NCBI GenBank assembly: GCA_000002445.1
Contig: CP000071.1
Coordinates: 800,001 to 864,000 of the forward strand
Source of the DNA: Trypanosoma brucei
Taxonomy: Eukaryota
Direction: 5' to 3'
Length of the DNA stretch: 64,000 bases
Position 1 is the stretch's first letter. Each line of letters starts with the position of its first letter. This document shows, in pieces, positions 1 to 64,000 of the stretch. Below the pieces are notes generated by a model. That model did not search any database. It was not told the DNA's origin and saw nothing but the letters and a program-made list of their open reading frames with translations. Both the position numbers and the translations under genes were made by a program.

Positions 1-857
1 GGTATTATTGTTCCCTGTAATTATTTACACACGAACAAACTTTAGTGGCACTAGGTGACACTTGCTTACTGCCAAAGGTACCCAATGGAATTAGACAGGG
101 TTGTTTGGATTTCAACCGGCGTAAGAAGGGGCGAACTGCCCGCCGTCAGTATGGTTGTTGATCGAAAATTTGCTCAGTTTTTACCTGATGTGAATTTAAA
201 CGCCTAGAAGGAAGGCGGTAGTAATTTCAAAACATACCAAAGATGTGGTCATGCGTGGTTGGTGTATGGTGGTGTATTAACTGATACTACAACTTATTGG
301 GCACCACGCTGACCCATGTGCAGGACCCAATTTGATGTCTTGAAGGGAAGTGTGTGGTGTACCTTCTATTGAAGAAGGTGTCCGGTTTTAAATACCCTTC
401 AAGTGTTTGAGGTAGTGAATAAGGTTTTGCGTGTACTGGAAGCACGCCGTGTTATGGCTATGGTCTTCTGACAGCGCAGTTTCGTAGTGCATTGGTGTTT
501 AGATTTGTCTGGCAGCATAGGAGAGGCGGTTTATTGTCCCTGCTCGATTTTTTTTTCCTTAGCGGCAACAACGAAATATGCCATGCAGTTAGGTACCCGA
601 CACTCGGTACTAAGTTCACAGCTTGAGAAGGTGAAAAGAGAGCGAAAATGATGGGTGTCCAACGCGTCAACAAGACGGACTCGAAACTTGAAAAGCTATC
701 TGTAGTGAGATGAGACGTCGAGAAACATCTCTTGATTATTGTTTACCACTACGTGCTGCATCAACTTGTATAATGGAGGGGCCCAGTATCATTGGGCTAT
801 GCTCCAGCAATTATCCGCTCACATGTGCATAAATGTCCCCCGTTCTTCTTCAGCGTT

Positions 858-884
858 CGCCTTTATTTTGATCCTGCTTATAGG
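858..884 (+). promoter_or_regulatory. Polypyrimidine tract plus AG dinucleotide (candidate trans-splice acceptor) immediately upstream of the conserved start of the first SET/MYND gene
   Basis: ttttgatcctgcttatag precedes atg at 889. Trypanosomatid mRNAs are trans-spliced at an AG downstream of a poly(Y) tract (established knowledge). Site usage is not verifiable from sequence alone. Confidence 0.4.
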
Positions 885-888
885 TATC

Positions 889-1998
889 ATGGACCCCTCT
901 CAAGAGGGAGCAGAATACCTTACTGCCGTATTCGCAAAACTGGGAGTTCCCTGCAGAGTTGCGAACACAGTAGAGAAGGGGAAACACATTTTAGCAACGG
1001 CCGATATGCCGGCACAGTATAGCGTCTTTGAGGAAGCTCCAGTTGTTTCTTGGCCCTCACAGGGGTATCTTACCCTTGGTGTTCCTTTCTGTCTGTTCTG
1101 TCTTCGCCAGAGAAACAACGCTGATATTGCGGATGAAGGTGAACATAACTGGAACAGTTGTGCTGGATGTGGCTCCTTATTTTGTTCCGAGAGCTGCCTC
1201 GCCTCTGCGGAAATGCCTCACAGGGTCCTATGCGGTGTGCTACAGGAACTTCGGAAGCGTGAATGCACTGATGGTTGTTGTAGGCCTATCACAAAGGAGT
1301 CCTTAGCCAACTGTGTGGCGTGGGTTGTGGGCCGTATCGCAGGGGCAATAAAACAGCGACAATTTAGTGGAAAGCTGCTTGAAGAAAATCACAGGGAAAA
1401 CGCCAATAGTATATCTAGGCAACTCTTTCATGTTGTGACCGCGCCTTTCAATCGCTTTCTTGACGCCCCAAAAAATGCTGAGTTCGCTGACGTGGACGCC
1501 AACTCTTGGTACGAAGAGATCGACAAGTTGTTGCGGGAGCCTTGTCGCGCGGTCCTTCTACAGTCCGCCGCTGCACCACCATCCATTGGAGCAGATTGGG
1601 CACTCGAGATCGTTGACGGGTTGTTGCGTCATGACACGCTCGAGAGGTTCCTTGGAATATTAACACTAAATTCGCAAGGGTTGAATGGTTTTGTTGCCGT
1701 GCCCGGTGCAGCTGGGGATATGGATTCTCCTTCCTTACCCATTACATGGGTGCTGAAGGGTGGAGGCATATATTCCTTGCAATCTGCATTTAATCACTCC
1801 TGCGTACCCAATGTCGCGGTGTTGGCAGAGGGTGGTACGCATGATATAACACTGCGTACGCTTCGCGCAATCAAGAATGGAGAGGAACTGACCATCACGT
1901 ATATACCCGTAGAGAACACTACGCGTGCTGAGCGGCAAATGAAATTGGAAGGATATTTCTTCACATGCCGGTGTCCTCTTTGTGAAGAGGAAGAGTGA
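889..1998 (+). CDS. SET and MYND domain protein (SMYD-like lysine methyltransferase). The ORF is open from 739, but the probable start is the Met at 889.
   Basis: MYND-type zinc finger CAGCGSLFCSESC. SET C-terminal core FNHSCVPN and ELTITYI. Cys-rich post-SET FFTCRCPLC. The ORF residues before 889 are hydrophobic and low-complexity, and a poly(Y)-AG sits at 861-883. Confidence 0.8.
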   Translation: MDPSQEGAEYLTAVFAKLGVPCRVANTVEKGKHILATADMPAQYSVFEEAPVVSWPSQGYLTLGVPFCLFCLRQRNNADIADEGEHNWNSCAGCGSLFCSESCLASAEMPHRVLCGVLQELRKRECTDGCCRPITKESLANCVAWVVGRIAGAIKQRQFSGKLLEENHRENANSISRQLFHVVTAPFNRFLDAPKNAEFADVDANSWYEEIDKLLREPCRAVLLQSAAAPPSIGADWALEIVDGLLRHDTLERFLGILTLNSQGLNGFVAVPGAAGDMDSPSLPITWVLKGGGIYSLQSAFNHSCVPNVAVLAEGGTHDITLRTLRAIKNGEELTITYIPVENTTRAERQMKLEGYFFTCRCPLCEEEE

Positions 1999-3323
1999 TT
2001 CGAACTCTGCTGGTTCAGCGACGGGGTGTTGCAGTGCCATCGCTTGCAACCCTTCTGTGCGGTTAAGCGACTATAAAGCAAGATCTGTATGTCCTCTGTG
2101 TTCTTTGAGCCGGCCCTACTTGGTATCAGAGGTGCCCAGACACGGCACAGATACTTTGAGGTTAGTAACTCGATCGACCTTGATCATTCTCCTTTTCCTA
2201 GCTTCTGGCAATAGGTCGTCCCTTCTATTACTATGGATGTGGCCGATCAGTCAGCCACACACAGTAAATGTTTTACAGGAAGATCTTCGTGTGTTTCATT
2301 CTGTGTCCAGGCTCCAAGTTTAAATTCACACCGAATCTGGCATCGTTTACATAAACAACTCGCTTTGATCGTCCTTTGCGTCTGAGAGGTTTGACAAATA
2401 CCTATTTGCTGCATTTTCGCAAGAATTGCTGCCGTCGCGAAGATGAAGTGCAGTATGCCACCGCCAGACAAGTAGCAGAAACTCTCTATGTAAAGGTTTG
2501 GGGAAGTTAGGGATCGGGTACCCCAATGGTGAATTTACTCTGTCGTATGACGGACGAAAAGTATTTCCCTTGCTGTTTCTCATTCGACCACTTTTCTGCT
2601 CGGGTTCACACCGTGGCCGTCGGGTCCCTCGGTAGTGCATTCGTCACAGGCATGTGTGGGTGCCTTTAAGACAGGCCGTTGCCCCCTCTATTCCATTTGC
2701 GATGAACGTGTCTCTCCGGTACCTCTAATCAAATTTAACGGTGTTCTAAACTGATCTACGTGGCCGGTGTACCGGTGGTTGCTCAACCGCTGATTGAAAT
2801 ATTTTTGCGCGTTTATGAACAACAGCAGCGAGGATCCAAAGCGCGCTGGAGACACATTTGTGCAGGAAGGGCTGGGCGCCGGAACCTGCTATATGAGGCT
2901 TTATGAAGCGTGTGGACAACTTTCTGGCTACTGGGCACGGAATTAAGGCAGTTGACAGCTGTGTGGTCCGGGACAATATACAAATCACCGAGTGCACTAC
3001 TCGTGTAATGTGCATTGCATGTCTGGGTTCGAGCATTGGCTCTGATTGTAGAGGATTCGCTTCGCAAAGCGGCAGCTGGTTATCCATTTAAATCTTTTTA
3101 TCATTAATCGTACCACGGTGGCTCCTATACGTCGCTACCTTCCTTGGTTACTGGGGTTTGCATGTGTGGTATTTGTTTTTCCTCGCTTAACTATTTCTTA
3201 CTTTTTTTTGTTTGAAATTCCTCTGAAGGGTAATTGTGGTATTTTGCGCGCTCTCATTTTTCACTTTTTTCGTACTTTTCGCATGGACGTTTCCCAATTT
3301 CATAACGACAGCTACTTTCTCGC

Positions 3324-4088
3324 TTGCTTCCTTACAACCCTAACAACTATGGGAATGTTTGCTTAAGAATGATCCGACTGCACCGCAACTTGGAGGGGCC
3401 GTTCCAGTGTCGTTGCTTCCGCCGTAGTGCTACAACTCACCGCGTTGGCACCGGAGGAAATGTAGAGGGAGTCGTGGCTTCTTCTTACTCGTCCCACGCC
3501 AGAGACATAACTGCCTCTCCCACAGTTCCGACGCTCTGTGGAGATCGAGGTCATGATGGAAACGAACCTGAAGAGCCAGGGGGCGGGAAAAGGCAGAGGC
3601 AGCCTGAGCACGGAGCGGCAGCCGCGTCGTCTGCCACGTACAAAACAACGCGTAAACGAACTGCGGAGATCAAGGTAAGGAAGCGCGCTCCTTGGGGCAT
3701 GCAGCAACTACGTGATTCGTGGAGCGTGGACGCCATGACAAAGGGAGACAGAGAAAATATGAGCGAGCGTATTCACAGGGAATATCGTTACCACCCGGAG
3801 GAGTTCCGCCGGAACCACATTAAGGTGGCAGCGCTGCTCACAATCCCCGCGCTTTTAATTGGTGCGTTTAGTGGCTATTTCTATCAGACGGGGCGGCCCC
3901 TGTGGGAGGCTGATCCACAATACCTGTTGAATATGATAAGGCAGATGGATGCTTCACCGCGCAGCACGCTTCATCCCTACAAACTTGAGGAAACAGAGGT
4001 GCTCCCCGCGCACGTGAAGGCATACAGGGAAAAGAATTGGGAAAAACGTCTTTTATTGGAGGGCTATCCCCTTGCCACCGAACGGTGA
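3324..4088 (+). CDS. Hypothetical protein with one predicted TM segment (VAALLTIPALLIGAFSGYF)
   Basis: 254-aa + strand ORF in the same orientation as its neighbours. The N-terminal third is Arg/Gly-rich and may be UTR. No recognisable domain. Confidence 0.4.
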   Translation: MLPYNPNNYGNVCLRMIRLHRNLEGPFQCRCFRRSATTHRVGTGGNVEGVVASSYSSHARDITASPTVPTLCGDRGHDGNEPEEPGGGKRQRQPEHGAAAASSATYKTTRKRTAEIKVRKRAPWGMQQLRDSWSVDAMTKGDRENMSERIHREYRYHPEEFRRNHIKVAALLTIPALLIGAFSGYFYQTGRPLWEADPQYLLNMIRQMDASPRSTLHPYKLEETEVLPAHVKAYREKNWEKRLLLEGYPLATER

Positions 4089-4369
4089 AGCGGTTGGAGA
4101 CGGAGACTGGAGAAACGGAGTGGACGCCCGTAGCCCGCGGGAGGTCGTTTTCAGCCTTTTTTACCGCCACACTGGCGCTTCCGTATGCATATCGTTGGCA
4201 TGTCCGTTGTACCCGTTACGCCTCAACGTTGCTTGAGCGTTGCTGCGAAACTGGATGTAATGGAACGTGTGTCTTAATAACATCATTGATGACATTTCCT
4301 TTCTCTCACCTCCGTTCTCTTCGCTGGAATGCATGTTTAGCCACCGGAGCACTTTTGTCAAAGTAGTCT

Positions 4370-6538
4370 TTGTACATACGTAATTTGGCAACAAAAATGG
4401 CCACTGTCACGGAGGCACCTTTAAAGTCACCGCAGGATAGATTGGTGGAGCGCGTGTGCTCATCGGAGGAAGACGACTCTGGCCGTTACGTCATTGCAAA
4501 AGATGACATCAGTCCCGGTGAAATTGTATTGCTAGCAGCACCTTATGCGGTAGCCCTCAACCCCAACGAGGCTGTGAGCGCAATGTATGTGGCGGCCAAC
4601 GTGGAGGAGTGGGAAGATGCCTCCATGGGAGAACTGGCAGGACGCCGGGTCGGCCAGAGGGTCAAGAAGAGCGGCAACATCCCAACGGATGGTGGTGAAT
4701 ACGTGGCGTTGAGCCCGTGCGTAACATTCTGCTCCTGCTGTCTGCGACGCATTCCAACAGGTACGCCTTTCCTCAATTGCGAAACAATCGAGGTCCTTTC
4801 CCACTTAATTGCTGTGGAGCACGTTGAGAGTGAAAATGCAAAGTGGGAAAAAGAACGAGAGTCTCACCAACGAACTGGCTCTGATGCCGGCGATGCAGCC
4901 GATCTCGGAGATAGGATGCACATCAAGAAGGAAAAGAAATTGCAGAAGCCTGCCAGGTCTGCTAAAATGCGGTCGAAGGGGTATTTATCGCTGAAGCAGA
5001 GGTTGCTAGAGGCCGCCACTGCCCAACGTGAGTCCGCCATGTACGAAGCTCAGAAATTTGGTGGTGCGCTGGGCGACAGCAGTAGGAATATATCGTGGCC
5101 GGAACGAGTTGTGGAAAAGCACGTTCTTGAAGAAGACCTGCTGGTGCGAGGTGCGTGTGGCTGTGCTGGTTGCGGCGTAGCTATTTACTGCTCAAAGTCC
5201 TGTTGGCAGAGTTTTAATGAATTACACCGCGCTACGGGTGCGTGCCGCGTTTTGCGCGACGTTTATTCACCGCTGATGAGGATATTCTTGTCACGTATTA
5301 CAAAGGGAAACAAGGGAGGGTCCGCCGAAATTTTTTGTATTGACTCATGGAGCCCAAAGCACTGGCTTCGACGAACAACCGATGAGAAAGCATGGGAGAT
5401 GCTGCAGCTGCTTCTTGCAGCCCTTCTGGTGGGAAGGTGCGCGAAGGAAGGGTATGCAAACAATATGAGGGAGGAAGAGAAAGAGAGACAACACCCAGCG
5501 GAGAATGTGGACGACTATTATAGTGAAGAAGAGGACAGAGTTTGGGGAACCATGGGCGATGAGGAGTCTGCATCACCAAGAGACTGTGACCACCTCCAGG
5601 TCTCGAACACTCCAACCACGGGGACGAAGATAGAGGAGGACGGAGGTAGGGATGTGTCAATTACCGTGAACTCTGCAATTCCCCGTGAAGCGGAGGTAAT
5701 CCGCTTGGTACGTTCACGGATGGGCACAGCGGTTGAAGTTTTGGACTCTAGGGTGAATGAATGCGGAAAATGCCCCCCTAGTGTGGGAAGGATCCCAATG
5801 TCGCTTTGCGTGTCCATTAAGGACCATATCGTGCTAGGTATACGTGCAGACGGTTCCGAAACACATGCAATTCAGTGTCCACAATGGCCTGAAGCTGCCG
5901 CTCTGGTTACAAACCTTTCCGTGTTAAGGAAAGAGTCTCGGTCAGTGTTCCGCAGGTACTACCGCCGGTTTTGCCTGTCTGTGCTCCCTTGGCTGAACTG
6001 CAGTGAGGGGACCGACGAGCCACTCAGTGTTTCTTCCAGCTTCTTTGACCGCTTGTGCGGTGCCGTGCAGTGTAACAACTTTGGTTTGTTTGACCCCAAG
6101 GAAGACTGTATCGGTGTTTCCGTCATCCCAGAGGCCTCGTACTTCAACCACAGTTGTTTGCCAAACTTATGTCGTGTCATGTGCGACGGTGGCATTGCTG
6201 CGTTCTATGCGTTGCGCGAAATCCGCAAGGGTGAACCCCTCACTATTTGTTATGTGGATGTGCAGGAAGTATCAACAGCAGAACGCCGGCGTACGCTTCT
6301 TACTTCCTATCGGTTTTTCTGCCAGTGTAAACGCTGCAATGGGAGTAGCGTGGTTGACGACAAGACGGATGCTGACGCGGCCAAGCTGAGGTTGTGTGGT
6401 GCGTGTGCTGCGCGTGGTTACCTACGACCACTCCCACCTACTGACGCTGCTATCCTTTGTCGTTGGACAATGGACAGCATAGCAACCGGAGAGTGTACCG
6501 TTTGTCACAATCGAGCACCGTGGGGGGGGACTTCCTAA
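4370..6538 (+). CDS. SET and MYND domain protein (second SMYD-like gene)
   Basis: N-SET GEIVLLAAPYAVAL. MYND finger CGCAGCGVAIYCSKSCWQSF. SET core SYFNHSCLPNL and GEPLTICY. Post-SET FFCQCKRCNG. 722-aa ORF. Confidence 0.85.
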   Translation: MYIRNLATKMATVTEAPLKSPQDRLVERVCSSEEDDSGRYVIAKDDISPGEIVLLAAPYAVALNPNEAVSAMYVAANVEEWEDASMGELAGRRVGQRVKKSGNIPTDGGEYVALSPCVTFCSCCLRRIPTGTPFLNCETIEVLSHLIAVEHVESENAKWEKERESHQRTGSDAGDAADLGDRMHIKKEKKLQKPARSAKMRSKGYLSLKQRLLEAATAQRESAMYEAQKFGGALGDSSRNISWPERVVEKHVLEEDLLVRGACGCAGCGVAIYCSKSCWQSFNELHRATGACRVLRDVYSPLMRIFLSRITKGNKGGSAEIFCIDSWSPKHWLRRTTDEKAWEMLQLLLAALLVGRCAKEGYANNMREEEKERQHPAENVDDYYSEEEDRVWGTMGDEESASPRDCDHLQVSNTPTTGTKIEEDGGRDVSITVNSAIPREAEVIRLVRSRMGTAVEVLDSRVNECGKCPPSVGRIPMSLCVSIKDHIVLGIRADGSETHAIQCPQWPEAAALVTNLSVLRKESRSVFRRYYRRFCLSVLPWLNCSEGTDEPLSVSSSFFDRLCGAVQCNNFGLFDPKEDCIGVSVIPEASYFNHSCLPNLCRVMCDGGIAAFYALREIRKGEPLTICYVDVQEVSTAERRRTLLTSYRFFCQCKRCNGSSVVDDKTDADAAKLRLCGACAARGYLRPLPPTDAAILCRWTMDSIATGECTVCHNRAPWGGTS

Positions 6539-6881
6539 CAAGTGAGACATTCACACTTTTCACGTTCCCTCCTTAAGAGCTTTCGCCACGGCCGTGCTTC
6601 GGCGTCTTCGTTCTTTTTTTTTTTTTGTTCAGTGTTTCAGTTACCTGTGGGTCTTGATGCCTGCTTAAGTAACGGTAATAAATGCGTTTAATTAGAATTA
6701 AGTTTCCAGAGTGGATGGTATTCCACTGATTCCACGCGCGAGCCAGCGCCGCTCCAAGGTTTTTTTTTGAACTCCAAAGTATACCACTTGCATTCTGCTA
6801 CACATTCATAAATGTGCGCTGTCGTTTTCGGCTACACACTTGGCGGGGGTTTAGGGGCAAGGTTAGTGGTCGCAAAAGATC

Positions 6882-8123
6882 ATGAAAACGGTAATCAGGG
6901 ACCCGTGCATTCAAAACGGCTGCCGTCGATTCGTTCTTATGCAGCATGGGTTATGGGCAGGAGCGTGGGACTTCAACGCCATTGCAGCAGAGTTGTATTG
7001 TCAGACTGGTTCACAGGATGGCAGGAGTCGAAGGGGGGGCGGTGGAACAGTCAACCAATTGGGAAACATCATGCCCTCCGACGTGGTTCGCACAAAGAGC
7101 AGCTGCGGAGGTTCTCTCTTCGCCCGGGGTAACCTCACCTGTTTTTCCTCTGGTGCCAATGCCCTTATAGGATCGCTTCGTAGCACCTCTGTTTGCGCCC
7201 ATAAGTTATTGCAGGAATTCCTGCCCGTCTTCACAGAGTGGCTGGATACTGTTGAGAATAACAGTGCGGAAAAGCTATCCTTTTCTTGCGTTGGCCACTC
7301 CTTCGGTGGTATCATTCTACGGGAGGCTTTGTACCTTCTGCTTGTTTCTGATGATGCCGGTGAGTACAGTGAAGGCCTCTTTGATTCTGTTAAAGCCGTA
7401 CGTGACCGCTTGGCGACGGCAGGTGTCGTCCTGCAGCACTTTGTTACTATTGCAACACCGCACTGTGGCGCGGCCGAATGTTTGCCGACTCTTGTGTATC
7501 GTGCCGCCTGGGGCATCGCCAAGCTGTTCGCGCCGTCCATAAGTGAAATTTTACTGAATGATGAAGAGGCGTTGCTGTCGGAAAGGCTTCTCGACAAAGG
7601 GCATATTGAAGCGCTGCGAATGTTTCACAAACGGATTCTGTTTGCTAACACACAAAAGGATGTGCTTGTGGGCTTCGCGACATCTTCTTTGATGTTTGAC
7701 GGTGTAGGAGAGGACAAAGTCCGAATTATTGGACGCCCCCAAAGCGATCTACCCTGCGCCCCGGAATTTGAAAATGATGAAGCAGCGTATTCGAGGGTGA
7801 TTCATCTAAAAAGGTTACGTGTAAACGGTGACCTTTCAGATCAAGGGGCTGATCAGGTTGGAGTCGGCAGTGGCGAAGAAAAAGCGAGGAGTCAGCGCCA
7901 TCAGCAAACGTTGCGAAGTCAGGGCACAGGTTCTTCGAAGGTGCATCGCAGCCCACGTGAAATTGCCGCCGTACTGCGTAGTGAGCTCGACTGGGACCTT
8001 ATTGCCCTTCGATACAACAACCCATTGCCCGTAGCCCATATTGCTTGCATAGGTTGGTGCCAGCAACTGGAACCTACGCCCGAACTTGTGCAGCGCATCG
8101 CTGCCGAAATACTGAATGCGTAA
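6882..8123 (+). CDS. Putative serine esterase/lipase of the DUF676 type
   Basis: GxSxG nucleophile elbow in FSCVGHSFGGIILREALY. The ORF length and context fit the DUF676 alpha/beta-hydrolase family. The upstream Met codons in the same frame make the exact start uncertain. Confidence 0.65.
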   Translation: MKTVIRDPCIQNGCRRFVLMQHGLWAGAWDFNAIAAELYCQTGSQDGRSRRGGGGTVNQLGNIMPSDVVRTKSSCGGSLFARGNLTCFSSGANALIGSLRSTSVCAHKLLQEFLPVFTEWLDTVENNSAEKLSFSCVGHSFGGIILREALYLLLVSDDAGEYSEGLFDSVKAVRDRLATAGVVLQHFVTIATPHCGAAECLPTLVYRAAWGIAKLFAPSISEILLNDEEALLSERLLDKGHIEALRMFHKRILFANTQKDVLVGFATSSLMFDGVGEDKVRIIGRPQSDLPCAPEFENDEAAYSRVIHLKRLRVNGDLSDQGADQVGVGSGEEKARSQRHQQTLRSQGTGSSKVHRSPREIAAVLRSELDWDLIALRYNNPLPVAHIACIGWCQQLEPTPELVQRIAAEILNA

Positions 8124-8372
8124 CGTATACGTTAGGGCATTGGGTACTACACTATGAACTATTTTGCATCGTATTTCTTGCACTCTCGTTTGGATGTTTT
8201 TCTGGTGAGCTGCAGAGCCCCGCCTTACACCGCCGCTGCCCCCCCCCTCTTCTTCTGAAAATGCGGCTTCTCGCACGCTGTTACTTTACCTCCTTGTTCC
8301 TCTTCCAACTGAATTTTTTTTTTTTGCGTGTGGGAGGAAGGGTGGTTGTTTCTTGCGAGGCCCGCCGAGTGA

Positions 8373-9521
8373 ATGCTTGGTGCTGTTCCTCCTATAGTAG
8401 TACTTCCGTCGAATCCAGCATACGAACTCCGTCCCGTCCCCGTTGTTTCCAGGAGCGTTGGCCTTTATGGTCCCCCACAGAATGAGACACACGGTAGCGA
8501 TAGAGGACCAGGTGCAGGACGATCCAACGTGTGGCGCGGGGACAATGTTTCAGTTCCGCCCTCAAATGCTACTAGTAGAACCAACGAAGTTGCTTTGCAT
8601 GAGGGACAAGAAAAAAGAACATCAGAAAGTGGCCCTCTAGAAGCGTTTCCAAATAATCACAGTCACTGCTTAGACAGGGTAACGGATAAGGAAGTGGACG
8701 TACTCCTTGACGTCCTAAGTGCACGCTACCAGAAGTACGTGGGGTTGAAGCAACGGAGTACCGAACGGTACCTGGCGCGTGTCGAGTCGCATGTGGACCG
8801 GTTTTTAAGGGAAAAATATAGAAGTGGTACTTCGCTATTTGCTGGCGGTGTGGCATCCTTCATAAAGAGTAAGCTTCCGAGTCCTTTTCACTCGCCGAAG
8901 CCAACGTTCAACAGCGAAAATGGAAAAGATACCCACCGGGAGTTCCCCACTGGTAGTGCCACTGATATTCATGCGAGTTCCGTCTCACGTTCCCTGCCTG
9001 CACTGGAACAGTGCTCGTATACGCCGCAGTGCATTCCCTTTAACTATTTGGATGTACGTCCGGAGAATATGGAGGCAATTGCTGCGAACCTTGCCGTGCT
9101 GCAACACTGCCTAGCTGAACGTGTCAGTCAAGGAAGTTCAGGACGAAAAGAACTTTTGGAGCCAATCATCCGCGATGTGTGGGAAAAAGAGCTGGACCCA
9201 CTTCTCCGTGAAGCCACAGAACTGCTTCGGGTGGCACAATGCAACGTATGGCCCCCGTTGGAATACTTTCTATCCCGTAACGTCGGAAGGGTCAGTGGTG
9301 AGCGACGGCTAAGGTACGATTGTGTCGTGAGAGGATTGCGGGGAGACTTGCATTATCTGGAGACCATCCGCAAGATGGAACACCTGGTGATCGATGGCCA
9401 GTCTAACGGAGCGGGCGAGGAGTCACTGGATTACGTTCCTGTGGGAGGTCTGGCGTTGTCGCGCCTGTACAGACTTGAGAATGAGCACCGAACAGTCTTG
9501 GAGTTTTGGCGGTCGCGATGA
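8373..9521 (+). CDS. Hypothetical protein
   Basis: 382-aa + strand ORF preceded by a poly(Y) tract at 8295-8330. No recognisable domain. Confidence 0.5.
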   Translation: MLGAVPPIVVLPSNPAYELRPVPVVSRSVGLYGPPQNETHGSDRGPGAGRSNVWRGDNVSVPPSNATSRTNEVALHEGQEKRTSESGPLEAFPNNHSHCLDRVTDKEVDVLLDVLSARYQKYVGLKQRSTERYLARVESHVDRFLREKYRSGTSLFAGGVASFIKSKLPSPFHSPKPTFNSENGKDTHREFPTGSATDIHASSVSRSLPALEQCSYTPQCIPFNYLDVRPENMEAIAANLAVLQHCLAERVSQGSSGRKELLEPIIRDVWEKELDPLLREATELLRVAQCNVWPPLEYFLSRNVGRVSGERRLRYDCVVRGLRGDLHYLETIRKMEHLVIDGQSNGAGEESLDYVPVGGLALSRLYRLENEHRTVLEFWRSR

Positions 9522-10552
9522 ACAGTTACTGAAGCGGTGCTCGACCGGGCATTTTTTCTCCTTCCCATTCCTCGTCTGTTGCTTTGAAGCATCGTGTGCC
9601 GCATTTAATGCTTGGTTTGCAACACTTGCTGTTGAAACGGGGACTCACGGCGCGATGGTGGCACCGCTGGCCGCTTCGGTGGTGGACGGCCTGGGCGAGT
9701 CTCACTACTCTTCAGCCGCTTGCCTGCGGGTACACATACCTTGAAGTGATCAGTTTCTGCCTTGGGCATCTTGTAGTGCTGGGTGCCACATACCTTCCCC
9801 CCTTGCTGACGCTGCGTTTCCTGGCGTGCTCCTTTACGCTCTCTCCCCATCACTGATCACTGGGAATAGGGTCGTCTTCATGCTTCTGGCCCACGAGTGT
9901 TGAAAGAGTTAGACGCACGAGGAAGCTAAACACTGGTAGGTAGAATTCAGCACAATTCATAGGGCAGGCGTGTCTCGTGTGACACATGAAGCGCTTCATA
10001 CAAAGCCGCCGTGTGTGGAACCTCATGGATATCAGGCGGCGGCCACCCGTACTCAACCGCCTACGCGGCGTGCTGCAGTTCGCCCAACAACCAGGTGCTC
10101 TTTCCAGACACCGTCAGGGTGGTGACTACAATTGTTCTATGCGCGTAAGTATCTACTCGCGCCCAGGAAAAGTGAGCAGGTTAAACAACGCAGATGCCAC
10201 ATGGCACAACCGCAGTAGAAAAGAAAAGCCGCCCGACTTTGATCCCTCGGCCTTCCGGCGACGGTACAGGGACTCGTGAGTTGAAACCTGTAGTCAAGAC
10301 TATCCACTTTCGTTTGAGCACTCCTTCACTTTTTGCTGCTCACTTATCCCAACACATGCACTGCACAAAGTTTCGCGCACATAAACTCTTTTAACCATTT
10401 ATCATCTCTCTGAAGAGAAGGCTTTAAATAGGTGGCATCGGTTTCAGAGTAATAAAAGTAATAAGGAGGGGGAAAAAAAAAAGAGAATACAGTAGCAATA
10501 AAATATTAACAAAACGCGCGCGTCAGCATTCGTATAGAGGAGGGTAAACGTC

Positions 10553-11569
10553 ATGTTCCGAAGGCTCACACAGTACACAGGAGTTGTAGGCGCTGTGCGC
10601 ACCATTGTTGTGTTCAGTCAACAGCACCACATACTGGAGAGCAATCAAAAAGCTCGGAGCAGCCCCAGCAACGTGTGGATCGAAGACTGGGAGGCTGAGA
10701 GCTATGGACTGACTCCAGAGCCTGGTGCCGTGTCCACGCAGCTGCTACTAGACAAGCCGCTCGAGCTATATAATTTCGATCAGCTCCTCTCTCCACCGGA
10801 GGTAATGGAGGCACCAAAGCACAGCAGTTACAGCTCCCGGAAGGTTTATGGTGAAAAGCTGCAATTCGAGCTCAATGATCGCGCTCAGAAGCATGGGTTC
10901 CACAGTAAGTGGTGGTTAACGAGAACGCAGGCTGTGAAGAACGCCCTCACGTTTAAAAACAACGCACGTAGCTCCATCATTCTCTCGAAGAGCTCACTCA
11001 GGTTGTACCACTCCAGTCAGTTGGTTGGCGGAGAAGCACTCATGACACATCCCGTATCAGGCGGCTCGAGGAAGCTCTACAGCAGGAAGGGAGATGCATA
11101 TCAGGTGCTGTGCGAACACATCCGTCAGAACGCCTTCAACAGCGGTCTCTACTTTACGAGACGGCAGCTGGAGTTCTTCAAGTTGGCGGTGCAGCCGAGT
11201 CAAGCACCTGTGATGATGGATGTCTCATCTGGGGAGCGGTTCCTCATCTTCAACGTGGAGCAACTCGAGGACCCCGAAGTGGCACTGAGGACTCTCGACC
11301 GCTCACCAGTGAGCATTCCGACCTTCCTTCTCTCAGGTGAACCGATGCAGCACGAAGGGGTAAAAAGGCTTCCCAGGTTTAAGAGCAATTACTGGCTAAG
11401 CGGGCGTGATGCTGAGCTGTACCAGTGGCCAATCAAAGAATCAGAGAAGAAGAGGGGAGTAACGCTAAAGAACGAGGGGAGTGCGTCGCTGCAGGTGGAG
11501 TTGTTTAACGTAGAACAGCTGGCAAACCCTGAAGAAGCATTCGCCAAGGCTGGACTCTTTGTCCAGTGA
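10553..11569 (+). CDS. Hypothetical protein, probably mitochondrial, paralog A of a reiterated-motif family
   Basis: The N-terminus MFRRLTQYTGVVGAVR resembles kinetoplastid mitochondrial presequences. Three internal copies of an L[YF]N[FV][DE]QL..PE motif (LYNFDQLLSPPEV, LIFNVEQLEDPEVA, LFNVEQLANPEEA). Also shares HGFHSKWWLTRTQAVKN-like and LYF..RQL blocks with the ORF at 13493. Confidence 0.7.
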   Translation: MFRRLTQYTGVVGAVRTIVVFSQQHHILESNQKARSSPSNVWIEDWEAESYGLTPEPGAVSTQLLLDKPLELYNFDQLLSPPEVMEAPKHSSYSSRKVYGEKLQFELNDRAQKHGFHSKWWLTRTQAVKNALTFKNNARSSIILSKSSLRLYHSSQLVGGEALMTHPVSGGSRKLYSRKGDAYQVLCEHIRQNAFNSGLYFTRRQLEFFKLAVQPSQAPVMMDVSSGERFLIFNVEQLEDPEVALRTLDRSPVSIPTFLLSGEPMQHEGVKRLPRFKSNYWLSGRDAELYQWPIKESEKKRGVTLKNEGSASLQVELFNVEQLANPEEAFAKAGLFVQ

Positions 11570-13492
11570 TAGAGTGAGTTACCGCGCGAATGGGAACGAA
11601 GAGGGCGAACCATAAACAAAAGAGAAGAACAGCACCTCCGGGAAACCCCCAACGGGGAAGAAAAAGCAAGCAACCGGAGGACAGGAACTCAAAAAATCTT
11701 ATAAAAGGGAGGAACCGCGGGAAAGTGATCGTTCTTTTTTACACGCAAATGAACTCATGCAGTAGGGGGAGAGATGGGTTGGCGCTGCACTCACTACGAA
11801 GGAAAAGAAGTAGGAGAGCGAAAATCTAGTTGTATTTATGGGTGACGAGGTGCGACCAAGGATCTTCGATATGCGCTGCTAAACCAGTTAACCGGGTGTG
11901 CGTTTATACTCATTTACACGGGAAAGGCACAAGATGCGGTGTTGGGGGACAGCGAAGAGAGTGTCCTTCAAGATTGAACGGAATTGTTTGGACATGGTAA
12001 AAGAGATCATGGGGCGTAGAGTGAATTACTAGGGCAACGGTCGAACACAACCACGCCACCTATACTTGGTGTGGTTTACCTCTTCTCTGTTGACTCCTCA
12101 GGTCTTTGTTTTGCTGCTTGATCCCCCAGCATAGTGCCTCCAAGTGGTTAGAGGTTTGTGAACCGAGGTGTGTGCGTCACAGGTTCAGTAGCATTAACCG
12201 TTCCTCCCTTACTTTATTTCTGAGAAATTACGTTATTTCTACCACACTTTTTCTCCGCACATGGGGCAAAGTTTCCCATTCCTCCGTGTGGCACGCGCCA
12301 CTGTCTTGCCAGTTATATATTTATTTATATATCCGCCTTTTTGTCTTCATCTGCCCCGGTTGGTAGTTGTGCGCGTATCACCTTGGGCCAGGCTTGTCGC
12401 GCAGCATAGATTAATGCACTTGTTTATTGGCTAAGGAGTTTTGTGGGCCTTTTGTACGTTCTGAGGGCATTGAGTGGGCTGTCGATTTTGTTGTAAAGGG
12501 GTGGAGAAACTGATTGTGGCTACGCCAATTGGGAACCATGTCTGCTTCACTCTGCCGCACATGGGGAGGGGGAAAAAGAAGTAAAGTGGAAGAGTGAAGG
12601 AGTGAGTTGTCAAACGTACTCGTGCCGTTATTCTGTGCATACGTAACCTCTGTCTTGCAGAGCCCCACCCCAATATTTTTGCGGGTCACCTCCTTCCCTC
12701 CCCCCCCCTTTCCCTCATTTTTGGTGTTCTCTTCCCAAATTTTATTCATTCCCTTCCACGGGAGCGTCCCATTAAATGATTTCCCCAAAGTTCTTTATCT
12801 TACCGATTTTGTTTTCTCTGTTTTGCAGAGGATTTACTAGCTTTTGCTGTTTGACAGTCCGAAGCAAAGCAACAAAGAGAGTAGTAAAAAAGAACCATGC
12901 TCACGACGTGTTTCGCTCAGTTGTGGTAATATTCTTCCCCGATGCTCTCCGTTTCAGTTTATTTCACCTGTCACACACGTCCAAAAGCACACCGGCCCTC
13001 ACCGTGAGTCTCACATGCATCCGTACTCGGGTCCAGCCGTCAATTCAGGTGGAGGAGGAGGAAGGGGCTGGCAGCGTCCAGACACCTCTGAAGTAGAGGT
13101 GTGTAGGAGGGGAATGCGAGAGGAGTAAAATAATTAACCTCTATGGGATGGATACTAGACGGAAAGAACAAGCTTATGTATAAGCGGCTTACGCATGTAA
13201 TAGTCAATTTGTCTTTAATGTGGATAAAACATGCTTTCCTGGTTGTGCTGAACTCTCCGTTCATCTTGCCTTACATCTTTTTCGTGTGCTTCTCTTTCCG
13301 TTCGTGCCTGTGTAAACCTAAACTCACACTGTCGTTTAAACTATTACGAACAAAACCCGAGGGTTCGCGTGGCCTTCGCTTCCGGAGCATTGATTGTCAT
13401 CACTGCGGGGGACGCGGGTGAACACGCTACGGCACTCATTTATAGACGTAGACACATCAGGCATAGCGCAACGCACCTGACATATAAGTTAA

Positions 13493-14827
13493 ATGCGGTG
13501 TTCAGCGCGCCTTGCCGCTGTCTTTACGCCGGCGATGCCTCATTTGGATGCTTTTCTCAGACGTCACACCCGACCCGATCACCGATTGCGCCATCATCCA
13601 CTGTGGCTCAGTGAAGAAGACCTGCAGCACCTAGGAAACATTTCCATCGACAGGACGAACCATTGTGGCAGCAGTCTATGTAAAGCGGACGGGCCTCTAC
13701 CAACTGTGCTGGTGGAAGCTCCACGCACGGTTTTCCTCTACAACATGGACCAACTTCCTCCTGAATGCGAGGTCCGGTGGCAGTTTCCGCCCGTAGACGT
13801 GCCATCGTCGGTGAGCAGTATGACAGGTTACAAACTTAAATCCCGCGAACTACTGGAAAAAGCCCGCCATGAGATGGGCTACGAGTCCAACTGGTGGGGC
13901 ACAAAGGCGGCGTGGGCCAAGAAAGGAGTCATGGTGGATATGAACTTGCTACCCACGCCCGTTCCTTCATTACATGTCAGCCAATTCCTTCACATATCAT
14001 TCCTCGTGAACGGTGATCACGTATTGAAGAACTCGTACATCTCTGGGAAGACCGGATCATTAAAATCTTGGACAAGCCATGAGGGTGTACCATCGGCATA
14101 CGAGGATTTTCAGCGGCTGGTGAAAGAACATATGCAGGCCCATAGTTTTGCCTCTCCTCTATACTTCTCGGAGTCTTCACTCCGGAACGCAGGGATTTCC
14201 ATCCGGCCAGGTGTTCAACCCCTGGACTTTTCCGATGTTCAACACACGAACAGCTACATAGGGAACAGGAAACTTGCGCTTCAGGAACTCACAACTACCT
14301 ACCAACAATACTACCACTTGTCACAGCTTGTATTCCCAGCTGGCTACAGAATTCCACGGTCCGTAGTTGAGGTGGAGCGTCAGAACCCCGGTGTGCCAAT
14401 CCACGGAATGACTGGTCGATTGCTGAGTGTCCCTGAGCTACATCCCGAAGCAATCGTGAACTCCAGCGCACCTGAATTGGCACCGTTTGTGATGCGGGGC
14501 AGCAATGAGACCGGCAGTAATGAGCCCAACAATGTTTCATCAGTTGTGGACTTGGAATCCCCGTGTGCTGCGTATGGAAGGAACTTGTGGTACTTACCAC
14601 AAGACGTGCTTGAAGCGGGTGGTGTGGTTGATCCAAACGCAATGCCCGTGGAGGCTGCTGTTGGTAGTCACTCTGACAAGAGGCGGCGCAAACTTTACAA
14701 TGTCGAACAATTGGTGATTCCACTTGAGGGTTACAAAGCAGTTGGTTGCATTGCTACCATGAACCGTTTCGTTCAGTCAGACAAGCCGCCATGTGCTGGA
14801 ACCTTAGCGGGTGATGAGTTGGGGTAG
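13493..14827 (+). CDS. Hypothetical protein, probably mitochondrial, paralog B of the same family
   Basis: Aligns block by block with 10553..11569: LYNMDQLPPECEV / MGYESNWWGTKAAWAKKG / SPLYFSESSL / GVQP / LYNVEQLVIPLEGY. The start may be the Met at 13535 (MPHLDAFLRRHTRP, presequence-like). Confidence 0.7.
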   Translation: MRCSARLAAVFTPAMPHLDAFLRRHTRPDHRLRHHPLWLSEEDLQHLGNISIDRTNHCGSSLCKADGPLPTVLVEAPRTVFLYNMDQLPPECEVRWQFPPVDVPSSVSSMTGYKLKSRELLEKARHEMGYESNWWGTKAAWAKKGVMVDMNLLPTPVPSLHVSQFLHISFLVNGDHVLKNSYISGKTGSLKSWTSHEGVPSAYEDFQRLVKEHMQAHSFASPLYFSESSLRNAGISIRPGVQPLDFSDVQHTNSYIGNRKLALQELTTTYQQYYHLSQLVFPAGYRIPRSVVEVERQNPGVPIHGMTGRLLSVPELHPEAIVNSSAPELAPFVMRGSNETGSNEPNNVSSVVDLESPCAAYGRNLWYLPQDVLEAGGVVDPNAMPVEAAVGSHSDKRRRKLYNVEQLVIPLEGYKAVGCIATMNRFVQSDKPPCAGTLAGDELG

Positions 14828-15526
14828 CAATTGGTGAGCCCTGGGAAAAGTGGAGACTCGCCCAGGACTCTGAGTGGAGAAAACAGCGATGAAGAGGGGG
14901 GTTTTGGGGTAAGCTAATAGTTGCCGAGCTCGGTAGAAGGATCACGGACGGTTGGCCCTCGCGGTGGAGCGAACGGCGGAACGCCTTGAGTTTGGCACCA
15001 TATGTTTGCGTTGTCTGCACGAAGGGGTGCCAAGTGATTCGTTTCACAAGTTATTATTTTCACATACAACTCTTTTACTCTCCTTTCATTTGTCGATTCT
15101 GCACCTATCCCTGCGACCTGCTACCGGCCTTGGATGGCGAACTTCTTTGTGCATTGAATCTGGATCCCACTTCCCTTTCCAATTTTATTCTCCAGTGACA
15201 ATTTTGTGCCATTCTTTTTTTCAGTCATCCCTGTTTGTTTGGAGGGGGATTCTCGATGTGGTGGCATCACTGGTGCTGGTAGAAACCCAACCTGGGAACG
15301 GAGAGCCTCTACCACACGTCGGCTCCGTGCGAACCGAGCGCCTCCCGGGTCCTAGCGGGTGTTTTTTTTTTCTAAATTCGTTTTGATGTATTGTTGTGAG
15401 AGTTTAGGGACCTGCAGGAGGGATACAAGGTGTTGTGAAACGGGTTGGGCTACAAATCGTGTGCTTATAATTCTTTTTCTCGTTTCGGTTGTTTCTGCGA
15501 GCTAGGCCAGTGAAAGAATTTGAGAA

Positions 15527-16984
15527 TTGGGCTTCCATAAGCTGGCTGTTATGACGAGCAAGCATGTGGTGGGGAATGTTTTCGCTGCTACGGCTGTTCT
15601 GCGATGTGGACGCTTCGTCAGCGGTACGCGATTAGGATGTAGCTCCGGGAAAATTATTATCCCGACACTTCCTACTTCAGGGGTGGTTGAAAGGAACCTC
15701 GGATCGTTTTCCTCCACTTCGGCTCTGGGCCGTGGAAGCAGCGAGTACTACGAAAACAAGAGGATGGACCCTGCAGTGGGACAATTTCTTGGCGGTGATG
15801 CCAGTGCTACACTTCGGCGGCAGCAGCAGCTTGAGCATTTTCGCAACGCTACGGAGGACGCCGCCGTGAGGATATGGCGGGACTCTAAGAGCCACATTCG
15901 ACGGCAGGAAAAACTTGTGCAAGATATAGGTGTAGAAGGGGCAGTTCGAGAGCTGCTCCAGCCTACACAAATTTCATTTCGTCAGGAGCTACGTCAGCGC
16001 CCATTGGACCGCGGTATCCTGGAGGAAATATATAAGGGACTGCACGGGAGGCGGATCGAAAGGCAGTTGAAAAGGGGTGTGTCATGGGAGCATTGGATTA
16101 CAAAGGGTGATGGCACCGCACCGGTGTTCACCGCCTCTAGGAAGGCACAGCAAACATTTGCGTTTGGTGGTAACATTAAGCTAGTGGCGAAGGCGACACA
16201 CCCCAAACAGTTCCCGGTTATGGCCATGGGTGGAGGGTATGAAAGCAGCAACGGTGTTTTCGCAATGGGGGAGTCGCAGCGTTTGGTGCCGGAGGTTGCG
16301 TTTGTTGGTCGCACTTCGAGTGGAAAATCGTCACTGGTGAATGCCATTGTAAATGCGATGGTTGCACCGTATGGGCACCTGCAGGGGACGACTAGCTCCG
16401 TTAACTTCTACAACATTGCAGACAAAATAGTACTTGTAGACTGCCCGGGGTACGGTTATTACAATCCAATGGAAACACCTCATCTGGACGCGGAGAATGC
16501 CGTGGCGTCAATGCGTGCGTATCTCACTTCATGCAGCCGTTGCGTTGACGAGAAGCAAGCGGTGGCGGGTACGGGCCGTATCAACATAGCAGAGCGGGCC
16601 GCTAAGGACAAGGCGGCAAAGCATGGGAACAGAAGTCGCATTCGTGCTCCGGGTGTACCTCGTCCGATTAAGCGTGTATTCGTTTGTGTGTCTGCACGCG
16701 GGATGCAACACAGTGATTTGGCGTACCTGGACCACCTAGAGACTCTCTCCCTTCCCTTCTCTGTTGTTCTCACAAAAACGGATGCCGCGCCCATTCGATT
16801 TCTTGCGCGGCTTGCGGACCACACACGCTGCCAGCTTGTTCATTACAAGAATTGCAAGGAGCTACTTCTAACGAGCTCACTTCGGCTTGCCGGAATTGAC
16901 AAAATGCAGAGTCTTATTGGAAGTATGGCACTTGGGGAAGACAAGCTGCATGGCGCGACGACTGACTTCAGCGCCATTGTTTAA
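15527..16984 (+). CDS. EngB/YihA-type GTP-binding protein, probably mitochondrial
   Basis: G1 P-loop GRTSSGKSS, G3 DCPGYG, G4 LTKTD. The N-terminus is Arg/hydroxyl-rich and presequence-like. Confidence 0.8.
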   Translation: MGFHKLAVMTSKHVVGNVFAATAVLRCGRFVSGTRLGCSSGKIIIPTLPTSGVVERNLGSFSSTSALGRGSSEYYENKRMDPAVGQFLGGDASATLRRQQQLEHFRNATEDAAVRIWRDSKSHIRRQEKLVQDIGVEGAVRELLQPTQISFRQELRQRPLDRGILEEIYKGLHGRRIERQLKRGVSWEHWITKGDGTAPVFTASRKAQQTFAFGGNIKLVAKATHPKQFPVMAMGGGYESSNGVFAMGESQRLVPEVAFVGRTSSGKSSLVNAIVNAMVAPYGHLQGTTSSVNFYNIADKIVLVDCPGYGYYNPMETPHLDAENAVASMRAYLTSCSRCVDEKQAVAGTGRINIAERAAKDKAAKHGNRSRIRAPGVPRPIKRVFVCVSARGMQHSDLAYLDHLETLSLPFSVVLTKTDAAPIRFLARLADHTRCQLVHYKNCKELLLTSSLRLAGIDKMQSLIGSMALGEDKLHGATTDFSAIV

Positions 16985-17352
16985 CGTTCTAGTCTTTTTT
17001 GTGACTGCAAACTGGTGTTTCGGTGAAGTGCCTGTCTTGTTGGTTGGGTGCGAACTGTGTTGAGATACCGTGGAGATTATGGGTTCTTGAAATTACGAAA
17101 CCAGGTTCACGCGGCCAAGTCACTTCTGTTAATTTTTTTTTCATCTATCTACATAACTAGCGGTAGAGAACGATAATTGTACACATACAAAAGTTTTTGT
17201 TCTTCACAGTTTTGGGCCGAAAAAGCGAAGTACAGGCAGACCATATAGTCAGTGTACTTCAAGTTTCCTTTCACCTCAGTGGATCGAAGTCGTATCAGTG
17301 AGGCGCTCGTTTCGCATCTCGTTTCACATATTCCCATCCTTGGCTCGTCGAT

Positions 17353-20300
17353 ATGAGCCAAAGCCGTGTTCCTATAAGGTATGGAGCCTTTATTCACCTC
17401 TCCTGCGACGAAGGGTACGTTACAGCGGGAGGGTTGGGTAATGAAGGGTTGTTCATACGGAACAAGAATGAGCTAAGCGACGATGCCGAGCCACTACCGC
17501 TTTTTGGGTTTGAAACAAGCGTTTTTCAGATCCTACCTCCAACAGTGGCTAAAGTCGCGGCAGAGGAGGGGTTGAGCAAAGGCAACCGGGCTCCAAACAG
17601 CAACCCTCTTTCGGACGGTGTCAGTAATATTTACTCGACACAACAGGTGACTTTCGGGCAATTGTTTGTGCTGGTCCATGCGGTGAGCCGCCTACACGTG
17701 GCGGCACTGCCGTCGGAACCTTCTGAGAGGGACCCTGACTGCGCCCGGCTTGTGCTCGCACCGCCTGGTGAAATTGAGCAAACCTTCTGCCAGTTTATCT
17801 TCACACCGCGTTACACAACGCACGGTGAAGGAGATGTCGTGTGCCGAGGTGATGAAGTATTGGTGCAGCTGTCCAGCATCCCTATATTCCTTCAAACTAC
17901 GGTGGTGTCACCTACACGCCCGGTAAAACACGAAACTTTTGGAAGTGCAAGCTTCCCCTACGAACCGACTGATGGATGTGGACGTGGGAACAGTTGGAGT
18001 GCTGGCACCCGTATGGCACTATCTGCTGTGTTGGGAGCACCAGAGGTTAACTTATCGGAGGCAAAAGCACTCGTTTTTGTTGTTGAGCGCTATGACATCG
18101 ATCGAGATAAAGCGGAACATCAACGTATTCTGCACCGCATCCCCCGGCCGTGCGTTTCCGCAGGTGTGCCGGTAATATTTTACCATCTCGAGCACAAGCG
18201 GGTACTGGCTACGAGTGTCGCAATGCCCCCTTGCCAAGGGGGTGGCAAGATTGGAGTGTCAGGCGTGGCGCCAAGGGGCAATGAAGGTGGTGGGGAACGC
18301 GATCATTTGCTCAAGACAAGACAGACTCACTCAGTGATGGGAAATGTTACCGTGATATGCCACGCTTCAGGGAGGTTTGCTGCGGCGGGGAGTTCGAAGT
18401 CGCAGGGAAGTGATTCCCATTCCGCAGGAGCGACAAGCCTCGACTCCGACCCATGTAGCACTAAAGGAAAGGCACCCGATGACCGTAAAAGGGTGAATGG
18501 TGTCGGTGGTGCCGCCCTCCCGCTCTTCGCAGTGGATAAGGGTGTAGCTGATGGAACGTTCAGTGAAGAGGGAGCCCTCAGCGGGTTGCAGTGCAGTTGC
18601 ACCGCTTTGTGGATATTAGAAAACGAGCAACCAACGGTAGGTGGGGCCGTGAATATGAATTCGGGAGTGTATCGCCTCCGTCAAGCCTGTTCTAACTTAT
18701 ACGTTGCTGTGGAAGGGTCAGCCGTTGATACTATACTTGAGGGGGACGGTTCTCCTGAGGGATCTGTTGTGTCGCAGAGGTCCTGTTGTAACCTCACTGG
18801 AGATATCGTAAACGAGGAGGGGGGTGATGTGGTTCGCCCCACAACGCTGTCCATGATTCCGCCACCACGTACACCGAAAGACCTTCAACGCACACTTTTC
18901 AGACTAAGCCCCATGTTTAACACAGATTGCGGGTATCTTATCGAGAATGACTGCTTGCTACTGCAGAACGTCGCCACAGACATGTATCTGTGCACAAGTG
19001 AGGGAAGTGAAACTCTTTCTCTATCATGGAAGCCATCAAATATTGATTTGATAGTCGTCCGAAGGGCCGCAACGGACGTCCAGGATAGCGTCCTATTTCT
19101 TTGGTCCCAATGTGAAACACTTAGTGGGTACCGTGATGCCTTCCAGGTACTGACAACGGAAGGAACGGCAACGCACCAGCAACAAACGGAAACGGACGGT
19201 GAACATGGACAGGGCAGGTATCCTTCGGCAGAAGGCTCAACCAGCCCCACTCTGATGGAAGGAAGAATGGCAATTGTATCGGATTATAATCACATTCCAG
19301 AAAGTTTTGTACGACCTAGCAAAACGTGCCCCAAAGGCAGTAACGTAGGTACTGGTTATGCTTCGCTTCTTCCGGTTATTTGTGCCTGCCAGCGTACACT
19401 CGCCGAGCTCATAATTTTTTGTTCAATCTCTCCTGAACGAAATGTTCTGCGAAGAGACGGCATACCTATCCCGAACCACCAGCATATGTTGGTTGAACTG
19501 TGCGTTCACCGCCTAGTTATTGATGTTATTCTCGCCCCCTTTTCAAAGTTTGGGGTGAGAGCTGACCGATCGGTGGGAAAGCATGCACAATGCTGCGGGC
19601 AGTGGGGCTGTTCTTCTTGGCTTCCACCGCTTCCACTGTCTGGCGGAGTGGTGGATGTTAACGACCTTTTACTGAAGATGCACCGAGAGATTCATATCGT
19701 CTGTCGTCTTGGTTTTCGACTCTTAAGGCAAATGGTCCGTCAAGCGCCGGAGCTCAAGGCAGGGTTTGAAAACTATATACCGTATTTTCTGGCTTTTGAC
19801 GGGTACAAGCTAGAGGTTGTCGATTCGCTGACAAGGCTCTTTTCGGAGAACCCCGCCGTGAGGAACTCATCTTTGGAACTTGTGGTTAATCACTACATCG
19901 CTGGCCTCCACCTCACGCGTTCCGGAAGATATCTGCAGTTGCTATGCTCCATGTGTTCTGTTGGGACCCACGGCGTGACGGAACGTCAGCGACTTGTGTG
20001 TCAAAAACTTCTCGTTGAAAATGCTAACGCATTGTACAGCTTTGTGCTTGATAGTGGCGGCGAGTGGGCCGTTAAAACTGACAAGGATGAACCGCCAATA
20101 CCGTGTAACATCCTTTTTTCAGGACAGCAACAAGACGGCGGAGAAGAGGAAGGAACGAAGCTGAGGGAATACGTGCAGAGCGAATTGGAGCTACTGGGTG
20201 CCCTGTGTCTGGATGGGTGCCCACCTTTATGTAGGGAAGAAGTAGCCAAAGTGTTCCCTTCACCAGTGCTCCTGATGGCTTTACGCAACTTTTCGCCGAA

Positions 20301-23300
20301 ATGGCCTGAAGTGAGCGACCGGTCGCGCGTCTGTGACGTTGTGCGGAGTCATTTAATACGTCTCGCAATGCACTGCTACATCCTTCCATATATCGATGAC
20401 CCAGCTGTGCAGCTACGCGAGGGCGCCGTCCTGCTAGGTTCCAGCAAGTTGCATCTCAAAGTCGATGAAAAAACAGCCTTCTCTGGCAAGCCGGACAGTG
20501 AACTCACCCAGGCTGTGAAAGAGGGAACACTCCACGTCATCCGTTCTAACACCCATTTTGTACGGTCTGACACAGGCCGTAGTATATTGATTCGTGCCGC
20601 ATTAGCGGCATGGCTGCGGTTCGTTAGTGCACATCAGGTTTCCGCCACGGAGACAGCCTGTCTGGTACCGTTGCTTCTAGAGCTTCTTGATAGTAGAGAC
20701 GACGAGGCTCACGACGGCAGCAGCAAAATAGCGGAATACACATGGACACGCCTTGAAGTATCCGAAGCGGGACTGCTCGTTGTTCGGGCTCGAGAGATGA
20801 TTTGTCAGATCCTTCTGCAAATTCTTGAGACCGCTACTTACCGCGCAGCAAATGAAATTAACCTACTGCTGCATGGTATTTTGGTTACTGACCACGGCGC
20901 CAGCCTCGCCCACCAGCACGATTATTGTTCGTTACTCCGCAGGGCGGACGTCTCTTCGACCGGAGACCCGTTTGTCACATCCCCAACCGAAAGAGACGCA
21001 CTGCTGTGGCACAAAGGCAAGGCCAATGACGGTAATGGAAACCGTTGCTTTGGATTGAACAGACGCAAGGGGCCCAGCGACTACCAGTCGACGGTAGCCG
21101 GTAGCGCCGTGACCACGCAGCTCAGTGGCTCCACAAAGGATGTTGCCGCCTTCTTAGATTACGTCAAAGGCATCTGCAGTTGCATCGTGCGCCCACTCCG
21201 TGTTGATCAGCTGGTACCACGGCTCGTCGATCTTGCACACCACGATGGATCACAATTGGCACCATACGCCATGGAGTTGCTCGTTCGAATCTGCACGGTG
21301 AGGCGCAGTGTGGCCCGTCTCGTGCTTCAAGTGCATCCTTTCCCCTCCTCCGAAGTGATTCAATGTTTTGACAATATGTATTTTGCTGCTGTTCAAGTGC
21401 GGTCATCATATATTCGAGGATCCGTGGAGGAGGCCATTGATGTTGCCCTCCAGGGCATCGACGGGTTAAGCACTCAAACTCAAAACGAGGTGACAGGCAC
21501 AACGAATGAGGGTAGAGTGGATGACGGAGGCACCGACGAGTACTATAATGATTTAACGGAGGATGACGAGGAGATCGAAGAAATAGGTATTTGTGAAGAA
21601 CAAGAAGTTGAGGCAAGCTCTTCGTCAGCCCCCGAAGACCAACATGAGGTCGGAGGGGAAAGCAAAGCACGGCGCCTGTGGTCAAAGGCAGCTGGTGCGG
21701 CCCGCATCGTTGTGTATCGAAACGCCATAATTGCACGCCGACGTTCTGTTGGACTAAGCGAAACGTCGCGCGTCCCGCTTCGCGTTGTTGTCCGTGCGGA
21801 GACAGTACGCCATTGGCAAGTGCACATAACTATGCTCGAAATGTACCCGTTCATCGGCCCGTCGAGCCCTGCGTTCAGCAAGTGGATGCGTTTCTTTTAT
21901 GTTTTCACGTTATCCCAAAGTAATGCCGAGTCGCTGAAGGCCTACATTGATATATTTATGGGGGCCTTCAACCTTAGCAGCAACTGCGTTGTTATGGGCC
22001 TCCATATTGTCCTCAGTATTCTCGCGACAATCAAAGATCCAACACCACACCTAACTGACGCATTTCTCCGCGAGTCCGCCCGTTACATTGATGGAGAAAT
22101 TGCTGCTCTTCACCCCGACGGAGAGTTTGCCACCAAGTTGGGTCTCCACGTCTTCACCAAGACCACGGTTGGGGGCATTCCGCGACGTCGTATGTTACAG
22201 CTGTTGCGTGACTATGATGCCTTCCGCTGCCTCCCCTCACCCGGAGTGACCGAGAAGCACGGGCGGGGTCGCTTCACAGCTTGCATCGTTGAGATGGTTT
22301 GCCGCATTTGCGGTACATCAATGGGTGCCGTGGCGCTGGGGCGGTCGGCTCTGCCAGTGACTCATCTCTTAGAAATCACGCTGAGCTATGGCACATCCTA
22401 CACCCCCCTGGTAGAGGTGCCGCGGCCCCGTGCATTGTGGGAAAGTAACTCGTTCCATCTTCTCGGTGCTTATCTGTTGGCGCTCGTGTCGCTCTACATT
22501 GCCGCGGGCGACGCAGGGGGAGACGGGGGTCGAAGACAACGGCAGATGGAATGGATGGCGAACCGTGACTGGTGGTCGGTTGTGCTTTTGCTTTCACGGC
22601 AGCTAAAAGAGCTCACACGGCTAATGCAGTCTAGAACAGAGACTGTGCTATGGCGGGGACGCCGCATTCTGCAGCGGTATCGCCGGTTGTGGCTTGTCAA
22701 TTTACCGCTGGCACTGTTAACTTTCATGACAGAATGTTTTAATGAGGCAGGTTTTTACAGGTACCGGGACGTTGTGGGAGCTACCTTCCACGAAATGTGT
22801 ATGAGTGTCGCCGGGTTTAGCGAAGTGCTCCTCGCAAGTGCTGATGCGATACGGCTGCAGGCAAGAGAGATGGTGGGTTACCGCCGCCTCGTGGCCCTTC
22901 TCCAGGTCCAGACGGGAAACCTCGTGGGTCACGAGCTTCTTTCAGGCACGATGTTGACGACGCGACGCAATCTACGACACGGCGTTATCTGCTACTATAA
23001 GAAAATAAATGAGGCCGAAGAAGAGGCCCGCGGACTACACCCGGACGCTCTCCTGTTGGCCGAGACCGGACCCCAGGCTGAAAACGACGGCATCCAGGGT
23101 GGTTTAATTGCAACAGCGGATGTACCCACGCACACACAAAACGATGCAGACGACTCGTCCCCTATGGGATTACTAATATCTGGTGCTGCGACGAAATGTC
23201 TTGATGCGGAGCGACTCCGTGGTGCACTGCGCAGTCTTGTGAACCGTGACCAACTGATCACCATGGAGGACAGCACGGACCTAGGTGAGCCGGCTGGGAT

Positions 23301-26300
23301 CATGAACGCCCTTTTGTTAAGCTGTCGAGAACGGTCAAATGTTCTAGACTTTGTGTCCACGACTCTCGGCTGCATGCGGGAGCGATCCTTTGGTTCCATC
23401 ACCCTTATTGGTATGCTAAACATTTTCTCCAATGCGCTACATACAGCACTCAGAGAACAGGAGAGAGAAAGACTGAAACATGTTAGTGCTGAGAACTCGT
23501 CGGTGATCACCGACATTTTTACGGTGAGGAGTTTTGAAACCGACTATGCAAAGGAGAATGCGGGAAGGCTACTGCAGACGACGTTCAGTGATCTCGGTGC
23601 AACGCGCGCTATTGCGTCCCTCTGCGCAGTGGACGACCAGGTAGTGGCCTACAGTGCTGTACAACTCTGTGTTGGTCTCCTCGAGGGTGGTAATGAGCAT
23701 GCCCAGAAAGCCCTTCTCGCATATTTCCAAGAGCACCAAGAGAGATTCTTTCACAACATTCGAGACATGCTTCACAAAGCCGTGGATTGGGTGCAGTGTA
23801 CCAACGCAGAACACCAGATCGTTGTGCTTGAGAGGGGTGGAGTGGTTCCTAACGTATCCAACGCACACGAATTCACCCGCATGCTTCTGACAAACGCACT
23901 CACCACGCCCCCATCGCTCTACAGCAGTCTAAAAGTGAGGGTCGGACGCGGTACAGCGGTTGCAAGAAGACGACTTTCCGCGTGGGACCGAGCAGGCGGA
24001 AGTCTCAACCAACGTTTCGTTTGCACCCTATTTCGTATGCTCCAGCTCTTCTGTGAAGGGCACAACCTCAGTATGCAGAACTACATCCGCTCGCAGTACG
24101 ATAATTTGCATAGCGTAAATGCTGTGCATGAAGTAATGAACCTCATTACGGAAATAGCCGCTGTTGTCCACCCGGCCACCGTCCGGATGCTTCAGAGTGC
24201 ATTCGCGCTCCTAACTGAGCTGTGCCAAGGGCCATGTCATGAAAATCAAGAGGCCCTGCTGGGTTACGGTGTGTGTGTCGTTATCAGCAAGTTGCTCAGC
24301 CGCCTGAATTTGCCGGACGTGACGGGCACTCCATCCACTGGAACAGGCATTACAAACTGGGGCGGCGGTGACAGCAACAGTACTGATAACAAGGCTTCGG
24401 TCGACTGCTGCACCCTGAATGAAACAGATAGCGAAGGCAACGCTTTTTTACGTCTACAAGGCGGCTTTTTACTAAGCAAGGACGATGCTGGAAACCTCCG
24501 TATTGCACTCACACAATGCCTACTCTCGCTTATCGAGGGATGTCGTTCACGGGACGTATTCCACCAACTGCTGGAACAGATTCCAGTCGAAGTTATCGAG
24601 CGCGAGCTAACCACGGTGGACCCAGGGGCGTACGACAGCATTCTTGAAAATGAGGAACTGGCGAGTGACCCGGGTGTGGAGGCCCTCTTCAACTGGCTTA
24701 TTTTCCTGAAGACTGTCAGACCGTACGCGGAGGCCGATTACTTGAAACGGATTGATGCAATGCTTCAGCACACAAATAAACTATGCACTCGCCTCGGATT
24801 CATTGAAATACAACGTGCGGATGGAATGCTGGAGAAAGTGCTGTTCCGCATTCCACACGTCTGGCGCGGGTTGATGCGTAGGAATAGGAAGCAGATGCTG
24901 GCGGAAATTAACTGCAGCAGTCGTGCAGCGAAGCTCGGAGACTTTATGTACCACAGTGACAACGTGATCTTTGAAGTGGAACGTAGCTATGCATTCCAGT
25001 GCTGGGTAGAGCGCCGCACACGCTGGAGGTTGGACAACAGAAGTAGCGGTTGGAGAGGTAAAGAGTGTGATGCCGGCAAAGTCGATACTTCAGTCGACGC
25101 AGGCAAACCTAGGTGGACCCCAAAATGGAAACAATGCTCAGATGCGCCCAAATATTTCTGGAACCATTTCATTGCACCCGTACTGTTTTGCACACACCTC
25201 GGTTTTTACGAGTACAGCTCCCTCCTCGTCGCTGTGGTTTTGAACATTGCTTTGATCAACGGCGAGGGGCGTCATCGGAATCTGGAAGAATCCCAGCTCT
25301 GGGCTAACATCATATCTGGCCTGTGTGTCCTGCAGCTTGTGTTGTCTTTAATTGCAATAACTGTGGATACTATTGTCTTTTTCCCGGTGTCGCTGTACGT
25401 ACACTACCGCCAGAAACAGCAGCGGTTTTCCGGGCGGGCGAAGTTCAACGAAACATTGCAAGGGGTTTTACGTGGGTTGAGTGCGAAAGAAATCAGTTTA
25501 CTGCTTGTGACGCGCTTCAGTTTCCAATATCGCTTACTTTTGGTTGTCATGGCGGTTTTAAGCATCTTCGTTTCATATTACTTTGCTGCCGCACACCTTA
25601 CGCTTATGGTTTACACGTTTCCCACACTTCGTACCTTTGTTAGCGCCATCACGCACAATGGCCGACAGTTACTCCTAACGGCCCTGCTTGGTGTCATGGG
25701 ATTGTATCTTTTTGCCATCGCGGGCCGCATTATGTTCCCTGAGCAATTCGGAAGCAACGGTGAGGTCGACGAAAACTCGGGGAAGAAAAACGACGAAAAT
25801 GGAAACTGCGACACATTGCTGCGCTGTTTTACATTTATTCTGTGGCAGGGGCTGCGGCAGGGTGGTGGCGTCGGGGATGTCATGGATGAGGTATCATGGA
25901 ATAGCTCAACACTTGTACCACGGGTGAGCTACGATCTCATTTTCTTCGCTCTTGTAAATGTTGTCTTCCTCAACATCATGTTTGGTATCATAATTGACAC
26001 TTTCGGTGAGTTGCGCGACGACCGACGAGAGAGGGAAAACGAACTGAGGAGCACCTGCTTTATCTGCGGCCTAGACGCGGACACACTTGAAAAGGGCCAA
26101 GTGGGCGGTTTCAGGGCTCATGTGGAAGACGCACACAATATGTGGATGTACCTTTACTTTATTCACTACCTCCGTCATAAGGACCCGAACGAGTTTACTG
26201 GTCAAGAGTCGTACGTCCACGAGAAGATTCAAAGGAATGACCTCTCCTTCTTTCCGGAGGAAGACTGTCTTGCGTTACAAGAATGCAGGGAGGGCAACGG

Positions 26301-26652
26301 CAAGAGAACTGGAGATGACGAGGCTGATAGTGATGACGAGCTTGCGAGCAGCGTTGTGGTAGGGGGCAGTGCACCACGCGGACCAAAGCCTGAGAGTGCA
26401 CATCCCGATACCGGTGTGAAACTTGTGTTGAAGGAGCTGGCAGCTGTGCGTGAAGCTGTCAGTGCCCTTGCGCGGGAGGCCACAATGGAAGGGGAGCGGA
26501 CGAGGGGACTCGCCCAGCAGCTAGAGCTCATAAACCGCAGCAGCCAGAGCTCATCACTGCGGAAGTTTCCCGGCGGGGGCAGCGCAGCATCGGTTGCTGA
26601 GACGAGCACAAGCAAGGGGACGTGGTTGCGGCACTCCGAACCAGAACACTAA
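17353..26652 (+). CDS. IP3R: Inositol 1,4,5-trisphosphate receptor / RyR-family intracellular Ca2+ release channel
   Basis: 3099-aa ORF. C-terminal six-TM channel domain. Pore helix and selectivity filter ...CFTFILWQGLRQGGGVGDVMD (GGGVGD is IP3R-type; RyR has GGGIGD). S6 FFALVNVVFLNIMFGIIIDTFGELRD followed by the conserved C-terminal CFICGL..AH..H motif. The N-terminal region is compatible with suppressor/IP3-binding folds. The length matches my recollection of the T. brucei acidocalcisomal IP3R (3099 aa). Confidence 0.95.
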   Translation: MSQSRVPIRYGAFIHLSCDEGYVTAGGLGNEGLFIRNKNELSDDAEPLPLFGFETSVFQILPPTVAKVAAEEGLSKGNRAPNSNPLSDGVSNIYSTQQVTFGQLFVLVHAVSRLHVAALPSEPSERDPDCARLVLAPPGEIEQTFCQFIFTPRYTTHGEGDVVCRGDEVLVQLSSIPIFLQTTVVSPTRPVKHETFGSASFPYEPTDGCGRGNSWSAGTRMALSAVLGAPEVNLSEAKALVFVVERYDIDRDKAEHQRILHRIPRPCVSAGVPVIFYHLEHKRVLATSVAMPPCQGGGKIGVSGVAPRGNEGGGERDHLLKTRQTHSVMGNVTVICHASGRFAAAGSSKSQGSDSHSAGATSLDSDPCSTKGKAPDDRKRVNGVGGAALPLFAVDKGVADGTFSEEGALSGLQCSCTALWILENEQPTVGGAVNMNSGVYRLRQACSNLYVAVEGSAVDTILEGDGSPEGSVVSQRSCCNLTGDIVNEEGGDVVRPTTLSMIPPPRTPKDLQRTLFRLSPMFNTDCGYLIENDCLLLQNVATDMYLCTSEGSETLSLSWKPSNIDLIVVRRAATDVQDSVLFLWSQCETLSGYRDAFQVLTTEGTATHQQQTETDGEHGQGRYPSAEGSTSPTLMEGRMAIVSDYNHIPESFVRPSKTCPKGSNVGTGYASLLPVICACQRTLAELIIFCSISPERNVLRRDGIPIPNHQHMLVELCVHRLVIDVILAPFSKFGVRADRSVGKHAQCCGQWGCSSWLPPLPLSGGVVDVNDLLLKMHREIHIVCRLGFRLLRQMVRQAPELKAGFENYIPYFLAFDGYKLEVVDSLTRLFSENPAVRNSSLELVVNHYIAGLHLTRSGRYLQLLCSMCSVGTHGVTERQRLVCQKLLVENANALYSFVLDSGGEWAVKTDKDEPPIPCNILFSGQQQDGGEEEGTKLREYVQSELELLGALCLDGCPPLCREEVAKVFPSPVLLMALRNFSPKWPEVSDRSRVCDVVRSHLIRLAMHCYILPYIDDPAVQLREGAVLLGSSKLHLKVDEKTAFSGKPDSELTQAVKEGTLHVIRSNTHFVRSDTGRSILIRAALAAWLRFVSAHQVSATETACLVPLLLELLDSRDDEAHDGSSKIAEYTWTRLEVSEAGLLVVRAREMICQILLQILETATYRAANEINLLLHGILVTDHGASLAHQHDYCSLLRRADVSSTGDPFVTSPTERDALLWHKGKANDGNGNRCFGLNRRKGPSDYQSTVAGSAVTTQLSGSTKDVAAFLDYVKGICSCIVRPLRVDQLVPRLVDLAHHDGSQLAPYAMELLVRICTVRRSVARLVLQVHPFPSSEVIQCFDNMYFAAVQVRSSYIRGSVEEAIDVALQGIDGLSTQTQNEVTGTTNEGRVDDGGTDEYYNDLTEDDEEIEEIGICEEQEVEASSSSAPEDQHEVGGESKARRLWSKAAGAARIVVYRNAIIARRRSVGLSETSRVPLRVVVRAETVRHWQVHITMLEMYPFIGPSSPAFSKWMRFFYVFTLSQSNAESLKAYIDIFMGAFNLSSNCVVMGLHIVLSILATIKDPTPHLTDAFLRESARYIDGEIAALHPDGEFATKLGLHVFTKTTVGGIPRRRMLQLLRDYDAFRCLPSPGVTEKHGRGRFTACIVEMVCRICGTSMGAVALGRSALPVTHLLEITLSYGTSYTPLVEVPRPRALWESNSFHLLGAYLLALVSLYIAAGDAGGDGGRRQRQMEWMANRDWWSVVLLLSRQLKELTRLMQSRTETVLWRGRRILQRYRRLWLVNLPLALLTFMTECFNEAGFYRYRDVVGATFHEMCMSVAGFSEVLLASADAIRLQAREMVGYRRLVALLQVQTGNLVGHELLSGTMLTTRRNLRHGVICYYKKINEAEEEARGLHPDALLLAETGPQAENDGIQGGLIATADVPTHTQNDADDSSPMGLLISGAATKCLDAERLRGALRSLVNRDQLITMEDSTDLGEPAGIMNALLLSCRERSNVLDFVSTTLGCMRERSFGSITLIGMLNIFSNALHTALREQERERLKHVSAENSSVITDIFTVRSFETDYAKENAGRLLQTTFSDLGATRAIASLCAVDDQVVAYSAVQLCVGLLEGGNEHAQKALLAYFQEHQERFFHNIRDMLHKAVDWVQCTNAEHQIVVLERGGVVPNVSNAHEFTRMLLTNALTTPPSLYSSLKVRVGRGTAVARRRLSAWDRAGGSLNQRFVCTLFRMLQLFCEGHNLSMQNYIRSQYDNLHSVNAVHEVMNLITEIAAVVHPATVRMLQSAFALLTELCQGPCHENQEALLGYGVCVVISKLLSRLNLPDVTGTPSTGTGITNWGGGDSNSTDNKASVDCCTLNETDSEGNAFLRLQGGFLLSKDDAGNLRIALTQCLLSLIEGCRSRDVFHQLLEQIPVEVIERELTTVDPGAYDSILENEELASDPGVEALFNWLIFLKTVRPYAEADYLKRIDAMLQHTNKLCTRLGFIEIQRADGMLEKVLFRIPHVWRGLMRRNRKQMLAEINCSSRAAKLGDFMYHSDNVIFEVERSYAFQCWVERRTRWRLDNRSSGWRGKECDAGKVDTSVDAGKPRWTPKWKQCSDAPKYFWNHFIAPVLFCTHLGFYEYSSLLVAVVLNIALINGEGRHRNLEESQLWANIISGLCVLQLVLSLIAITVDTIVFFPVSLYVHYRQKQQRFSGRAKFNETLQGVLRGLSAKEISLLLVTRFSFQYRLLLVVMAVLSIFVSYYFAAAHLTLMVYTFPTLRTFVSAITHNGRQLLLTALLGVMGLYLFAIAGRIMFPEQFGSNGEVDENSGKKNDENGNCDTLLRCFTFILWQGLRQGGGVGDVMDEVSWNSSTLVPRVSYDLIFFALVNVVFLNIMFGIIIDTFGELRDDRRERENELRSTCFICGLDADTLEKGQVGGFRAHVEDAHNMWMYLYFIHYLRHKDPNEFTGQESYVHEKIQRNDLSFFPEEDCLALQECREGNGKRTGDDEADSDDELASSVVVGGSAPRGPKPESAHPDTGVKLVLKELAAVREAVSALAREATMEGERTRGLAQQLELINRSSQSSSLRKFPGGGSAASVAETSTSKGTWLRHSEPEH

Positions 26653-28597
26653 TTTACCGTGCTGGAAGAAGCTCACGGAGGAAAGCGATGACACGCGGTT
26701 CTTCAACTAGAGCTAAAGCACAGGTGTTTAGTCCTATACTCGAACAGAAGTATACACATAAATATATATATATATATTCATTGATATGTTCTTGATTCAC
26801 AAACATCCGGAATGTTACTGAGCCGATTTGACGCTGATAGTGGCGTGTTTCTATCGTTATTTTTTTTTCGTAAACAAGAAAAGTTGTTACCCATGATCGT
26901 GTGGGGTGCTGTAACGCACGTATAATCCCCAGCGGTGCATTCTATTATCGTTTATTTTGACCTTTTTTTCTGTTCCTTAAACCCCCCACGCGTACGTTGT
27001 TTGATCGGAAGGAATGAACAAGTGAGAAAGCAAAGTGTACATCTATGCGTTCGCCGCAACTTGCATTAATATTAGCTTGGTTACTTAACCGTTCGTATCA
27101 CTCTCCCTCACGTGCACTAATGTTTAGTCCCCTGCTTTAGGTTGATTTTTATTTTTTGTTACACATCAGTGGCCCTTTCTAACCTCGTACTTGACACGCG
27201 ACACATTACTGCGAGTGCTCTTCTTTTCTCGCTTGAGCAAGTGATGAGGTTTTTTCCCCCATCCCTTCAAGCAATCAACTCTATCTTCTTTTCTCATTAA
27301 CACGGCTGGCTATTCGGTGACATTCCAGCACCGAACAGTCAGTGATGTGATGTCGGGATCTTCTGTCGTACATATGCTGCATTTGAAGGTACTTTCCACA
27401 CCTGATTTCGTCACTGATGCCCAACTACCAGCAGACAGTTGGGAACCCCACGCAATCAGAAAGTAAGTGATGTACAGTTTCTTGTGGTCCACGGACTGCT
27501 TGGGAAGTGCCGGGTGAAATTTTTGGTCATAAAGACCAGCCTCTCGTACTACTTTCATAATGCCTGGCCCCATCGAGGTTCTGAATACAACGGGACTTGT
27601 GCTATGATGCGCCTCTCGGCGATAAGAGGACCACGTGGTGGGGGTTGCAGTTGAGCTCAAGTGGGGGTAAAAATGGTTCTGAGCCTCGTGTTCACGGTGA
27701 TTCTCAAGATTTGTAAATCCCATAAGTCTGGTATCACAGTTGGGACGCTTTTGTTGTTGTTTGTTGACAGATTGCCGTCGCACTATCACTGATGGATCTG
27801 CCTCTAGTATAACTGGATCAAATCCTTTGTCCTGTGCAAGATCTCCTTTAGTGGAACCTACGTGGGTACTCCGCCCCGAGAAGCGTCGCAGAAATACCGC
27901 AGGTTTGCACACTCATTCACAGTCCAGTATTTCCTGTCCCGGACCTCAGAGTCCCGGCGCGTTGCACTTGCAATATGTACCGAATCTGACCTTTCAGGGA
28001 CTTCGTTAGGTATTGGGCTCTTGCTGCTGAGACCAAAAGACTTGATGCTGCATGTTTAACGACGGCGGGTAGCCTTCTGTGGTCCGCGATACTATTCAAT
28101 GCTAGTGATTAGGTGTTCTTTACTCTTGTGCTCCCCCCTCCTTCGTCGCGGCACCGTGGTAAAAGTATCGGCGGGCGTACTGCTTTCACTGGTGGTCGCT
28201 GTTGCCGTTGTTACATTTGCTCCCCTACAAGCGCTAATACCCTTTTGTTGTTGTTCTTTTCCTGTTTATCTTGGTGTTCCATACGAATACATACGTGCGG
28301 TAAAGAATAGTTTCAACTCAGTCGACTTCTTCACGGCGGTCCGCATATACGTACACGTGTACGCTCCATCTCGTCAACGCACAGAGGCAACACAAAAGGA
28401 AGAGCACTTGCGCAAGGAAACAAAGAGGAAAGAAGGTTCAAAGCAGTCAGTTGATATACATACGTATATACAGTTTGCGCGGTACAACGGACAGTGAAAC
28501 AAAGGGGATCTTGCTCGTTTTGGCCGATTTGTTTTTGTACTCGCCGAAACTCCGTCTTGCTGCATCTCTTTGTAAGTTGTTGACAAACATCTGTAAG

Positions 28598-29518
28598 ATG
28601 GGAGACTCGATATCACCTTCGGAATTACTTCCAGGGCACGCTGGGGAAGAACATTTCTTATCACTTGAAGAAGGAACGACTCCGCAGGTCCACCGGCAGG
28701 AAGTGACTACAGATGCAATGACAAACCTTCAACGGCGTAACGTTTATGTCTCTGGCCTCCCGGAAACGTACCGTGCTTCCGAGTTTCGTGATCTGTGTCA
28801 GTCGTTCGGTCGGGTGGAGGCGTCGAAACTCTGCGTTGACAGTAAGTGCCGGCCGGCGAAGGGTTATGGTTTTGCACTTTTCTTCGAGGAGGAGGACGCA
28901 TTGAAGTGCATCGAAGGACTTAACGGCCGAGTGCTTATGGGCGGCCGACCGTTGCAAGCACGAATAGCAGACGCCGCTGCAGCGCCCGCGCCACTGGACC
29001 CATCAATAGCCCACCCGCCCATTAGCCGCACGCGTCAGGGAATGAAAAGTCACCACCGACAGCTTGGCGCAAGCATCAGCAGCGGAAGCGGTCCTCTCGA
29101 CAGCTCCATCGTTCTCGGGCGGAGCATGTCCTTTTCCTCTCGAGATGATCTTACAGGCTCACAACTCGGGCTCGCAACAGCACTCATCCCGGGAACCGGA
29201 ACCCCATCGGCCCCGACAGCTCTGCACGCACCGATGCAAGCGCCAATTCACGGTGCAGGGGTCACACAACCACCAGGGGCCGTTGGTTACTCACTCGCGC
29301 CGTTCCCTGTGCCTGGTGGCTACATGCCTGTTGGGCACTCCTTCATTCCGCAACAAACTGTTGGCATGCCTCTATTTGTGACTATGCCACAAACCGCGCC
29401 CGTCTCCACTACTGTTGCACAGCAGGTCGTCGTCCCGACGACAGCAATTGTCGCACCGAACGGCTATACACCACAGCTTTGTTCATCGCTGGTGTATCCT
29501 CCGGTTCGAATGGAGTGA
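28598..29518 (+). CDS. RBP10: Single-RRM RNA-binding protein, candidate RBP10 ortholog. The ORF is open from 28451, but the start is taken at the Met at 28598, giving 306 aa.
   Basis: RRM with RNP2 VYVSGL and RNP1 KGYGFALF. C-terminal low-complexity Q/P/A-rich tail. It lies immediately downstream of the IP3R gene and is followed by a multi-kb low-complexity 3' region, which matches what I recall of T. brucei RBP10 (306 aa, ~7 kb 3' UTR). The ortholog assignment is from memory and unverified. Confidence 0.8.
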   Translation: MGDSISPSELLPGHAGEEHFLSLEEGTTPQVHRQEVTTDAMTNLQRRNVYVSGLPETYRASEFRDLCQSFGRVEASKLCVDSKCRPAKGYGFALFFEEEDALKCIEGLNGRVLMGGRPLQARIADAAAAPAPLDPSIAHPPISRTRQGMKSHHRQLGASISSGSGPLDSSIVLGRSMSFSSRDDLTGSQLGLATALIPGTGTPSAPTALHAPMQAPIHGAGVTQPPGAVGYSLAPFPVPGGYMPVGHSFIPQQTVGMPLFVTMPQTAPVSTTVAQQVVVPTTAIVAPNGYTPQLCSSLVYPPVRME

Positions 29519-30970
29519 TGGCACAGAGGGTAACGAAGTAGGAATTTTTGCCGCCAGCTGAGGTCGTTTACCTTGGGTTGGCTGTCATGGAGATAGGGAA
29601 GAGAGAAGCAACATCGCGTGCAAGGAAAAACGAACAGAAGAATCGATCCCTCCCCCCTCCATGAGTCCTTCTTCGTTTATAATTTCGGCTGTTGTTTTTG
29701 CTGTCACCTTTTTTTTTCTTCCTTCTCGTTCGCCACACCCTCTCCTCAACCTCCTTTACCTCCATGGATCTCTCGGCAGCAGTCCCCCTCCCCTCATTCC
29801 CCTCATGTTTTGGTGGTCGCCTTATTGGCACCTCTTTTCGTCATTTTTTCCCCCCACTTGCTGCAGTTCAAGGCGTATTTGTGGGGAGAGTAAAGAACAT
29901 AAGTGAAATCTGAAAACAATAGAAAAGAGAGATGAATTAATTAATGAATGAATGGGAGAAATAAGGAGGAGAGGTGGTGGAGAGCTGGGGAACTGTAATG
30001 AAGAAGAAAAAAAAGAAGAACGAGGGAAAGGTAGATTCAGTGGGGGAGACAAAACAGTGAAGAAGAATCTGGCGGAAAGCAACAATAAGTGTGAAAATGA
30101 GAACGAAGGTGTGAATGATTCTTCAGTTTAAGAAACCACACGTGAAGAAGGACAGAATATATAAATAAATATATCTATTTATATGTTGATGTCTCAGAAG
30201 AAAAAAAGCAAAGGAGGGGAGATAGAAGAGGTTTAAAGGGAGGAAGGAAGACAGGCCCTGAAACCAATAAAACAAAATAAATAAATAAAGAAACGCGAAA
30301 TCAAAACTGAAAATGCGAAAAAAAAAACGAAGAACAAGAAGGGTGCAATGAAGGAATGAACTCCACAGAGAGAATACCCGTTCAAACATTCTTTTCTTCG
30401 TTTTTCCCCTCCTCCTCTCCCCGACGCAACCGCCCCCCTTTTTTTTCTATAATTGGCTCTTCTGACCCACACCCCCTCACTTTCCTTCTCAAAGAACGGC
30501 ATCTTGTTTTCCCACCCTTTATTATTGTTAATTTCTTTTTTCGCTTTACTATTATTATTATTATTTACCACCCCATCACCGTTACTTTTAGTTGTTTTTT
30601 TTTTTTTTATGCCTCTCTCCTTTCATTTTTTTGCGCTTTTGCTCCTCCTTATTGGTTATGTAGAGCGATTTATATAAATCTAATATATATATATATATAT
30701 ATATTTGTATTCATATATTTTATGTCTTATATACATAACTACTTTCGCGCAGAAAAGGGAAAGAGGAAAGGAGAAGAAGGGGGAAAATAGAAAGCCCATG
30801 CACATATATATATATATATATTTATTTATTTGTTTATTTATTTATATATATATATATATGTATTCTTTGTACCTCCCTTTCGTTTTTACTTTGTTTTTTG
30901 TTTTACCTTTTTTTTGTTTCTACTTTGTTTCTTGTTTTGTTTACTGTTAGTCACTCCTTACTATTTTTAC

Positions 30971-31110
30971 CGCCTCTATTATTATCACTATTATTATTAT
31001 TATTATTACTATTATTATTCCTATTATTATTATTATTATTCCTATTATTATTATTATTATTATTCCTATTATTATTATTATTCCTATTACTACTGCTATT
31101 ATTATTGTTA
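30971..31110. repeat. Imperfect (TTA)n/(TAT)n microsatellite punctuated by CC (cctattattattatt... x4-5)
   Basis: Direct reading of the sequence. Confidence 0.9.
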
Positions 31111-33336
31111 TTTCTGGGGCTACTGCAGTGCTTTCCCTTTCTTTTTCTTTGGGTGTTCGCGTGGTTGAGATTGTGATGTGACTTCTGTTTGCTGACGATT
31201 GTTTGTTTCTATTTGATTGTGCCGGTGTCTGTTTTCCCCCACCCCCGTGATGTCACGAAGAAAAACAAAAATTAAATTGAAAAGTTTTTACTTCTCCTCG
31301 TCCAAAGCAATTGCTCTCCTCCTTCCTTTTCTCCACACGCGCGCACGTACGTAGTGAACTAATCAAAGAGTGAAGAAATAAAAATAAAAACACGCGTCGT
31401 GTTGTGGATCCCTTTTTCGGATCCAATTTGCGCTATTGCTTTTTTTTGTTAGTATTATTGTTTTGTGCTTTTTTTTTTCTTTTTCTGTGTGTGTAATATG
31501 ATTTTGTCGCTTTTCATTCAGCGGAAGCAGACAGTAAAGTTATGGGCTCATATGCTTGCATGTGCATTCCATCCGATATTGCGCGGGAGTTGTTGTTTTG
31601 TTTTGTTTTTCACACCTTCGTCCCTTTTTTTTTTCTTTTTGGTTTTTATTGTTTGTATATATTTTCATATTTATGTACATATATTAGGAGCAAATGCATG
31701 CGTGTTTGTGCTTTAACGCCCATGTGTGCGCCCCTTGGCTTGCTTTCCCACAAATACCCTTTCGAAACGCCTTACGGAAGCGGGGACAATATAATTAAGA
31801 AGAAAGGGAGATGGGGGGGAAAAAAAAAAGAGAAAGAGAAAGAGAAACACCGGCTCGTAGACATGAGGAGAGGAATCAAAAAAAAGACAATGAAATGAAA
31901 TAAAGTTAAGTGAAGTGAATTGAAACGAGGTAAGAATTTAAGAAGTTAAGAAAGCTGGTGACCCGCCGTCGCTTTTCTACTTCATTCCACTCTTTTTTTT
32001 TCTTCTTTTCTTTTTTTTCCCATCCTTTTCCTTTTTTTTTGCTAGTTTTTGATCCGCTTTGCCTTTGCATCTTATCTTTCCATTGCTCCCACTTTTTTTT
32101 TATTGTTTCTTTTTTTTTCCCCCTGTTGTTGTCACCATTATTATGTCATGTTATGTCATCGGTACTACGACAGTTGCATTATGATAGTTATTATTTTTGT
32201 TCTTTCTTTTTTGTTCTCGTTTTGTGACGTTGATGTTTGGTTTCATTTTTATTTTTGCGGTTACCTTTTTGTTTTTATTCGCTTTTTTTTTCCTTTTTGG
32301 TTTATTTATTTGTACTTGGTGAAAAGGAAAAAAAACAAAAAATATATATATATATAGATACAGAAGCAGAGGAAGAGAGAAAGAGAGAATGAATGAATGA
32401 ATGAATACGATGAAGAAGATATTGGAATAGAGGTGGAAAGGGAGGGGGAAAAAAAAAAAAGAGGAAAGGGTGACGCGGTTGAGTTGACGGTAAACAAAAC
32501 AGAAACGATAAGAAAAATAATGCACAAAATTCTTCCCCTTCTGTTCCTGTTTTTCGTTTCTTTGTTTGTTTTGTTTTGTTTCGTCTTCTGTTTGGTACCG
32601 CATCACCCGTTACCATGGCCCTCAATATGTCTTTATTATCATTATTATTATTATTATTATTATTACTATCCGTTACTGTTATCCTTCATTGGCATGATGT
32701 TTTTCCGCCGATATTTCACATCTTTTCATTGACTCTTATTATTTTTCACTTCATCCATGCCGACTCTGCAGTACTTGTAGAAATTTCATTGAAACAGTAT
32801 TTTGACGAAAAGGAAGCAAGAAAGTTAAAAATTAATGTAATGTAATGCAATGCAATGTAATGTAATGTAATAAAAAAGTAATAACAATGACAAACCTAAT
32901 AACTATCATAATTATAAGAGAAATTGAAAGAAAGGACAAGGTAGGGTGGAAAAGGAAGCAAAAGAGGGAGAAGGGGGTGAAAAAAAAAATTAATTGTTTA
33001 AGGCTTGAGAAGGGAAAACGGCACTGTAGTAGAGAATGAGAAGGAATAAAAATAAGTGCGTGAGTAAATGGATGAATCAACAACTAAGTGAATGAGCATT
33101 TTCATGTACACAAAAAAAAAAATGAAAAGACGTGTTTGACTCACAAAGGGGAGGAAGAATAGCATGAAAGGTAAATATTTGTGTCAGAATAAAAAAGAAA
33201 CTAAGAATAAAAAAGAAATAATAACAATAATAAAGTGAGGCAGAAAATGATGTTTCCACACCATTGGGATTGTTAAATGTTGCGATTTGGAGAGGAGGGA
33301 ACGCGTGTTGACTGACGTGGTGATGAAAATTTTTTT

Positions 33337-33371
33337 GTTTTGTTTTGTTTTGTTTTGTTTTGTTTTGTTTG
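33337..33371. repeat. (GTTTT)7 pentanucleotide microsatellite. A related (CTGTTTT)3 lies at ~33478-33512.
   Basis: Direct reading of the sequence. Confidence 0.9.
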
Positions 33372-36300
33372 AGGGTCACACGTGTTCCACAACTCCTCCT
33401 TTTGTTTTATTTTGTTTCCGCCCTCCCTCGTTCCCCCTTTCTGCGTTTCCCCTTTTTTTTTCTTTTTTTTTCTTTTTTTTTTTCTGTTTTCTGTTTTCTG
33501 TTTTGTTTTGTTTTTTTTTTTTGCATCCCATCGATTTGAGAGTTATAAAAGACGAGGAAAAGCGGAATGTTTCTCGTGCGACGAGAGCTGGACATGTAAA
33601 ACACAAAGGGAAATTAAGGAAGTAAATAAAAGTAAAAAAAAAAGAAAAGAAGAAAAACGAAAAAGAAAAAAGGAAAAAGGAAAAAAAAAAGCACCCGAGT
33701 GGGTAGAGGATATGCTGGCAATAGTGTGGTCAGTTTATTTTAAAGAGGGAATATGTGGAGGGAAGGGAAATTTTTTGAATATAAATATTTACTCCCACAA
33801 CATGCCGGAAATATATATTAATATTTGAAAAAAAAAAGAGAGAGAGAGAGAGAAAGAAAGAGATGGATTGGAAGGTAAGGTAAGGTAAAGAAGTAAAGTG
33901 AATGAAGCGCGTTGATAATAAATTAAGAGGAAATAAAAAATGTGAAGGATTTGAAGAAGTTTTGTTGGTGCTACTTTCAAGTGAAACTAAACAAAATATG
34001 TGAAGGACGTAATCAATATTTATTTGTTTGTTTGATGACGCTTCTATCCATCTGTCTTCCTTTTGCTTGTAATTTCACTTTTGTATTTTCCCTCCTTCCC
34101 CTCATCGTTTGTTTTTTCATACTTTTTTTACTTTTTTTTTGTGTTTGTATGGTTGGTTGTTCCGCGTATTGCGTTTAAAAAAAAAAAGTATTGAATAGCA
34201 TTGTCGTTCGTGGACCTGGCGCCCTATTTTTTTTTGTTTTTTTTTGTTTTGTTTTACTTTATTTTCACCTTGGATATGGGCATATGATACAAATAAAATA
34301 ATAATTAAAAAAGGGGAAGTGAGGCTTAGTGAACAAACGAAAAGGAAGTCAAATGAAATAATAATTTCTTTATTAAAGTGGTAAAAGAACAAGAATGACG
34401 TTAACGATGAAATGAGCTCCACATATGTCAGGTACTTGAAATCACGTAAAAGATAAAGAATGATTTAAAGGAAGATTAGAGAATATGAGGAGTTAGAAAA
34501 GAGCAAGTAAGTAAGGGTAAGTATATTCTAAGGGAAATGCTACTTGTACTTATAATTAATGACAATAATAGGGAGGGCAAACCAAATATATATAAATATA
34601 AATAAAGATATATATATATATATATATACATATATTTGATTAAAGGAGCGAGAGAAAAGGGGGGGCAGAAACGAACAAAATAAAGTTAGTGAAGGAAAAA
34701 AGAACTGAATAATAAGGTGCTTTCCTTACCGCATTTGTGAGCCACCCCTCATCCCCACATGTACGAGAGCATTTTTCATCGTTTTCGTTCCTCAACAAAC
34801 TTTTGTGCGATGAGGTGGTGGATGAGGAGTGGCAGTGCCAAAAGTAAACAAATGGATCTATATTTCCATTTTTGTTACTTATGAATGTTCACACCTTATC
34901 TTGTTTTTTTTTAAGTTTTCAGCCTTTTTTTTTCGTTTTTTTCTTTTAAATTGTGTGTGTGAGCTCTTTTTTTTTTTTACGCTTCCTCCCACCCCCATTG
35001 CGGGATCCGCTTTGCAAAGAGGAAATATTTTGAGGTATGTGGAGGGCTCCCGTGTCCTCATATATGTAAGCAGCGCTTTTTTTTCGTTATGCTAATTTGA
35101 AAAGGAATTTTCATGTATGTACATAGTTAATATAAAGAAATATATTTATATATTTATAATATACAATATATACAAGAAATATACATACATGTTTCTGTGA
35201 CCGTCTATCTAACTGTCTGACCATCTAATTGACTGACCGACTGGCTGTTTGTTTGTTGTTTTTTTTTTTTCGTTTGCGTGTAAACATAGATACATCATAA
35301 TGGAGTGGCCTCTCATGTGTATGTGCGGGTGCATCCATGTGTGCATGTCTCGTGTTTCCGTTTATTGTCATTATTATTGTTTGTATTCCTTGTTTCGCAC
35401 CTTGTGTGTGTTTGCTTGTTCGTGTTCGCCTACTTTTTTTTTTGCTTTTTTTTTGTTTTTGTTTTTCCTCCTTCCCTTTTATGTGAACCATGGCTATCAT
35501 TTCTTATTATTACTGACATTATAGCTATTGTTATTGTTTACTGTTGCTACTGACATTCCTCCCTGGGTGAATTTCAATTATTTGTGATCTCCTTCTCGTG
35601 TTTTTCCCCCATCTTCTTCAGTCTTTCCTTTTTCTTTTTTTTTGTCTGCTTCGTGTTGACGTTAGTTTTCTGTTTTTGATGTGCGTGCAGTTTTTGTTGT
35701 TTCAACTAAATTAATTTTTCTGTTTTTTCCTTGAGGTCCTGCGCGCGGTGGCGAGAAAAAACAAAAGTAAATGTCAAATAATGGCTGGTTTTTCGACAAG
35801 GTTAACAGAATTCAAAAGGAATAAACAGTTTTTAAAAGAGAAAAAAACGGTGAAATATATATATATATATATATATTTAAAGCTGACAGATATACAAATA
35901 CGTGTGTGATCCTGTGTGATTGTGTGTTTGTGCTCACATTAGAAAGTAAATAAACAAATTTAATGTGCTTTTCTGCCGTCGAAACTTCCCTCCGCTCCCG
36001 TGTTTTGTCTTTGACGTGATATGCAGTGTGCGGATGAGGTTGTTACCACTTTTCTTTTTGTTGTTGTTGTCGTTTCTTCGCTTTTTTTTGGGGGGGGGTT
36101 TCAGTTTTTGGCTTTTGGCTTTATTATTGCCGCTTAATGGATGGAGAAGGGAGAGGGAGGCGATAGAAGCAAAGAAGAGTTCTGTTTGTTTGCTCGCTGC
36201 GGACTTCTGTTCACTTTGATTTAATATCCGGAAAGGAGCAAAAAAAGAAAAGTATAATTCATTTGACATTTCTTGAGCAAGTCGTACAATGAGTGAGCAT

Positions 36301-36599
36301 ACAAATACTTGCAGCATCCGTTCTCTTCCCTCCTTAATCTTTCTCAGACTCTTCCCCTGTCATCTACTTTATTGTTTATTGTACTGTTCCCTTTCTATTT
36401 TGTTTCTGTTTTCGTTTGTGTTTGTGTTAAATCCGATAATCATCAACAGCATCTAACCGGTATTTTGTTTTATCCGTGGTAACGAAAAGAAAAAGAAAAA
36501 AGAGAGACAATAATATATCTCTGTTAATGCCCACGTTAAACTATATATTTTTGTAGGAAGGAGAGAAGAGGGTATGGACCTGCTAAGGGAATTACATAT

Positions 36600-36760
36600 T
36601 TGTTCCCTTCTGTATGAACCACACTTACCTACGGTTTTTGTTGTTTTTTTTTTGTCTTTGTTCCTCTTGTTTTGGTTTGGTTTTTTTTTTTGGTTTCGTT
36701 TCGTTTCTATTTCCTTTTTTTCTATTTGTTTTACGTCTTTGATTGTCTCGTTGCGCGGGA
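36600..36760 (+). promoter_or_regulatory. Long polypyrimidine block, candidate polyadenylation/trans-splicing signal at the end of the RBP10-like 3' region
   Basis: ~160 nt that are almost exclusively T/C (ttttgttgttttttttttgtctttgttcctcttgttttggttt...). Its function is inferred from the general trypanosomatid mechanism. Confidence 0.4.
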
Positions 36761-37771
36761 AGAGGAATACGAGTAAGGGGAGAGAACAGAAGAAAAGAAA
36801 AGGAGACAAGAAGAAAAAGGAAATTTTGTTTATTCCTTATGCTTTCAAAACTCTTTTCCCGTATCAGTGTGCGTGTACGTGTGTGACTGCCTCGATACAA
36901 CTGGTTTCACTTTCGTGCCCTATCATCTGCTCCTTCTCTTTACCTCTTTTTTTTTCTTTTTTCTGTTCCTTTCATTCTGCTCTCACGTTCAACAACCACA
37001 CAGTGAATTTTATTATTTATTAACTTTATTATTACGACAATATATATATATACGGTCGCTACTGTTAGCTTACCGTCAATATCAGTAACCATGTCACGCG
37101 GTTCACAAATGTTAAATTTAATAACAGTAATAAAACGAATATACAATTGAATAGACGTGCAGAAGTTTCGAAGTTAAGTCGAAAGAGCAAAAAAGTTAAA
37201 GAAAAAAATATGTAGAGGGTGGAGCCAACAATAACGTATGGGAGGAATGAATGTGCTTTATGTCCGTGACGGAGGCGTAAAATGATGATGAACTGAAGTT
37301 ATGGAAACTAACAAAATAAGGGAAAGGACATATATATATATATATATATGCGTGCATATATTGTGCCGGAAGGAAGCGGAAATATACACTGAAGCGTACC
37401 GGTCAAAAATTGAAAGTGCGGAACCCCGCGTCTCCGCGTAGTGTCACCTGTTATCCGCGCATTTTCTTAGTGTCTCTGCTTTTAGCGTTGCACATCACCT
37501 TTGCAACAACCGAGTTATCGCCGTTTCACACCTGTGGCACAGATTTTCGTGGCTCCTTCATGACACTTATGCTCACTTTACATCTCACCTGCCGTTTTTC
37601 ATCAAAAGTAAAGACCTTCCGTAGGGATGTTGAGGAACGAAATGACGAAGTATTAAGTCTGTCGTCACTGCGGACAGCTTCTGGCGTGGCACCAAAACAC
37701 TCCTACTGAAAGAGCTCAGTGACGCCGCGCTCGCCATTTGTGAGGCAGAGGGCCACAACGTCCAGTGCCTC

Positions 37772-38092
37772 GTGTACGATCGGTCCAAACGGGAAAATGT
37801 TCCCATGACAGAGGGCCGCGATGCGTGGTACAGCGACGTTGTAGAGACCCTCACGGCAAGTGAGCTCGCGGATTGCCCCGTTGTATGGATTGGGGCGGAG
37901 GATCCCCTTTTCCTCTTGTACACCTCTGGCAGCACTGGTAAACCCAAGGCAATCTTGCATACGCTGGGAGGTTACAATTCACTTTCTGTAATATGGTGCG
38001 CACACAGAATGAACTGCAGTTTCACCGCAGGGGGGCTGCTGTATTTTCCTGGTCTTGAACCAAATTTGCGCTCTCCACGGCGGAGACACTAG
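37772..38092 (+). pseudogene. Acetyl-CoA synthetase (AMP-forming, ANL superfamily) gene fragment or relic
   Basis: The 106-aa ORF contains the near-perfect AMP-binding signature DPLFLLYTSGSTGKPKAILHTLGGY, and upstream WYSDVV...SELADCPVVWIGAEDPLF resembles ACS. Similarity decays after GGY, and the ORF is bounded by stops. Full-length ACS is ~650 aa, so this is a truncated, degenerate remnant. Confidence 0.6.
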
Positions 38093-38280
38093 ACACACCC
38101 AACCCGGTCTGCGTTCGTCTTTGACCTCCCGTTTCAAGGGTGGCACGGCATTGATTATTTACCTCTGCCATTTGGAACGGTCAGGCCATAATGTTCGACT
38201 CGCTCTCCTTAACCCCCCCTCCCCCACCTGCAGTCAGTCGGTGCCATGTTCGCCGTTGAGCGAAACTGATTTTTTTTAAG

Positions 38281-39459
38281 GTGAGTGGTGTTAACCTCTA
38301 TTTTCGTGCCCTTTGTCTCCAATCCCACACTGTCTCTGCTGTCTATTTAGGAAGCCAACGAATGGGTTGTCTCCCTCCCGACGATTTGGGGCCGTTTGTT
38401 TCAGACCATGTTGATGTTAACGAGGCGGAGCCTGTTCCCCTGAGTGACGAGGACCTCGATCTACTTGTGCGGTACTCCCTTCTCCCCACTGATGTCGTGA
38501 GAGAAGCGTGGGCCGTCTTCAACCACTACCGTGTAGTAGAGTGCCTCCGGGCCCAGCAGCGCCATTACGCTATGACAGGTCATTTACCACAGAAGTCAAC
38601 GGTGTCCATGTCAGCGAGGCCGTTTCCGGTGGCGGAATGTGGTGGGAAGCTCTTCACAACTCCGGTTAGGGCCGCCAGTGGCGATTGCAACGCGGTGAAA
38701 GAGGAGGAGAAGGCTCCAGTTAGTCCGAGAGATTGTGTGACCGGTGAAAATTCAGAATGCAGAAAGGAGGAAGTGGAGGTGGCGGTTTTGGGCGCGGAAG
38801 GCCTCCGGCAATTCTTTGAGGATACCGGAGCGCCGATCCCCACGCTTGAGGTGACTTCCTTTCTTCGGCGGATGTCACAGCCCCCTGTAGAGTACTTGCT
38901 GTACCAGCGTGCACTGGAAGAGAAACTGACTGGCGCTGCAGCAGCTGCTGCACCTCCCAGAGAGGAATCGCCAGGGGTTGGCCAAAGAAAAAAGTCTCCA
39001 CAAACTGATCAATCGAAGCACAACAAAGGCCAAAGTGTAGGGCGTGGTCAACGACCGAATAACAACACGAAATCGCTGAATATTCTCGTTGATGACCACA
39101 TCGACCTGTTGGAGGAACAGAGGGGTTCTGGAGGGGAAACGGTGACATTTCCGCTTTTCCTCTACATCTTGTCGAATGCTGAGTTGGGAAAAAATTTCAC
39201 CGCTGATGTCCGCGAGAGTGAAATAAATACCTTGTTTCGGACATTAGACGTGGATGGTGATGGCGTTGTTTCCGTGGACGATATCCAACGGCTACTGGAA
39301 GAGCGGTGCTCACTTGGAGACACGTTGTATGAGGACCGTGACATTCGGTACCTGCGAGGAATGAACCTAACTGAGCTGAAGGCTGCGCTGCGGGAGTGCG
39401 ATGTTGACGAGGACGGGGCGGTGAGACTAAACGACTTTCGCTCAGTTTTGAGTTCGTGA
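38281..39459 (+). CDS. EF-hand calcium-binding protein
   Basis: Two C-terminal canonical EF loops: DVDGDGVVSVDDIQRLLEE and CDVDEDGAVRLNDF. A poly(Y) tract (ctctccttaaccccccctcccccacctgcag) at 38203-38233 precedes it. The start is possibly the Met at 38359. Confidence 0.7.
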   Translation: MSGVNLYFRALCLQSHTVSAVYLGSQRMGCLPPDDLGPFVSDHVDVNEAEPVPLSDEDLDLLVRYSLLPTDVVREAWAVFNHYRVVECLRAQQRHYAMTGHLPQKSTVSMSARPFPVAECGGKLFTTPVRAASGDCNAVKEEEKAPVSPRDCVTGENSECRKEEVEVAVLGAEGLRQFFEDTGAPIPTLEVTSFLRRMSQPPVEYLLYQRALEEKLTGAAAAAAPPREESPGVGQRKKSPQTDQSKHNKGQSVGRGQRPNNNTKSLNILVDDHIDLLEEQRGSGGETVTFPLFLYILSNAELGKNFTADVRESEINTLFRTLDVDGDGVVSVDDIQRLLEERCSLGDTLYEDRDIRYLRGMNLTELKAALRECDVDEDGAVRLNDFRSVLSS

Positions 39460-39870
39460 GCTATACACAGCATTAGTTTCCTAGAGTATATGCAATTACC
39501 GGAGATCTCCAATTACCCTTACATATATATATATTATTTTTTCGACTCCTTTGTGAGTGGAAAAATTATGTGTAGGGTAGCAGGAGCTGAACTAATGTAT
39601 AGAACGTGGGTAAGAACATGGAAAGAAGGCAGTAACCGTCGTGAAAATGTTGTGCCGATGTGCACATTTGTGAGGCCTGATTTGTACTCGTCAGACGTGA
39701 GGGTCTACACCTCTGTTATACGCTGCGCTCACTCGCGTCCCCTATCTTATCCTTTATTTCTTTCACATCCGCATTCTTTCATTTTCGTTTCTTTTTTTAT
39801 TTTGCATGATGTCTTGTTCACGATAATCAATGTTAACCACCAATTTATCGGGTGGAGGGTCTTTGCAGAA

Positions 39871-42477
39871 ATGGGTGTCCCATTACTTCTCACTTGGTTA
39901 AGGCGACGGTTTGCGGCGTGTTTTCTCCCTAGCAACAGTAACGTGAGTGCCGACTGCTTGTACATCGATGTCAATGGACTGGTGTACCAGGCAGCCACCC
40001 TCGCTACTTCTGGTGGCGGGGACCCAGCAGACATCGAGGCAGCCATTCTGCGCAGACTGTTTGATCTCCTGGACGACATTGTGTTACGTCTCGTCCGGCC
40101 GCGCTCGCTGGTGTATCTGGCTGTTGATGGTATTTCACCCATGGGAAAACTCGCCCAACAGCGCTCACGACGACGACGGCGACGACGCCAGGACCCGCAT
40201 TCACACGTTCGTACCACGGAATGGGACAGCAACAGCATCAGCGTTGGAACGTCTTTCATGTCATCTCTGACGGATGCACTGCACTTTTATTGCGCAAGTC
40301 GCGCGGAGCGCATAAATGTGGAGCGGCTTCGTGAGTATAAGCAACGTGACGTTGGGAAAGACGTTGCAAGCGCTGGTTTCCCAGCCAACGAGAAAGCAGC
40401 ACCCTCGCTCATTACGTTTGTGTCAGATAACGTGTGGCGTCCCGGTGAGGGCGAGTCGAAGATCGCAGATGCCATACGGCGCTTTCGCTCGCAACCAAGC
40501 TATGATCCAAACACCGCGCACGTCATTTGTAGTTCAGACACGGATGTGACTGTGTGTTCTCTGATACTACACGAACCTAACATTCATGTACTGCGCTATG
40601 AACATGTTTCAGCTAGCACCGCCAAAGGTGGCAACAATAACTGGCAAACCTACGCAGGCGACAGCTGGGCGTCCACATTCTTCAGTATCTACGCTTTCCG
40701 TGAAGAACTTCGACTAAGGCTCCGGATAGAGCAAACTCGTAGTAACACTATGTCGGCTGAGGAGCTGGAAAAACTCAACAAACAGTTTGAGGCTGCTCTT
40801 CATGACGTGGTGTTTGTGTTGCTCTTGTTTGGAAACGACTTTTTACCATCCGTCGGATGTCGAATTGAGGAGGGCTTTCTTGACAGTCTCCTGGAGATGC
40901 TCGCCACTGACTTCGTTACACGGGGACGATCTATCGTTGATCCAGTTACTAACACCATTCAATTCGATGCTGCACGATACGCCCTGGAGTCTCTCGCAGA
41001 GATGCGCAACGAGCGTTCGAGTGGGCTCCAAGTTGACAACGGTGCAGAAGGTGCCGCAGATTGGGGGTTCGTTAATGAACAATTTCTGCAGCGGAAGGCA
41101 GCAGAGGAGGCAGAGAAGGCGCCTTGGTGTTACGCCTATTGGACAATGCTGCAGTGGTCACTGCAAAACAGCGCTGGTGTCGTGGAGCACTGGGGTTGCT
41201 ACTACCCCTATAGTACCGCGCCCCCGTTGCATCTGCTTCAAAAGTACTGCGGAACACTCTCATATGATGCCCTGATGGAGTTAGCGGAGAAGAGGAGCCG
41301 TAGGAAAGTTGGCCACCACAATCGGGCCCACGATGGGACTAACTCAGGCTCAGGGGAACGGGGGGTGAGGCTGCGGGGACCGGGGCCCACCGACGTGCTG
41401 GTGCAGCTGCTCGTCCTTCTGCCTACTCGTAGTATCGCGCTGCTCCCAACTGCAGTGCGAAAGGGATATTCGGAAATTGAGCCCATTGTAGTTGCCCCTG
41501 TGGAGGAAATCGACTTTGCTGCAGTCCAAACGTGGTGCGCAACGAAACGGGGGTTGTTCACGGAGGAGGAACGCGTGCGGTTCGATGCGTACGCACTCGC
41601 CGCGAGTGACCATCTGGTTGCGGGCGACGTGCATGCAAAATGTGTTCGGGGAAACGAGATGCTTTTTGTCGCTGACTGGAATGCTGAGGAGCTTGCCGCG
41701 GAGTTGAGAGAACTCGAGGAAATAGTGCAAGGTGGGGGTGGCACCCGCAGTGACGGATCGTCCAGTAGCAAAAAGCAGACAGACACCCTAAACAGTGCAA
41801 CCGGCGTTTTCACGTCTTTTTTCTCTGCGAGAAACGCAGGAAAGACATCGGCAGCGGTAGCAGCCTTACTTAGCGCCCCGAAATTCTCCAGAAATATCGG
41901 AGAGGGGGGCACCGGCAATGCCGACACTGTCACCACAAGCAGCGGCATCCCAAATATAAATGGCACCTCAAACAACACCGATAGAGATGTCTTACAGCAA
42001 TCGATTGACGTCGACGTGCTGAGTGCCGCAAACTTCACCTTTCATACTGTTTCGACATCAGCACTAAAGGGTGAATCGATGGTCCGTCGGGTTGGTAACA
42101 TCACTGGGGACACCTTCGAGTGTGGTTCGTACAGCGTCGGTCCGTTGTCGCGCAATCAGAAAACGATGCGCGTCAGATTGCGGTGGCGCGTTGCGTCCAG
42201 GCCGCCCCGAGACGCTGCACCATTTTTGCCGTATTTGCTTTCAGGCTTGAAGCCCCGGCAGAAAAGTGCAGAAGGTGATGGAACCGCCGGAAAGGAGGGG
42301 GTGAAGCGCCCCCGGTCGGAGGTAGCCAAATCGGCGGGGGATGATGACGCCAAGAAGAATGTTTTCGACGACTTCACACAGCAAACAATGTTACACGATA
42401 CCTTGCAGGAGAAAAAAGAGGCCCTGCGACGCCGTCTGGAGGCACTTCAGGGGGGAAATGCCACCCTGGGGACCTAA
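39871..42477 (+). CDS. XRN-family 5'-3' exoribonuclease (XRNB/XRNC-like size). The ORF is open from 39490, but the conserved start is MGVP at 39871.
   Basis: XRN N-terminal signature MGVP..(L)..WL..R. Catalytic-domain blocks LYIDVNGLVYQAA, LVYLAVDGISPMGKLAQQRSRRRRR and GEGESKIADAIR. The basic/acidic low-complexity C-terminus is typical of the family. 869 aa from MGVP. Confidence 0.85.
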   Translation: MGVPLLLTWLRRRFAACFLPSNSNVSADCLYIDVNGLVYQAATLATSGGGDPADIEAAILRRLFDLLDDIVLRLVRPRSLVYLAVDGISPMGKLAQQRSRRRRRRRQDPHSHVRTTEWDSNSISVGTSFMSSLTDALHFYCASRAERINVERLREYKQRDVGKDVASAGFPANEKAAPSLITFVSDNVWRPGEGESKIADAIRRFRSQPSYDPNTAHVICSSDTDVTVCSLILHEPNIHVLRYEHVSASTAKGGNNNWQTYAGDSWASTFFSIYAFREELRLRLRIEQTRSNTMSAEELEKLNKQFEAALHDVVFVLLLFGNDFLPSVGCRIEEGFLDSLLEMLATDFVTRGRSIVDPVTNTIQFDAARYALESLAEMRNERSSGLQVDNGAEGAADWGFVNEQFLQRKAAEEAEKAPWCYAYWTMLQWSLQNSAGVVEHWGCYYPYSTAPPLHLLQKYCGTLSYDALMELAEKRSRRKVGHHNRAHDGTNSGSGERGVRLRGPGPTDVLVQLLVLLPTRSIALLPTAVRKGYSEIEPIVVAPVEEIDFAAVQTWCATKRGLFTEEERVRFDAYALAASDHLVAGDVHAKCVRGNEMLFVADWNAEELAAELRELEEIVQGGGGTRSDGSSSSKKQTDTLNSATGVFTSFFSARNAGKTSAAVAALLSAPKFSRNIGEGGTGNADTVTTSSGIPNINGTSNNTDRDVLQQSIDVDVLSAANFTFHTVSTSALKGESMVRRVGNITGDTFECGSYSVGPLSRNQKTMRVRLRWRVASRPPRDAAPFLPYLLSGLKPRQKSAEGDGTAGKEGVKRPRSEVAKSAGDDDAKKNVFDDFTQQTMLHDTLQEKKEALRRRLEALQGGNATLGT

Positions 42478-42912
42478 TTTCACGATTTTCTCCTCTCTTA
42501 CCATGTGCTCATTTCTTTTATCCGTTGCCATCATCGCTTCCGGGCATGACAGGAGGAAGGGGTACAACGCGGTGTTAACTATAGTCTGAGCTTCGCCCTC
42601 TGAGTTGCTGCACCCTAAGGGTTTTCCCTTATTCTAGTTACATGGTCTTTTTTTCCTTCTCGTTGCTCTTCGGCTTCCGTAATCATATCTCCACCGCAAC
42701 ACGCTGGAGGGATTTTGTGTGGTTTATGGGAAGTAAACAAAAAAAGAGAAAGATAAGGAATAGTGCTAGTGTTACTTTTTTCTTTTTGTAAAGGAAAATT
42801 ACTAAACAAGGGGGAAAATAAAGGCTGTCTGCACGCTGGTATATTCGTCTTCCAGCATACGCATACGTATCCAATTTGATTTCATCCTCCATCATCACCC
42901 CTCCATTACAAA

Positions 42913-45900
42913 ATGCCGCTATACAATATCACTATTCATCCGCTGAAGCTTGCTGCGCACTTCTGCAAACAGGGTTGTTCATACGTTGTCGTTGTTAACC
43001 GTAAGGGGGTGGAGCTGGCGACAAAACCCGCCATGTGTACCGTTGCCGATGAGGTGGCCTTCAGCACACCGGCGGAACTGAACCAGACCCGGACATTTCA
43101 ACTTGCCTTCGACTCACCCAAGGACCGACGTATGATCCAGTTTGCTATGTACGACGTTACCAATCCGAAGCATAGCATAAGGATCACAGGATTTGAAATC
43201 CCACTTGCGGGGATGTGCAGTGTGCTTGCCGGTGAGTCCATATGCGAAAGGAAGGCTGTCTCCTTCCGCATTTCTGGAAGGCCGGGGCGGTTGGACGTCA
43301 TTTTCCGCATGCACCCCACTACGAGCCCCGTACCCCCTCTGACGTTGTATGCGGGGCCGGCAACAGGTTCTGGAGGAAGCAGCTCACCAGTGGAAACAGT
43401 TCGCCTCCCCGCGCGCACCGTGGAGGTGCTTAAGAAGGTTGGTGTACTACCAAAAGATGTGGAAGAAGTTGAGGTGGACGCTGTCATCGCCCAGGAGGTT
43501 GTTGTGCGCACTTCCATGTTGTTTCCCAGTGAGGCCGAACTGCGTGAACGTGTGATGACGCTCGAACGTGAGGTAGCCCAACAGGAGTATAGCGTGCGGT
43601 ATGCTTCAAAGGACAGTGTGTCTTCAGGTTCGGCCGCTTGTGTTGCGCTGCGTAGCGAGCTTCAATACTGGAAGGACACTGTAGAAAGAGTGAATCTACA
43701 GTCAGCGCAAGAAACAGGGATTGCGTTGTTGCTTAAAGCTGGTGAAGAGGGTGAACACGACGACGGCAGTCGCGCCCTCATAGCCGATGTTGAAGGGCAA
43801 CTGGAGGAGGCGAGGAGAGAGCTAAAGACCATAGAAAGATCCCAGAATGATGAAGAGTTGAACACGAAATTAATTCCACTTCTCGGGCAGGTGGAGCAGT
43901 TGGAGGAGCTACTGGAACACCTCCGGAAGGAAGTACATGTACCACCCAAGACTGCGGGATCTAGTGAGAAAGCTGACGTCGTAGATCAGTGGGAACAACT
44001 TGCGCGCGAATTATTCGACAAGGAGCTGATGGTTGAACAACTTATGCACACAGTTCTTACACTCAACCAACTTCAGTTTGAACCATATCCTGCCGCAATT
44101 GAGATGGGCGCTGTTGGGGATACGCCATGTGAACTACAGTTCGTGCGTGACAACAAGAGACAGTTGAAGAACCTTCCTCAGGTCCCCACTCCTAAGCAAG
44201 CCACCGATCTCGCAGCAGCCTCCGGCGGTCCCACCAGTGACAACCTGCTGAACGATCTCTTCGGTTGTCCATCTCCCCCAAAACCAGTTCCACAACCGAC
44301 GGTACAGGCCGACGAGGTGACATCACAACCGCACTTCGAAAGAGAAAACGGGGGGCTTCCAGGCGCACCATCTGTTTTTTCTAGCGGTGTGGCCCCAATT
44401 TGGGGGCAAAAGCCAGTGGGGGCACCCCCCCAAGATGACGCTATGCAACCAGCGGCCACGGCAAACACTCTAGACACCACCGATGGCAAGGTCGGCGACA
44501 GCATGGCGTTCGAAAAGAAAACAACTGAACCGCAAATTATGGTCTCCGCCGGTCTTGCTGCAGCCGCCGCATCACCACCTGACACCCAAAACGGACAGCA
44601 GCTATCATTCCCATTTGACTCGAAGCAGCAGGGTCCAACACAGGGACAGCAGCAACCATTCCCATTTGACTCGAAGCAGCAGGGTCCAACACAGGGACAG
44701 CAGCAACCATTCCCATTTGACTCGAAGCAGCAGGGTCCAACACAGGGACAGCAGCAACCATTCCCACTGGGTTCGCAACAGCAGGGTCCAACACAGGGAC
44801 AGCAGCAACCATTCCCATTCGACTCGAAGCAGCAAGGTCCAACACAGGGACAGCAGCAACCATTCCCACTGGGTTCGCAACAGCAAGGTCCAACACAGGG
44901 ACAGCAGCAACCATTCCCATTTGACTCGAAGCAGCAGGGTCCAACACAGGGACAGCAGCAACCATTCCCATTTGACTCGAAGCAGCAGGGTCCAACACAG
45001 GGACAGCAGCAACCATTCCCATTTGACTCGAAGCAGCAGGGTCCAACACAGGGACAGCAGCAACCATTCCCACTGGGTTCGCAACAGCAAGGTCCAACAC
45101 AGGGACAGCAGCAACCATTCCCACTGGGTTCGCAACAGCAAGGTCCAACACAGGGGCAGCAGCAACCATTCCCATTTGACTCGAAGCAGCAGGGTCCAAC
45201 ACAGGGACAGCAGCAACCATTCCCATTTGACTCGAAGCAGCAGGGTCCAACACAGGGACAGCAGCAACCATTCCCATTCGACTCGAAGCAGCAAGGTCCA
45301 ACACAGGGACAGCAGCAACCATTCCCACTGGGTTCGCAACAGCAAGGTCCAACACAGGGACAGCAGCAACCATTCCCATTTGACTCGAAGCAGCAGGGTC
45401 CAACACAGGGACAGCAGCAACCATTCCCATTTGACTCGAAGCAGCAGGGTCCAACACAGGGACAGCAGCAACCATTCCCATTTGACTCGAAGCAGCAAGG
45501 TCCAACACAGGGACAGCAGCAACCATTCCCACTGGGTTCGCAACAGCAAGGTCCAACACAGGGACAGCAGCAACCATTCCCATTTGACTCGAAGCAGCAG
45601 GGTCCAACACAGGGACAGCAGCAACCATTCCCATTTGACTCGAAGCAGCAGGGTCCAACACAGGGACAGCAGCAACCATTCCCACTGGGTTCGCAACAGC
45701 AGGGTCCAACACAGGGACAGCAGCAACCATTCCCATTTGACTCGAAGCAGCAAGGTCCAACACAGGGACAGCAGCAACCATTCCCATTTGACTCGAAGCA
45801 GCAAGGTCCAACACAGGGACAGCAGCAACCATTCCCACTGGGTTCGCAACAGCAAGGTCCAACACAGGGACAGCAGCAACCATTCCCATTTGACTCGAAG

Positions 45901-46791
45901 CAGCAGGGTCCAACACAGGGACAGCAGCAACCATTCCCACTGGGTTCGCAACAGCAAGGTCCAACACAGGGACAGCAGCAACCATTCCCACTGGGTTCGC
46001 AACAGCAAGGTCCAACACAGGGACAGCAGCAATCATTCCCATTTGACTCGAAGCAGCAAGGTCCAACACAGGGACAGCAGCAACCATTCCCATTTGACTC
46101 GAAGCAGCAAGGTCCAACACAGGGACAGCAGCAACCATTCCCATTTGACTCGAAGCAGCAAGGTCCAACACAGGGACAGCAGCAACCATTCCCACTGGGT
46201 TCGCAACAGCAGGGTCCAACACAGGGACAGCAGCAACCATTCCCACTGGGTTCGCAACAGCAGGGTCCAACACAGGGACAGCAGCAACCATTCCCATTTG
46301 ACTCGAAGCAGCAGGGTGTACCGCAGACCCCGTCAGTGCCAGGACAACAGCAGCAATATATGGCCCCTCCAGAGACACCTGTTCCTCGGTATGTGCGACG
46401 TCCACTAGCGTCGGGAGTGTCTCCCTTTGCTCCTTTTATTAACATTCCCCTCGTAGCACGTGCTTGTCCCCTGGATATTTACCTTGATGGGCAGACCCCT
46501 ACACGCGGCACAGAGATTACCATTCAGAACAATGGTGGTTTTGACATTACTATTGGTGGGGTGGAGCTGCGGCAGGAAGACATGACATCAACTTCGCCGC
46601 ACGCAGGTCAAACTGTTCCCATACGTCGCTGGCCACAACAAATGCACGTACCGCGCGGCGGCGGTCGCGCTACATGCATTATTGCGCTGCACCCAAGTTA
46701 TGCTCGGGGGAGTTCGCTCATCCTCCTGGTCGTGGTGTATGTGCTGAATGAGGGTCGTTATACACCTTTTGCCGCCCGTTTTCCAGTATAG
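42913..46791 (+). CDS. Large repeat-containing protein. It has an N-terminal globular region, a coiled-coil segment, ~34 tandem 17-aa Q/P-rich repeats, then a C-terminal region.
   Basis: 1292-aa ORF. A heptad-like charged region (residues ~200-330) comes before the repeat array. The repeat unit is [17 protein letters not shown] with the variant [17 protein letters not shown]. Confidence 0.8.
44590..46316 (+). repeat. 51-bp tandem repeat array, ~34 copies, in frame inside the CDS
   Basis: Unit ccattcccatttgactcgaagcagcagggtccaacacagggacagcagcaa. Two unit variants alternate irregularly: gactcgaag (FDSK) and ctgggttcgcaa (LGSQ). There are synonymous cagcaa/cagcag differences. All six frames are open across the array because the unit has no stop codon. 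Confidence 0.95.
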
Positions 46792-48057
46792 CTTGCATTC
46801 GTGGAAGTGATATGAAGAACCCGTATAGAGGAAGTGAAGGAATTAATATCAAGGCTGGTTTGGTGAGAAAGAATCAGATGTGCCCCTGTAAGGAAGAGAA
46901 GAAGGGAAAACGTTACACAGATCAGTTTGTGCAACAAGGTGATAACATGAGAGGAGAAACACAAGTTTTTTTCCTTAAAGTGTGCGCATATGCGCAAATA
47001 TCTTTGCTAATGGAATCAACGTCGCCGTGTACCAGTGACGTTTCTCCTTTTTAGTCTGACGTAGCACGGCAGTTTGCTCGCCCTAACACGCTCGCGAGCC
47101 TTTGTCCATTATCCCTCCCTCCCCAATTATTTGGCTCCCTCATTGGCGGGGTGGCAGAGCCCTGTATGACGCACCATATGCACTTCGTTTCCTTGCTTGT
47201 GTGGGTTTCCTTTTTGGGGTAGATCGTCGGAAAAGGTCGTGTTGTCCGCATGGGACCGGTGTTAATGCAGTGAATAAGTGTGTCAACCACCCGCCCTTAG
47301 CCACACTGATGTGGCACTGTTGTGCTGTGAGCGGAAGCCGCCGGACGTGTGCAAGCCCTGTTGAAACGGGATCGCAAAGGTGTTTGCGCCCCATGGTGCC
47401 CTGCGCGTCGCGCGAAATTACGGGCCAGTGACGTTGCTCCCATGCCCTGATCCGCACTCTGTAGTGGGGGTCACGATGCGAACAAAAGCGTGTAGGCAGA
47501 CACCTTTCCCAACGATCAGCCGGCCAGCTCTCGTATCACCTGGGTACGACTTCCCAGGAAACTTAATGAAGTGACCGTTATGATGCGGCACCTCTCCCCC
47601 TTGTCCCTTGCGACTCAGGCGACGGAGTTATCGGAAAAGAGAGCCATTGGAGGAGGGCCCTGTGTACATCCCACTTGGACGGCGTCATTAACCCAGGCTA
47701 ATGCTGATGCTGGCCCCTTGGTAGGGGGGAGGAGGGCGCCCCTGCAATGTTTTGTCATAGCGTCGCTGCCTGTAGCAGTGTAAGCAGCAAATGGAATGAA
47801 GAGGTGAGAACGTCCTTCCCCAACTCCCCCGTCATTCCAAATAAGTGCCGGCGTGGAGTGAAGTGCGTCATTGTGTGGTTGATCTTTGAGACGGAGTGTT
47901 ACAGTTTCCTTTAAGGGGGGAAATGCTTGGTCTGCTTATTTATTATATCCACTCGTTTTAACGCTCCCGATAACCGCCAATGCGCCGCTTGGCGGGCACA
48001 CCGCCGCACACAAACAGGTGAGAAGACTCCCATATCATTTCTGATTCTCTTCTAGCT

Positions 48058-48813
48058 TTGGACTCAGTTACCTTAAGGGAAGGAAGGGCAAGGGAACGTA
48101 TGGAGGCTGTGGTCGCAGTGGATGGCAAACGTCCCAGCCCGGCGACTTTGTTCATTCATGAAAACACTAACTATAATGGAAGGGAAGCGGGTGCGGCGTG
48201 CGTTCCCATGCGAGTCAACGATAGCATTACTGTGCAACAACTCGCTGATGAGTACTGCATCACGAGTGTTGTGGAATGTGATGCCACGGGTAGTGTTCAA
48301 CCCCGAGCGGTGGCGCTAGATTCACCCCTTGATGTTCTCCACGGGGGAAAGTATTATATTGCCAGGCGTGATGTGAAACATTTTGCGCGGGAACCCCGGG
48401 TAACATTCCGTGGAAAAGTTACCGTGAGGGAGTTTAATGCGACACACGGGGTAATTGGGCGGGAAGGGGAAACAAACGCGAACCGAGGACAAGCTGTCGC
48501 TGCGGATCCCGTAGGCGTAGCCCCATCCCGCAAGCGGCCCGAACGGGAGGAAGACTTGTTCGATAGCGGCACACGCACTGAGATATATGCGAAGGAGTAC
48601 GAATTTGTGCCCTTCGTGGGGGATCTCTACAACGATGGAAGGAATGGCATGATTCATCTCAAAGATGTGAAGAAACTCTGTGAAAGCGTAGATTTAGACG
48701 AAGTTGAGTTCAGAGCGCGACACGTACAAGCGGAGAAAATCCTAACCCATGCAAAACAACTATTGCTTAGCTACGCGGACGGCAACGGCGGGAGGACCAG
48801 CCCCGAATACTAG
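48058..48813 (+). CDS. Hypothetical protein
   Basis: 251-aa + strand ORF with protein-like composition. No recognisable domain. The start may be the Met at 48100 (MEAVVAVDGK). Confidence 0.5.
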   Translation: MDSVTLREGRARERMEAVVAVDGKRPSPATLFIHENTNYNGREAGAACVPMRVNDSITVQQLADEYCITSVVECDATGSVQPRAVALDSPLDVLHGGKYYIARRDVKHFAREPRVTFRGKVTVREFNATHGVIGREGETNANRGQAVAADPVGVAPSRKRPEREEDLFDSGTRTEIYAKEYEFVPFVGDLYNDGRNGMIHLKDVKKLCESVDLDEVEFRARHVQAEKILTHAKQLLLSYADGNGGRTSPEY

Positions 48814-50287
48814 ACTTAGATCTGGGCGGAAAGGATAGCGTGCGGCGAACCACGTTGTACTCTTTTGCCTTTCAGTTTTTCCATTTTTGATTATCTTTTT
48901 CTTGCTATGGGGATCTCTTTACAGCTCCAGTAGAGTTTTCGACCTGACTTACGGGCCTTCGGGGAAGGAGAGGTGCAAGTTCATTCCCTTTTCCCGGTAA
49001 CCTACCGGATGGAGAAATAGCGGTTACGAGGCGCACCTCTGCTGCATCTTCTGATCACTGACACAGGTGCGGGCAAGCTGCATCCGACTCTTCGCGTTTA
49101 GATTGTGTGCTACCCTCGCAAGTGTTTGAAATAATTCCCTTCATGTGGATACGTGAAAAGCCAATTCGGGTTGAGGTCGCTTATCTTTGTTTGCGCCTGT
49201 GCAAACATTCGCATACAGAAGTTGCGAAGCAGTCTTTTCGTGTTTAGATTTGCGCACGTCGCGGAGATAAGACGTGCTCGAAAAGTAATAAGGGATTCGG
49301 GGGACGACGAAGGTGTTCCTTTGTGTGGACACGTACATTTTATATGCCCCCCGCAGTCAGCAGACGACCACGTAAGGCGGTGTTGAGGTAGTGACTCAGT
49401 TTCGGGGTGCGGAGGCTCTCGTCCATCGATTTGATATCTTCCGTTTATGTGGCGTCAACGGGGGCAAGAAGAATGCGGCAGAGCGCACCAGCGGGCTGTC
49501 CGGTGGCCCCGTGTTTTACATAACTCTGGTTTTCCCTTTCCGTCTTCACCCTTCCCCACCCGTATCGACTTCAACGACCGGAGGGGAAAGGCCCCTTTGG
49601 CGAGAAGGGGGAGGACGCCTCCGTGCATTTATCCCCTCGCACCTTTCGGCTCCTCAGCGCTCACAGCGGAGGTGCAACTGAAGTGGCCGTGCATAAAAGG
49701 AGCGTTAGTTAAGGGGCCTAATTATGTTGGAAAGTATGACATGTACTTGTTCGTAACACTACAGCGCCTGGTAGAAGAGGGTCATTTGGCTCCCAGCGTC
49801 AGCCAGTGTCCTGTAAATCAAGGGCAGCCGCGGGTTGAAAAGCAACAAGTCGTTGACATGAGGGAAGGGGAAAAAGTGAGGGAAGCGAAGCCCTGCACAC
49901 GCGTGAAAGAAAAGAAGGGATAAACCTCCACCCCCGAATAACACCGGTGACGCTATAATGATAACAGGTTTTGGATGTTCATCCTCCCTCCTCCCCCCCC
50001 CCCGCTGCGCAAAGGAAGAGAAGTTGAAGGTGATGGCACTCGCGGGTTCTATTCCCTGTGCCCACTATTGTATTTGGCACAGTGTTGTTGTAAAGGTTTG
50101 GCTCAGCACTTCGAATACAAGTACCGTGTTTCTTCGGTTCATCCTTCATAACTTCTGTGTGTGGCCTTGTATCCACCTCTGTTGCCTGAGCCGCTTCCTC
50201 CCTCTTTCTCGTCTTCCCTAGATCCTCTATACCCGTAGCGTTGCTGCGTCATTCTTTCACAACCGTGCGATTGCATCGCTGGAGTGG

Positions 50288-51700
50288 ATGGACATCCTGC
50301 GGAGGACGACATCCGTTGAACTTACGCGGCTCCCCGTCAGCGCCGCTGACACACTGAGTGACGTCGTCTTTCCATGGCAATCGCTATGCTTCAGGTTGGC
50401 CATGGTATTCAACAACGAAGGGGGCAAGTACGACAAAGACGGCAGGGCGCTCATGGTTGCAGTGGGTGAGAGTAACTTTGTGCTTATGTGGCGTAAACTA
50501 TTTAATGCGTTATGCATCGCTCCTGTGGTGGTGGATGGGTCCGACACCCAACACAAGTTAAATGCGGAAAGCGGTTCCCTGCACACTAGCACCTCGTCTT
50601 CTTGGTGTACGTACGACCCCACGCGAACAGGCACACTCGGTAAAATCGCTGGAAAGCTCTTTGTAGTGACGGCCAAATGTGTGTCTGAAGGTGCCACGCT
50701 TGAGACCACGGCGCCGACCTCCGGCGAGGTGGAAGAAAGCGGCCAGGGAAAGGAGACACCGATCCCAAGACGCATCGAGTGTGTGTACGACTTTCATTAC
50801 ACGTTACCTGATTTTGATATTTGGGGAAACGACGTTACCATTGGCTTCTTGGTCATGTCCCATTATTCCGGGAACGGTAATGTTGATTTCGTCCGCTCGC
50901 TAGACCCAACGGCTTCTCGCGTGAAAAATTTGTTTAAGTCACCCACCGTGGTGTTGGGAACTTGTCACTACCGAGCGGTTGCGAGCCGGCTTCTGCGATG
51001 TACCTCCGTGGCGAGGCAAATATCAAGCACCAGCGTCATGATTTGTGTGAACGTAGCAAACGTTGCACATGTTCCTGTCCGAGTACAAGAGGTATCGTTC
51101 GACATTTACTCCACACAAATGGGCGAGGGTGACAACGACATCGGCGGTGTCCAACTCACCCATGAGCAGCGATTTGGGCCATGCGGCACAGATTTGAAGG
51201 CCATCAAGCTTCTGCAACGCACCGTCACGGTGACACCATTATTGTTACATGGGCGCTGTCTCGAGGAAACGCTCCAGCCGGGAGAGTCGGCTTGTTTTCA
51301 GTTTGCTATCGGAGTGCAGCCCCACCTGTGTCACCTCCTTGAGACACATCCACGACAGGAGCCGCACAGCAGGTACGCAAATAACACCGCCAGTGTCGCC
51401 GTCGAGGCGGAGAACGCTCCGTATTCGATGCGAAATGACGTATCACCCATTTTGCCCCACTCCCCTGTCGCTCCACAAACGGTGTGGAGACCCTCGCCCA
51501 TCGGGACTGTTGAATGTGTTCCATGTTCTGAACTTAAGCAGGTACTCTTCTCTAAATTCGTTTCGCAAGCGTATGTGAGCTACAATCCTATAGTTTCGGC
51601 AGGTGGGGAAATCACAGATCAGAGAGTGGCATCCCCCGCTTGTCTCACTATCCGGCACTCGGTGCCCTGGTCCATGCTCGCGACGAGGTTGGCCACGTAG
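50288..51700 (+). CDS. Hypothetical protein
   Basis: 470-aa + strand ORF. No recognisable motif. Confidence 0.55.
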   Translation: MDILRRTTSVELTRLPVSAADTLSDVVFPWQSLCFRLAMVFNNEGGKYDKDGRALMVAVGESNFVLMWRKLFNALCIAPVVVDGSDTQHKLNAESGSLHTSTSSSWCTYDPTRTGTLGKIAGKLFVVTAKCVSEGATLETTAPTSGEVEESGQGKETPIPRRIECVYDFHYTLPDFDIWGNDVTIGFLVMSHYSGNGNVDFVRSLDPTASRVKNLFKSPTVVLGTCHYRAVASRLLRCTSVARQISSTSVMICVNVANVAHVPVRVQEVSFDIYSTQMGEGDNDIGGVQLTHEQRFGPCGTDLKAIKLLQRTVTVTPLLLHGRCLEETLQPGESACFQFAIGVQPHLCHLLETHPRQEPHSRYANNTASVAVEAENAPYSMRNDVSPILPHSPVAPQTVWRPSPIGTVECVPCSELKQVLFSKFVSQAYVSYNPIVSAGGEITDQRVASPACLTIRHSVPWSMLATRLAT

Positions 51701-51768
51701 TGGGAAGAGAGGCGCAGAGGCAACACGTGCAGTCAGTTAAAGTTGTCCCCAGCTACCTGCCTCCACAT

Positions 51769-51770
51769 TC

Positions 51771-51800
<30 letters not shown>
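51769..51800. repeat. (GT)n dinucleotide microsatellite, ~15 units, in the intergenic region after the 470-aa gene
   Basis: tgtgtgtgtg... read directly. Confidence 0.95.
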
Positions 51801-51801
<1 letters not shown>

Positions 51802-52052
51802 ATTTGCGTTTGATGGAAGCAAAGGTGCAGGGCAATTTTACCGTGTTATTGGCTCCCTTTTTTTTTTCCGTTCTTTCTCCTTATTTTTGTGCCCCCTCCT
51901 TACCGTTTGTTTGCTTCGTGCCAAGATATTCAATATTTGACCCCATCCACCAGTTGGGTCGACGGAAAGGGAGAGAAACGTACCTGCAAAGTTGAGAAGT
52001 AGAGGGAAGGAGTATCCAGTCGTTTTCTGACCGCATTAGCCCAAGTGTAACT

Positions 52053-53813
52053 ATGCAGGTGACACGGGACAATTTACCGACCGTGCTTCCCAAATTTGTA
52101 CAGCTTCTGAAAACCTGCGACTTCTATGCATTCGACGAGGAAATGACAGGAATCAATGTGCCTGAGCTCCCAGAGTCTGTCACCGATACGCCCCAGGAAA
52201 CCTACAACGCAAAGCGAGCAGCGGCAAGCCGCTACAATATAATTCAAGTCGGGATATGCCTCTTTCACAAAAATAGCGAAAACGGGCCTTCTACACCAGC
52301 GTCGTATGTTGCCCGCCCCTTCAACTTTGTTATTTTCCCCAATCATGAAGACGACTCGCCAAGCTTGGGGAGGGGAGACGACGTGGTGCTAAATCCTTCG
52401 TCCCTTGCATTCCTTCGGCGGCACGACATGAATTTTCAGTCGTGGGTGTACCGTGGCATGGGTTATTGCGATGCCGCCCGTGAGGTGGTATTGCGCCAAA
52501 ATCATGAAGAAAAGTACCACCCTAACCTAAATGACTCTACAGAGCAACGACGGCGCCACGCGCAGTCTATGGAACTCCTAACCCAGGAAGAGAGAAGTTG
52601 GTTTGATGGGGCCGTTGCCGCAGCGCAGAGCCTCTGTGAGCGTGCCCGGGCCGCAGTGGAGCGCGCACAGGCGCAATGTGCTGAAAAGGGAAGTCCTGGT
52701 GCAATTGAGCTGGATGCCGCGATGGATCTCCAGCGATCCGGCGGACGCGAAGTCGTCATCCAGCCGCAGAGAAACAAAAATGCCCGAGAATGTCTGCAGC
52801 GGCACATCGCGCAACACTTCCAAGATATTTCTCTCACGTTCCGACGGAGCGGTTCGACTTATCATGGCACCTTTAAGGTCCTCTTTCCCGGCGAGCAGGC
52901 TCGTATTCTCGAGAAGGAATGCGCGCTGAGAGAACGCGAATTGGTGGATATGCTAGGTTTCCGCCTCGTTTTTAAGGCACTTGTCGAAAGTTCGAAGCCT
53001 TGTGTTGGGCACAACTGCCTAGCGGACGTTCTCTTTCTACTAGCTTCTCTCGATGGAGAACTTCCCGCCGCATTGCCCGAGTTCAAGCATCGCGTCGTCC
53101 AGCTGTTCCCGAAAGTGTTCGACACCAAGTATATTGCCAGCCGCCAAGATCTCTTTCCGGCAGGCAGATTTGGGTCTCGCTACTTGGCGGGGTATTTTGA
53201 CGAATGTGGATTTTGCTCGGCAAACGTTCGAGTATCACTTCCGTTGGGCTTCGAGGAATATGACCCGCTGAAACTTTCTTCAGTGGGGAGAAGCGCAGGT
53301 GGCAATGGCGCACCGGTTCACGAAGCCGGATACGACGCCTTGTTGACTGGGACGCTGTTGCTTAATCTACTCGCGGAAATTGGAGGAGGTGACGTGACGA
53401 CGGCCCCAGCAGGGTTGACGAATAGGTTGGCCCTCTTTCGTTCCCTATTCGCCATTAACCTAAATCCCGACGGTGAAGATGAATACCTTCCTCAAAGCGG
53501 TGCGTTAACGCTACAACACGAAAAACACATCAAGTCTCATCATATCGACAGCTGCTTTTCAGCCTTCTCCTTGCAACATGTAGCCCTGTACCCGATCGAC
53601 GACATGCGCACCCTTGCTGTGCTCCCCTTGTCGTGGACAAAAGCGTGCAACCTCGACGTTGAGGATGTGAGTGGGCTTTCTGTGCAAATGACCTCGCGCT
53701 TCCCTCAGTACTTCCAGGCGTCTCCGTTCACATTCCCTGCAGGTACTAAAGGCGCCTTCCGCGCAACGCCCGTCTCTCTAGCAAGAACGGTTTGCAAAGC
53801 ACTAAGAAGGTGA
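52053..53813 (+). CDS. PARN: Poly(A)-specific ribonuclease (PARN, CAF1/DEDD family deadenylase)
   Basis: The N-terminal block DFYAFDEEMTGI corresponds to PARN DFFAIDGEFSGI and carries the catalytic D and E. The C-terminal catalytic block HEAGYDALLTG corresponds to PARN HEAGYDAYMTG. 586 aa. This may correspond to T. brucei PARN-1 (from memory, unverified). Confidence 0.85.
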   Translation: MQVTRDNLPTVLPKFVQLLKTCDFYAFDEEMTGINVPELPESVTDTPQETYNAKRAAASRYNIIQVGICLFHKNSENGPSTPASYVARPFNFVIFPNHEDDSPSLGRGDDVVLNPSSLAFLRRHDMNFQSWVYRGMGYCDAAREVVLRQNHEEKYHPNLNDSTEQRRRHAQSMELLTQEERSWFDGAVAAAQSLCERARAAVERAQAQCAEKGSPGAIELDAAMDLQRSGGREVVIQPQRNKNARECLQRHIAQHFQDISLTFRRSGSTYHGTFKVLFPGEQARILEKECALRERELVDMLGFRLVFKALVESSKPCVGHNCLADVLFLLASLDGELPAALPEFKHRVVQLFPKVFDTKYIASRQDLFPAGRFGSRYLAGYFDECGFCSANVRVSLPLGFEEYDPLKLSSVGRSAGGNGAPVHEAGYDALLTGTLLLNLLAEIGGGDVTTAPAGLTNRLALFRSLFAINLNPDGEDEYLPQSGALTLQHEKHIKSHHIDSCFSAFSLQHVALYPIDDMRTLAVLPLSWTKACNLDVEDVSGLSVQMTSRFPQYFQASPFTFPAGTKGAFRATPVSLARTVCKALRR

Positions 53814-54288
53814 AGAAGGGTGTTTAAAAAAAAAAAAATTCGCGTTACTCTACTGCAAAAAAAAAAAAAGACATTCGGCAACGAACAATTCAATCCACTG
53901 GGGGATGCGTGCCCTTCGTCGCACCACAACCACAATCCTCTTCAATTTTCCCTCTTTCCTATTTTCGACCCCTAACCCGCCTGCCGGCACGCCCCAAATG
54001 GCGCGGCCCACATTTGACGTAGAAACCATTTGCATATATGACTCTCCCGAGGACCCGCGCCCCGGGCAGACTCGAAGGGGGGACGTTCTGCGCATAACGC
54101 TAAGTGGCGGCGAACAGCAAGCCTCCCGTAACGTCCCTGTAAACGCGGCCGACCCGATCCAATAGTAAAACACAAGGGCCACGTCCTCTTCCCGCCCCCG
54201 CCGCAGCAGTAAGGTTATGCGTGAGAGGTTTTGACTGCCACTTGGAACGCTGAACCGTGGCGTAAGAGTCTCCGCAAAGGAAAACGAA

Positions 54289-54362
54289 TGCTCCCGGCGG
54301 GGTTCGAACCCGCGATATTCGGTTCATAAGACCAACGTCCTAACCAACTAGACCACGGGAGC
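54289..54362 (-). tRNA. tRNA-Ile (anticodon UAU)
   Basis: Minus-strand cloverleaf: acceptor gctcccg/cgggagc, anticodon arm ttggt-cttatga-accga, T arm gcggg-ttcgaac-cccgc, T-run after the 3' end. G at position 37 is unusual. Confidence 0.75.
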
Positions 54363-54456
54363 ATTGGCGCCGGCCACTTCGACAGATACAGAGGAAAGGA
54401 CCGCCGAGTAAACTTCTTCGTTTGTATTAGAAAAAAACAGCCTAACGGCAGTGGCC

Positions 54457-54528
54457 GGTCCTATAGTGTAGTGGTTATCACTTCGGACTTTGAATCCGAA
54501 AACCCAGGTTCGAATCCTGGTAGGACCA
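54457..54528 (+). tRNA. tRNA-Gln (anticodon UUG)
   Basis: ggtcctatagtgtagtggttatcac...ttcgg-actttgaat-ccgaa... The T arm ggttcgaatcc is followed by aattttcgttttttt. It closely resembles eukaryotic Gln-TTG. Confidence 0.85.
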
Positions 54529-54584
54529 AATTTTCGTTTTTTTCAATTCACTAACTATGGTGTCTTTTCACCATCTGCGGCAGT

Positions 54585-54657
54585 GCGTGGGTGATCTAGT
54601 GGTTATGATGTCTGCTTTACACGCAGAACGTCGCGGGTTCGAACCCCGCCCCGCGTA
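54585..54657 (+). tRNA. tRNA-Val (anticodon UAC)
   Basis: Anticodon arm tctgc-tttacac-gcaga. T arm gcgggttcgaaccccgc. Acceptor gcgtggg/cccgcgt with two G-U pairs. Confidence 0.75.
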
Positions 54658-54727
54658 GCGTTTTCCAGTTTGCGGCTGCGTCTCTTCATGTATGGTTCCG
54701 ATTAATGAAATTGTTGAGGAACACGTA

Positions 54728-54800
54728 GCCCTTCTAGCTCAGTCGGTAGAGCGCACGGCTCTTAACCGTGTGGTCGTGGGTTCGAGCCCCACGGGGGGTG
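54728..54800 (+). tRNA. tRNA-Lys (anticodon CUU)
   Basis: gcccttctagctcagtcggtagagc... Anticodon arm cacgg-ctcttaa-ccgtg. T arm gtgggttcgagccccac. Identical in sequence to the copy at 61366. Confidence 0.85.
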
Positions 54801-57767
54801 CTTTTCTCCGATTTCCCTGATTTAACTTCCACAATGGGGTGCCTCGAGTGCTGTCCCGTAAGGCGGTGTGATGTGTCAACAGGCCTTCCTTCAGCAGCGT
54901 CACAGTGATATCGTCGTCACTAAAGGGGAAGTGCCTTCTTCAGGTTGTTGATCTAACATGTTATTGGCCGAAGGCTCCTGCGGTGGACGGCGCATCCCAC
55001 CACCACCTCCCCCCCCCCCCCCGAGAGATCGGGCCTGTGAACTTTTCGGTTATACCCCACACACCCTTTTTCCGGTGGTCTGTCACGGTTTAATTTACGC
55101 GACACGAAAGAGAGCAAACAGACCCCTCACATGAAGCGATGTGTGGGACCGTGTTTTCGGGGGGGCCGAGTCATTAGAACACTTGGAGTTCCTTCTTTTT
55201 TGCTTGTGTCAGACGTCACTGTGCAGCTTTCCTTTCCTAAGGACTAGCCCTTAGCTCGGTGGGGCCATTCAGTAAAGAAGTTCCACCTCCTCACAGTGGT
55301 TGCACAGGAAAATAGCTGCACCCAGGGGCTGGGCACAGGCGCCACAACAAACCACGGCTATTGTCCTAACCCTTGAAAACCAATAAACTTGTATGTACAT
55401 AATGGGTGTCACCTCTAATTGATTCGGAAGTGGACACGAGTATCTTGACGTCAAAAAAAAAAAAGAAAAAATAGCGACTAGCGAACTCCCATATGCTGGG
55501 ACCGTTGAGGTCTTCAGAGGGGACGCTGTACGGAACAAAGATACTGTTAAACATCACCCTGAAGTTGTGGAAAGGATAAAGGCGAAGTGGGGGGCTGAGA
55601 AAAATGGAACCTGAAGGAACAAAATGAAAAACTCGGGGACCTATTACGAAGGCTCGCTCCGAAATTTGATAGAAACTAAGGTTCGATAGAACCAAATTGT
55701 TTATTGTACGCCCTTTCTCTTTAATCTATTTTGTCAGGTGCCGACTAGGATGATGACCCCTAGTAGGGAACAAAAAAAGACACTCGAAACAAAATGCAAG
55801 TAGTCTTTTCATAAAAATAAAAGAGATCAGGCCCTCATCACATCACACAACGTTCTTAAACATGCAGAAACACGACATATACCAGTGTTCGCGCCTGTGC
55901 GAAGCTCCAGCATCCACCTACTTCCTACTCCCACAGACACACACCCTTCACCCCAGCCCCTGTGGTGAGACTATGTTTTTCCCTGCACATGATGGGAGCC
56001 GTGTCATCAACTGTTCGTGGGCTGAAAGCATGTACCCGGGGCCCCTCTGATGGGAGTGCCTGTGTGGTAAAGAGTCCGCCCCAAACACGGCAGTGGGTTG
56101 GTGTTGTTCGCCTTTACGCTCCAATCATACCCCATTGGAGCACACCACAGGCACCTGATCTTCCCACCCTGACTGATGTGCATGAACAGAGAAACACTCT
56201 GGGGTTTCCGGCTGCCCCGGGGCACCGATTCTTTTCGCAGAGATAAATTCCCTTTAGCTTGTCATAGAAGTGGTTTTACGTTCTGCGGATCAAGGCTTCA
56301 AACAAATAGGCACCCGATATTTCTTTTCCCAACTTTTTTTTTTCACCGCTGCCTATTCAATCATCCTCGAAGCGTGCAAAAGCGGCTAGTAAAAAAAGAA
56401 AACCTTATACCAACTCGAGATTAACATAATATATGTACACATAACTCGTGATCGAGCCCCTAGTTTTGAGCGCTAGCCACACATAGGTCCAATTTTTTTT
56501 TCTTTTCACCGTTGAAAAGTAACTTGCCCGAACCACTCAAATAAGTGCCCAAGGTGTGTGGGAAGGAAAGACACAAGACTCTTCTAAGTAATTTCAAAAC
56601 TGTGACATCACTGGAAGGCCAAATAACCAATGTCCATGGGATGGTCAGAGCTCAGTAAAGTGACAGCAGCGTCGGTGAAGACTGCGCCGGGTCTGCCGAA
56701 CGAGAATGGCAAACTCCAGGTGCAGAAACACCAGCACACGCTCACACACATTCGCATATAAACAGCCTCCGCCTTCCCAATGCCGAGCGAAAGAGAACAC
56801 GCTGTAACCTATGGAAGCGGCGAAACACAGCTATCGCTAACCTTGCTTTGCGGTCATTGCTAACGCTGATGGGACGAAAAATAAGGGCTGACAGCTGGAA
56901 GAATAACACCAACAGAAAAGGAAAAGAATGGTGGCTAAGAGGCTCATATGTTCGAGCTTTTAAACTGGTATTAAGCGCAATTTCATGGGGTAATATTGCG
57001 CTGGTCTTGGTACCTTTATCTGGGGCAACGGCTATTACACTAGAGGGCAGGATGTGTAAAGCCACGTATCTCCACAGTTTATTGAAAGGAGGAAGAAGTT
57101 CTTGAATTAAATAACTTTTTTGATAAAGATTTTAACAACAAGCTAAACAGAATGCTCTAAATTTGGAGGAGGTGACAAGTAAGGAGAGGGTGGGGAAGAA
57201 ATCCTGGGAAAACAGATGCGGTTAGAGGGAGTTTGTATTGGGCAACTTTTTTTTTTTTGCACGCAGGCACGATTTAAAAATATATACATTTGCTTCCAGT
57301 GTTGGCTCCTTGTTCTCTCTCAGTGTCTGAAGGCAAAGTAGGGCCTGGATTATCACTAGAAGTAAGTCAATGGAGGTAATATCCTGGAATGGGTGCGATA
57401 CCCGAGAGTTCCCCCCATTGGGGTCGAGGCGATATGCTTTTCGCATAAAACACCGGAAGCAGGTACGTGCAAAAGAGGAAAGGAGGAGCATCATCTACGA
57501 GAGTGCACCCTCACCTCATTAACGTGAATGCGCTCAGTTAGGAAACTTGGACTTACCCCCTTTTATCCTTCCCTTTTGGAAGCCGTATTCGGCCCAAACA
57601 CGAACCAGTACGTGGGGATTCGGCGTAGCAACGCCGCCGGTATTCAATACGAGGATGGACCAACCAACGTATACAAATAAAGAAAACGACGAGGAGACAA
57701 GACAACGCCAAGCTGTTAAAAGTTTACCCACAGAACGGCCCATACAAAACGATGCACGGAAGGACGA

Positions 57768-57845
57768 AAAGGAGGGACGCTTCCGTTCCCACTCAAAGTT
57801 TACTGCAAGCACGGCGCTTTCGTGATGACGCACTGCAGGTGAGTT
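57768..57845 (-). ncRNA. U1: Candidate U1 snRNA (~75-78 nt)
   Basis: The minus-strand transcript AACUCACCUGCAGUGCGUCAUCACGAAAGCGCCGUGCUUGCAGUAAACUUUGAGUGGGAACGGAAGCGUCCCUCCUUUU has a 5' end ACUCACCUG complementary to a GU 5' splice site (canonical U1 is ACUUACCUG). It carries an Sm-like AAACUUUGAG site, a terminal hairpin GGGAACGGAAGCGUCCC and a U4 terminator. The size fits the unusually short (~75 nt) trypanosomatid U1. Confidence 0.65.
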
Positions 57846-58105
57846 GCCCCCACCCCGGAAAAACAGCCGTACAACCCAACATACCACAAAGAACAATATA
57901 AAAGGATCGTATACTAATAAATACTGCGTGGCCGCACCCCTTTTCATCTTGTCTGAATGCCGAGGATGATGGGTTGCAGACGCCGCACTCATCGCCTTGG
58001 GATCGGTGCCCGGTTCATGCGTACTTTGTCTTGACATCTCGATCGGGGCGGCATACTCCATAATATGCTATAGCGTACATAAAAAAACAGTGCTGGGCTG
58101 TAGCG

Positions 58106-58177
58106 GCAATCGTGGTCCAACGGTTAAGATTTCCGCCTTCCAAGCGGGAGACCCGGGTTCGACTCCCGGCGATTGCA
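58106..58177 (+). tRNA. tRNA-Gly (anticodon UCC)
   Basis: gcaatcgtggtccaacggttaagat-ttccgccttccaagcggga...cccgggttcgactcccgg-cgattgc-a. The anticodon loop ccttccaag and T arm match eukaryotic Gly-TCC. Followed by ttttttcgttttt. Confidence 0.8.
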
Positions 58178-58264
58178 CATTTTTTCGTTTTTATCATTCG
58201 GCATATTGTTATGCTCTCGAAAAGCTTTGACACAACATTGCTACGTTAACTCAGGCGGCGGTGT

Positions 58265-58346
58265 GGCAAGATGGTCGAGTGGTCTAAGACGTGACGTTCA
58301 GGTCGTCATCTCTCCGGAGGCGTGGGTTCAAACCCCACTCTTGTCA
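58265..58346 (+). tRNA. tRNA-Leu (anticodon CAG), class II with a long variable arm
   Basis: Acceptor ggcaaga/tcttgtc. Anticodon arm tgacg-ttcaggt-cgtca. Variable arm tctctccggaggc. T arm gtgggttcaaaccccac. Confidence 0.8.
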
Positions 58347-58429
58347 ATATTTTCGTCCGATCATATCGGACTCAGCGGTTTCAAGTGTGGTCTCAACCGC
58401 CGCCGAAGTGTCAATAGGCGCGAAAACAA

Positions 58430-58501
58430 AGGCCCCGCCGAGAATTGAACTCGGGACCCCTGGTTTACAAGACCAGTGCACTGCCACTGTGCTACGAGGC
58501 C
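58430..58501 (-). tRNA. tRNA-Thr (anticodon UGU)
   Basis: Reverse complement ggcctcgtagcacagtggcagtgc-actggtcttgtaaaccagg-ggtcccgagttcaattctcggcggggcc-t. Nearly identical in its arms to eukaryotic Thr-TGT. Confidence 0.85.
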
Positions 58502-58598
58502 AGCGGAAAGGGCTAATAGATATTTCTTGCAGAAACTTTTTTAGAGGAAAAAGGTTATTTCATATACGTTGGCATTTTCAGTATTGCGCCTCGCTGAC

Positions 58599-58670
58599 GG
58601 TCTCGTGGCGCAATGGAAGCGCATCAGACTTCGGATCTGAGGGTTGCAGGTTCGAGTCCTGCCGGGATCG
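58599..58670 (+). tRNA. tRNA-Arg (anticodon UCG)
   Basis: Acceptor ggtctcg/cgggatc. D arm gcgcaatggaagcgc. Anticodon arm tcaga-cttcgga-tctga. T arm gcaggttcgagtcctgc. Confidence 0.8.
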
Positions 58671-60986
58671 CACTTTTCCTCAGTCACATTGGTTCGATAG
58701 CGCCGCGGCTTGTGTGTTAACGGCGCCGCCGGCTGAAAATAGCGGAAGTGGCTGCTAAAGGAGGGGGAGGAGGAGGGGACTAACGACACGGGCTAGCCTG
58801 GCTGGTAGCGGCGAATGTGCTTTCGCCCGACATGATGGTGACCTCTATTTTCTGCTTTATAAGGTTTCGCCTTGACGTTGGAAGAACCGCTTCTTGCACA
58901 TTTGCTCAATGTTGATCATTTCATAGTTTAAGTCAGCAACAGGTCGACCGCCTGTAAGGGTCATCTTTTCCTTACCCACTTATCCCTTTTGCCAATATAT
59001 GCTCATACACAGAAATTGACGGTCAGAGATTTTTCACATGGAACAGTTGAAGCTCGTTTTGCCAACATCCCGAGGAGCGGAGACGAAAATCGCAACCGCC
59101 TCTTTATTGGGCCCCGCATGGCTTAATACCAACCGTTTCTCCCTTCTTGTAGAGAAAAAAAGGTTCTGTTTAGTTGGTTGACTTTCTTGTGAAGATGCCA
59201 TGCATAGAGGGACGTTGTCAATTCGAAAATGATGCGTATGCTTGGAAGGGTCTCTCTTTTCACACGTTGGAATGAATTAAGGAAGCCTTTCTGCCAACGC
59301 CGCGGGACCGCATCAACCGTCATTGCAGGCGTCATTGTAAGGTGGAGTGGGGCTAGTGGATAAACGGAAACGTTTGTATGATGCCGAAATGAATCGAAGC
59401 AAGGCTCATAACACACATACGAGTCGCTCTCCGCTGAATCAACCGGCCTCCAGTCCAACGGGACGAGATGAGAAGTCGGGAATGCACCATAGCACTGAAG
59501 AAGTAGGGGTCGTCGGGATGTCGATGGAGGAACCCCGCCAACCTGGAAATTGACACCTTCTTCCACCTTTCTTTGGCATTTTAATAAGCGATATGTACGA
59601 ATGAAGCTCCCTAATCTTCTCGAAACGTCGGATTGCGGTTACGGCCACCGGAATGACCTTAGGATGCATCTTGGAAGGGGGTTTTTGTCTACTAGCCTGG
59701 TTTGCTTCTCCGAGGATTGGACACCGGTCCCCCTGACGTTGTGTTGACGGGGGTTGGGCAGGCCGCTGCAATGCAGGCTGTGAAAAACTCATTTTGTCCG
59801 CGCCACCGAAGCGCGGGAGACACGGTTGCTTTATTACTTGTTCCATAAGTTAGAAAGAGTCGCATTATCCAACATGTGTTGAGGAAGGGTTTCGACGCAT
59901 CTGCTGACGTTGCTACCCTCACGCTGACAGTTTAAGGGGGGCACTATAGCGAAGAAATCTTCCGCGAAGCGTTTGGAAGGTAACGAGCGGATTTTCGAGA
60001 ATTAGGGTCACGTAGCAATAACTGAAGAATCAGTGGGAAAGTAGAGAAGGAATATGCCAAAATTGAGAGTGGGTGTTGAAAAACTATCACGAATCCTGTT
60101 TGCCAGCTCAGGTTTCTCGCCTTGTTTCGCGGTGAGCGCGCTCAAATACATGTTGTCGACTCACACCCAGATTTCGGTGAGGGGGGGGGGCCGCCCGCCG
60201 ACACGGCAGAGTGTCACACTATTTCCGACTTTTCGTTCGCAGATAGCGGGGTGGGGCGATAGAAAGCGTGTCACATGATAGAACTTTGTGTTCGCTATTG
60301 TGTAGGTCTTAGGCTGTGGGACCCTAGAGGATAACAGAGAGTCAATCCCCTAAATAGCATTTCACACTATGAGCCCTGACTGCGGTTCCTTGTGGTAGAA
60401 TCGCTCCCCTTTTCATTTGGAAATTTGTTGTGGGGAAATGGATCACTCGATATTTAATGGGCATTGCTTGCTTTGGTATTGCCGCAAGTTGCACTCGTGA
60501 AATTGATGCCTGCGTGTGAGAGAGTCGACAAACATATGAATATATATATATTTTTGACTTTCACCTGGAGCTATTGTAGGGGGCCGCCCGAACGCACTTG
60601 GCTTCAGACCGTCATTGCGTGAGGGAGGGGGTAAGACAAAGATGGAAGAAATACATAATAGCGCCAACCAGACACAGTGTTTCGGACTGGCGAGCCAAAT
60701 AAAGTTAGCACCTCCTACCGCAGCTTATGAAGATGCCGGGGAATACTTTCTTGCGCATCTACTTTTATTCTGGTGGAGCGTTGAAATTTCCCCTCACCCC
60801 ACCGGAGAGTGCGTGATGTAACTCTGCGAATGTCATTGGGGCAAGGGGGGTGCAGCAAAATGGGCGGAGGCGGATGTTGTAAGGCATTTTTTCCCCCACA
60901 GTTCCTCCCATGAGGTGCTTGAATCGTGATCCTGTGACGAAAAGCCATAATCGGCAAAAGAAACCCACTTTGATCCGTTTTCAGCG

Positions 60987-61270
60987 GAAAACAAACCGCC
61001 TCGCGACGACACTTGGGGCGCAAAATCCTGAGATGCTCCTCGGTGTGCTTCTGCAACGGGAACGTGCGCAAGGTGGGCTGCTCCGTCACCGGCCTGACCC
61101 GTTCCCCCCACTTTAACGGCGCGAGAACGCCTCTCTACAGTGGCGACCTCAACACCGACACGCAACCAAGCAGAACACCAAGTCAACGCAACAGAACCCC
61201 CGCTTGTCCAAGACGTCCCCGCTAAGCGGGATCAGCCCCCGAAGGTTACAGAGCAATATGCTCCGGCTAC
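60987..61270 (-). ncRNA. 7SL: 7SL (signal recognition particle) RNA gene. The 3' end is approximate: oligo-T runs in the transcript correspond to + coordinates 61021-61024 and 60987-60994.
   Basis: The minus-strand transcript begins GUAGCCGGAGCAUAUUGCUCUGUAACC..GGGGGCUGA (Alu-domain-like UGUAAC and GGCUGA motifs). It contains GGGUCAGGCCGGUGACGGAGCAGCCCACCUUG, which closely matches the universally conserved SRP RNA domain IV / helix 8 motif (E. coli 4.5S GGUCAGGUCCGGAAGGAAGCAGCCAAGG). Its +1 lies ~96 bp from the divergent tRNA-Lys, the arrangement described for trypanosome 7SL genes. Confidence 0.8.
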
Positions 61271-61365
61271 ATCAATCGTTTGACAAAGCCAAGTGATATT
61301 CTTATTCGACATAAACTAAGAAAAAATAAATAAATGTATGTTACAATACGCTTACGGAAGCGGCT

Positions 61366-61438
61366 GCCCTTCTAGCTCAGTCGGTAGAGCGCACGGCTCT
61401 TAACCGTGTGGTCGTGGGTTCGAGCCCCACGGGGGGTG
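61366..61438 (+). tRNA. tRNA-Lys (anticodon CUU), divergent companion of the 7SL gene
   Basis: Same sequence as 54728..54800. Followed by a T10 run. Confidence 0.85.
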
Positions 61439-61527
61439 CTCTTTTTTTTTTGACTTCCCTTTCAGCCGTCCTCATACCGAAAAACGGTGTCAAAACCGTC
61501 TGCCCCGTCCTTCTCTTAGGTGAAAAA

Positions 61528-61599
61528 CATCCGTGACAGGATTCGAACCTGCAACCCTCTGATCCGTAGTCAGATGCTCTTCCATTGAGCCACACGGAC
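61528..61599 (-). tRNA. tRNA-Arg (anticodon ACG), divergent companion of the U3 gene
   Basis: Reverse complement gtccgtgtggctcaatggaagagc-a-tctga-ctacgga-tcaga...gcaggttcgaatcctgt-cacggat. A T5 run follows on the minus strand. Confidence 0.8.
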
Positions 61600-61695
61600 G
61601 TGATCGCTACTCGGGTTGACGAGTGAGGTTGAATACATAAGAAACTGTTTATTACCGATATTAGACTATCGCGATAACTCTGGACGCCGGATGTT

Positions 61696-61840
61696 AAGAC
61701 CGTACTCTGAACAGAATCGTTTTATGAGTACAACCTCTTAAATGAGAAATAACCAACAACCAAATCCTGATGATGAAGGTTGCTGGCTCCGCCCGGAGAG
61801 CTGTTCGATGAACGGCAGGAGCCGGTTCCAGAAGGATCCT
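61696..61840 (+). ncRNA. U3: U3 snoRNA (trypanosome snRNA B), ~144 nt, Pol III-type with a T7 terminator
   Basis: The 5' end AAGACCGUACUCUGAACAGAAUCGUUUUAUGAGU parallels vertebrate U3 AAGACUAUACUUUCAGGGAUCAUUUCUAUAGU (GAC, box A'/A). There is a UGAUGA box (cctgatgatgaagg) at 61766-61776 and a T7 run at 61840-61846. The +1 is 97 bp from position 1 of the divergent tRNA-Arg. The length fits the reported ~143-nt T. brucei U3. Confidence 0.8.
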
Positions 61841-64000
61841 TTTTTTGTTCCACCTTGGCTCGCTGCAACGGGAACTGCCTGGCTCGCTTCTTTTGAGGCC
61901 CTGTGCCTCACGGGTCTCAACGACGTAAAATAAGCCTCCCGGATGCGGCATTCACACCTCCTGCGTATGGAGAGATTGCGTTTGGGTGTGAGACTGGGTG
62001 GGAAACCAACGGCCAACATCCTTTTCGGGGCAGTGTGAGGGCGATCTCTATGCGCCTAGGGTGGCAGTGTTCAGACCACGCTCTTTGATGAGACCCAGTA
62101 GACGACGATCACCTTATCCGGGCTGTCGAATCCTTTCCGCCGACCCTTCAACCGTGGGATGGATAGGAAACTTTCCGGCCAGCGGGGTGGCAGTGCTTAA
62201 GATGGATGGTGCCGTGTTGGAGAGCGTCGCGCTCAGACGGTAGGCCCCACAAGGATTTCTGTTAGGTCTTACTTTGTTCACCAAAATGATGGAACGGTTC
62301 GGCCGACCAACGCACGGAAGACTGGGGTGCCCAGCATTGTTCCTTCGTGGTGGCAAACATGGCAGTAATGTGATCGAATATCAATCGCCGACAACCGGGG
62401 TGTCATATTCGGGAAGAATTTGTCGGCTTCGTCCAGTGTTCAATAAATTGTTCCATGGGAGTGTCTGCTGAGATTGCGAGGTCCACACTGTTTGGGTCAG
62501 CGACAAAAACGGCTGGCCACCGCGGGCCCGCCGAAGCTAATAGAAAAATGAAGATACCGACACAACCAGGCCCCACCCTGCAATATATCAAGGGCGCCAC
62601 CAAGCATCTCCAAGGGGAATTCGAAATGGCTTAAACGAAATTTTTTTTTTTTGGAATTTTCTTCGTGCCTTCGTGGGAGTTTCCCCCCACTGGCGCGGCC
62701 ATCAGCCATCACCGTAGAGCCCTGAGATGCTATCGGTCTGGCGACTGTGGCAGAGTCTCCCTTTTTCATTCATCCTAACACACCCTCTATAATTTTTGTT
62801 GTATTTCCGCATATGAACGGAATACAGCAGATGGGGCGAGAAGCCCCCCACCCCAGACTCTCCAAAAGTTGTCAATTAGCAATCCTTTTTTTGAGGTCCA
62901 CATCACCAGACAGCAGCATCTTAGTGCGGATGATAGTGCCGATGGCACGCTTGCCACGTGCCCAGGGACCGACAAATGAAGAACGGTGTCCCAGCAAGAC
63001 GCTGCTGATCCCTGTGCTGTATGATGCCGTATCCGGAGCACAGCAGTGTTCCCCATGAAAGGAACGCTGTTGGCTCTTGGCTTCCCCCGATGATACGGGG
63101 TACTGGACCCTGGCACCACGTTGAGGTGGCCGGCATCGCCAGGGACTTAAACGAAAATCGCCCGGTTGCATGCGGTTTCCCCGTTGTAACATTTGCGGGA
63201 GAAACGCTGGGGCCGTTGCGTCACACCGTCGCGGGAAACAGTGCGCTTCCGGGTAGTGGCCATGTTGTTCTTCACCTCCCACCTGACGAAAAAAAATCTG
63301 CAGGGGCCCAAAGGTCAAGCGGCCAGCATCATAGCAAGCATTCCGTGTGGTTTAAACGGGAGCGGCGTGCTGAAAGAGGCAGGATCACCCGTTGTTGAAG
63401 GAGGTTTGCGAGAGCGTAATGGAATGCTAAATTATATTGGCTGCCGGAACCACAGAACGCAGCAGGACCACCGGAAAACTTTACCACGTGGTCAATCTGC
63501 TCATATGGAGTTGGGCGCTGCAGAGGGTTGGTAAAGCAGCTTCTAGGGGTCAAATTTTCTCCGTTGGGGCAAAAGCATCGCTACTAGTTGAAAGATTGCG
63601 AAAGCAGGCTGCCCCCGGGTAAAATAAAGGAGGACGTGCCGGAAGGAGAAAATGAGGTTTAAACGATAATGAGGGTTAGAAGGCGTCCCACAGCGCGCCA
63701 TCAGATCCACGCCGTTGACTCAACCACGTTGGTCATGACTATTTGGGCTGGGGCCATCATATTTGACGAGGATGAGGAACGGACCTGGTCATTTAAAGGG
63801 GCTCGCAGGCTAGGGTGCGGTTAACAAGGAGAGAACGTTGCGACGGAAGTGACGTTCGGAGAACCTCCGAAAAAAAAAGGTGGGGAGCAAGAGAGGAAGT
63901 TGGGTTTATGACGTTCGTTGACTCCGTGTCCCTCATTCCAAGCCTCTGGTGCAGCGCCGGTGTCCGCAGAATTTGCCACGTACACCGCACAAGTTGCCAG

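What the first reader, a model, noticed from the sequence alone, without database searches (positions are those of the whole stretch)
10553..14827. Tandem pair of mitochondrially targeted paralogs with a reiterated L-Y/F-N-V-E/D-Q-L motif
The two + strand genes (338 and 444 aa, ~1.9 kb apart) align block by block (LYNxDQL, WW.T..A.K, LYF...L, VQP, C-terminal LYNVEQL). Each also carries two to three internal copies of the LYN[VFM][ED]QL..PE motif, so there is both gene duplication and intragenic repetition. Both have presequence-like N-termini (MFRRLTQY...; MPHLDAFLRRHTRP...). I cannot match the motif to a named domain, so this may be a kinetoplastid-specific mitochondrial protein family worth profiling.
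Basis: seen in the sequence. Interest (0 to 1): 0.55.

Follow-up and report, generated by a model that had tools for sequence, protein, structure and literature searches.

The report
Known kinetoplast DNA-binding p38 gene pair
The two neighbouring genes are the well-studied Trypanosoma brucei kinetoplast DNA replication protein p38/RBP38 and an uncharacterised sister gene, both built from four copies of a DNA-binding domain inherited from bacterial plasmids, so the repeated motif is real but already described.

The parts
10553..11569 (+). Gene 1: p38 / RBP38 / Tc38 orthologue (Tb927.8.2740), 338 aa, 38.5 kDa, pI 9.1. Four tandem ArdC-N-like units.
10553..10603 (+). Gene 1 N-terminal presequence-like segment (about aa 1-17, MFRRLTQYTGVVGAVRT). 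The extent is inferred.
   Evidence: 3 Arg and no acidic residue in the first 20 aa. AF2 pLDDT <50 for aa 1-16. An N-terminal mitochondrial targeting signal was reported for the T. cruzi orthologue (PMC2654453). The cleavage site was not determined.
10622..10804 (+). Gene 1 repeat unit R1 (aa 24-84). Motif LYNFDQL at aa 72-78 (nt 10766-10786).
   Evidence: Pfam Tc-38 E=1.5e-19 on this segment. AF2 elements H26-34, E41-44, H45-50, hairpin E62-74. hhalign to gene 2 R1 E=2.6e-6.
10847..11041 (+). Gene 1 repeat unit R2 (aa 99-163). Degenerate motif LYHSSQL at aa 151-157 (nt 11003-11023). This is the unit most like bacterial ArdC-N.
   Evidence: Pfam Tc-38 E=3.3e-6 and ArdcN E=0.0023. hhalign to gene 2 R2 E=4e-14. 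The R2 profile's top PDB hits are ArdC 6i89/6sna, E=0.023, aligned to ArdC residues 57-96.
11087..11284 (+). Gene 1 repeat unit R3 (aa 179-244). Motif IFNVEQL at aa 232-238 (nt 11246-11266).
   Evidence: hhalign R3-R4 E=1.5e-8 and R3 to gene 2 R3 E=1.1e-7. AF2 H181-193, E199-202, H203-208, E220-224/E230-234. No Pfam hit when cut out on its own.
11342..11539 (+). Gene 1 repeat unit R4 (aa 264-329). Motif LFNVEQL at aa 317-323 (nt 11501-11521).
   Evidence: Pfam Tc-38 E=1.4e-11. hhalign R2-R4 E=3.6e-7. AF2 H268-272, E280-283, H284-289, E303-305/E313-319.
11570..13492 (.). Intergenic or UTR spacer between the two genes (1,923 nt). No family member or credible gene detected.
   Evidence: Only two short, low-complexity ORFs (125 aa on the - strand, 106 aa on the + strand). 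No HMM hit. No motif in any frame.
13493..14827 (+). Gene 2: Tb927.8.2750 (Q57XB4), 444 aa, 49.4 kDa, pI 6.7. A fast-evolving Tc-38-family paralogue with four ArdC-N-like units, a conserved R3-R4 linker and a variable C-terminal tail.
13532..13774 (+). Gene 2 repeat unit R1 (aa 14-94). Motif LYNMDQL at aa 82-88 (nt 13736-13756).
   Evidence: hhalign to p38 R1 E=2.6e-6. L82, N84, D86, Q87 and L88 are invariant in orthologues. No Pfam hit on its own.
13829..14023 (+). Gene 2 repeat unit R2 (aa 113-177). SNWWGT anchor. Degenerate motif FLHISFL at aa 165-171 (nt 13985-14005), with Q replaced.
   Evidence: Pfam Tc-38 E=4.3e-6 and ArdcN 23.8 bits. hhalign to p38 R2 E=4e-14. The deep-branching kinetoplastid orthologue still has YHISQL here.
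14087..14344 (+). Gene 2 repeat unit R3 (aa 199-284) with an enlarged hairpin loop. Motif YYHLSQL at aa 273-279 (nt 14309-14329).
   Evidence: hhalign to p38 R3 E=1.1e-7 and to p38 R2 E=8.5e-7. Y273-Q278 are invariant. AF2 loop 251-270 has pLDDT <50.
14537..14731 (+). Gene 2 repeat unit R4 (aa 349-413). Motif LYNVEQL at aa 401-407 (nt 14693-14713).
   Evidence: hhalign to p38 R4 E=3.4e-5 (short) and to p38 R3 E=4e-6. N403-L407 are invariant. All eight units align in register.

Best explanation
The locus is the T. brucei-group p38/RBP38 gene (Tb927.8.2740; clade Tc-38.1 of Krishnan et al.) followed by its ancient tandem paralogue Tb927.8.2750. Each protein has a short mitochondrial presequence and then four tandem ArdC-N domains. 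The unit is helix, S-x-[W/Y]-[W/F] strand, helix, long beta-hairpin, and then a 'squiggle' turn carrying the hhsxxQ signature. The conserved Gln is proposed to stabilise the 3-10 turn (PMC6222260). ArdC-N is a single-stranded-DNA-binding module acquired by the stem kinetoplastid from a bacterial plasmid or conjugative element. Shown in the literature for p38 and its orthologues: binding to the template strands of the universal minicircle sequence and the hexamer and to TG-rich ssDNA, localisation at the kDNA antipodal sites, and loss of kDNA with accumulation of free 'fraction S' minicircles on RNAi. Inferred mechanism for p38: the four domains form an extended ssDNA-binding surface that holds the unwound minicircle origin so that leading- and lagging-strand synthesis can start. 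Inferred for gene 2, about 50% likely: it is an imported mitochondrial ssDNA-binding paralogue that recognises a different kDNA sequence or intermediate. It is not redundant with p38, because it has been kept next to p38 since before trypanosomatids diverged from a deep kinetoplastid lineage while evolving much faster (45-56% identity within Trypanosoma against 81-85% for p38).
Against: No experiment addresses gene 2's DNA binding, its sub-mitochondrial location or its knockdown phenotype. It was not flagged in the final ATOM40-dependent importome and was unchanged on Pam16/18 depletion. Its R2 motif has lost the Gln in Trypanosoma. Its pI is 6.7 against 9.1 for p38. Its model is only moderate (pLDDT 63). 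Only one of its four units is seen by Pfam. For p38 itself, the antipodal-site location does not fit well with initiation in the kinetoflagellar zone (PMC10719067), and earlier work assigned it RNA-binding or telomere-binding roles. The downstream gene of the deep kinetoplastid matches the p38 profile better (E=6e-26) than the gene 2 profile (E=1e-17), so deep orthology rests on position and on an NJ tree only. Sequence-level links to ArdC are marginal on their own (E=0.023; Foldseek E=0.5). No per-domain structural superposition could be run, so the four-domain count rests on profiles and secondary structure.
Confidence: 0.9

Rival explanations
1. One reading: a previously unnamed kinetoplastid-specific mitochondrial family defined by a novel reiterated motif, possibly linked to RNA-editing (MRB) complexes.
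For: The family is indeed restricted to kinetoplastids among named database hits. Gene 1 still carries the legacy annotation 'mitochondrial RNA binding protein'. Gene 2 is annotated only as 'hypothetical protein, conserved'.
Against: Pfam PF20054 names the domain. The motif, the tandem-domain architecture, the bacterial origin and 12 paralogue clades were published in 2018. No hit to any editing-complex family was seen.
Confidence: 0.03
2. p38/RBP38, and by extension the paralogue, acts mainly on RNA, as a non-specific mitochondrial RNA-binding protein that modulates RNA stability. This was the original RBP38 proposal.
For: The historical assignment for TbRBP38 and LtRBP38 is summarised in PMC2654453. 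Single-stranded nucleic-acid-binding folds often bind both ssDNA and RNA.
Against: The ArdC-N fold is an ssDNA-binding module. p38 binds UMS and hexamer template strands, sits at the antipodal sites, and its knockdown causes kDNA loss with fraction S minicircles.
Confidence: 0.1
3. Gene 2 is a degenerate paralogue that no longer binds DNA. It would act as a structural or regulatory partner (for example a heteromer with p38), or have a function unrelated to kDNA.
For: Loss of the signature Gln in R2, near-neutral pI, a fast rate, large lineage-specific insertions (444 aa in Trypanosoma, 612 in Phytomonas, 890 in L. tarentolae, up to about 1,170 aa elsewhere) and weak Pfam detection of three of the four units. 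Abundance is low (4 peptides against 14 for RBP38).
Confidence: 0.3
4. The proteins have a dual nuclear role, such as binding telomeric or G-rich strands, as proposed for Leishmania amazonensis RBP38.
For: Orthologues were isolated from nuclear-enriched fractions and bind telomeric TG-rich DNA in vitro (summarised in PMC2654453).
Against: No consistent nuclear signal was seen for Tc38. In T. brucei the protein is an antipodal-site marker and a member of the ATOM40-dependent importome.
Confidence: 0.05

Closest known systems
T. brucei p38 / RBP38 (Tb927.8.2740), T. cruzi Tc38, Leishmania RBP38; clade Tc-38.1 of Krishnan et al. 2018; Pfam PF20054
   Same: Gene 1 is this protein (100% identity). 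Gene 2 shares the domain family, the four-unit architecture, collinear repeat order, a presequence-like N-terminus and mitochondrial proteome membership.
   Different: Gene 2 is only 27% identical to p38. It is 106 aa longer (an enlarged R3 hairpin, a longer R3-R4 linker and a variable C-terminal tail), has a near-neutral pI, has two degenerate motifs, evolves several times faster, and has no experimental characterisation found in the searched literature.
Bacterial anti-restriction protein ArdC, N-terminal ssDNA-binding domain (Pfam PF08401; R388 ArdC structures 6I89 and 6SNA)
   Different: ArdC has one ArdC-N domain fused to a C-terminal metalloprotease, and it protects incoming plasmid ssDNA. 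The kinetoplastid proteins have four tandem copies, no protease domain (no such Pfam hit) and a mitochondrial presequence, and they act on kDNA.
XPC/Rad4 beta-hairpin domains (BHD1-3)
   Different: An independent acquisition according to PMC6222260. No transglutaminase-like domain. Nuclear excision-repair function. Structural similarity is much weaker than to ArdC, and it is not detected for gene 2.
UMSBP (CCHC zinc-knuckle universal minicircle sequence binding protein)
   Same: Binds the same minicircle origin sequence (UMS) as p38. The two are functional competitors or partners in origin recognition.
   Different: Unrelated fold (zinc knuckles) and widespread in eukaryotes. Its knockdown mainly affects segregation.

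Membership tests
Tc-38 (p38) family, Pfam PF20054 / Tc-38-like proteins of Krishnan et al. 2018 | Match to the PF20054 profile above the curated gathering score | tested here: met
   Gene 1 scores 134.5 bits (E=1e-39, 3 stretches) and gene 2 scores 34.0 bits (E=2.4e-8), against a cutoff of 23.2.
Tc-38 (p38) family, Pfam PF20054 / Tc-38-like proteins of Krishnan et al. 2018 | Two to six tandem ArdC-N domains in one polypeptide | tested here: met
   Four units in each protein, from unit-to-unit hhalign, a four-fold secondary-structure pattern in the AF2 models and an in-register alignment of all eight units. Per-domain structural superposition was not possible.
Tc-38 (p38) family, Pfam PF20054 / Tc-38-like proteins of Krishnan et al. 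2018 | hhsxxQ 'squiggle' signature (aliphatic, aromatic, small, x, x, Gln) at the end of each domain, followed by a hydrophobic residue | tested here: met
   Gene 1: LYNFDQL, LYHSSQL, IFNVEQL, LFNVEQL. Gene 2: LYNMDQL, FLHISFL (Gln lost), YYHLSQL, LYNVEQL. Definition in PMC6222260.
Tc-38 (p38) family, Pfam PF20054 / Tc-38-like proteins of Krishnan et al. 2018 | Restriction to Kinetoplastea | tested here: met
   Every named hit is a trypanosomatid. The remaining hits are unnamed metagenome or SRA assemblies. No non-kinetoplastid name appeared. The full-library profile search found only 59 representatives, and their taxonomy is not given.
Tc-38 (p38) family, Pfam PF20054 / Tc-38-like proteins of Krishnan et al. 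2018 | Single-stranded DNA binding (UMS, hexamer, poly[dT-dG]) and kDNA association | not testable with these tools
   Published for p38/Tc38. No data found for Tb927.8.2750 beyond mitochondrial proteome membership.
Orthology of gene 1 to Tb927.8.2740 (clade Tc-38.1) | Sequence identity to the characterised T. brucei protein, and slow evolution across trypanosomatids | tested here: met
   100% identity to AAZ13041.1 / D6XL11. 81-85% identity within Trypanosoma, 66-74% to Leishmaniinae and Phytomonas, and 42-44% to deep kinetoplastids.
Bacterial ArdC (full-length anti-restriction protein) | ArdC-N domain: PF08401 match and ArdC-N fold | tested here: met
Bacterial ArdC (full-length anti-restriction protein) | C-terminal metalloprotease domain and a plasmid or conjugative-element context | tested here: not met
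   No protease family hit. The genes lie in a nuclear polycistronic array of a trypanosome. They share a domain with ArdC but are not ArdC proteins.
XPC/Rad4 | Transglutaminase-like domain followed by BHD1-3 | tested here: not met

The most novel reading that the evidence does not exclude
Tb927.8.2750 and its orthologues would form a distinct, still uncharacterised kDNA single-stranded-DNA-binding factor that has stayed physically linked to p38, and to the downstream mitochondrial GTPase gene, since before the trypanosomatid radiation. It would recognise a different class of kDNA sequence or replication intermediate than p38 (for example maxicircle origins or particular minicircle classes), or work as a heteromeric partner of p38 at the antipodal sites. 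Its rapid divergence and lineage-specific insertions would then track the diversification of kDNA sequences. The conserved tandem linkage is not mentioned in the main text of the 2018 family paper.
Probability: 0.3. Interest if true: 0.35.

Novelty: already known. Interest (0 to 1): 0.15.

Why it matters
As a discovery it matters little. The family, its domain, its motif and its bacterial origin are all published, and gene 1 is a textbook kDNA replication factor. The residual value is practical. Tb927.8.2750 is a conserved, expressed, probably mitochondrial four-domain ArdC-N protein with no assigned function. It sits beside p38 in every kinetoplastid examined here. This makes it a reasonable candidate for anyone listing the kDNA maintenance factors that are still missing, and a test case for the published idea that Tc-38 paralogues specialise on different kDNA circles.

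Tried and rejected
1. Sequence-profile searches of both full-length orthologue alignments against the PDB found nothing meaningful. The PCNA and peptidase M23 hits at E of 0.045 or worse are short chance matches.
3. Pfam scans of cut-out repeat units detect only 3 of 4 units in p38 and 1 of 4 in gene 2, so Pfam alone undercounts the repeats.
4. I looked for published work on gene 2. There were no full-text hits for Tb927.8.2750.2760 or .2730. It is not mentioned in the 2026 genome-wide kDNA screen or its supplements, in the 2024 kinetoplast-associated protein preprint, or in the supplements of the 2026 kinetoplast-loss proteomics paper.
5. The supplements of Krishnan et al. are not held, so I could not determine which Tc-38.x clade gene 2 belongs to or the published domain count per clade.
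6. Liu et al. 2006 (PMC1592711) is not held, so its results are cited second-hand from PMC10719067 and PMC6222260.
7. A third paralogue in the window is rejected.
8. An independent, lineage-specific duplication in the deep kinetoplastid was considered because its downstream gene matches the p38 profile better. The NJ bootstrap analysis does not favour it: that grouping was recovered in 0 of 200 replicates. A maximum-likelihood tree was not available.
Full report
**Observation**

They lie in a long array of + strand genes.

BLASTP of the pair gives E=3e-11 with 27% identity over about 217 residues. Comparing profiles of the two orthologue sets raises this to probability 99%, E=8.7e-18 over 221 columns.

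The motif is real:
- The relaxed pattern [LIVF][YF]N[VFMIL][EDS]Q[LIV] occurs three times in gene 1 and twice in gene 2. Shuffled sequences give about 0.0002, and no other frame of the window contains it.
- Three degenerate copies (LYHSSQL, FLHISFL, YYHLSQL) bring both proteins to four motif positions.
- HMMs of both families and of the repeat unit find no third member in the window.

One correction is needed. The 444-aa ORF begins MRCSARLAAVFTPAMPHLD, and that extension is conserved in Trypanosoma orthologues.

**What it is**

Both proteins match Pfam PF20054, "Trypanosoma Tc-38 (p38) protein", above threshold (134.5 and 34.0 bits against a cutoff of 23.2). Both also give a weaker match to PF08401, the N-terminal domain of the anti-restriction factor ArdC. 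That match is 26.2 bits for gene 2, above the 22.6 cutoff.

Gene 1 is 100% identical to AAZ13041.1/D6XL11 of T. brucei, T. equiperdum and T. b. gambiense. This is Tb927.8.2740, known as RBP38 or p38. Gene 2 is 100% identical to AAZ13042.1/Q57XB4, "hypothetical protein, conserved". That protein is Tb927.8.2750, and its listed mass of 49.379 kDa equals the mass computed from the window. The window is therefore T. brucei-group chromosome 8.

**Already described**

Krishnan, Burroughs, Iyer and Aravind (iScience 2018, PMC6222260) showed several things about Tc-38-like proteins:
- They are kinetoplastid-specific arrays of two to six tandem ArdC-N domains, most often three or four.
- The domain was acquired from a bacterial plasmid or conjugative element.
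- The family expanded into 12 paralogue clades. Tc-38.1 (p38) evolves slowly and other clades evolve fast.

They define a signature "hhsxxQ" motif (aliphatic, aromatic, small, x, x, Gln). It marks a 3-10 "squiggle" near the end of the domain, and in Tc-38 it is followed by a hydrophobic residue. L-Y-N-V-E-Q-L is exactly that.

**Independent tests done here**

I split both proteins into four putative units and compared the unit profiles.
- Orthologous units match collinearly: R1-R1 2.6e-6, R2-R2 4e-14, R3-R3 1.1e-7, R4-R4 3.4e-5.
- Units also match within p38: R3-R4 1.5e-8, R2-R4 3.6e-7, R2-R3 1.2e-4.
- The four-unit architecture therefore predates the gene duplication.

The structural evidence agrees.
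- The AlphaFold model of p38 (pLDDT 81.6) shows the same element order four times: helix, short strand, helix, long beta-hairpin, helical turn at the motif.
- The gene 2 model is weaker (pLDDT 63). It has the same order, with an enlarged R3 hairpin and a longer R3-R4 linker.
- All eight units align in register on an S-x-[W/Y]-[W/F] anchor and the motif.
- The ArdC structure was released in 2020, after the 2018 prediction, so this is a clean confirmation.
- Foldseek ranks ArdC first but without significance (E=0.5).
- A profile of unit R2 hits ArdC at E=0.023, aligning the S-x-W-W-x-T...Q-A region with ArdC residues 57-96.
- Full-length profiles find nothing in the PDB.

**Age of the pair**

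- In L. tarentolae, p38 is followed by an 890-aa Tc-38-domain gene and then an MMR_HSR1 GTPase.
- In Phytomonas, p38 is followed by a 612-aa gene.
- In a deep-branching metagenomic kinetoplastid whose p38 is only about 44% identical, p38 is followed by a 443-aa Tc-38 gene and then the GTPase, with a short - strand gene call between those two.
- The window has the same order: the GTPase is 15527..16984, Tb927.8.2760.

The Phytomonas and Leishmania downstream genes align collinearly with gene 2, with large insertions (E=8.5e-46 and 1.2e-32).

The deep kinetoplastid's downstream gene aligns with the gene 2 profile (E=1e-17) but aligns better with the slowly evolving p38 profile (E=6e-26). I therefore built an NJ tree of 67 family members on 324 columns.
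- The trypanosomatid gene 2 clade has 96.5% bootstrap support.
- In every replicate a split puts the gene 2 lineage and the deep downstream gene on one side and all p38 sequences on the other.
- The grouping expected from an independent duplication was recovered in 0 of 200 replicates.

This is a distance tree, so the conclusion that the duplication predates that divergence is probable rather than proven. Gene 2 evolves much faster than p38: 45-56% identity within Trypanosoma against 81-85%. This fits the published contrast between slow and fast clades.

**Function**

For p38 the evidence is experimental and published:
- RNAi causes kDNA loss and accumulation of free fraction S minicircles.
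- It localises at the antipodal sites, and it is the community's reference marker for that structure.
- The T. cruzi orthologue binds TG-rich ssDNA, has an N-terminal targeting signal, and moves around the kinetoplast through the cell cycle.

The inferred mechanism is that the tandem ArdC-N domains form an extended ssDNA-binding surface. This surface would stabilise the unwound origin until synthesis starts.

For gene 2 nothing functional was found. In the Peikert et al. 2017 supplements:
- it is detected with four peptides;
- it belongs to the mitochondrial proteome reference set;
- it falls to 0.54-fold on ATOM40 knockdown (p=0.026);
- it was not included in the final importome, whereas RBP38 was.

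It was unchanged on Pam16/18 depletion. Its N-terminus is Arg-rich and disordered in the model.

I therefore take gene 2 to be an imported mitochondrial ssDNA-binding paralogue with a different target. A real alternative is that it is a degenerate, non-binding partner: the R2 Gln is lost, the pI is 6.7, and it carries large lineage-specific insertions.

**Verdict**

This is an already known family, and gene 1 is a well-characterised protein. The open points are the specific role of Tb927.8.2750 and the conserved p38, paralogue, GTPase linkage, which is not discussed in the main text of the family paper. Interest is low.

Noticed in passing
window 30000-37500: An AT-rich block of about 7.5 kb (GC 0.32-0.34 against about 0.51 elsewhere). 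It consists of low-complexity poly-T/TG tracts, (TA)n and (TAT)n runs, and has no ORF of 200 aa or more. It interrupts an otherwise continuous + strand gene array. Its nature is not established; it could be an unusually long intergenic or UTR region or a degenerate repeat.
   Followed up: partly
window 44593-46317 (inside ORF 42913..46791, 1292 aa): A tandem repeat of 51 bp with 33.8 copies and 92% matches, in frame (17 aa per unit) within a large + strand ORF. It produces several overlapping spurious ORFs on both strands.
   Followed up: no
window 54288-61838: A small-RNA gene cluster: ten tRNA genes in three groups (54288-54801, 58106-58671, 61366-61600), the 7SL/SRP RNA (61030-61255, - strand) and U3 snoRNA (61696-61838, + strand).
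   Followed up: no
window 15527-16984 and 17353-26652: The genes downstream of the pair are Tb927.8.2760 and Tb927.8.2770. Tb927.8.2760 (52.159 kDa) is an MMR_HSR1-type '50S ribosome-binding GTPase' in the mitochondrial reference set, and it decreases in the TbPam16/TbPam18 study's supplementary proteomics tables. Tb927.8.2770 is the 3099-aa IP3 receptor. The GTPase keeps its position after the p38 pair in L. tarentolae and in a deep metagenomic kinetoplastid.
   Followed up: partly
L003 11538-12866 (metagenomic kinetoplastid, ENA ERZ19399582): The gene 2-position paralogue of this deep lineage is much less diverged from p38 (hhalign E=6e-26 to the p38 profile) and keeps the Gln in its R2 motif (YHISQL). 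This suggests that the acceleration and motif decay of gene 2 happened later, in the trypanosomatid line.
   Followed up: partly
Gene 2 orthologues P0040-P0055, L001 13382-16051, L002 12209-14044: The gene 2 lineage varies from 430 aa in Trypanosoma to 612 aa in Phytomonas, 890 aa in L. tarentolae and about 1,170 aa in unnamed relatives. The extra length comes from insertions between and inside the ArdC-N units. p38 stays at 336-360 aa throughout.
   Followed up: no

What the first reader, a model, noticed from the sequence alone, without database searches (positions are those of the whole stretch)
28598..36800. Small RRM protein gene followed by a ~7 kb low-complexity 3' region, candidate RBP10 with its regulatory mega-UTR
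A 306-aa single-RRM ORF is followed by ~7-8 kb with no credible coding potential. That stretch consists of U-rich tracts and microsatellites: (TTA)n, (GTTTT)n, (TA)n, (GA)n, (AATGYA)n, poly(T)/poly(A) runs and a GGATCC...GGATCC hairpin at ~31407-31430. The next strong poly(Y) block is at ~36.6-36.76 kb. Such an extreme UTR-to-CDS ratio is typical of developmentally regulated trypanosome RNA-binding-protein mRNAs. For T. brucei RBP10, a ~7.3 kb 3' UTR with multiple redundant stage-specific elements has been described (recalled, not checked). The repeat-rich composition suggests many dispersed, partly redundant protein-binding sites.
Basis: partly seen in the sequence, partly recalled or inferred. 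Interest (0 to 1): 0.6.

Follow-up and report, generated by a model that had tools for sequence, protein, structure and literature searches.

The report
Trypanosoma brucei RBP10 gene and mega-UTR

Summary
The observation and the interpretation both hold, and the feature is already published. ORF 28598-29518 encodes a 306-aa single-RRM protein. It is 100% identical to annotated RBP10 of the T. brucei group and lies just downstream of the IP3 receptor gene. Window 29519-36823 matches the published 7305-nt RBP10 3'-UTR at 7304 of 7305 positions with no gaps (Bishola Tshitenge et al. 2022, PMC8982893).

The stretch is AT-rich (GC 0.35 against about 0.52 in flanking genes) and full of microsatellites and homopolymers. 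It has no credible coding or known-RNA content. The literature shows an mRNA of about 8.5 kb. It also shows at least six independent bloodstream-form-specific elements, an (AU)n enhancer, and DRBD18-dependent suppression of internal polyadenylation sites.

- The "AATGYA" repeat is a 5-mer.
- The 36.6-36.76 kb block is U/G-rich, not pure pyrimidine.
- UA(U)6 motifs are not enriched (1 copy).

One side observation may be new. The T. cruzi orthologue is followed by a 6.8 kb gene-free stretch. That stretch shows the same alternation of purine-rich and pyrimidine-rich blocks, but no sequence similarity.

The parts
28598..29518 (+). RBP10 coding sequence (306 aa plus stop), Tb927.8.2780
   Evidence: ORF. 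100% identity and 100% coverage to annotated RBP10 P0001. Orthologues: T. congolense 73%, T. vivax 48%, T. cruzi 46%.
28742..28942 (+). Single RNA recognition motif (aa 49-115)
   Evidence: Pfam RRM_1, E 3.5e-13, 49.7 bits.
29519..36823 (+). Published RBP10 3'-UTR, 7305 nt
   Evidence: blastn against the sequence in S1 Text of PMC8982893: 7304 of 7305 identical, 0 gaps. GC 0.35; base composition T 0.365, A 0.289.
29519..30136 (+). Fragment 1.1 (UTR 1-618): low expression in procyclics, stimulates expression in bloodstream forms
   Evidence: Fragment coordinates from S2 Table plus offset 29518. Activity from PMC8982893.
30116..30800 (+). Fragment 1.2 (UTR 598-1282): bloodstream-specific. Contains the (AU)11 repeat whose deletion sharply lowers bloodstream expression.
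   Evidence: (TA)n at 30671-30704.
31284..31518 (+). Fragment 1.4 (UTR 1766-2000): the shortest bloodstream-specific fragment, 234 nt. Regulation is lost when it is cut at UTR position 1874.
31405..31425 (+). Hairpin UGGAUCC, 7-nt loop, GGAUCCA (two BamHI sites). It lies inside half-fragment 1.4.2.
   Evidence: strand folding gives -14.3 kcal/mol with outer stem 31399-31402/31430-31433, z -3.85, 0 of 200 shuffles as stable. Its function is untested.
32748..33541 (+). Fragment 2.2.2 (UTR 3230-4023): bloodstream-specific
33542..35517 (+). Fragment 3 (UTR 4024-5999): low in procyclics. Sub-fragment 3.1 (33542-34049) is high in bloodstream forms. Sub-fragment 3.2.2 (34726-35517) is repressive in both forms.
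35518..37598 (+). Fragment 4 (UTR 6000-8080): low in procyclics. It spans the natural poly(A) site and the intergenic processing signals.
   Evidence: The reporter mRNA was about 989 nt shorter than read-through would give, consistent with use of the genomic site.
30977..31112 (+). (UAU/UUA)n microsatellite, about 45 units with interspersed CC
   Evidence: TRF score 160; repeat families D4/D7.
33452..33691 (+). U-rich arm (33452-33519) and A-rich arm (33624-33691), 68 nt each, 74% complementary, 104 nt apart. They straddle the boundary between fragments 2 and 3.
   Evidence: Inverted repeat I1. Low-complexity complementarity; pairing is untested.
36637..36745 (+). It lies inside the UTR, just upstream of the published end.
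   Evidence: Read from the sequence. No pure pyrimidine run of 18 nt or more here.
36943..37003 (+). 22-nt pure polypyrimidine tract (36943-36964) plus the first AG (37002-37003). Inferred trans-splicing signal of the downstream transcript, which would set the RBP10 poly(A) site about 120 nt upstream.
   Evidence: The rule that poly(A) sites are set by the downstream splice signal is stated in PMC9380746. The assignment of this particular tract is inference.

Best explanation
The window carries Trypanosoma brucei chromosome 8 around Tb927.8.2780. The gene encodes RBP10, a single-RRM protein made only in mammal-infective forms. The roughly 7.3 kb after its stop codon is its 3'-UTR, window 29519-36823.

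**How it works, shown in the literature.**
- The whole stretch is transcribed as part of one mRNA of about 8.5 kb.
- It is a long cis-regulatory platform. At least six separate segments each suffice to keep expression low in procyclic (insect) forms, mainly at the level of translation and also through mRNA decay.
- Other segments, including an (AU)n repeat, boost expression in bloodstream forms.
- The many internal polypyrimidine tracts are potential trans-splicing and polyadenylation signals.
- The RNA-binding protein DRBD18 associates with the mRNA. Its presence keeps these internal sites unused, so the full-length mRNA is made and exported.

**Inferred here.** The normal poly(A) site near 36823 is set by the polypyrimidine tract at 36943-36964 and the AG at 37002 of the downstream transcript.

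**Authors' hypothesis.** The redundancy is a fail-safe against truncation of the UTR or loss of one regulator.
For: **Shown here.**
- The protein is 100% identical to annotated RBP10 and has an RRM.
- The IP3 receptor gene lies immediately upstream, as in the T. equiperdum, T. cruzi, T. theileri and T. conorhini loci.
- The UTR matches the published sequence at 7304 of 7305 nt.
- No coding signal: the longest ORF is 150 aa. Local-composition shuffles give 116-124, and 17-31 of 200 reach 150. Codon log-likelihood is about 0, against 0.07-0.19 bits per codon for genes of the window.
- The six longest ORFs in the UTR have no Pfam hits. tblastx finds no conserved ORF in the orthologous loci: only scattered 7-30-residue matches in the T. 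cruzi stretch, and nothing elsewhere.
- No Rfam family reaches its threshold and there is no tRNA.
- There are 13 pure pyrimidine tracts of 18 nt or more inside the UTR, each followed by an AG within 4-84 nt.

**Shown in the literature.**
- 7.3 kb UTR, 8.5 kb Northern band, allele replacement showing sufficiency, and mapping of the six fragments (PMC8982893).
- (AU)n deletion effect.
- Shortened RBP10 mRNAs and loss of reads over the last 2 kb after DRBD18 depletion (PMC9380746).
- DRBD18 associates with RBP10 mRNA (PMC10653379).
Against: - The exact poly(A) site has not been mapped at nucleotide level. 3'-RACE failed because of the low complexity. The end at 36823 rests on read density and Northern size.
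- No trans-acting factor has been assigned to any of the six fragments, and no enriched short motif was found. The 'many binding sites' mechanism is resolved only to fragments of 234 nt or more.
- Part of the middle of the UTR is reported to be duplicated on an unassigned TREU927 contig, which complicates read mapping.
- Medium and short RBP10 mRNA isoforms are also seen without DRBD18 RNAi.
Confidence: 0.96

Rival explanations
1. The low-complexity stretch is mostly untranscribed or unprocessed intergenic spacer. On this view RBP10 mRNA normally ends close to the stop codon at one of the internal polypyrimidine-tract-linked sites.
For: There are 13 internal pure pyrimidine tracts of 18 nt or more followed by an AG. 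Shorter RBP10 mRNAs exist, and they accumulate when DRBD18 is depleted.
Against: The Northern band is about 8.5 kb, and RNA-seq coverage runs across the whole stretch in bloodstream forms. A reporter replacing the ORF at the locus is regulated. The fragment 4 reporter uses the genomic end signals.
Confidence: 0.02
2. One or more unannotated small protein-coding genes or structured non-coding RNAs lie inside 29.6-36.8 kb.
For: There are 20 ATG ORFs of 60 aa or more, against 8-11 expected from local-composition shuffles. One 600-nt window, 34319-34918, folds with z -3.9.
Against: - The ORF excess is what microsatellites and purine-only or pyrimidine-only blocks produce, because they contain no stop codons.
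- The longest ORF is not unusual, and codon usage is non-coding-like.
- The translations are F/L/K/E-rich low complexity, with no Pfam hits.
- tblastx against T. cruzi, T. theileri, T. vivax and T. conorhini shows no conserved reading frame: only scattered matches of 7-30 residues against T. cruzi, and none against the others.
- Rfam hits are all at least 60 bits below their gathering thresholds.
- Fold z-scores are in the same range as the CDS controls.
Confidence: 0.02
3. RBP10 autoregulates through UA(U)6 sites in its own long UTR. This is the motif class the reader proposed to enumerate.
For: RBP10 is reported to bind UA(U)6 in target mRNAs (cited in PMC10653379). The UTR is very U-rich.
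Against: There is only one UAUUUUUU (34225), against 3.3 +/- 1.7 in dinucleotide shuffles, and 288 of 300 shuffles have at least as many. RBP10 targets are procyclic-specific mRNAs destined for destruction, whereas RBP10 mRNA is stable in the stage where the protein is present.
Confidence: 0.03

Closest known systems
T. brucei RBP10 (Tb927.8.2780) mRNA with its 7.3 kb 3'-UTR (Bishola Tshitenge et al. 2022, PMC8982893; Bishola Tshitenge and Clayton 2022, PMC9380746)
   Same: The protein is identical. The UTR is identical at 7304 of 7305 nt. The upstream neighbour is the same, Tb927.8.2770 (IP3 receptor). The repeats noted by the authors are the same: (AU)n, poly(A) and U-tracts.
   Different: Nothing of substance. 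There is one substitution, at window 30327: C here and in the paper's own fragment 1 sequence, G in the paper's 'Full sequence'.
Orthologous RBP10 loci of other Trypanosoma: T. cruzi L001, T. theileri L002
   Same: The gene order IP3 receptor then RBP10 is kept. RBP10 is followed by a long gene-free, AT-rich stretch: 6.76 kb in T. cruzi and about 7.6 kb in T. theileri, of which 3.2 kb are assembly gaps. In T. cruzi 47% of 60-nt windows are at least 70% purine or at least 70% pyrimidine and the blocks alternate, as in T. brucei at 49%.
   Different: There is no collinear nucleotide similarity, only scattered low-complexity matches on both strands. The transcript ends in those species are not known to me.
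T. brucei PGKC 3'-UTR and other bloodstream-form-specific 3'-UTRs
   Same: Several independent elements each confer bloodstream-specific expression, and they share no short motif.
   Different: The PGKC UTR is much shorter and has two regulatory regions of 125 and 153 nt. The RBP10 UTR is about 8 times the length of its own CDS.

Membership tests
T. brucei RBP10 gene (Tb927.8.2780) | Protein sequence matches annotated RBP10 over its full length (306 aa) | tested here: met
   100% identity and 100% coverage to P0001, length 306, E 3.7e-199.
T. brucei RBP10 gene (Tb927.8.2780) | Single RNA recognition motif | tested here: met
   One RRM_1 stretch at aa 49-115 and no other Pfam domain.
T. brucei RBP10 gene (Tb927.8.2780) | Chromosomal context: directly downstream of Tb927.8.2770 on the same strand | tested here: met
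   A 3099-aa IP3/ryanodine-receptor ORF at 17353-26652 (+). The same order is seen in the T. equiperdum, T. cruzi, T. theileri and T. conorhini loci. PMC9380746 names Tb927.8.2770 as the upstream gene.
Published RBP10 7.3 kb 3'-UTR | Sequence identity with the UTR used in the mapping study | tested here: met
   7304 of 7305 identical, no gaps, window 29519-36823.
Published RBP10 7.3 kb 3'-UTR | The stretch is part of one mRNA that is polyadenylated about 7.3 kb after the stop | not testable with these tools
   This comes from the literature only: RNA-seq, ribosome profiling and an 8.5 kb Northern band. 3'-RACE failed.
Published RBP10 7.3 kb 3'-UTR | Multiple independent segments confer bloodstream-form-specific expression | not testable with these tools
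   This comes from the literature only: reporter assays in PMC8982893. Here the fragments were only mapped to window coordinates.
Non-coding 3'-UTR (absence of a gene) | No ORF with coding-like codon usage, domain or cross-species conservation; no known RNA family | tested here: met
RBP10 target mRNAs (UA(U)6-containing 3'-UTRs) | Enrichment of UA(U)6 in the 3'-UTR | tested here: not met
   1 copy against 3.3 +/- 1.7 expected.
Classical AU-rich-element (ARE) mRNAs | Clustered AUUUA pentamers or UUAUUUA(U/A)(U/A) nonamers | tested here: inconclusive
   AUUUA occurs 18 times against 26.3 expected, so it is not enriched. UUUAUUUA occurs 4 times against 1.4 expected (19 of 300 shuffles reach 4), and 3 of the 4 lie in one (UUUA)n array at 30821-30844.

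The most novel reading that the evidence does not exclude
The roughly 7 kb length and the alternating purine-rich and pyrimidine-rich block architecture of the RBP10 3' region may be under selection across the genus Trypanosoma, independently of primary sequence. The architecture is present downstream of the T. cruzi orthologue with no alignable sequence. On this reading the organisation itself is the functional unit, not specific motifs. Possible roles are loading alternating sets of pyrimidine-tract and purine-tract binding proteins, or masking internal processing sites.
Probability: 0.2. Interest if true: 0.4.

Novelty: already known. Interest (0 to 1): 0.1.

Why it matters
RBP10 is a master post-transcriptional switch for the bloodstream-form identity of African trypanosomes, and its giant 3'-UTR is the paradigm for redundant, fail-safe developmental control in an organism without gene-specific transcription control. 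All of that is published, so the scan result matters mainly as a validation: a tool-less reader located and named the locus to within 23 nt of the published UTR end. The only possibly useful additions are the exact window coordinates of the mapped regulatory fragments, the lack of UA(U)6 enrichment, and the architecture without sequence conservation at the T. cruzi orthologue.

Tried and rejected
1. **Unusual RNA structure.** MFE z-scores of twelve 600-nt windows of the UTR ranged from +1.5 to -3.9, mean about -1. Six CDS control windows ranged from +2.0 to -4.6. There is no evidence that the purine/pyrimidine block alternation yields exceptional folding.
2. **Sequence conservation of the UTR.** blastn and tblastx against the regions downstream of the T. 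cruzi, T. theileri, T. vivax, T. conorhini and Phytomonas homologues gave only short, non-collinear, low-complexity matches on both strands.
3. **Hidden genes or RNAs.** ORF statistics, codon usage, Pfam, Rfam and tRNA scans were all negative.
4. **UA(U)6, ARE and UGUA motif enrichment.** None was found. Only homopolymers and (AU)n are enriched.
5. **Phytomonas as a fourth example of a long gene-free 3' region.** Rejected. The apparent 6.9 kb gap contains further RBP10-like RRM copies interrupted by assembly gaps, so it is a tandem array.
6. **Contigs too short to inform on UTR length.** The T. equiperdum, T. vivax and T. conorhini contigs end 0.85-1.1 kb after the stop. The T. equiperdum contig ends at window 30604, inside a poly(T) tract.
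7. **Bacterial promoter/terminator scan.** Irrelevant for a trypanosome and not used.
8. **Not done.** I ran no further search on the low-complexity ORFs.
Full report
**Observation.** The window has a 306-aa ATG ORF at 28598-29518 on the + strand with a single RRM_1 domain at aa 49-115, E 3.5e-13. Downstream, GC drops from about 0.50-0.53 to 0.31-0.38 for seven consecutive 1-kb bins, 30001-37000. This is the only such block in the 64 kb. It is also by far the longest low-GC, ORF-poor gap in the window.

Tandem Repeats Finder lists 80 rows in 28000-38500, against one row in the 9.3 kb coding sequence just upstream. Two are described slightly wrongly. The array at 32833-32871 has period 5, not 6. 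The 36.6-36.76 kb block is U/G-rich rather than a pure polypyrimidine tract.

U9, A9 and (AU)>=8 runs exceed every one of 300 dinucleotide shuffles. The GGATCC...GGATCC hairpin exists at 31405-31425. It has a 7-bp stem and a 7-nt loop, and folds at -14.3 kcal/mol with an outer stem, z -3.85.

**Identity.**
- The ORF product is 100% identical over 100% of its length to the protein annotated RBP10 in the T. brucei/T. equiperdum cluster. Orthologues are found in T. congolense (73%), T. vivax (48%), T. cruzi (46%), T. conorhini and T. theileri.
- The upstream gene, 17353-26652, is a 3099-aa IP3/ryanodine-receptor homologue. The same gene order is found in the T. equiperdum, T. cruzi, T. theileri and T. 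conorhini loci.
- A T. equiperdum contig aligns to window 18596-30604 at 99.9%.
- I transcribed the 'Full sequence' of the RBP10 3'-UTR from S1 Text of Bishola Tshitenge et al. 2022 (PMC8982893) and aligned it to the window. It covers 29519-36823 with 7304 of 7305 identities and no gaps.

**No gene is hidden in the stretch.**
- The longest ATG ORF in 29519-37400 is 150 aa. Shuffles that preserve local composition give 116-124 on average, and 17-31 of 200 reach 150.
- ORFs of 60 aa or more are about twice as frequent as in those shuffles: 20 against 8-11. I attribute this to microsatellites and to purine-only or pyrimidine-only blocks, which cannot contain stop codons.
- Codon-usage log-likelihood for these ORFs is about 0 bits per codon, against 0.07-0.19 for genes of the window.
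- The translations are low-complexity, and the six longest have no Pfam hit.
- tblastx against the orthologous loci shows no conserved reading frame. Only scattered matches of 7-30 residues appear against the T. cruzi stretch, and none against the other loci.
- Rfam gives three matches, all more than 60 bits below their gathering scores. There is no tRNA.

**How it works (from the literature; not testable with these tools).**
- mRNA is about 8-fold more abundant in bloodstream than in procyclic forms. The half-life is 1-2 h against less than 30 min.
- A CAT gene replacing the RBP10 ORF at the locus is fully regulated.
- All four 2-kb quarters of the UTR gave low reporter activity in procyclic forms. 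Dissection defined at least six independent bloodstream-specific segments: 1.1, 1.2, 1.4, 2.2.2, 3 and 4. It also found enhancing and generally repressive segments.
- Deleting the (AU) repeat of fragment 1.2 sharply lowered bloodstream expression. No enriched short motif was found.
- PMC9380746 shows that depleting DRBD18 produces progressively shorter RBP10 mRNAs and removes reads from the last 2 kb. This is attributed to use of internal polypyrimidine-tract-linked processing sites. Long transcripts are then retained in the nucleus.
- DRBD18 associates with RBP10 mRNA (PMC10653379).

**Mapping to window coordinates.** The alignment is ungapped, so fragment coordinates convert as n + 29518.

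| Fragment | Window coordinates |
|---|---|
| 1.1 | 29519-30136 |
| 1.2 | 30116-30800 |
| 1.4 | 31284-31518 |
| 2.2.2 | 32748-33541 |
| 3 | 33542-35517 |
| 4 | 35518-37598 |

The (AU) runs I find at 30683, 30804, 30843 and 34608 fall in fragments 1.2, 1.3, 1.3 and 3.2.1, as the paper states.

**What I can add from the sequence.**
- There are 13 pure pyrimidine tracts of 18 nt or more inside the UTR, each followed by an AG within 4-84 nt. These are candidate cryptic processing signals.
- The first such tract after the published end is 36943-36964, with an AG at 37002, about 120 nt downstream of 36823. By inference this is the signal that sets the normal poly(A) site.
- The RBP10-binding motif UA(U)6 occurs once, against 3.3 expected. 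Self-targeting through that motif is therefore not supported.
It sits entirely within half-fragment 1.4.2, which alone did not regulate.

**Architecture and comparison with other species.**
- The UTR is built of alternating purine-rich and pyrimidine-rich blocks of roughly 80-870 nt, in the order RYRYRYRYRYRYRYRY.... 49% of 60-nt windows are at least 70% purine or at least 70% pyrimidine. The figure is 2% in the neighbouring CDS and 0.3% in shuffles.
- This does not translate into unusual predicted folding.
- In T. cruzi the orthologue is followed by 6.76 kb without a called gene, with GC 0.38 against 0.51 in the flank. The same alternation is present (47% biased windows), but there is no collinear sequence similarity.
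- In T. theileri the gap is about 7.6 kb, but 3.2 kb of that are Ns.
- The apparent gap in Phytomonas is a tandem array of RBP10-like genes.
- PMC8982893 does not discuss other species. Whether this architecture is specific to RBP10 or typical of long trypanosome UTRs could not be tested here.

**Verdict.** The feature is already known in detail, so novelty is nil and interest is low. The remaining uncertainty concerns the nucleotide-level poly(A) site, since 3'-RACE failed, and the identity of the trans-acting factors.

Noticed in passing
window 37646-38092 (+): A relic fragment of an acetyl-CoA synthetase gene lies just downstream of the RBP10 UTR. About 65 residues align to ACS residues 278-342 of PDB 8sf3, E 1.4e-20, including the LLYTSGSTGKPK AMP-binding motif. 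The rest of the roughly 700-aa enzyme is absent and the frame has no ATG. It presumably corresponds to the 'downstream gene' Tb927.8.2790 named in PMC8982893.
   Followed up: partly
L001 10991-17748 (T. cruzi); L002 11168-18770 (T. theileri): Orthologous RBP10 genes, also downstream of the IP3 receptor, are followed by gene-free, AT-rich stretches of 6.8 kb and about 7.6 kb. The T. cruzi stretch has the same alternating purine/pyrimidine block architecture as the T. brucei UTR, but no alignable sequence.
   Followed up: partly
L004 14090-14932 and 17502-17852 (Phytomonas sp. EM1): Additional RBP10-like RRM reading frames (RNVYISGLP...FGRVEASKLC), interrupted by runs of N, lie about 3.1 and 6.5 kb downstream of the called gene. 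This suggests a tandem array that the gene calls missed. Tc-38 genes lie upstream, as a Tc-38 homologue does in the window at 13493-14824.
   Followed up: partly
L005 end = window 30604; L003 and L006 contig ends: Short-read assemblies of T. equiperdum, T. conorhini and T. vivax all break 0.85-1.1 kb after the RBP10 stop. The T. equiperdum contig ends inside the T14 tract at 30595-30610. This shows how the low complexity hinders assembly of this UTR.
   Followed up: no
window 33452-33519 and 33624-33691: A 68-nt U-rich tract and a 68-nt A/G-rich tract are 74% complementary and 104 nt apart. They straddle the boundary between published fragments 2 and 3, so the reporter dissection separated them.
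   Followed up: no
window 42913-46791 (+), with long antisense ORFs at 44178-46445 and 44537-46297: A 1292-aa ORF without Pfam hits has low amino-acid entropy (3.8 bits). Long open frames run in other frames and on the opposite strand, which indicates an internally repetitive gene.
   Followed up: no
window 39490-42477, 52053-53813, 38281-39459: Neighbouring genes encode an XRN-family 5'-3' exonuclease homologue, a CAF1-family ribonuclease homologue and an EF-hand protein. Several mRNA-decay enzymes therefore sit within 25 kb of RBP10, which is probably coincidence.
   Followed up: no
window 30327: This is the single difference from the published 'Full sequence'. The base is C here (GAAGAACAAG) and G in the paper's full sequence, while the paper's own fragment 1 listing has C. 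It is likely a strain polymorphism or a typo.
   Followed up: yes

What the first reader, a model, noticed from the sequence alone, without database searches (positions are those of the whole stretch)
37772..38092. Orphan acetyl-CoA synthetase fragment between the RBP10-like UTR and the EF-hand gene
A 106-codon ORF carries the ANL-superfamily AMP-binding signature almost perfectly (LYTSGSTGKPKAILHTLGGY) plus ACS-like upstream residues. It is only about one sixth of a full ACS, loses similarity right after the motif and is flanked by stop codons. This looks like a relic left by a segmental duplication or translocation of an ACS gene. Alternatively it could be expressed as part of the 5' region of the downstream mRNA.
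Basis: seen in the sequence. Interest (0 to 1): 0.55.

Follow-up and report, generated by a model that had tools for sequence, protein, structure and literature searches.

The report
Known truncated acetyl-CoA synthetase pseudogene relic
The fragment is real but ordinary: it is the already annotated Trypanosoma brucei pseudogene Tb927.8.2790, a 105-codon leftover of an acetyl-CoA synthetase gene that related parasites still have intact at this same chromosomal spot.

Summary
Window 37661-37978 (+) encodes about 105 residues that match residues 203-307 of trypanosomatid acetyl-CoA synthetase (ACS). Identity to T. cruzi ACS is 69.5% (tblastn E=2e-45). The match to a Leishmania ACS structure has E=8e-33, and Pfam AMP-binding scores above its cut-off.

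No other ACS piece exists in any frame of the 64 kb.

The window is T. b. brucei TREU927 chromosome 8. The literature already names the gene after RBP10 as Tb927.8.2790, an ACS pseudogene. The essential full-length AceCS is Tb927.8.2520.

What I add is synteny. T. cruzi, T. theileri, T. grayi, L. mexicana and Angomonas all have an intact ACS immediately upstream of the same EF-hand and XRNC genes, on the same strand. T. vivax has a different ACS scrap (residues 34-116, with an in-frame stop) at that position.

So this is most likely decay in place of an ancestral ACS copy, not a translocated piece. It cannot be an enzyme. Whether gene conversion from Tb927.8.2520 shaped it is untested.

Already known; low interest.

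The parts
37661..37978 (+). ACS-homologous tract (106 codons), equal to residues 203-307 of T. cruzi ACS and 237-342 of Leishmania ACS. It contains the ANL A3/P-loop motif YTSGSTGKPK.
   Evidence: At the DNA level it is 66-67% identical to the T. cruzi and T. theileri ACS genes, E about 1e-35.
37646..38092 (+). Whole stop-to-stop open frame holding the relic. It runs from just after the TGA at 37643-37645 to the TAG at 38090-38092. In-frame ATGs lie only at 37805 and 38009.
37979..38092 (+). Non-homologous read-through tail (38 codons including the stop) after the 3' deletion breakpoint.
   Evidence: similarity ends at GGY.
37772..38092 (+). The start is mechanical and is not a homology boundary.
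28598..29518 (+). Context: RBP10 (RRM protein, 306 aa). Its long 3'UTR fills most of the gap up to the relic.
   Evidence: 306-aa call in L001/L002; literature.
38362..39459 (+). Context: EF-hand gene (Tb927.8.2800 per the literature). It is the conserved downstream neighbour of ACS across trypanosomatids.
39871..42477 (+). Context: XRNC. It is 100% identical to the T. b. brucei TREU927 protein and served as the anchor for the synteny look-ups.

Best explanation
This is the annotated, non-functional pseudogene Tb927.8.2790 of T. brucei. It is most likely a remnant, decayed in place, of an ancestral acetyl-CoA synthetase gene that lay directly upstream of the EF-hand gene and XRNC. T. brucei keeps a full-length, essential AceCS elsewhere on the chromosome (Tb927.8.2520), so this copy was dispensable. 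Deletions removed codons 1-202 and everything after codon 307. What remains is a 105-codon in-frame core followed by 38 unrelated codons up to the first stop. The piece holds only the P-loop (A3) motif. It lacks the ACAS_N domain, the remaining adenylation motifs and the whole C-terminal domain with the catalytic lysine, so it cannot make acetyl-CoA. According to published work it is still transcribed, because it lies inside a polycistronic unit. SHOWN here: homology and its extent, the absence of other pieces, the syntenic position, and the separate T. vivax relic. FROM THE LITERATURE: the gene names, the transcripts, and the essentiality of Tb927.8.2520. INFERRED: the order of events and the redundancy argument.
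For: Homology. No other ACS fragments in any frame. Identity of the window: XRNC is 100% identical to the TREU927 protein, and RRM, EF-hand and XRN_N genes flank the relic. Literature: the gene just downstream of RBP10 is Tb927.8.2790, annotated as an ACS pseudogene, with a complete ACS elsewhere. [quoted passage not shown] AceCS Tb927.8.2520 is essential by RNAi. Synteny: an intact ACS of 676-713 aa with ACAS_N, AMP-binding and AMP-binding_C lies directly upstream of the EF-hand and XRNC genes, on the same strand, in T. cruzi, L. mexicana and T. theileri. tblastn confirms the same in T. grayi and Angomonas. T. vivax has an 83-codon ACS scrap (residues 34-116, with an in-frame TAA) 224 nt upstream of its EF-hand gene, in two assemblies. 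Relaxed constraint: 12 of 60 positions invariant in four functional ACS proteins are changed, for example KPIPLK to KTLLLK. The functional trypanosome sequences show 0-5 private changes and Leishmania shows 8. The relic is present with the same stops in T. b. gambiense and a third assembly, so it is not an assembly artefact.
Against: The fragment has no stop or frameshift over 105 codons. Its differences from functional ACS genes are still concentrated at third codon positions, as in functional-versus-functional pairs. It therefore evolved as coding sequence for most of its history. Neutral decay since before the T. brucei / T. vivax split would not leave this pattern. Either the loss is fairly recent and independent in the two species, or the intact paralogue has overwritten the relic by gene conversion. 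I could not obtain the Tb927.8.2520 sequence to decide. The genes upstream of the relic (RBP10 and others) are not those upstream of ACS in T. cruzi, T. theileri, Leishmania or Angomonas (SET, FtsJ). A rearrangement therefore also touched this junction.
Confidence: 0.85

Rival explanations
1. It is a partial copy of the intact AceCS gene Tb927.8.2520, placed here by segmental duplication or translocation.
For: A full-length ACS exists on the same chromosome. The fragment still looks coding-like. Probes for the pseudogene coding region apparently cross-hybridised with the full-length mRNA. Synteny upstream of the relic is broken relative to other species.
Against: A translocated piece would have to land by chance at the exact ancestral ACS position, on the same strand, directly upstream of the EF-hand and XRNC genes. 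T. vivax has an independent, non-overlapping ACS scrap at the same place. The 12 changes at otherwise invariant sites argue against a very recent copy of a functional gene.
Confidence: 0.07
2. It is a relic in place, as in the best explanation, but it stays recognisable because of occasional gene conversion from Tb927.8.2520 rather than because the loss was recent.
For: Substitutions are dominated by third positions and there are no indels over 105 codons. The T. vivax scrap shows no excess of changes at invariant sites (3 of 34) even though the loss seems to be shared by both African species.
Against: The 12 of 60 changed invariant sites in T. brucei mean any conversion was not recent. Independent recent loss in two lineages explains the data equally well.
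Confidence: 0.2
3. The fragment, or the RNA carrying it, has a present-day function. It might be a small translated protein (95 aa from the ATG at 37805), a regulatory non-coding RNA, or a processing element at the RBP10 / Tb927.8.2800 junction.
For: Transcripts covering the pseudogene are detected in both life-cycle stages, and DRBD3 binds them. The frame is open for 148 codons.
Against: A P-loop segment cut from the middle of the ACS N-terminal domain has no plausible independent fold or activity. Divergence within T. brucei is not significantly lower than in the flanks (0.3-0.6% against about 1.0-1.2%; Fisher p=0.47 and 0.54). The three substitutions in L002 are all non-synonymous. No Rfam family matches. 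T. vivax keeps a different piece that carries a stop codon, so no common element is conserved. AceCS RNAi is lethal despite the pseudogene.
Confidence: 0.06

Closest known systems
Tb927.8.2790, annotated acetyl-CoA synthetase pseudogene of T. brucei TREU927
   Same: Same object. [quoted passage not shown] The window's XRNC is 100% identical to the TREU927 protein.
   Different: Nothing differs. I could not see the database record itself, so its annotated coordinates were not compared with 37646-38092.
AceCS Tb927.8.2520 (functional, essential cytosolic AMP-forming acetyl-CoA synthetase of T. brucei)
   Same: Same protein family and same chromosome. It is the presumed surviving paralogue.
   Different: It is full length (74 kDa) and essential. 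The relic covers only about 15% of such a protein. Their sequence relationship was not tested here.
Intact ACS at the ACS-EF-hand-XRNC locus of other trypanosomatids (T. cruzi L003:4509-6542; L. mexicana L007:4616-6757; Leishmania ACS structure PDB 8sf3)
   Same: Same position and same strand, with 53-70% amino-acid identity over the retained segment.
   Different: Those genes are complete, 676-713 aa with three Pfam domains. Leishmania also has a second ACS (LmjF23.0710 / LmxM.23.0710).
Non-processed pseudogene relics left by loss of one of two paralogues
   Same: It is truncated, sits at the ancestral position, evolves under relaxed constraint, and is still transcribed passively within a polycistronic unit.
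   Different: Only a clean in-frame core survives. Two related species kept non-overlapping pieces.

Membership tests
AMP-forming acetyl-CoA synthetase (ANL superfamily), as a functional enzyme | A3 / P-loop motif (T/S)SG(S/T)TGxPK | tested here: met
   YTSGSTGKPK is intact.
AMP-forming acetyl-CoA synthetase (ANL superfamily), as a functional enzyme | Complete N-terminal adenylation domain, including ACAS_N and the later core motifs (for example WWQTETG) | tested here: not met
   Pfam matches only positions 112-197 of the 384-position AMP-binding model and gives no ACAS_N hit. tblastn finds nothing outside residues 203-307.
AMP-forming acetyl-CoA synthetase (ANL superfamily), as a functional enzyme | C-terminal domain (AMP-binding_C) with the A10 catalytic lysine (PKTRSGK) | tested here: not met
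   It is absent in all frames of the window. It is present in the T. cruzi, T. theileri and L. mexicana genes.
AMP-forming acetyl-CoA synthetase (ANL superfamily), as a functional enzyme | Uninterrupted ORF of about 650-710 codons | tested here: not met
   The open frame is 148 codons, of which 106 are homologous.
Non-processed pseudogene at the ancestral locus | Significant homology to a functional gene family | tested here: met
   E=2e-45 and E=8e-33.
Non-processed pseudogene at the ancestral locus | Disabling lesions (truncation) | tested here: met
   The 5' and 3' parts are missing. The T. vivax counterpart also has an in-frame stop.
Non-processed pseudogene at the ancestral locus | Same position and orientation as intact orthologues in related genomes | tested here: met
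Non-processed pseudogene at the ancestral locus | Relaxed selective constraint | tested here: inconclusive
   12 of 60 invariant sites are changed. However, the codon-position pattern is still coding-like, and within-species divergence is uninformative.
Non-processed pseudogene at the ancestral locus | A functional copy elsewhere in the same genome | not testable with these tools
   This rests on the literature only: Tb927.8.2520. Its sequence could not be retrieved.

The most novel reading that the evidence does not exclude
The two ACS copies on this chromosome (intact Tb927.8.2520 and relic Tb927.8.2790) may mark the recombination points that re-ordered this region between African trypanosomes and other trypanosomatids. 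The relics in T. brucei and T. vivax may stay coding-like through gene conversion. Alternatively, the DRBD3-bound transcript carrying the relic may have been co-opted as a regulatory RNA at the RBP10 locus.
Probability: 0.1. Interest if true: 0.4.

Novelty: already known. Interest (0 to 1): 0.12.

Why it matters
It matters little. The practical value is for annotation and for experiments at the RBP10 locus. Probes or RNAi fragments from this part of ACS can cross-react with the essential AceCS mRNA. The relic also marks the boundary between the long RBP10 3'UTR and the Tb927.8.2800 transcript. The synteny result gives a small, tidy example of paralogue loss in African trypanosomes, and it places the pseudogene at a break in gene order.

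Tried and rejected
(1) I tried to fetch the T. brucei full-length ACS. The search for homologous proteins with the 144-aa fragment returned only proteins of 252 aa or less, none of them kinetoplastid. The exhaustive representative search returned fragments and NRPS proteins but no full-length trypanosomatid ACS. Comparison with Tb927.8.2520 was therefore impossible.

(2) Exact look-ups of the window's own EF-hand protein and of TREU927 XRNC found no record. The TREU927 contig itself was not retrieved.

(3) I searched for frame-shifted ACS pieces with two full-length ACS queries, word size 2 and E up to 10. There were none.

(4) I tested whether window ORFs 739-1998 and 3324-4088 are the SET and FtsJ neighbours seen in T. 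cruzi. ORF 739-1998 shares only a SET-motif match with the T. cruzi SET protein. ORF 3324-4088 shows no similarity to the T. cruzi FtsJ protein.

(5) I compared the RBP10 3'UTR at the DNA level with the T. vivax upstream region, to see whether T. vivax shares the RBP10-relic arrangement. Only low-complexity hits appeared, and the 10-kb flank was too short to reach an RBP10 gene.

(6) An Rfam scan of 29.5-39.5 kb found nothing.

(7) A search for copies of the relic region elsewhere in the window found none.

(8) A test of within-species constraint was not significant.

(9) Literature searches for the neighbours of Tb927.8.2520 were uninformative.

Full report
**What is in the sequence.** Its translation reads SVVTADSFWRGTKTLLLKELSDAALAICEAEGHNVQCLVYDRSKRENVPMTEGRDAWYSDVVETLTASELADCPVVWIGAEDPLFLLYTSGSTGKPKAILHTLGGY, followed by 38 unrelated codons.

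Pfam AMP-binding (PF00501) matches at 41.9 bits against a cut-off of 29.9, covering model positions 112-197 of 384. phmmer against all PDB chains puts acetyl-CoA synthetases at the top. The best is 8sf3_A, residues 237-342, E=8.1e-33. Its aligned segment is almost identical to the L. mexicana ACS retrieved later.

The similarity therefore spans 106 residues (37661-37978), not only the 20-residue motif. It begins 37 codons upstream of the GTG that the mechanical ORF call uses.

**Is there more of the gene?** I obtained full-length trypanosomatid ACS proteins from syntenic loci: T. cruzi, 677 aa, and L. mexicana, 713 aa. I ran tblastn against the whole window with permissive settings. There is one hit only, residues 203-307 at 37661-37975, 69.5% identity, ungapped, E=2.3e-45. 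Every other hit has E>0.4. Nor is the other one, that the similarity is motif-only. The relic region is unique within the window and matches no Rfam family.

**Where the window comes from, and what is already known.** The XRN-domain protein at 39871-42477 is 100% identical to XRNC of T. b. brucei TREU927. The neighbours are an RRM protein with a very long downstream non-coding stretch, an EF-hand protein, XRNC and a CAF1-family nuclease.

[quoted passage not shown] They say a complete ACS gene lies elsewhere, that RNA-seq reads cover the pseudogene in both life-cycle stages, and that the next gene, Tb927.8.2800, is processed independently. The functional enzyme is AceCS Tb927.8.2520, a 74 kDa protein that is essential by RNAi. 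The finding is therefore an already annotated feature.

**Origin: synteny.** I used XRNC orthologues as anchors and fetched the region from other species.
- T. cruzi (two strains): SET, FtsJ, hypothetical gene, ACS (677 aa; ACAS_N, AMP-binding, AMP-binding_C), EF-hand, XRNC, all on one strand.
- T. theileri: the same order, with a 676-aa ACS.
- L. mexicana: SET, FtsJ, ACS (713 aa), EF-hand-like gene, XRNC.
- T. grayi and Angomonas deanei: a full ACS upstream of the EF-hand gene, confirmed by tblastn.

Downstream of the relic, T. brucei is collinear with all of them. The T. brucei fragment thus lies on the same strand at the position where an intact ACS sits in both Trypanosoma and non-Trypanosoma lineages. 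That makes a remnant in place far more parsimonious than a piece that moved here.

T. vivax, another African trypanosome, has no ACS gene there. It has an 83-codon scrap matching ACS residues 34-116 (65% identity, E=1e-34), with an in-frame TAA, 224 nt upstream of its EF-hand gene. The scrap is present in two independent assemblies. It does not overlap the part kept by T. brucei.

**State of decay.** Sixty positions in the segment are invariant across the four functional ACS proteins. The T. brucei relic has changed 12 of them, for example KPIPLK to KTLLLK and CPxEW to CPVVW. The comparable counts of private changes are 0-5 for the functional trypanosome sequences and 8 for the Leishmania outgroup. 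This fits relaxed constraint.

On the other hand, there is no indel or stop over 105 codons. Differences from functional genes are still mostly at third codon positions. The ratio of first-plus-second to third position differences is 0.61-1.00, against 0.60-0.94 among functional pairs.

The segment therefore spent most of its history under coding constraint. Either inactivation is fairly recent and independent in T. brucei and T. vivax, or the intact paralogue has occasionally converted the relic. I could not test this, because no tool gave me Tb927.8.2520.

Within T. brucei the relic is conserved in T. b. gambiense and a third assembly at 99.3-99.8%, with the same stops. Its divergence does not differ significantly from the non-coding flanks.

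**Upstream junction.** The SET, FtsJ and hypothetical genes that precede ACS in the other species are not in the window. In T. brucei the upstream neighbour is RBP10 with its long 3'UTR, so gene order is broken immediately 5' of the relic.

Phytomonas has an RBP10-like RRM gene a few kb upstream of an ACS 3' end that abuts an assembly gap. The RBP10-ACS adjacency may therefore also be old.

Leishmania has a second ACS on the same chromosome (LmjF23.0710 / LmxM.23.0710). From my own memory, not tested here, that copy lies near the thiolase gene, as Tb927.8.2520 does near Tb927.8.2540. This would fit two ancient ACS loci, of which African trypanosomes kept one.

**Function.** The relic holds only the P-loop. 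It lacks ACAS_N, most of the adenylation domain and the C-terminal domain with the catalytic lysine. It cannot be an ACS. The lethality of AceCS RNAi shows that it does not substitute for the enzyme. It is transcribed because it lies in a polycistronic unit. Nothing here indicates a function for the RNA or for a peptide.

**Verdict.** The feature is already known, and interest is low.

Noticed in passing
L005:8038-8286 (T. vivax; also L006:3440-3688): A second, non-overlapping ACS relic (residues 34-116, 65% identical to T. cruzi ACS) with an in-frame TAA. It lies 224 nt upstream of the T. vivax EF-hand gene.
   Followed up: yes
L012:882-1199 and L012:6589-6834 (Phytomonas sp. Hart1): An RBP10-like RRM gene (49% identity over 114 aa to T. 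brucei RBP10) lies upstream of an ACS C-terminal end that abuts a 1154-N assembly gap. The gap looks too short for the rest of the gene, so it is unclear whether the Phytomonas ACS is intact.
   Followed up: partly
window 44593-46317: A 51-bp tandem repeat of about 34 copies (92% matches) lies inside the 1292-codon gene at 42913-46791. It explains the many overlapping long ORFs in other frames. The T. b. gambiense orthologue is called at 1547 aa, which suggests copy-number variation.
   Followed up: partly
window 38362-38370: The EF-hand protein starts with MGC, a typical N-myristoylation/palmitoylation start. This fits its description as a flagellar protein in the literature. Orthologues are only 30-42% identical across species.
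   Followed up: no
window 29519-37657: The roughly 8-kb non-coding stretch after RBP10 is the most divergent region between T. brucei subspecies (1.2-1.6% mismatches plus many indels). It contains a (TAT)45 array at 30977-31112 and (AT)n runs at about 37040 and 37335.
   Followed up: no
window 39490-39870: The mechanical XRNC ORF extends 127 codons upstream of the conserved start at 39871. T. b. gambiense is annotated with a 960-aa product, against 868 aa in TREU927 and L002, so the start-site annotation is inconsistent.
   Followed up: no
L011:2291-4333 (Angomonas deanei): The ACS is called as 548 aa without ACAS_N, but tblastn similarity begins about 400 nt upstream of the called start. The gene call is probably truncated at the N terminus.
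   Followed up: partly
L003, L009, L010, L011 downstream of XRNC: T. cruzi, T. theileri, T. grayi and Angomonas carry one or two GFO_IDH_MocA oxidoreductase genes downstream of XRNC. These have no counterpart in the T. brucei window or in T. vivax.
   Followed up: no

Follow-up and report, generated by a model that had tools for sequence, protein, structure and literature searches.

An array of near-identical 51-bp units in the 64-kb window (the stretch of 64,000 nucleotides of Trypanosoma brucei DNA that we analysed, whose positions are used throughout) raises the question of which protein carries it, and whether it represents a new antigen or element or a part of something known. The reading frame containing the array is TbCAP141 (Tb927.8.2820) of chromosome 8, an already published gene. 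Four published TbCAP141 cloning primers matched with 0 mismatches (42913..42938, 46771..46788, 44214..44232 and 43388..43407), and their ends coincided exactly with residues 1, 1292, 440 and 165, the limits of the full-length, 1-440 and 1-165 constructs. Because the primers match, a different gene at this locus is essentially excluded. The predicted mass of the 1292-aa product, 141,108 Da, agrees with the ~141 kDa of TbCAP141, and the neighbouring genes agree with T. brucei chromosome 8: a 3099-aa IP3 receptor followed by RBP10 (Tb927.8.2780). The AT-rich stretch after RBP10 (30-37 kb of the window) corresponds to its reported 7.3-kb 3'UTR, in favour of which the interpretation of this block as a centromere or strand-switch region was dropped. 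Neither the full protein nor its closest relative (P0001) was on record when looked up by exact match in search of other assemblies. This locus holds a gene that has been published and characterised functionally, and no new kind of system.

TbCAP141 co-isolates with clathrin and localises to the flagellar pocket; it is essential, and upon its depletion by RNAi endocytosis is blocked and the pits that remain are flat (Manna et al. 2017, J Cell Sci, PMC5399782). The T. cruzi orthologue likewise co-isolates with clathrin (PMC4977521). Removal of the disordered region left localisation, the property assayed with that construct, intact, and the disordered regions of TbCAP141 and TbCAP80 have been proposed to help bend the membrane via molecular crowding (PMC5399782). 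In the searchable literature, Tb927.8.2820 appeared only in this study of clathrin and in an unrelated one in which CTR9 was depleted, and the array itself found no mention in the literature on the gene or the peptide or in repeat-protein surveys, as far as these were covered, which was incompletely. The features of the gene are as follows:

42913..46791, + strand: complete coding sequence of TbCAP141 (1292 aa, 141.1 kDa, pI 5.4), from the open reading frame and the primer matches
42913..43317, + strand: predicted N-terminal C2-fold beta-sandwich (residues 1-135), the published membrane-targeting region
43405..44082, + strand: alpha-helical, coiled-coil-like region (residues 165-390), with long helices in the AlphaFold2 model and conserved in orthologues
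44245..44265, + strand: LLNDLFG peptide (residues 445-451), a candidate clathrin-binding motif of the DLF type upstream of the array
44395..44409, + strand: PIWGQ peptide (residues 495-499), with P[VI]W[GA] conserved at the equivalent place in most orthologues
44593..46326, + strand: tandem array of 34 units of 51 bp (17 aa; residues 561-1138), 22 of the F-type and 12 of the L-type, the first and last unit degenerate
46360..46788, + strand: conserved C-terminal beta-sandwich (last 143 residues)

The order of these parts matches that published for TbCAP141, i.e., a beta-rich N-terminus, an alpha-helical or coiled-coil region and a large disordered region (judged here from AlphaFold2 of residues 1-420 and from the composition and hydropathy of the array), with the published 'folded N-terminal domain' (1-440) ending at 44232. 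For a C2 domain, Manna et al. (2017, PMC5399782) reported 'very weak support', whereas the fold predicted here is clearly C2: the N-terminal module was modelled, with good support, as an eight-stranded C2 beta-sandwich. No Pfam profile matched this module as C2 at E <= 1, and no Pfam match to an ENTH or ANTH domain was found at the N-terminus. The same authors described a 'large disordered region' and a disordered C-terminus (PMC5399782), with no mention of the 34-unit array or of a C-terminal beta-sandwich. The latter belongs to no Pfam family, and a PDB sequence-profile search with it gave no match at E <= 10; its structural neighbours include the peptide-binding ears of adaptins and GGAs and MSP domains, but it seems no more similar to the ears than to PapD-like chaperones or further Ig-like folds. 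The LLNDLFG peptide is the sole endocytic motif of canonical type in the disordered region, and its form [LFI]L[DN]DLF recurs in nearly all orthologues, whereas clathrin boxes, W boxes, NPF, DPF/W, FxDxF, WxxF and gamma-ear motifs are missing from both the disordered tail and the array.

The array makes up 578 of the ~740 residues (about 80%) of the published disordered region, and joins the C2-fold domain and the coiled coil to the C-terminal beta-sandwich. Most of the disordered middle part of TbCAP141 is thus encoded by the array, which we regard as a common kind of low-complexity linker, belonging to a known gene, and neither as a new antigen nor as a new element. Its composition (Q 37%, P 17%, G 14%, F 10%; P plus G 31%; net charge 0), a charged-residue fraction of 0.076 and a mean hydropathy of 0.318, below the disorder boundary of 0.413, are those of such a segment. 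The sequence on either side of the array is conserved and codes in the frame of the repeats, so that the reading frame runs unbroken from the N-terminal region through the array into the C-terminal one, a point on which the original prediction had made itself dependent.

Tandem Repeats Finder placed the array at 44593..46317 (period 51, 33.8 copies, 92% matches, 0% indels, score 2792), close to the 44590-46316 and ~34 units of 51 bp originally predicted inside the 1292-aa frame. Cut codon-phased at 51 bp from 44593, it yields 34 units, the last ending at 46326, of two types, PFPFDSK (F-type, n = 22) and PFPLGSQ (L-type, n = 12), in the order FFFLFLFFFLLFFFLFFFLFFLFFLFLLFFFLLF, which is the 33-letter string given earlier plus one extra leading F, the degenerate first unit. 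The extreme homogeneity claimed at the nucleotide level was evident: nine distinct unit sequences occur in the whole array and only seven among the 32 interior units (units 2-33), with mean pairwise identities of 97.3% (F-F), 99.05% (L-L) and 86.45% (F-L). Outside the F/L block the interior units show three silent variant sites and one replacement. The boundaries of the array are sharp and its edge units are more diverged than the interior ones. Diverged ends around a uniform interior are the usual mark of homogenisation by unequal exchange or of recent expansion, so that this result backs the proposal of recent expansion or concerted evolution. In-register identity of the flanks to the unit was only at background level, which gave no sign that the array was seeded from them, and no donor of the L-type core was found elsewhere in the window.

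The irregular interspersion of the two unit types also held up: their order shows 19 runs against 16.55 expected and is indistinguishable from random. The synonymous switch between CAA and CAG that had been read as marking sub-blocks is real (unit position 39 is G in 18 units and A in 16), but the sub-blocks themselves are statistically weak (13 runs vs. 17.95 expected, P = 0.057). Blocks of identical units recur up to a length of four (P = 0.30, permutations), and autocorrelation over unit offsets, evaluated by permutations, revealed no significant periodicity once corrected for multiple tests. A higher-order periodicity was accordingly rejected, and so was the idea that the duplication history can be reconstructed, since neither the order nor the block structure nor the CAG/CAA site is significantly non-random. 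Stops are lacking in four of the six frames and not, as stated originally, in all of them: frame +2 contains 20 (TGA within F units) and one minus frame contains three. All six nucleotide and all three amino-acid differences between F and L units fall inside the four codons (12 bp) of the FDSK core (P ~0.001), and the six nucleotide differences are in complete linkage across units. This clustering is a hint that the FDSK/LGSQ core has some specific significance, which a model based on bulk alone leaves unexplained.

Judged from sequence searches, orthologues appear to be confined to kinetoplastids. The N-terminal query gave 18 matches, of which all those with an organism name were trypanosomatids, and an exhaustive profile search with the C-terminal domain recovered only CAP141-like proteins and one distant full-length homologue (P0030); the weak profile matches P0029, P0031 and P0032 were discarded as unrelated, repetitive proteins of bacterial type. 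At the position of the array, orthologues carry Q/P-rich sequence, some with short arrays (units of 17, 18, 34 or 50 residues) and others with none, and this composition is conserved across trypanosomatids, including non-pathogenic and insect-only kinetoplastids. The region therefore varies between species in sequence but not in position. Similarity of the T. brucei unit to the repeat units of other Trypanosoma was not above that of composition-matched shuffles (P 0.085-0.98), and a search of six repeat units against 5.8 billion proteins, with low-complexity filtering and T. brucei proteins apparently absent, gave no match at E <= 0.001. The disordered region comprises ~740 residues in T. brucei vs. 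225-388 in other kinetoplastids, several of whose gene models are broken at the repeat; across the wider family it runs from ~100 residues (P0030) to 740, and in the closest relative (P0001), too, repeats account for 250 residues or more. Because orthologues are Q/P-rich at the place of the array and their units are dissimilar, length and composition seem to matter, and not sequence.

Most of the intrinsically disordered linker of TbCAP141 consists of the array, and we infer that the array probably adds length and bulk to the endocytic coat. Its 34 units of 17 residues form a flexible, uncharged, Q/P/G-rich low-complexity segment of ~580 residues, which spaces the membrane-addressing module (C2 fold and coiled coil, then LLNDLFG) from the C-terminal beta-sandwich. 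In line with the published proposal, its bulk might help to bend the membrane by crowding, possibly with weak self-association through aromatic residues and glutamines, and its exact sequence would probably be unimportant. At the DNA level it probably represents a lineage-specific expansion, the homogeneity of which is maintained through unequal exchange or slippage between units. In having a folded, membrane-binding N-terminal module followed by a long, coat-contacting disordered tail, TbCAP141 resembles epsin/EpsinR and CALM/AP180, whose published depletion phenotypes (flat pits) are similar to its own (PMC5399782). It differs from them in its N-terminal fold, which is predicted to be C2 and not ENTH or ANTH, in having one DLF-type motif instead of repeated canonical motifs, and in its folded C-terminal beta-sandwich.

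There is some chance, clearly below even, that the array is instead a tolerated product of slippage or unequal crossover under little constraint, its length being polymorphic noise in a disordered linker. Tandem repeats are frequent in trypanosomatid proteins, and the wide range of lengths over the family (~100 to 740 residues), the units that vary between species and are missing in several, and the random-like unit order all agree with neutral expansion. However, the Q/P-rich composition has been kept at the exact position of the array across trypanosomatids, and the ratio of three silent sites to one replacement is a weak hint of purifying selection, in numbers too small for a test; moreover, TbCAP141 is an essential protein, and a function for its disordered region has been put forward (PMC5399782). 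We think it unlikely that the array is real but that its copy number or unit order is a collapse or expansion artefact, the number of 34 units being that of one assembly. Near-identical units extending over 1.7 kb are beyond the resolution of short reads, a short-read Logan contig (ERR7929156) ends exactly at the 3' edge of the array (window position 46325), and in several assemblies the gene models of orthologues are broken or frameshifted at repeats. Against an artefact stand the absence of indels in an array that links two conserved domains in frame, and the irregular order of seven unit variants, which resembles real sequence and not a consensus-collapsed array. The mass of the reading frame is also exactly the 141 kDa of the published name, but this agreement is not independent, because it probably goes back to the same reference sequence. 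The resemblance to immunodominant repeat antigens noted in the original prediction is an analogy only, and it is very improbable that the repeat was selected as a B-cell antigen diverting or dominating the host antibody response. Trypanosomatid repeat antigens include T. cruzi SAPA/CRA/FRA, Leishmania K39 and T. brucei GM6, and TbCAP141 resembles them in having many identical, short peptide units (of 17 residues in TbCAP141) encoded by a homogeneous, in-frame tandem array. Its cytosolic location is compatible with antigenicity, because many trypanosomatid repeat antigens are intracellular proteins, and the array might be antigenic as a by-product. Nevertheless, unlike these antigens it has a known role in endocytosis, as a clathrin-associated, cytosolic coat component that is essential for this process; non-pathogenic and insect-only kinetoplastid orthologues retain the Q/P-rich region, and neither the peptide PFPFDSK nor Tb927.8.2820 was mentioned in the literature on serology and repeat antigens, as far as its incomplete coverage extends.

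Two further explanations give the sequence of the unit a role of its own. Endocytic adaptors often bear repeated peptide motifs, and each PFPFDSK might be a short linear site for a coat partner (e.g., the clathrin terminal domain, an AP-1 or EpsinR module, or the C-terminal beta-sandwich of TbCAP141 itself), with PFPLGSQ as a non-binding or differently binding spacer, so that the array would raise avidity as the Eps15 DPF and AP180 DLL repeats do. The regular spacing of F-P-F, 22 times, the clustered and fully linked F/L differences in the FDSK core, as if two functional states were maintained, and the peptide-binding adaptin/GGA ears and MSP domains among the structural neighbours of the C-terminal domain would fit such a motif array. 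Yet FPFD fits none of the endocytic motif classes tested, and the motif is missing from all orthologues, including that of T. cruzi which co-isolates with clathrin, their units not being detectably similar; LLNDLFG, the conserved candidate for clathrin binding, is upstream of the array and not within it, and the C-terminal domain seems no more ear-like than PapD-like or Ig-like. We therefore consider this function rather doubtful. About equally doubtful is the idea that the array is an expansion, in the T. brucei lineage, of a prion-like 'sticker-and-spacer' domain with a pair of phenylalanines per 17 residues, which would drive a condensate-type, multivalent assembly of the clathrin coat that forms without AP-2 at the flagellar pocket and, in addition, tether the conserved, ear-like C-terminal beta-sandwich, unrecognised before, to the C2 membrane anchor. 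Uncharged, Q-rich chains with aromatic residues tend to be compact or self-associating rather than expanded, and the composition of the array, which is that of prion-like sequences (uncharged, Q/N-rich, with evenly spaced aromatics; 56 F residues at a fixed period of 17, and F-P-F or F-P-L once per 17 residues), suits cohesive interactions better than pure steric pressure. Motif-repeat or prion-like regions of endocytic scaffolds include the DPF repeats of Eps15, the DLL repeats of AP180 and the Q-rich domains of yeast Ede1, Sla1 and Ent1. TbCAP141 shares with these coat proteins a repetitive or Q-rich low-complexity region with even aromatics in an uncharged polar background, but differs in its near-perfect 17-residue tandem repeat at the DNA level, which fits no known motif class. 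Cohesive nucleoporin domains of the GLFG type have uncharged, Q-rich spacers with regular phenylalanines, and the array resembles them in both respects, differing in its FPF/FPL element and in its setting, a clathrin coat at the flagellar pocket. If such a condensate-forming domain existed, TbCAP141 would be an adaptor of the order C2, coiled coil, hinge and ear, with a hinge length adjusted to the very rapid endocytosis that takes place beneath the dense VSG coat.

The picture of TbCAP141 is refined by a recent, homogeneous array that other kinetoplastids do not have in like form, by a predicted C2 N-terminus, and by a strongly conserved C-terminal beta-sandwich that has been treated as disordered in the literature. 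This folded C-terminal domain should be considered in C-terminal tagging and truncation of TbCAP141, and because of the array the gene is fragmented in many short-read assemblies of kinetoplastids. An array of this size that contains no canonical endocytic motif is relevant to the dissection of AP-2-independent endocytosis in trypanosomes, and may provide a handle for testing whether it is through its length or through its sequence that a disordered region contributes to the bending of membranes.

Tandem Repeats Finder returned one strong array in the window, at 44593..46317 (period 51, 33.8 copies, score 2792, 92% matches, 0 indels), which lies in frame within an ORF of 1292 aa (42913..46791, + strand), bearing out the original prediction of a coding 51-bp array of ~34 units in both copy number and extent. 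The predicted mass of this ORF, 141.1 kDa, pointed to the clathrin-associated protein TbCAP141 (Tb927.8.2820), named and given with cloning primers by Manna et al. 2017 (PMC5399782). All four published primers match the window with 0 mismatches:

42913, forward primer, exact match at the ATG
43407 (end), '1-165' reverse primer, exactly at residue 165 of the ORF
44232 (end), '1-440' reverse primer, exactly at residue 440 of the ORF
46771..46788, full-length reverse primer, exact match at the last codon

The neighbourhood is consistent with T. brucei chromosome 8, and the large ORFs of the window all share a strand, as those of trypanosomatid polycistronic units do. The primer matches and the neighbourhood place the array in a gene that has already been described and characterised. 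Other features of the window are:

17353..26652, upstream of TbCAP141, IP3/ryanodine-receptor homologue of 3099 aa (domains Ins145_P3_rec, RIH, RIH_assoc and Ion_trans), presumably, by position, the T. brucei IP3 receptor (Tb927.8.2770)
28451..29518, following the receptor homologue, RRM-protein ORF, taken by position to be RBP10 (Tb927.8.2780)
39490..42477, XRN-family exoribonuclease, mechanical ORF
54288..54801, both strands, tRNA cluster (Ile, Gln, Val, Lys)
58106..58671, both strands, second tRNA cluster (Gly, Leu, Thr, Arg)
61030..61255, - strand, 7SL (SRP) RNA
61366..61439, + strand, tRNA-Lys, divergent from the 7SL RNA
61527..61600, - strand, tRNA-Arg, divergent from the U3 snoRNA
61696..61838, + strand, U3 snoRNA

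The small-RNA gene cluster (61030..61838) has the organisation familiar from trypanosomes, where tRNA genes lying upstream serve the promoters of small-RNA genes. Both tRNA clusters lie in a stretch without ORFs of at least 200 aa, downstream of a CAF1/PARN-family gene (52053..53813). The true start of the XRN-family gene is probably a downstream ATG, because the ORF begins 127 residues ahead of the XRN_N domain, which normally starts at residue 1, and follows an EF-hand ORF in the same frame with one stop between them. Directly downstream of the RRM-protein ORF, a ~7-kb block (29519..~37000) of 32-41% G+C is studded with numerous short AT/T-rich microsatellites; it matches the 3'UTR of RBP10, reported to be unusually long at 7.3 kb (PMC8982893), and a centromere or strand-switch region was accordingly dropped as its explanation.

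Codon-phased cuts from 44593 gave 34 units in this assembly, the last ending at 46326: 22 of the F type (PFPFDSK) and 12 of the L type (PFPLGSQ). Their irregular order, FFFLFLFFFLLFFFLFFFLFFLFFLFLLFFFLLF, is that originally predicted, with the addition of a degenerate first unit. The predicted homogeneity was likewise found, with nine distinct unit sequences in the full array, seven among the 32 interior units, and mean pairwise identities of 97.3% (F-F), 99.05% (L-L) and 86.45% (F-L). Divergence is greatest in the first unit (QQLS instead of QQQP) and in the last (GVPQ instead of GPTQ), and the array edges are sharp, because flanks compared in register with the unit show similarity at background level only. 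At unit position 39, a CAG/CAA site, all four combinations with unit type occur. Near-identical interior units, diverged edge units and all combinations of type and variant are the usual signs of homogenisation and recent expansion, and the array DNA was probably homogenised by unequal exchange or slippage and recently expanded.

Little history is recoverable from the unit order, contrary to the expectation that the duplications could be reconstructed: the F/L order fits random permutations (19 runs vs 16.55 expected), blocks of identical units recur over no more than four units (P = 0.30), and no periodicity by unit offset in the array was significant after correction. The CAA/CAG switches said to mark sub-blocks do exist at position 39, but their clustering is weak (13 runs vs 17.95 expected, P = 0.057). 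Stops are absent from the array in four of the six frames, not in all of them; one plus frame is interrupted by 20 TGA codons, which the F units supply, and one minus frame by three stops. As anticipated, the repeat itself accounts for the long overlapping ORFs that appear in the ORF list. The two unit types differ at six nucleotides, all within 12 bp (unit positions 22-33; TTT GAC TCG AAG in F vs CTG GGT TCG CAA in L), and in each of the three differing codons one change replaces the amino acid and the other is silent; the other 39 bp are identical except for a single shared G/A site. The differences are completely linked, without intermediates (clustering P ~0.001), and may stem either from an old, maintained divergence of the core or from a single multi-nucleotide event.

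Clathrin heavy chain co-purifies with TbCAP141, which is found at clathrin structures of the flagellar pocket and is essential, its depletion blocking endocytosis and leaving broad flat coated pits (PMC5399782); co-isolation with clathrin is likewise reported for the orthologue in T. cruzi (PMC4977521). In mammalian cells, residues 1-165 direct targeting to the plasma membrane, and flagellar-pocket localisation is unchanged without the disordered region (PMC5399782). The same study described the C-terminus as disordered and a C2 domain as having 'very weak support', and does not mention a tandem repeat. In our analysis the N-terminus is modelled with good structural support as a C2 fold, and the other parts are as follows:

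residues 445-451, LLNDLFG, conserved, start of the disordered region
residues 495-499, PIWGQ, conserved, start of the disordered region
residues 561-1138, tandem array
46360..46788, C-terminal beta-sandwich of 143 residues, strongly conserved (AlphaFold2 pLDDT 86.4)

Adaptin/GGA ears, PapD-like chaperones and MSP/ASH domains are structural neighbours of the sandwich with similar scores, and no sequence relatives were found outside its own family. The array (Q 37%, P 17%, G 14%, F 10%, S 6%, T 6%, D 4%, K 4%) has a charged-residue fraction of 0.076 and zero net charge; it is predicted to be disordered because its mean scaled hydropathy, 0.318, lies below the charge-hydropathy boundary of 0.413. 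It makes up most of a disordered, uncharged linker, rich in Q, P and G, that runs from a C2-plus-coiled-coil module to the conserved sandwich of an essential clathrin-coat protein.

The 560 residues upstream of the array gave 18 database matches (weakest 33% identity); those with an organism name are all kinetoplastid (T. melophagium, T. theileri, T. vivax, T. conorhini, T. cruzi, T. rangeli, Leptomonas, Leishmania, Phytomonas) and annotated 'hypothetical protein'. The stretch between the LLDDLF motif and the C-terminal domain measures 740 residues in T. brucei and 225-388 in complete orthologue models, the trypanosomatid ones being Q/P-rich there. Short arrays at the equivalent position occur in some Trypanosoma species:

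T. cruzi and T. c. marinkellei, 17 residues x ~2-4
T. melophagium, 34 residues x 3
T. conorhini, 50 residues x ~1.7
P0001 (the closest relative), repeats of 18 and 24 residues spanning at least ~250 residues, the gene model running into other frames of its own repeat

No short array was seen there in T. rangeli, Leishmaniinae, Phytomonas or the most distant match (P0018), and the T. brucei unit is no more like other Trypanosoma units than composition-matched shuffles (P 0.085-0.98). Hence linker position and composition are conserved, and unit sequence and copy number lineage-specific. Several public assemblies have CAP141 gene models (P0001, P0003/P0020, P0004, P0021 and P0022) that are truncated, split or frameshifted at their repeats; in T. 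theileri the gene is broken into two partial genes, and in T. vivax the model is 453 aa long.

With conservation limited to length, position and composition, the most likely contribution of the array to TbCAP141 is size and flexibility. By random-coil scaling, the disordered region would have a radius of gyration of ~4 nm without the array and ~10 nm with it, which would agree with the published crowding proposal for this region (PMC5399782). The array carries 56 phenylalanines at a fixed 17-residue period, and such regular aromatic spacing in polar, uncharged surroundings could also bring about weak self-association. Neutral expansion is, in our view, the less probable account. That the units are binding motifs for a coat partner would suit the six clustered, fully linked differences, but the F-type motif fits no known class and is missing from orthologues, which makes this improbable; scanning the array for clathrin box, W box, NPF, DPF/W, FxDxF, WxxF and gamma-ear motifs found none, and across the whole disordered region the sole canonical endocytic motif is LLNDLFG, of DLF type, which lies upstream of the array.

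The copy number itself is somewhat unlikely to be an assembly collapse or expansion artefact, but two observations would fit one: a short-read T. brucei Logan contig ends precisely where the array does on its 3' side (46325; 99.86% identity downstream), and several orthologue models are broken at their own repeats. For the suggested likeness to immunodominant trypanosomatid repeat antigens, the literature searched offered nothing beyond analogy, and an antigenic role seems very improbable. Lineage-specific tandem repeats within disordered linkers are common, and the array, which most likely adds size and flexibility, is one of them. What is new for TbCAP141 is modest: its disordered region is tandem in nature and lineage-specific in size, its array is without canonical endocytic motifs, an N-terminal C2 fold has good structural support, and a conserved folded C-terminal domain has been overlooked in the literature.

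What the first reader, a model, noticed from the sequence alone, without database searches (positions are those of the whole stretch)
57768..58020. Candidate U1 snRNA gene without an obvious full divergent tRNA partner
The minus-strand 57845->57768 gives a ~78-nt RNA. Its 5' end (A)ACUCACCUG is the near-canonical U1 5' splice-site recognition sequence (ACUUACCUG with one change). It is followed by an Sm-like AAACUUUGAG, a G-C-rich terminal hairpin and a U4 terminator. This matches the unusually small, single-hairpin U1 described for kinetoplastids. The other small-RNA genes here have a complete tRNA ~96 bp upstream. For U1 the nearest tRNA (Gly, 58106) is ~260 bp away on the + strand. The interval 57942-58020 contains only weak B-box-like (ggatcggtgcc / ggttcatgc) and A-box-like stretches, which suggests a degenerate tRNA-like promoter element.
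Basis: partly seen in the sequence, partly recalled or inferred. Interest (0 to 1): 0.6.

Follow-up and report, generated by a model that had tools for sequence, protein, structure and literature searches.

The report
Known Trypanosoma brucei U1 snRNA gene
This is the already described, unusually small (75-nt) U1 spliceosomal RNA gene of Trypanosoma brucei, apparently driven by a decayed tRNA-like promoter element instead of an intact neighbouring tRNA gene; it is real but ordinary.

Summary
The minus strand 57845->57771 encodes a 75-nt RNA followed by T4 (57770-57767). It carries every hallmark published for trypanosomatid U1:
- 5' AACUCACCUGCA (12/12 to the consensus);
- the U1-70K site AUCACGAA at nt 20-27, the published T. 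brucei numbering;
- the Sm site ACUUUG at nt 47-52;
- a 3' hairpin.

The window is the T. brucei-group chromosome 8 Pol III cluster (PARN-1 100% identical). Published primers for tRNA-Arg Tb927.8.2859 map 750 bp away. The annotated U1 is Tb927.8.2855.

Syntenic orthologues exist in seven other trypanosomatids. One stem-I pair covaries, and the 3' hairpin is conserved in structure but not in sequence. Rfam U1 does not detect the gene, which fits its lack of stem-loops II and III.

The "no full tRNA partner" remark is also correct. tRNA-Gly lies 261 bp upstream, and neither ARAGORN nor the Rfam tRNA model calls anything in between. An A-box-like TGTCTGAATGC starts exactly 105 bp upstream. Two degenerate B-box-like motifs lie at -155 and -167, and the GGTTC core at -167 recurs at -166 in T. 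theileri. Such tRNA-like promoters are already documented for T. brucei snRNA genes, U1 included.

Verdict: supported, already known, low interest.

The parts
57771..57845 (-). U1 snRNA coding region, 75 nt, +1 = A at 57845 (T. brucei U1, annotated Tb927.8.2855 in TriTrypDB according to PMC11613528)
   Evidence: Sequence. Covariance-model hit of 79 bits. Landmarks match the published numbering and the consensus motifs.
57834..57845 (-). 5' splice-site recognition sequence AACUCACCUGCA (nt 1-12)
   Evidence: 12/12 identity to the kinetoplastid consensus. Invariant in 7 of the 8 species aligned.
57803..57838 (-). Stem-loop I (nt 8-43): lower stem CUGC/GCAG, upper stem G13-C33, G15-C32, C16-G31, G17-C30
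   Evidence: 98.4% of cells pair across 8 species. Pair 16-31 covaries CG<->UA, 4:4.
57819..57826 (-). U1-70K binding motif AUCACGAA in loop I (nt 20-27)
   Evidence: Same sequence and same numbering as published for T. brucei U1 (PMC4041458).
57793..57801 (-). Sm site AAACUUUGA (core ACUUUG, nt 47-52)
   Evidence: The published T. brucei Sm site is 5'-ACUUUG-3' near nt 50-53. The consensus is AAAUUUUGA.
57774..57790 (-). 3'-terminal hairpin (nt 56-72), GGGA-CG / CG-UCCC
   Evidence: ViennaRNA fold, -7.6 kcal/mol. The 7 species folded all have a hairpin here, each with a different sequence; Angomonas was read by eye only.
57767..57770 (-). T4 RNA polymerase III terminator
   Evidence: Seven of the 8 orthologues end in a T run; Phytomonas ends in T3.
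57950..57960 (+). A-box-like TGTCTGAATGC of the divergent tRNA-like element, starting 105 bp upstream of U1 +1
   Evidence: 5/7 specified consensus positions. In the other seven species the best A-box match in the same window starts at 104-107 (5 genuine tRNAs, the Phytomonas pseudo-tRNA, a weak 4/7 match in T. theileri). The literature rule is 104-106 bp.
58000..58010 (+). B-box-like candidate 1, GGATCGGTGCC (-155), which can form a T-arm-like hairpin UUGGG/AUCGGUG/CCCGG
   Evidence: 7/10 to GGTTCRANYCC. Its spacing from the A box (50 nt) is within the range of real partners, 43-54.
58012..58022 (+). B-box-like candidate 2, GGTTCATGCGT (-167)
   Evidence: The GGTTC core recurs at -166 in T. 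theileri (GGTTCAAATAC). Shuffle P=0.0036 in T. brucei and 0.0006 in T. theileri.
58106..58178 (+). tRNA-Gly(UCC), the nearest genuine tRNA, 261 bp from U1 +1. It is context and may make an auxiliary contribution.
   Evidence: ARAGORN and Rfam. Its orthologue is the direct U1 partner at 100 bp in T. melophagium.

Best explanation
The locus is the single-copy U1 small nuclear RNA gene of a Trypanosoma brucei-group parasite.

The RNA (features shown here; functions from the literature):
- It is a minimal 75-nt U1.
- Its free 5' end, AACUCACCUG, base-pairs with the extended 5' splice sites of the few cis-spliced genes (PAP1, DBP2B helicase, RBP20).
- The loop of stem-loop I (AUCACGAA) binds U1-70K.
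- The ACUUUG site between the two hairpins nucleates the Sm core.
- Stem-loops II and III of canonical U1 are absent.

Transcription (inferred from anatomy and literature):
- The gene is transcribed by RNA polymerase III and terminates at T4.
- Initiation is directed by A and B boxes on the opposite strand, about 105 and 155-167 bp upstream.
- In this species those boxes lie in a decayed, non-cloverleaf tRNA-like element rather than in a functional tRNA gene.
- TFIIIC bound there is presumed to position TFIIIB and Pol III for the divergent snRNA start.
For: Identity of the window:
- The PARN-1 ORF is 100% identical to the T. equiperdum protein.
- The U1 region differs from T. equiperdum at 4 of 501 positions, none in U1 or the boxes.
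- Published primers for Tb927.8.2859 tRNA-Arg map exactly to 58599-58670.
- The window holds 10 tRNAs plus 7SL, U3 and U1, which is 13 Pol III genes as described for chr08-II.

Identity of the RNA:
- Motifs and numbering match the published T. brucei U1 and the kinetoplastid consensus.
- U1 is annotated as Tb927.8.2855.

Conservation:
- Orthologues lie in the PARN-linked tRNA cluster of T. theileri, T. melophagium, L. major, Leptomonas, Phytomonas, Angomonas and an ENA trypanosomatid.
- Stem I pairs in 98.4% of cells and has one compensatory pair.
- The 3' hairpin is present in all species with unrelated sequences.

Promoter:
- The A-box-like motif is at -105. The A box starts 103-105 bp upstream for U3 and 7SL in the same window, and the best A-box match starts at 104-107 bp for U1 in the other seven species.
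- GGTTC lies at -167 in T. brucei and -166 in T. theileri.
- A/B boxes of divergent tRNA or tRNA-like sequences are reported as essential for T. brucei snRNA genes, U1 included (PMC4950102).
- TFIIIC (Tau95) occupies T. brucei tRNA genes and the U2 tRNA-like promoter (PMC10781861).
Against: - Rfam U1 (RF00003) gives no hit even at E<=10.
- The fold energy of the whole RNA is no better than shuffles (z=-0.30).
- The T. brucei A- and B-box matches are individually weak (P=0.076 and 0.19).
- The true B box cannot be chosen between two overlapping candidates.
- The tRNA-like element shows no significant similarity to any tRNA and has no T-run terminator of its own on the + strand.
- I could not read the primary promoter paper (Djikeng 2001). 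Its content is taken from how other papers cite it.
- Expression was not tested here.
Confidence: 0.95

Rival explanations
1. U1 transcription is driven mainly by the genuine tRNA-Gly(UCC) gene 261 bp upstream. The intervening A/B-box-like stretches would then be non-functional debris.
For: The box matches in T. brucei are weak. In L. major U2, the B box of the more distant tRNA-Ala contributes about 46% of expression. tRNA-Gly(UCC) is the direct U1 partner in T. melophagium.
Against: The A-box distance is reported as nearly invariant at 104-106 bp, and it is 104-107 bp in all eight species examined here. The tRNA-Gly A box would lie about 268 bp away. The GGTTC at -166/-167 is retained in the otherwise unalignable, about 85% A+T spacer of T. 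theileri. Deletion of the distal tRNA in L. major U2 reduced expression by only 25%, whereas loss of the tRNA-like boxes abolished it.
Confidence: 0.1
2. The stretch belongs to a protein-coding gene: the 175-aa minus-strand ORF at 57534-58061 spans the U1 region.
For: The ORF exists.
Against: The ORF has no Pfam match. Conservation across species is confined to the 75-nt RNA, with a compensatory pair and a 1-nt indel in the stem. The flanks are unalignable and about 85% A+T in T. theileri.
Confidence: 0.01
3. It is a chance U1-like sequence or a silent U1 pseudogene, and the functional gene lies elsewhere in the genome.
For: Only this 64-kb window, not the whole genome, could be searched with the model.
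Against: The literature reports a single U1 variant in most kinetoplastids and annotates the T. brucei gene on chromosome 8 as Tb927.8.2855. That is four identifiers before tRNA-Arg Tb927.8.2859, which maps 750 bp away with exactly three tRNA genes in between. The sequence has all functional motifs intact and is syntenic in eight species.
Confidence: 0.02

Closest known systems
Trypanosoma brucei U1 snRNA gene (Tb927.8.2855; Djikeng et al. 2001, Mol Biochem Parasitol 113:109; U1 snRNP described by Palfi et al. 2005)
   Same: Same organism group and same chromosome 8 Pol III cluster. The length is 75 nt, AUCACGAA lies at nt 20-27, and the Sm site is ACUUUG. It is the same gene.
   Different: Nothing detectable. 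The window differs from the T. equiperdum assembly only at 4 flanking positions. The published full sequence itself could not be retrieved for a base-by-base comparison.
Canonical eukaryotic U1 snRNA (Rfam RF00003; human U1, 164 nt)
   Same: The 5' splice-site recognition sequence is ACUCACCUG versus ACUUACCUG. The stem-loop I loop motif AUCACGAA is shared. There is a U-rich Sm site followed by a terminal hairpin.
   Different: Stem-loops II and III and the four-way junction are absent. The RNA is 75 nt rather than 164 nt. It is transcribed by Pol III with a T-run terminator rather than by Pol II. It is not detected by the Rfam model.
[quoted passage not shown]
   Same: A divergent, non-cloverleaf tRNA-like sequence lies between the snRNA and a more distant genuine tRNA. 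The A box is about 104-105 bp upstream. The B box is at a variable distance.
   Different: The U1 element's boxes are more degenerate. The U2 tRNA-likes all keep GGTTC plus most of the B box. Here there are two overlapping 7/10 candidates. No own T-run terminator is visible.
U3 snoRNA and 7SL RNA genes in the same window, with genuine divergent tRNA partners (Nakaar et al. 1994)
   Same: The architecture and spacing are the same. tRNA-Arg(ACG) ends 96 bp from U3 +1. tRNA-Lys starts about 98 bp from the likely 7SL +1. The A boxes are 103-105 bp upstream.
   Different: Their partners are intact, expressed tRNA genes. The U1 partner is a relic.

Membership tests
Trypanosomatid minimal U1 snRNA | 5'-terminal motif AACUCACCUGCA | tested here: met
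   12/12 at 57845-57834. The consensus is from PMC11613528.
Trypanosomatid minimal U1 snRNA | First hairpin whose loop carries the U1-70K site (consensus CAUCAAGAAA; T. brucei AUCACGAA at nt 20-27) | tested here: met
   CAUCACGAAA at nt 19-28. AUCACGAA lies exactly at nt 20-27. The stem pairs in 98.4% of cells in 8 species and has 1 covarying pair.
Trypanosomatid minimal U1 snRNA | Sm site between the two hairpins (consensus AAAUUUUGA; T. brucei ACUUUG) | tested here: met
   AAACUUUGA at nt 45-53.
Trypanosomatid minimal U1 snRNA | Second, 3'-terminal hairpin, followed by a Pol III T-run | tested here: met
   Hairpin at nt 56-72, -7.6 kcal/mol, then T4. A hairpin is present in the 7 species folded, each with a different sequence.
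Trypanosomatid minimal U1 snRNA | Location in the syntenic PARN-linked Pol III cluster (T. brucei chr08-II / L. major chr23) | tested here: met
   Tb927.8.2859 primers map 750 bp away.
Trypanosomatid minimal U1 snRNA | Stable ~75-nt transcript assembled with U1-70K, U1C, U1-24K and Sm proteins | not testable with these tools
   Taken from the literature only (PMC4041458 iCLIP; small-RNP RNA-seq).
Canonical U1 snRNA (Rfam RF00003) | Match to the covariance model: four-way junction with stem-loops I-III plus stem-loop IV | tested here: not met
   No RF00003 hit at the gathering threshold or at E<=10 on a 701-nt stretch. This is expected, because stem-loops II and III are missing. It works like a U1 but falls outside the Rfam model.
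Trypanosomatid Pol III snRNA promoter (divergent tRNA or tRNA-like A/B boxes) | A box on the opposite strand starting 104-106 bp upstream of +1 | tested here: met
   TGTCTGAATGC starts at -105 with 5/7 consensus positions. The match is weak on its own (P=0.076). Real partner A boxes start at 104-107.
Trypanosomatid Pol III snRNA promoter (divergent tRNA or tRNA-like A/B boxes) | B box (GGTTCRANYCC) 30-55 nt downstream of the A box | tested here: inconclusive
   There are two overlapping 7/10 candidates at -155 and -167. The -167 GGTTC is positionally conserved in T. theileri (P=0.0006). Which one is functional is unknown.
Trypanosomatid Pol III snRNA promoter (divergent tRNA or tRNA-like A/B boxes) | Partner is a genuine cloverleaf tRNA gene | tested here: not met
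   ARAGORN finds none. The Rfam tRNA model gives nothing at E<=10. There is no significant similarity to 60 tRNAs. The fold z-score is -0.35. The locus therefore belongs to the tRNA-like subclass.
Trypanosomatid Pol III snRNA promoter (divergent tRNA or tRNA-like A/B boxes) | Boxes are required for snRNA expression in vivo | not testable with these tools
   Reported for T. brucei U1 according to PMC4950102, citing Djikeng 2001. The primary paper is not held.

The most novel reading that the evidence does not exclude
The U1 promoter partner has been replaced repeatedly during trypanosomatid evolution, while only the ~105-bp A-box spacing is kept.

- tRNA-Arg(ACG) in Leishmaniinae.
- tRNA-Leu(CAG) in Angomonas.
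- A genuine tRNA-Gly(UCC) in T. melophagium.
- A still recognisable tRNA-Gly-derived pseudo-tRNA in Phytomonas.
- An unrecognisable relic in T. brucei and T. theileri.

On this reading the T. brucei element is a decayed tRNA, possibly a tRNA-Gly duplicate, that survives purely as a TFIIIC landing pad. The ~146-bp difference between T. theileri and T. melophagium would be a natural promoter swap that restored a real tRNA at the canonical distance.
Probability: 0.45. Interest if true: 0.25.

Novelty: already known. Interest (0 to 1): 0.08.

Why it matters
It matters mainly as a correct call. A tool-less reader recognised a 75-nt RNA gene that the Rfam U1 model misses. For annotation pipelines this shows that kinetoplastid U1 needs a lineage-specific model.

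The biology has been in the literature since 2001-2005: a minimal U1 that serves two or three cis-introns, and Pol III transcription from upstream tRNA-type boxes.

The one mildly new item is the comparative picture of partner turnover at a fixed ~100-bp spacing. It could guide mutational work on how TFIIIC bound to a relic tRNA directs a divergent Pol III start.

Tried and rejected
- Rfam at the gathering threshold on the whole window, and at E<=10 on 701-nt and 201-nt stretches. No U1 hit and no tRNA hit for the tRNA-like element. Only chance-level matches appeared (GHRLOS, DdR7, MicC).
- Single-sequence folding z-scores for U1 (-0.30) and for the tRNA-like element (-0.35). Both are uninformative.
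- T. cruzi, T. conorhini and T. rangeli PARN loci (L001, L002, L005). No tRNA or U1 lies within 10 kb, because trans-sialidase and other genes are inserted there. The T. cruzi clade could therefore not be compared.
- T. congolense and T. grayi contigs were absent or too short.
- No protein-coding anchor exists downstream of the cluster in the window.
- A metagenome scan with a 21-base U1 pattern returned 0 hits.
- Origin of the T. brucei tRNA-like element. Smith-Waterman against 60 tRNAs, tRNA-Gly, the Phytomonas pseudo-tRNA and the T. theileri spacer gave nothing significant (P=0.2-0.9).
- Direct and inverted repeats around the element. Only short matches of chance level were found.
- Primary papers not held in the library: Djikeng 2001, Palfi 2005, Tschudi & Ullu 2002.
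- My first position-weight matrix for the A and B boxes was built from imperfectly registered ARAGORN boundaries. I replaced it with consensus counting.

Full report
WHAT IS IN THE SEQUENCE

The minus strand from 57845 reads AACUCACCUGCAGUGCGUCAUCACGAAAGCGCCGUGCUUGCAGUAAACUUUGAGUGGGAACGGAAGCGUCCCUCC (75 nt, ending at 57771). It is followed by T4 at 57770-57767. ARAGORN finds ten tRNA genes in the window, and the nearest is tRNA-Gly(UCC) at 58106-58178 on the + strand. Rfam finds 7SL RNA (61030-61255, -) and U3 (61696-61838, +), but nothing at the candidate, even at E<=10 on a 701-nt stretch. The RNA has two hairpins.

WHERE THE WINDOW COMES FROM

- The 586-aa ORF at 52053-53813 is a CAF1/PARN ribonuclease. 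It is 100% identical to PARN-1 of Trypanosoma equiperdum, a member of the T. brucei group.
- The T. equiperdum contig (L006) carries an identical U1. Within 57700-58200 it differs from the window at only four positions, none in U1 or the putative promoter boxes.
- Published qPCR primers for the T. brucei tRNA-Arg gene Tb927.8.2859 match 58599-58615 and 58654-58670 exactly. The matching intergenic primer lies at 58731-58750 (PMC10781861).
- PMC11613528 gives the annotated T. brucei U1 as Tb927.8.2855. Exactly three tRNA genes (Gly, Leu, Thr) separate the candidate from that tRNA-Arg, which fits the identifier numbering. This last step is an inference.
[quoted passage not shown] L. major chr23 holds U1 and U3. 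The window has 10 tRNAs plus U1, 7SL and U3, which is 13.

IDENTITY OF THE RNA

PMC4041458 states three things about T. brucei U1:
- it is 75 nt;
- its central loop holds the U1-70K site AUCACGAA at nucleotides 20-27;
- the Sm site is 5'-ACUUUG-3', with crosslink peaks at nt 50/53.

Counting from 57845, AUCACGAA occupies nt 20-27 and ACUUUG nt 47-52, and the body is 75 nt.

PMC11613528 gives the kinetoplastid consensus motifs and describes two hairpins:
- AACUCACCUGCA: the candidate matches 12/12;
- CAUCAAGAAA: the candidate matches 9/10;
- AAAUUUUGA: the candidate matches 8/9.

CONSERVATION

I fetched loci that encode PARN orthologues and found syntenic U1 genes in the adjoining tRNA cluster of these species:
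- T. theileri (L003, 13971, -);
- T. melophagium (L004, 13152, -);
- L. major chr23 (L007, 12858, +);
- Leptomonas pyrrhocoris (L008, 12696, +);
- Phytomonas Hart1 (L010, 15153, -);
- an ENA trypanosomatid (L011-13).

A covariance model built from these sequences (R1) gives a single hit in the window (79 bits). It also found the Angomonas deanei gene (L009, 12201, -; 66 bits), which was not in the training set.

Stem-loop I pairs in 98.4% of cells. Most pairs are invariant, and pair 16-31 switches C-G<->U-A, 4:4. Only 12 of 500 shuffles reach the observed score. The 3' hairpin exists in every species folded, with unrelated sequences and 5-16 bp stems. That is the stronger structural evidence. 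Conservation stops at the RNA boundaries. The T. theileri flanks are about 85% A+T and unalignable, which disposes of the overlapping 175-aa ORF.

THE PROMOTER QUESTION

It is also the exception among the species sampled. The distance from U1 +1 to the 5' end of the partner is:

| Species | Partner | Distance |
|---|---|---|
| L. major, Leptomonas, ENA trypanosomatid | tRNA-Arg(ACG) | 98-99 bp |
| Angomonas | tRNA-Leu(CAG) | 97 bp |
| T. melophagium | tRNA-Gly(UCC) | 100 bp |
| Phytomonas | pseudo-tRNA | ~97 bp (boxes at -105 and -148) |
| T. brucei | none; tRNA-Gly(UCC) further out | 261 bp |
| T. theileri | none; tRNA-Gly(UCC) further out | 246 bp |

The Phytomonas pseudo-tRNA is not called by ARAGORN or the Rfam tRNA model. 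It is still significantly similar to tRNA-Gly(UCC) (Smith-Waterman 43 against a shuffle maximum of 38), and it keeps a perfect GGTTCGAATCC and a T6 run.

In T. brucei, TGTCTGAATGC starts at -105 (57950). The best A-box match in the other seven species starts at 104-107. In the same window the A boxes for U3 and 7SL lie 103-105 bp upstream. This agrees with the published rule of 104-106 bp (PMC4950102).

Two overlapping B-box-like motifs follow:
- GGATCGGTGCC at -155 (58000-58010). It can form a T-arm-like hairpin and has canonical A-B spacing.
- GGTTCATGCGT at -167 (58012-58022).

Each matches 7/10 of the consensus. In T. brucei alone these matches are weak (P=0.076 for A, 0.19 for B, 0.015 jointly). 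GGTTC within -164..-169 has P=0.0036 in T. brucei. It recurs at -166 in the AT-rich T. theileri spacer, with P=0.0006. I therefore regard the -167 core as conserved and the -155 motif as a possible T-arm relic. Which one TFIIIC uses is unresolved.

The element has no detectable similarity to any of 60 tRNAs. It does not fold like a tRNA. It has no T-run of its own before tRNA-Gly.

MECHANISM

Shown here:
- the RNA's motifs and their conservation;
- the terminator;
- the position of the box-like motifs.

Taken from the literature:
- U1 pairs with the extended 5' splice sites of the few cis-introns and assembles with U1-70K, U1C, U1-24K and Sm proteins.
- All trypanosomatid snRNAs are Pol III transcripts that depend on A/B boxes of a divergent tRNA or tRNA-like sequence, U1 included.
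- TFIIIC exists in T. brucei and occupies tRNA genes and the U2 tRNA-like promoter.

Inferred:
- TFIIIC binds the relic boxes at 57950-58022 and positions TFIIIB and Pol III for the start at 57845.
- tRNA-Gly at 261 bp may contribute in an auxiliary way, as tRNA-Ala does for L. major U2.

COMPARISON AND NOVELTY

This is the known T. brucei U1 gene. It works like a U1 and is a member of the trypanosomatid minimal-U1 family on every testable criterion. It fails the Rfam RF00003 model because stem-loops II and III are absent, so that negative result is not a refutation. Its promoter belongs to the already described tRNA-like subclass. The only mildly new material is the comparative pattern of partner turnover at constant spacing. 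This includes the ~146-bp difference between the sister species T. theileri and T. melophagium, which places a genuine tRNA-Gly at the canonical distance.

LIMITS

- I could not retrieve the primary U1 gene and snRNP papers.
- I could not reach T. cruzi-clade, T. congolense or T. vivax loci.
- I could not scan the whole genome for other copies.
- I could not test expression.

VERDICT

The gene is already known, and interest is low.

Noticed in passing
L004 13152-13323; L003 13971-14288; L007 12687-12934; L008 12527-12770; L009 12130-12380; L010 15083-15330: The divergent partner of U1 differs between lineages while the ~97-100 bp spacing is kept. It is tRNA-Arg(ACG) in L. major, Leptomonas and the ENA trypanosomatid. 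It is tRNA-Leu(CAG) in Angomonas and a genuine tRNA-Gly(UCC) in T. melophagium. In T. theileri and T. brucei it is a relic, with tRNA-Gly displaced to 246 and 261 bp. T. theileri and T. melophagium differ by about 146 bp here.
   Followed up: partly
L010 ~15250-15325 (+): The Phytomonas U1 partner is a pseudo-tRNA that neither ARAGORN nor the Rfam tRNA model calls. It is still significantly similar to tRNA-Gly(UCC), with a perfect B box GGTTCGAATCC and a T6 run. A genuine tRNA-Gly(UCC) lies further away at 15505-15577.
   Followed up: partly
L003 13867-13971 (-); L004 13056-13152 (-): The T. theileri and T. melophagium U1 genes have long 13-16 bp 3' hairpins, giving RNAs of about 95-100 nt. 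The two species show compensatory differences in the stem. An internal T4 lies inside the stem, so Pol III would have to read through it.
   Followed up: no
L009 12190-12201 (-): Angomonas deanei U1 begins AACCAUCUGCAG instead of the otherwise invariant AACUCACCUGCAG. That is one nucleotide shorter and has a C-to-U change in the 5' splice-site recognition sequence.
   Followed up: no
window 57859-57863 and 58081-58087 (minus strand): A T5 run lies 14-18 nt upstream of U1 +1 on the same strand. A T7 run lies between the tRNA-like element and tRNA-Gly. They may be backstops against Pol III read-through into U1. On the + strand there is no T>=4 between the B-box-like motifs and tRNA-Gly.
   Followed up: no
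window 61255-61268 (-): The Rfam 7SL hit starts at 61255. The conserved ~98-bp spacing to tRNA-Lys (61366) suggests that the real 5' end is about 12-13 nt further upstream, near 61268. The A box would then be 105 bp upstream.
   Followed up: partly
window 58599-58670 and 58731-58750: Published ChIP/qPCR primers for T. brucei tRNA-Arg Tb927.8.2859 and its flanking intergenic region match these positions exactly. This anchors the window to chromosome 8 of T. brucei.
   Followed up: yes
window 54288-54528 and 58430-58671: Divergent tRNA-tRNA pairs (Ile/Gln and Thr/Arg) are separated by 93 and 97 bp. That is the same spacing as the tRNA-snRNA pairs.
   Followed up: no
window 30800-35250: An A+T-rich stretch (GC about 0.33) full of simple repeats (TAT, ATAT, poly-T, TTTTG). 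The rest of the window has about 50% GC.
   Followed up: no
window 61840-64000: No ORF with a Pfam match lies downstream of U3 (the two ORFs of 120 aa or more were scanned). The stretch looks non-coding, so no protein anchor was available on that side of the cluster.
   Followed up: partly
L010 14726 (-) and 13568 (-): Two further ACU(C/U)ACCUG-containing stretches lie near the Phytomonas U1. One reads CACUUACCUGG...AAUUUACCUUUGGGGG. The U1 model does not hit either, so they are probably chance.
   Followed up: no
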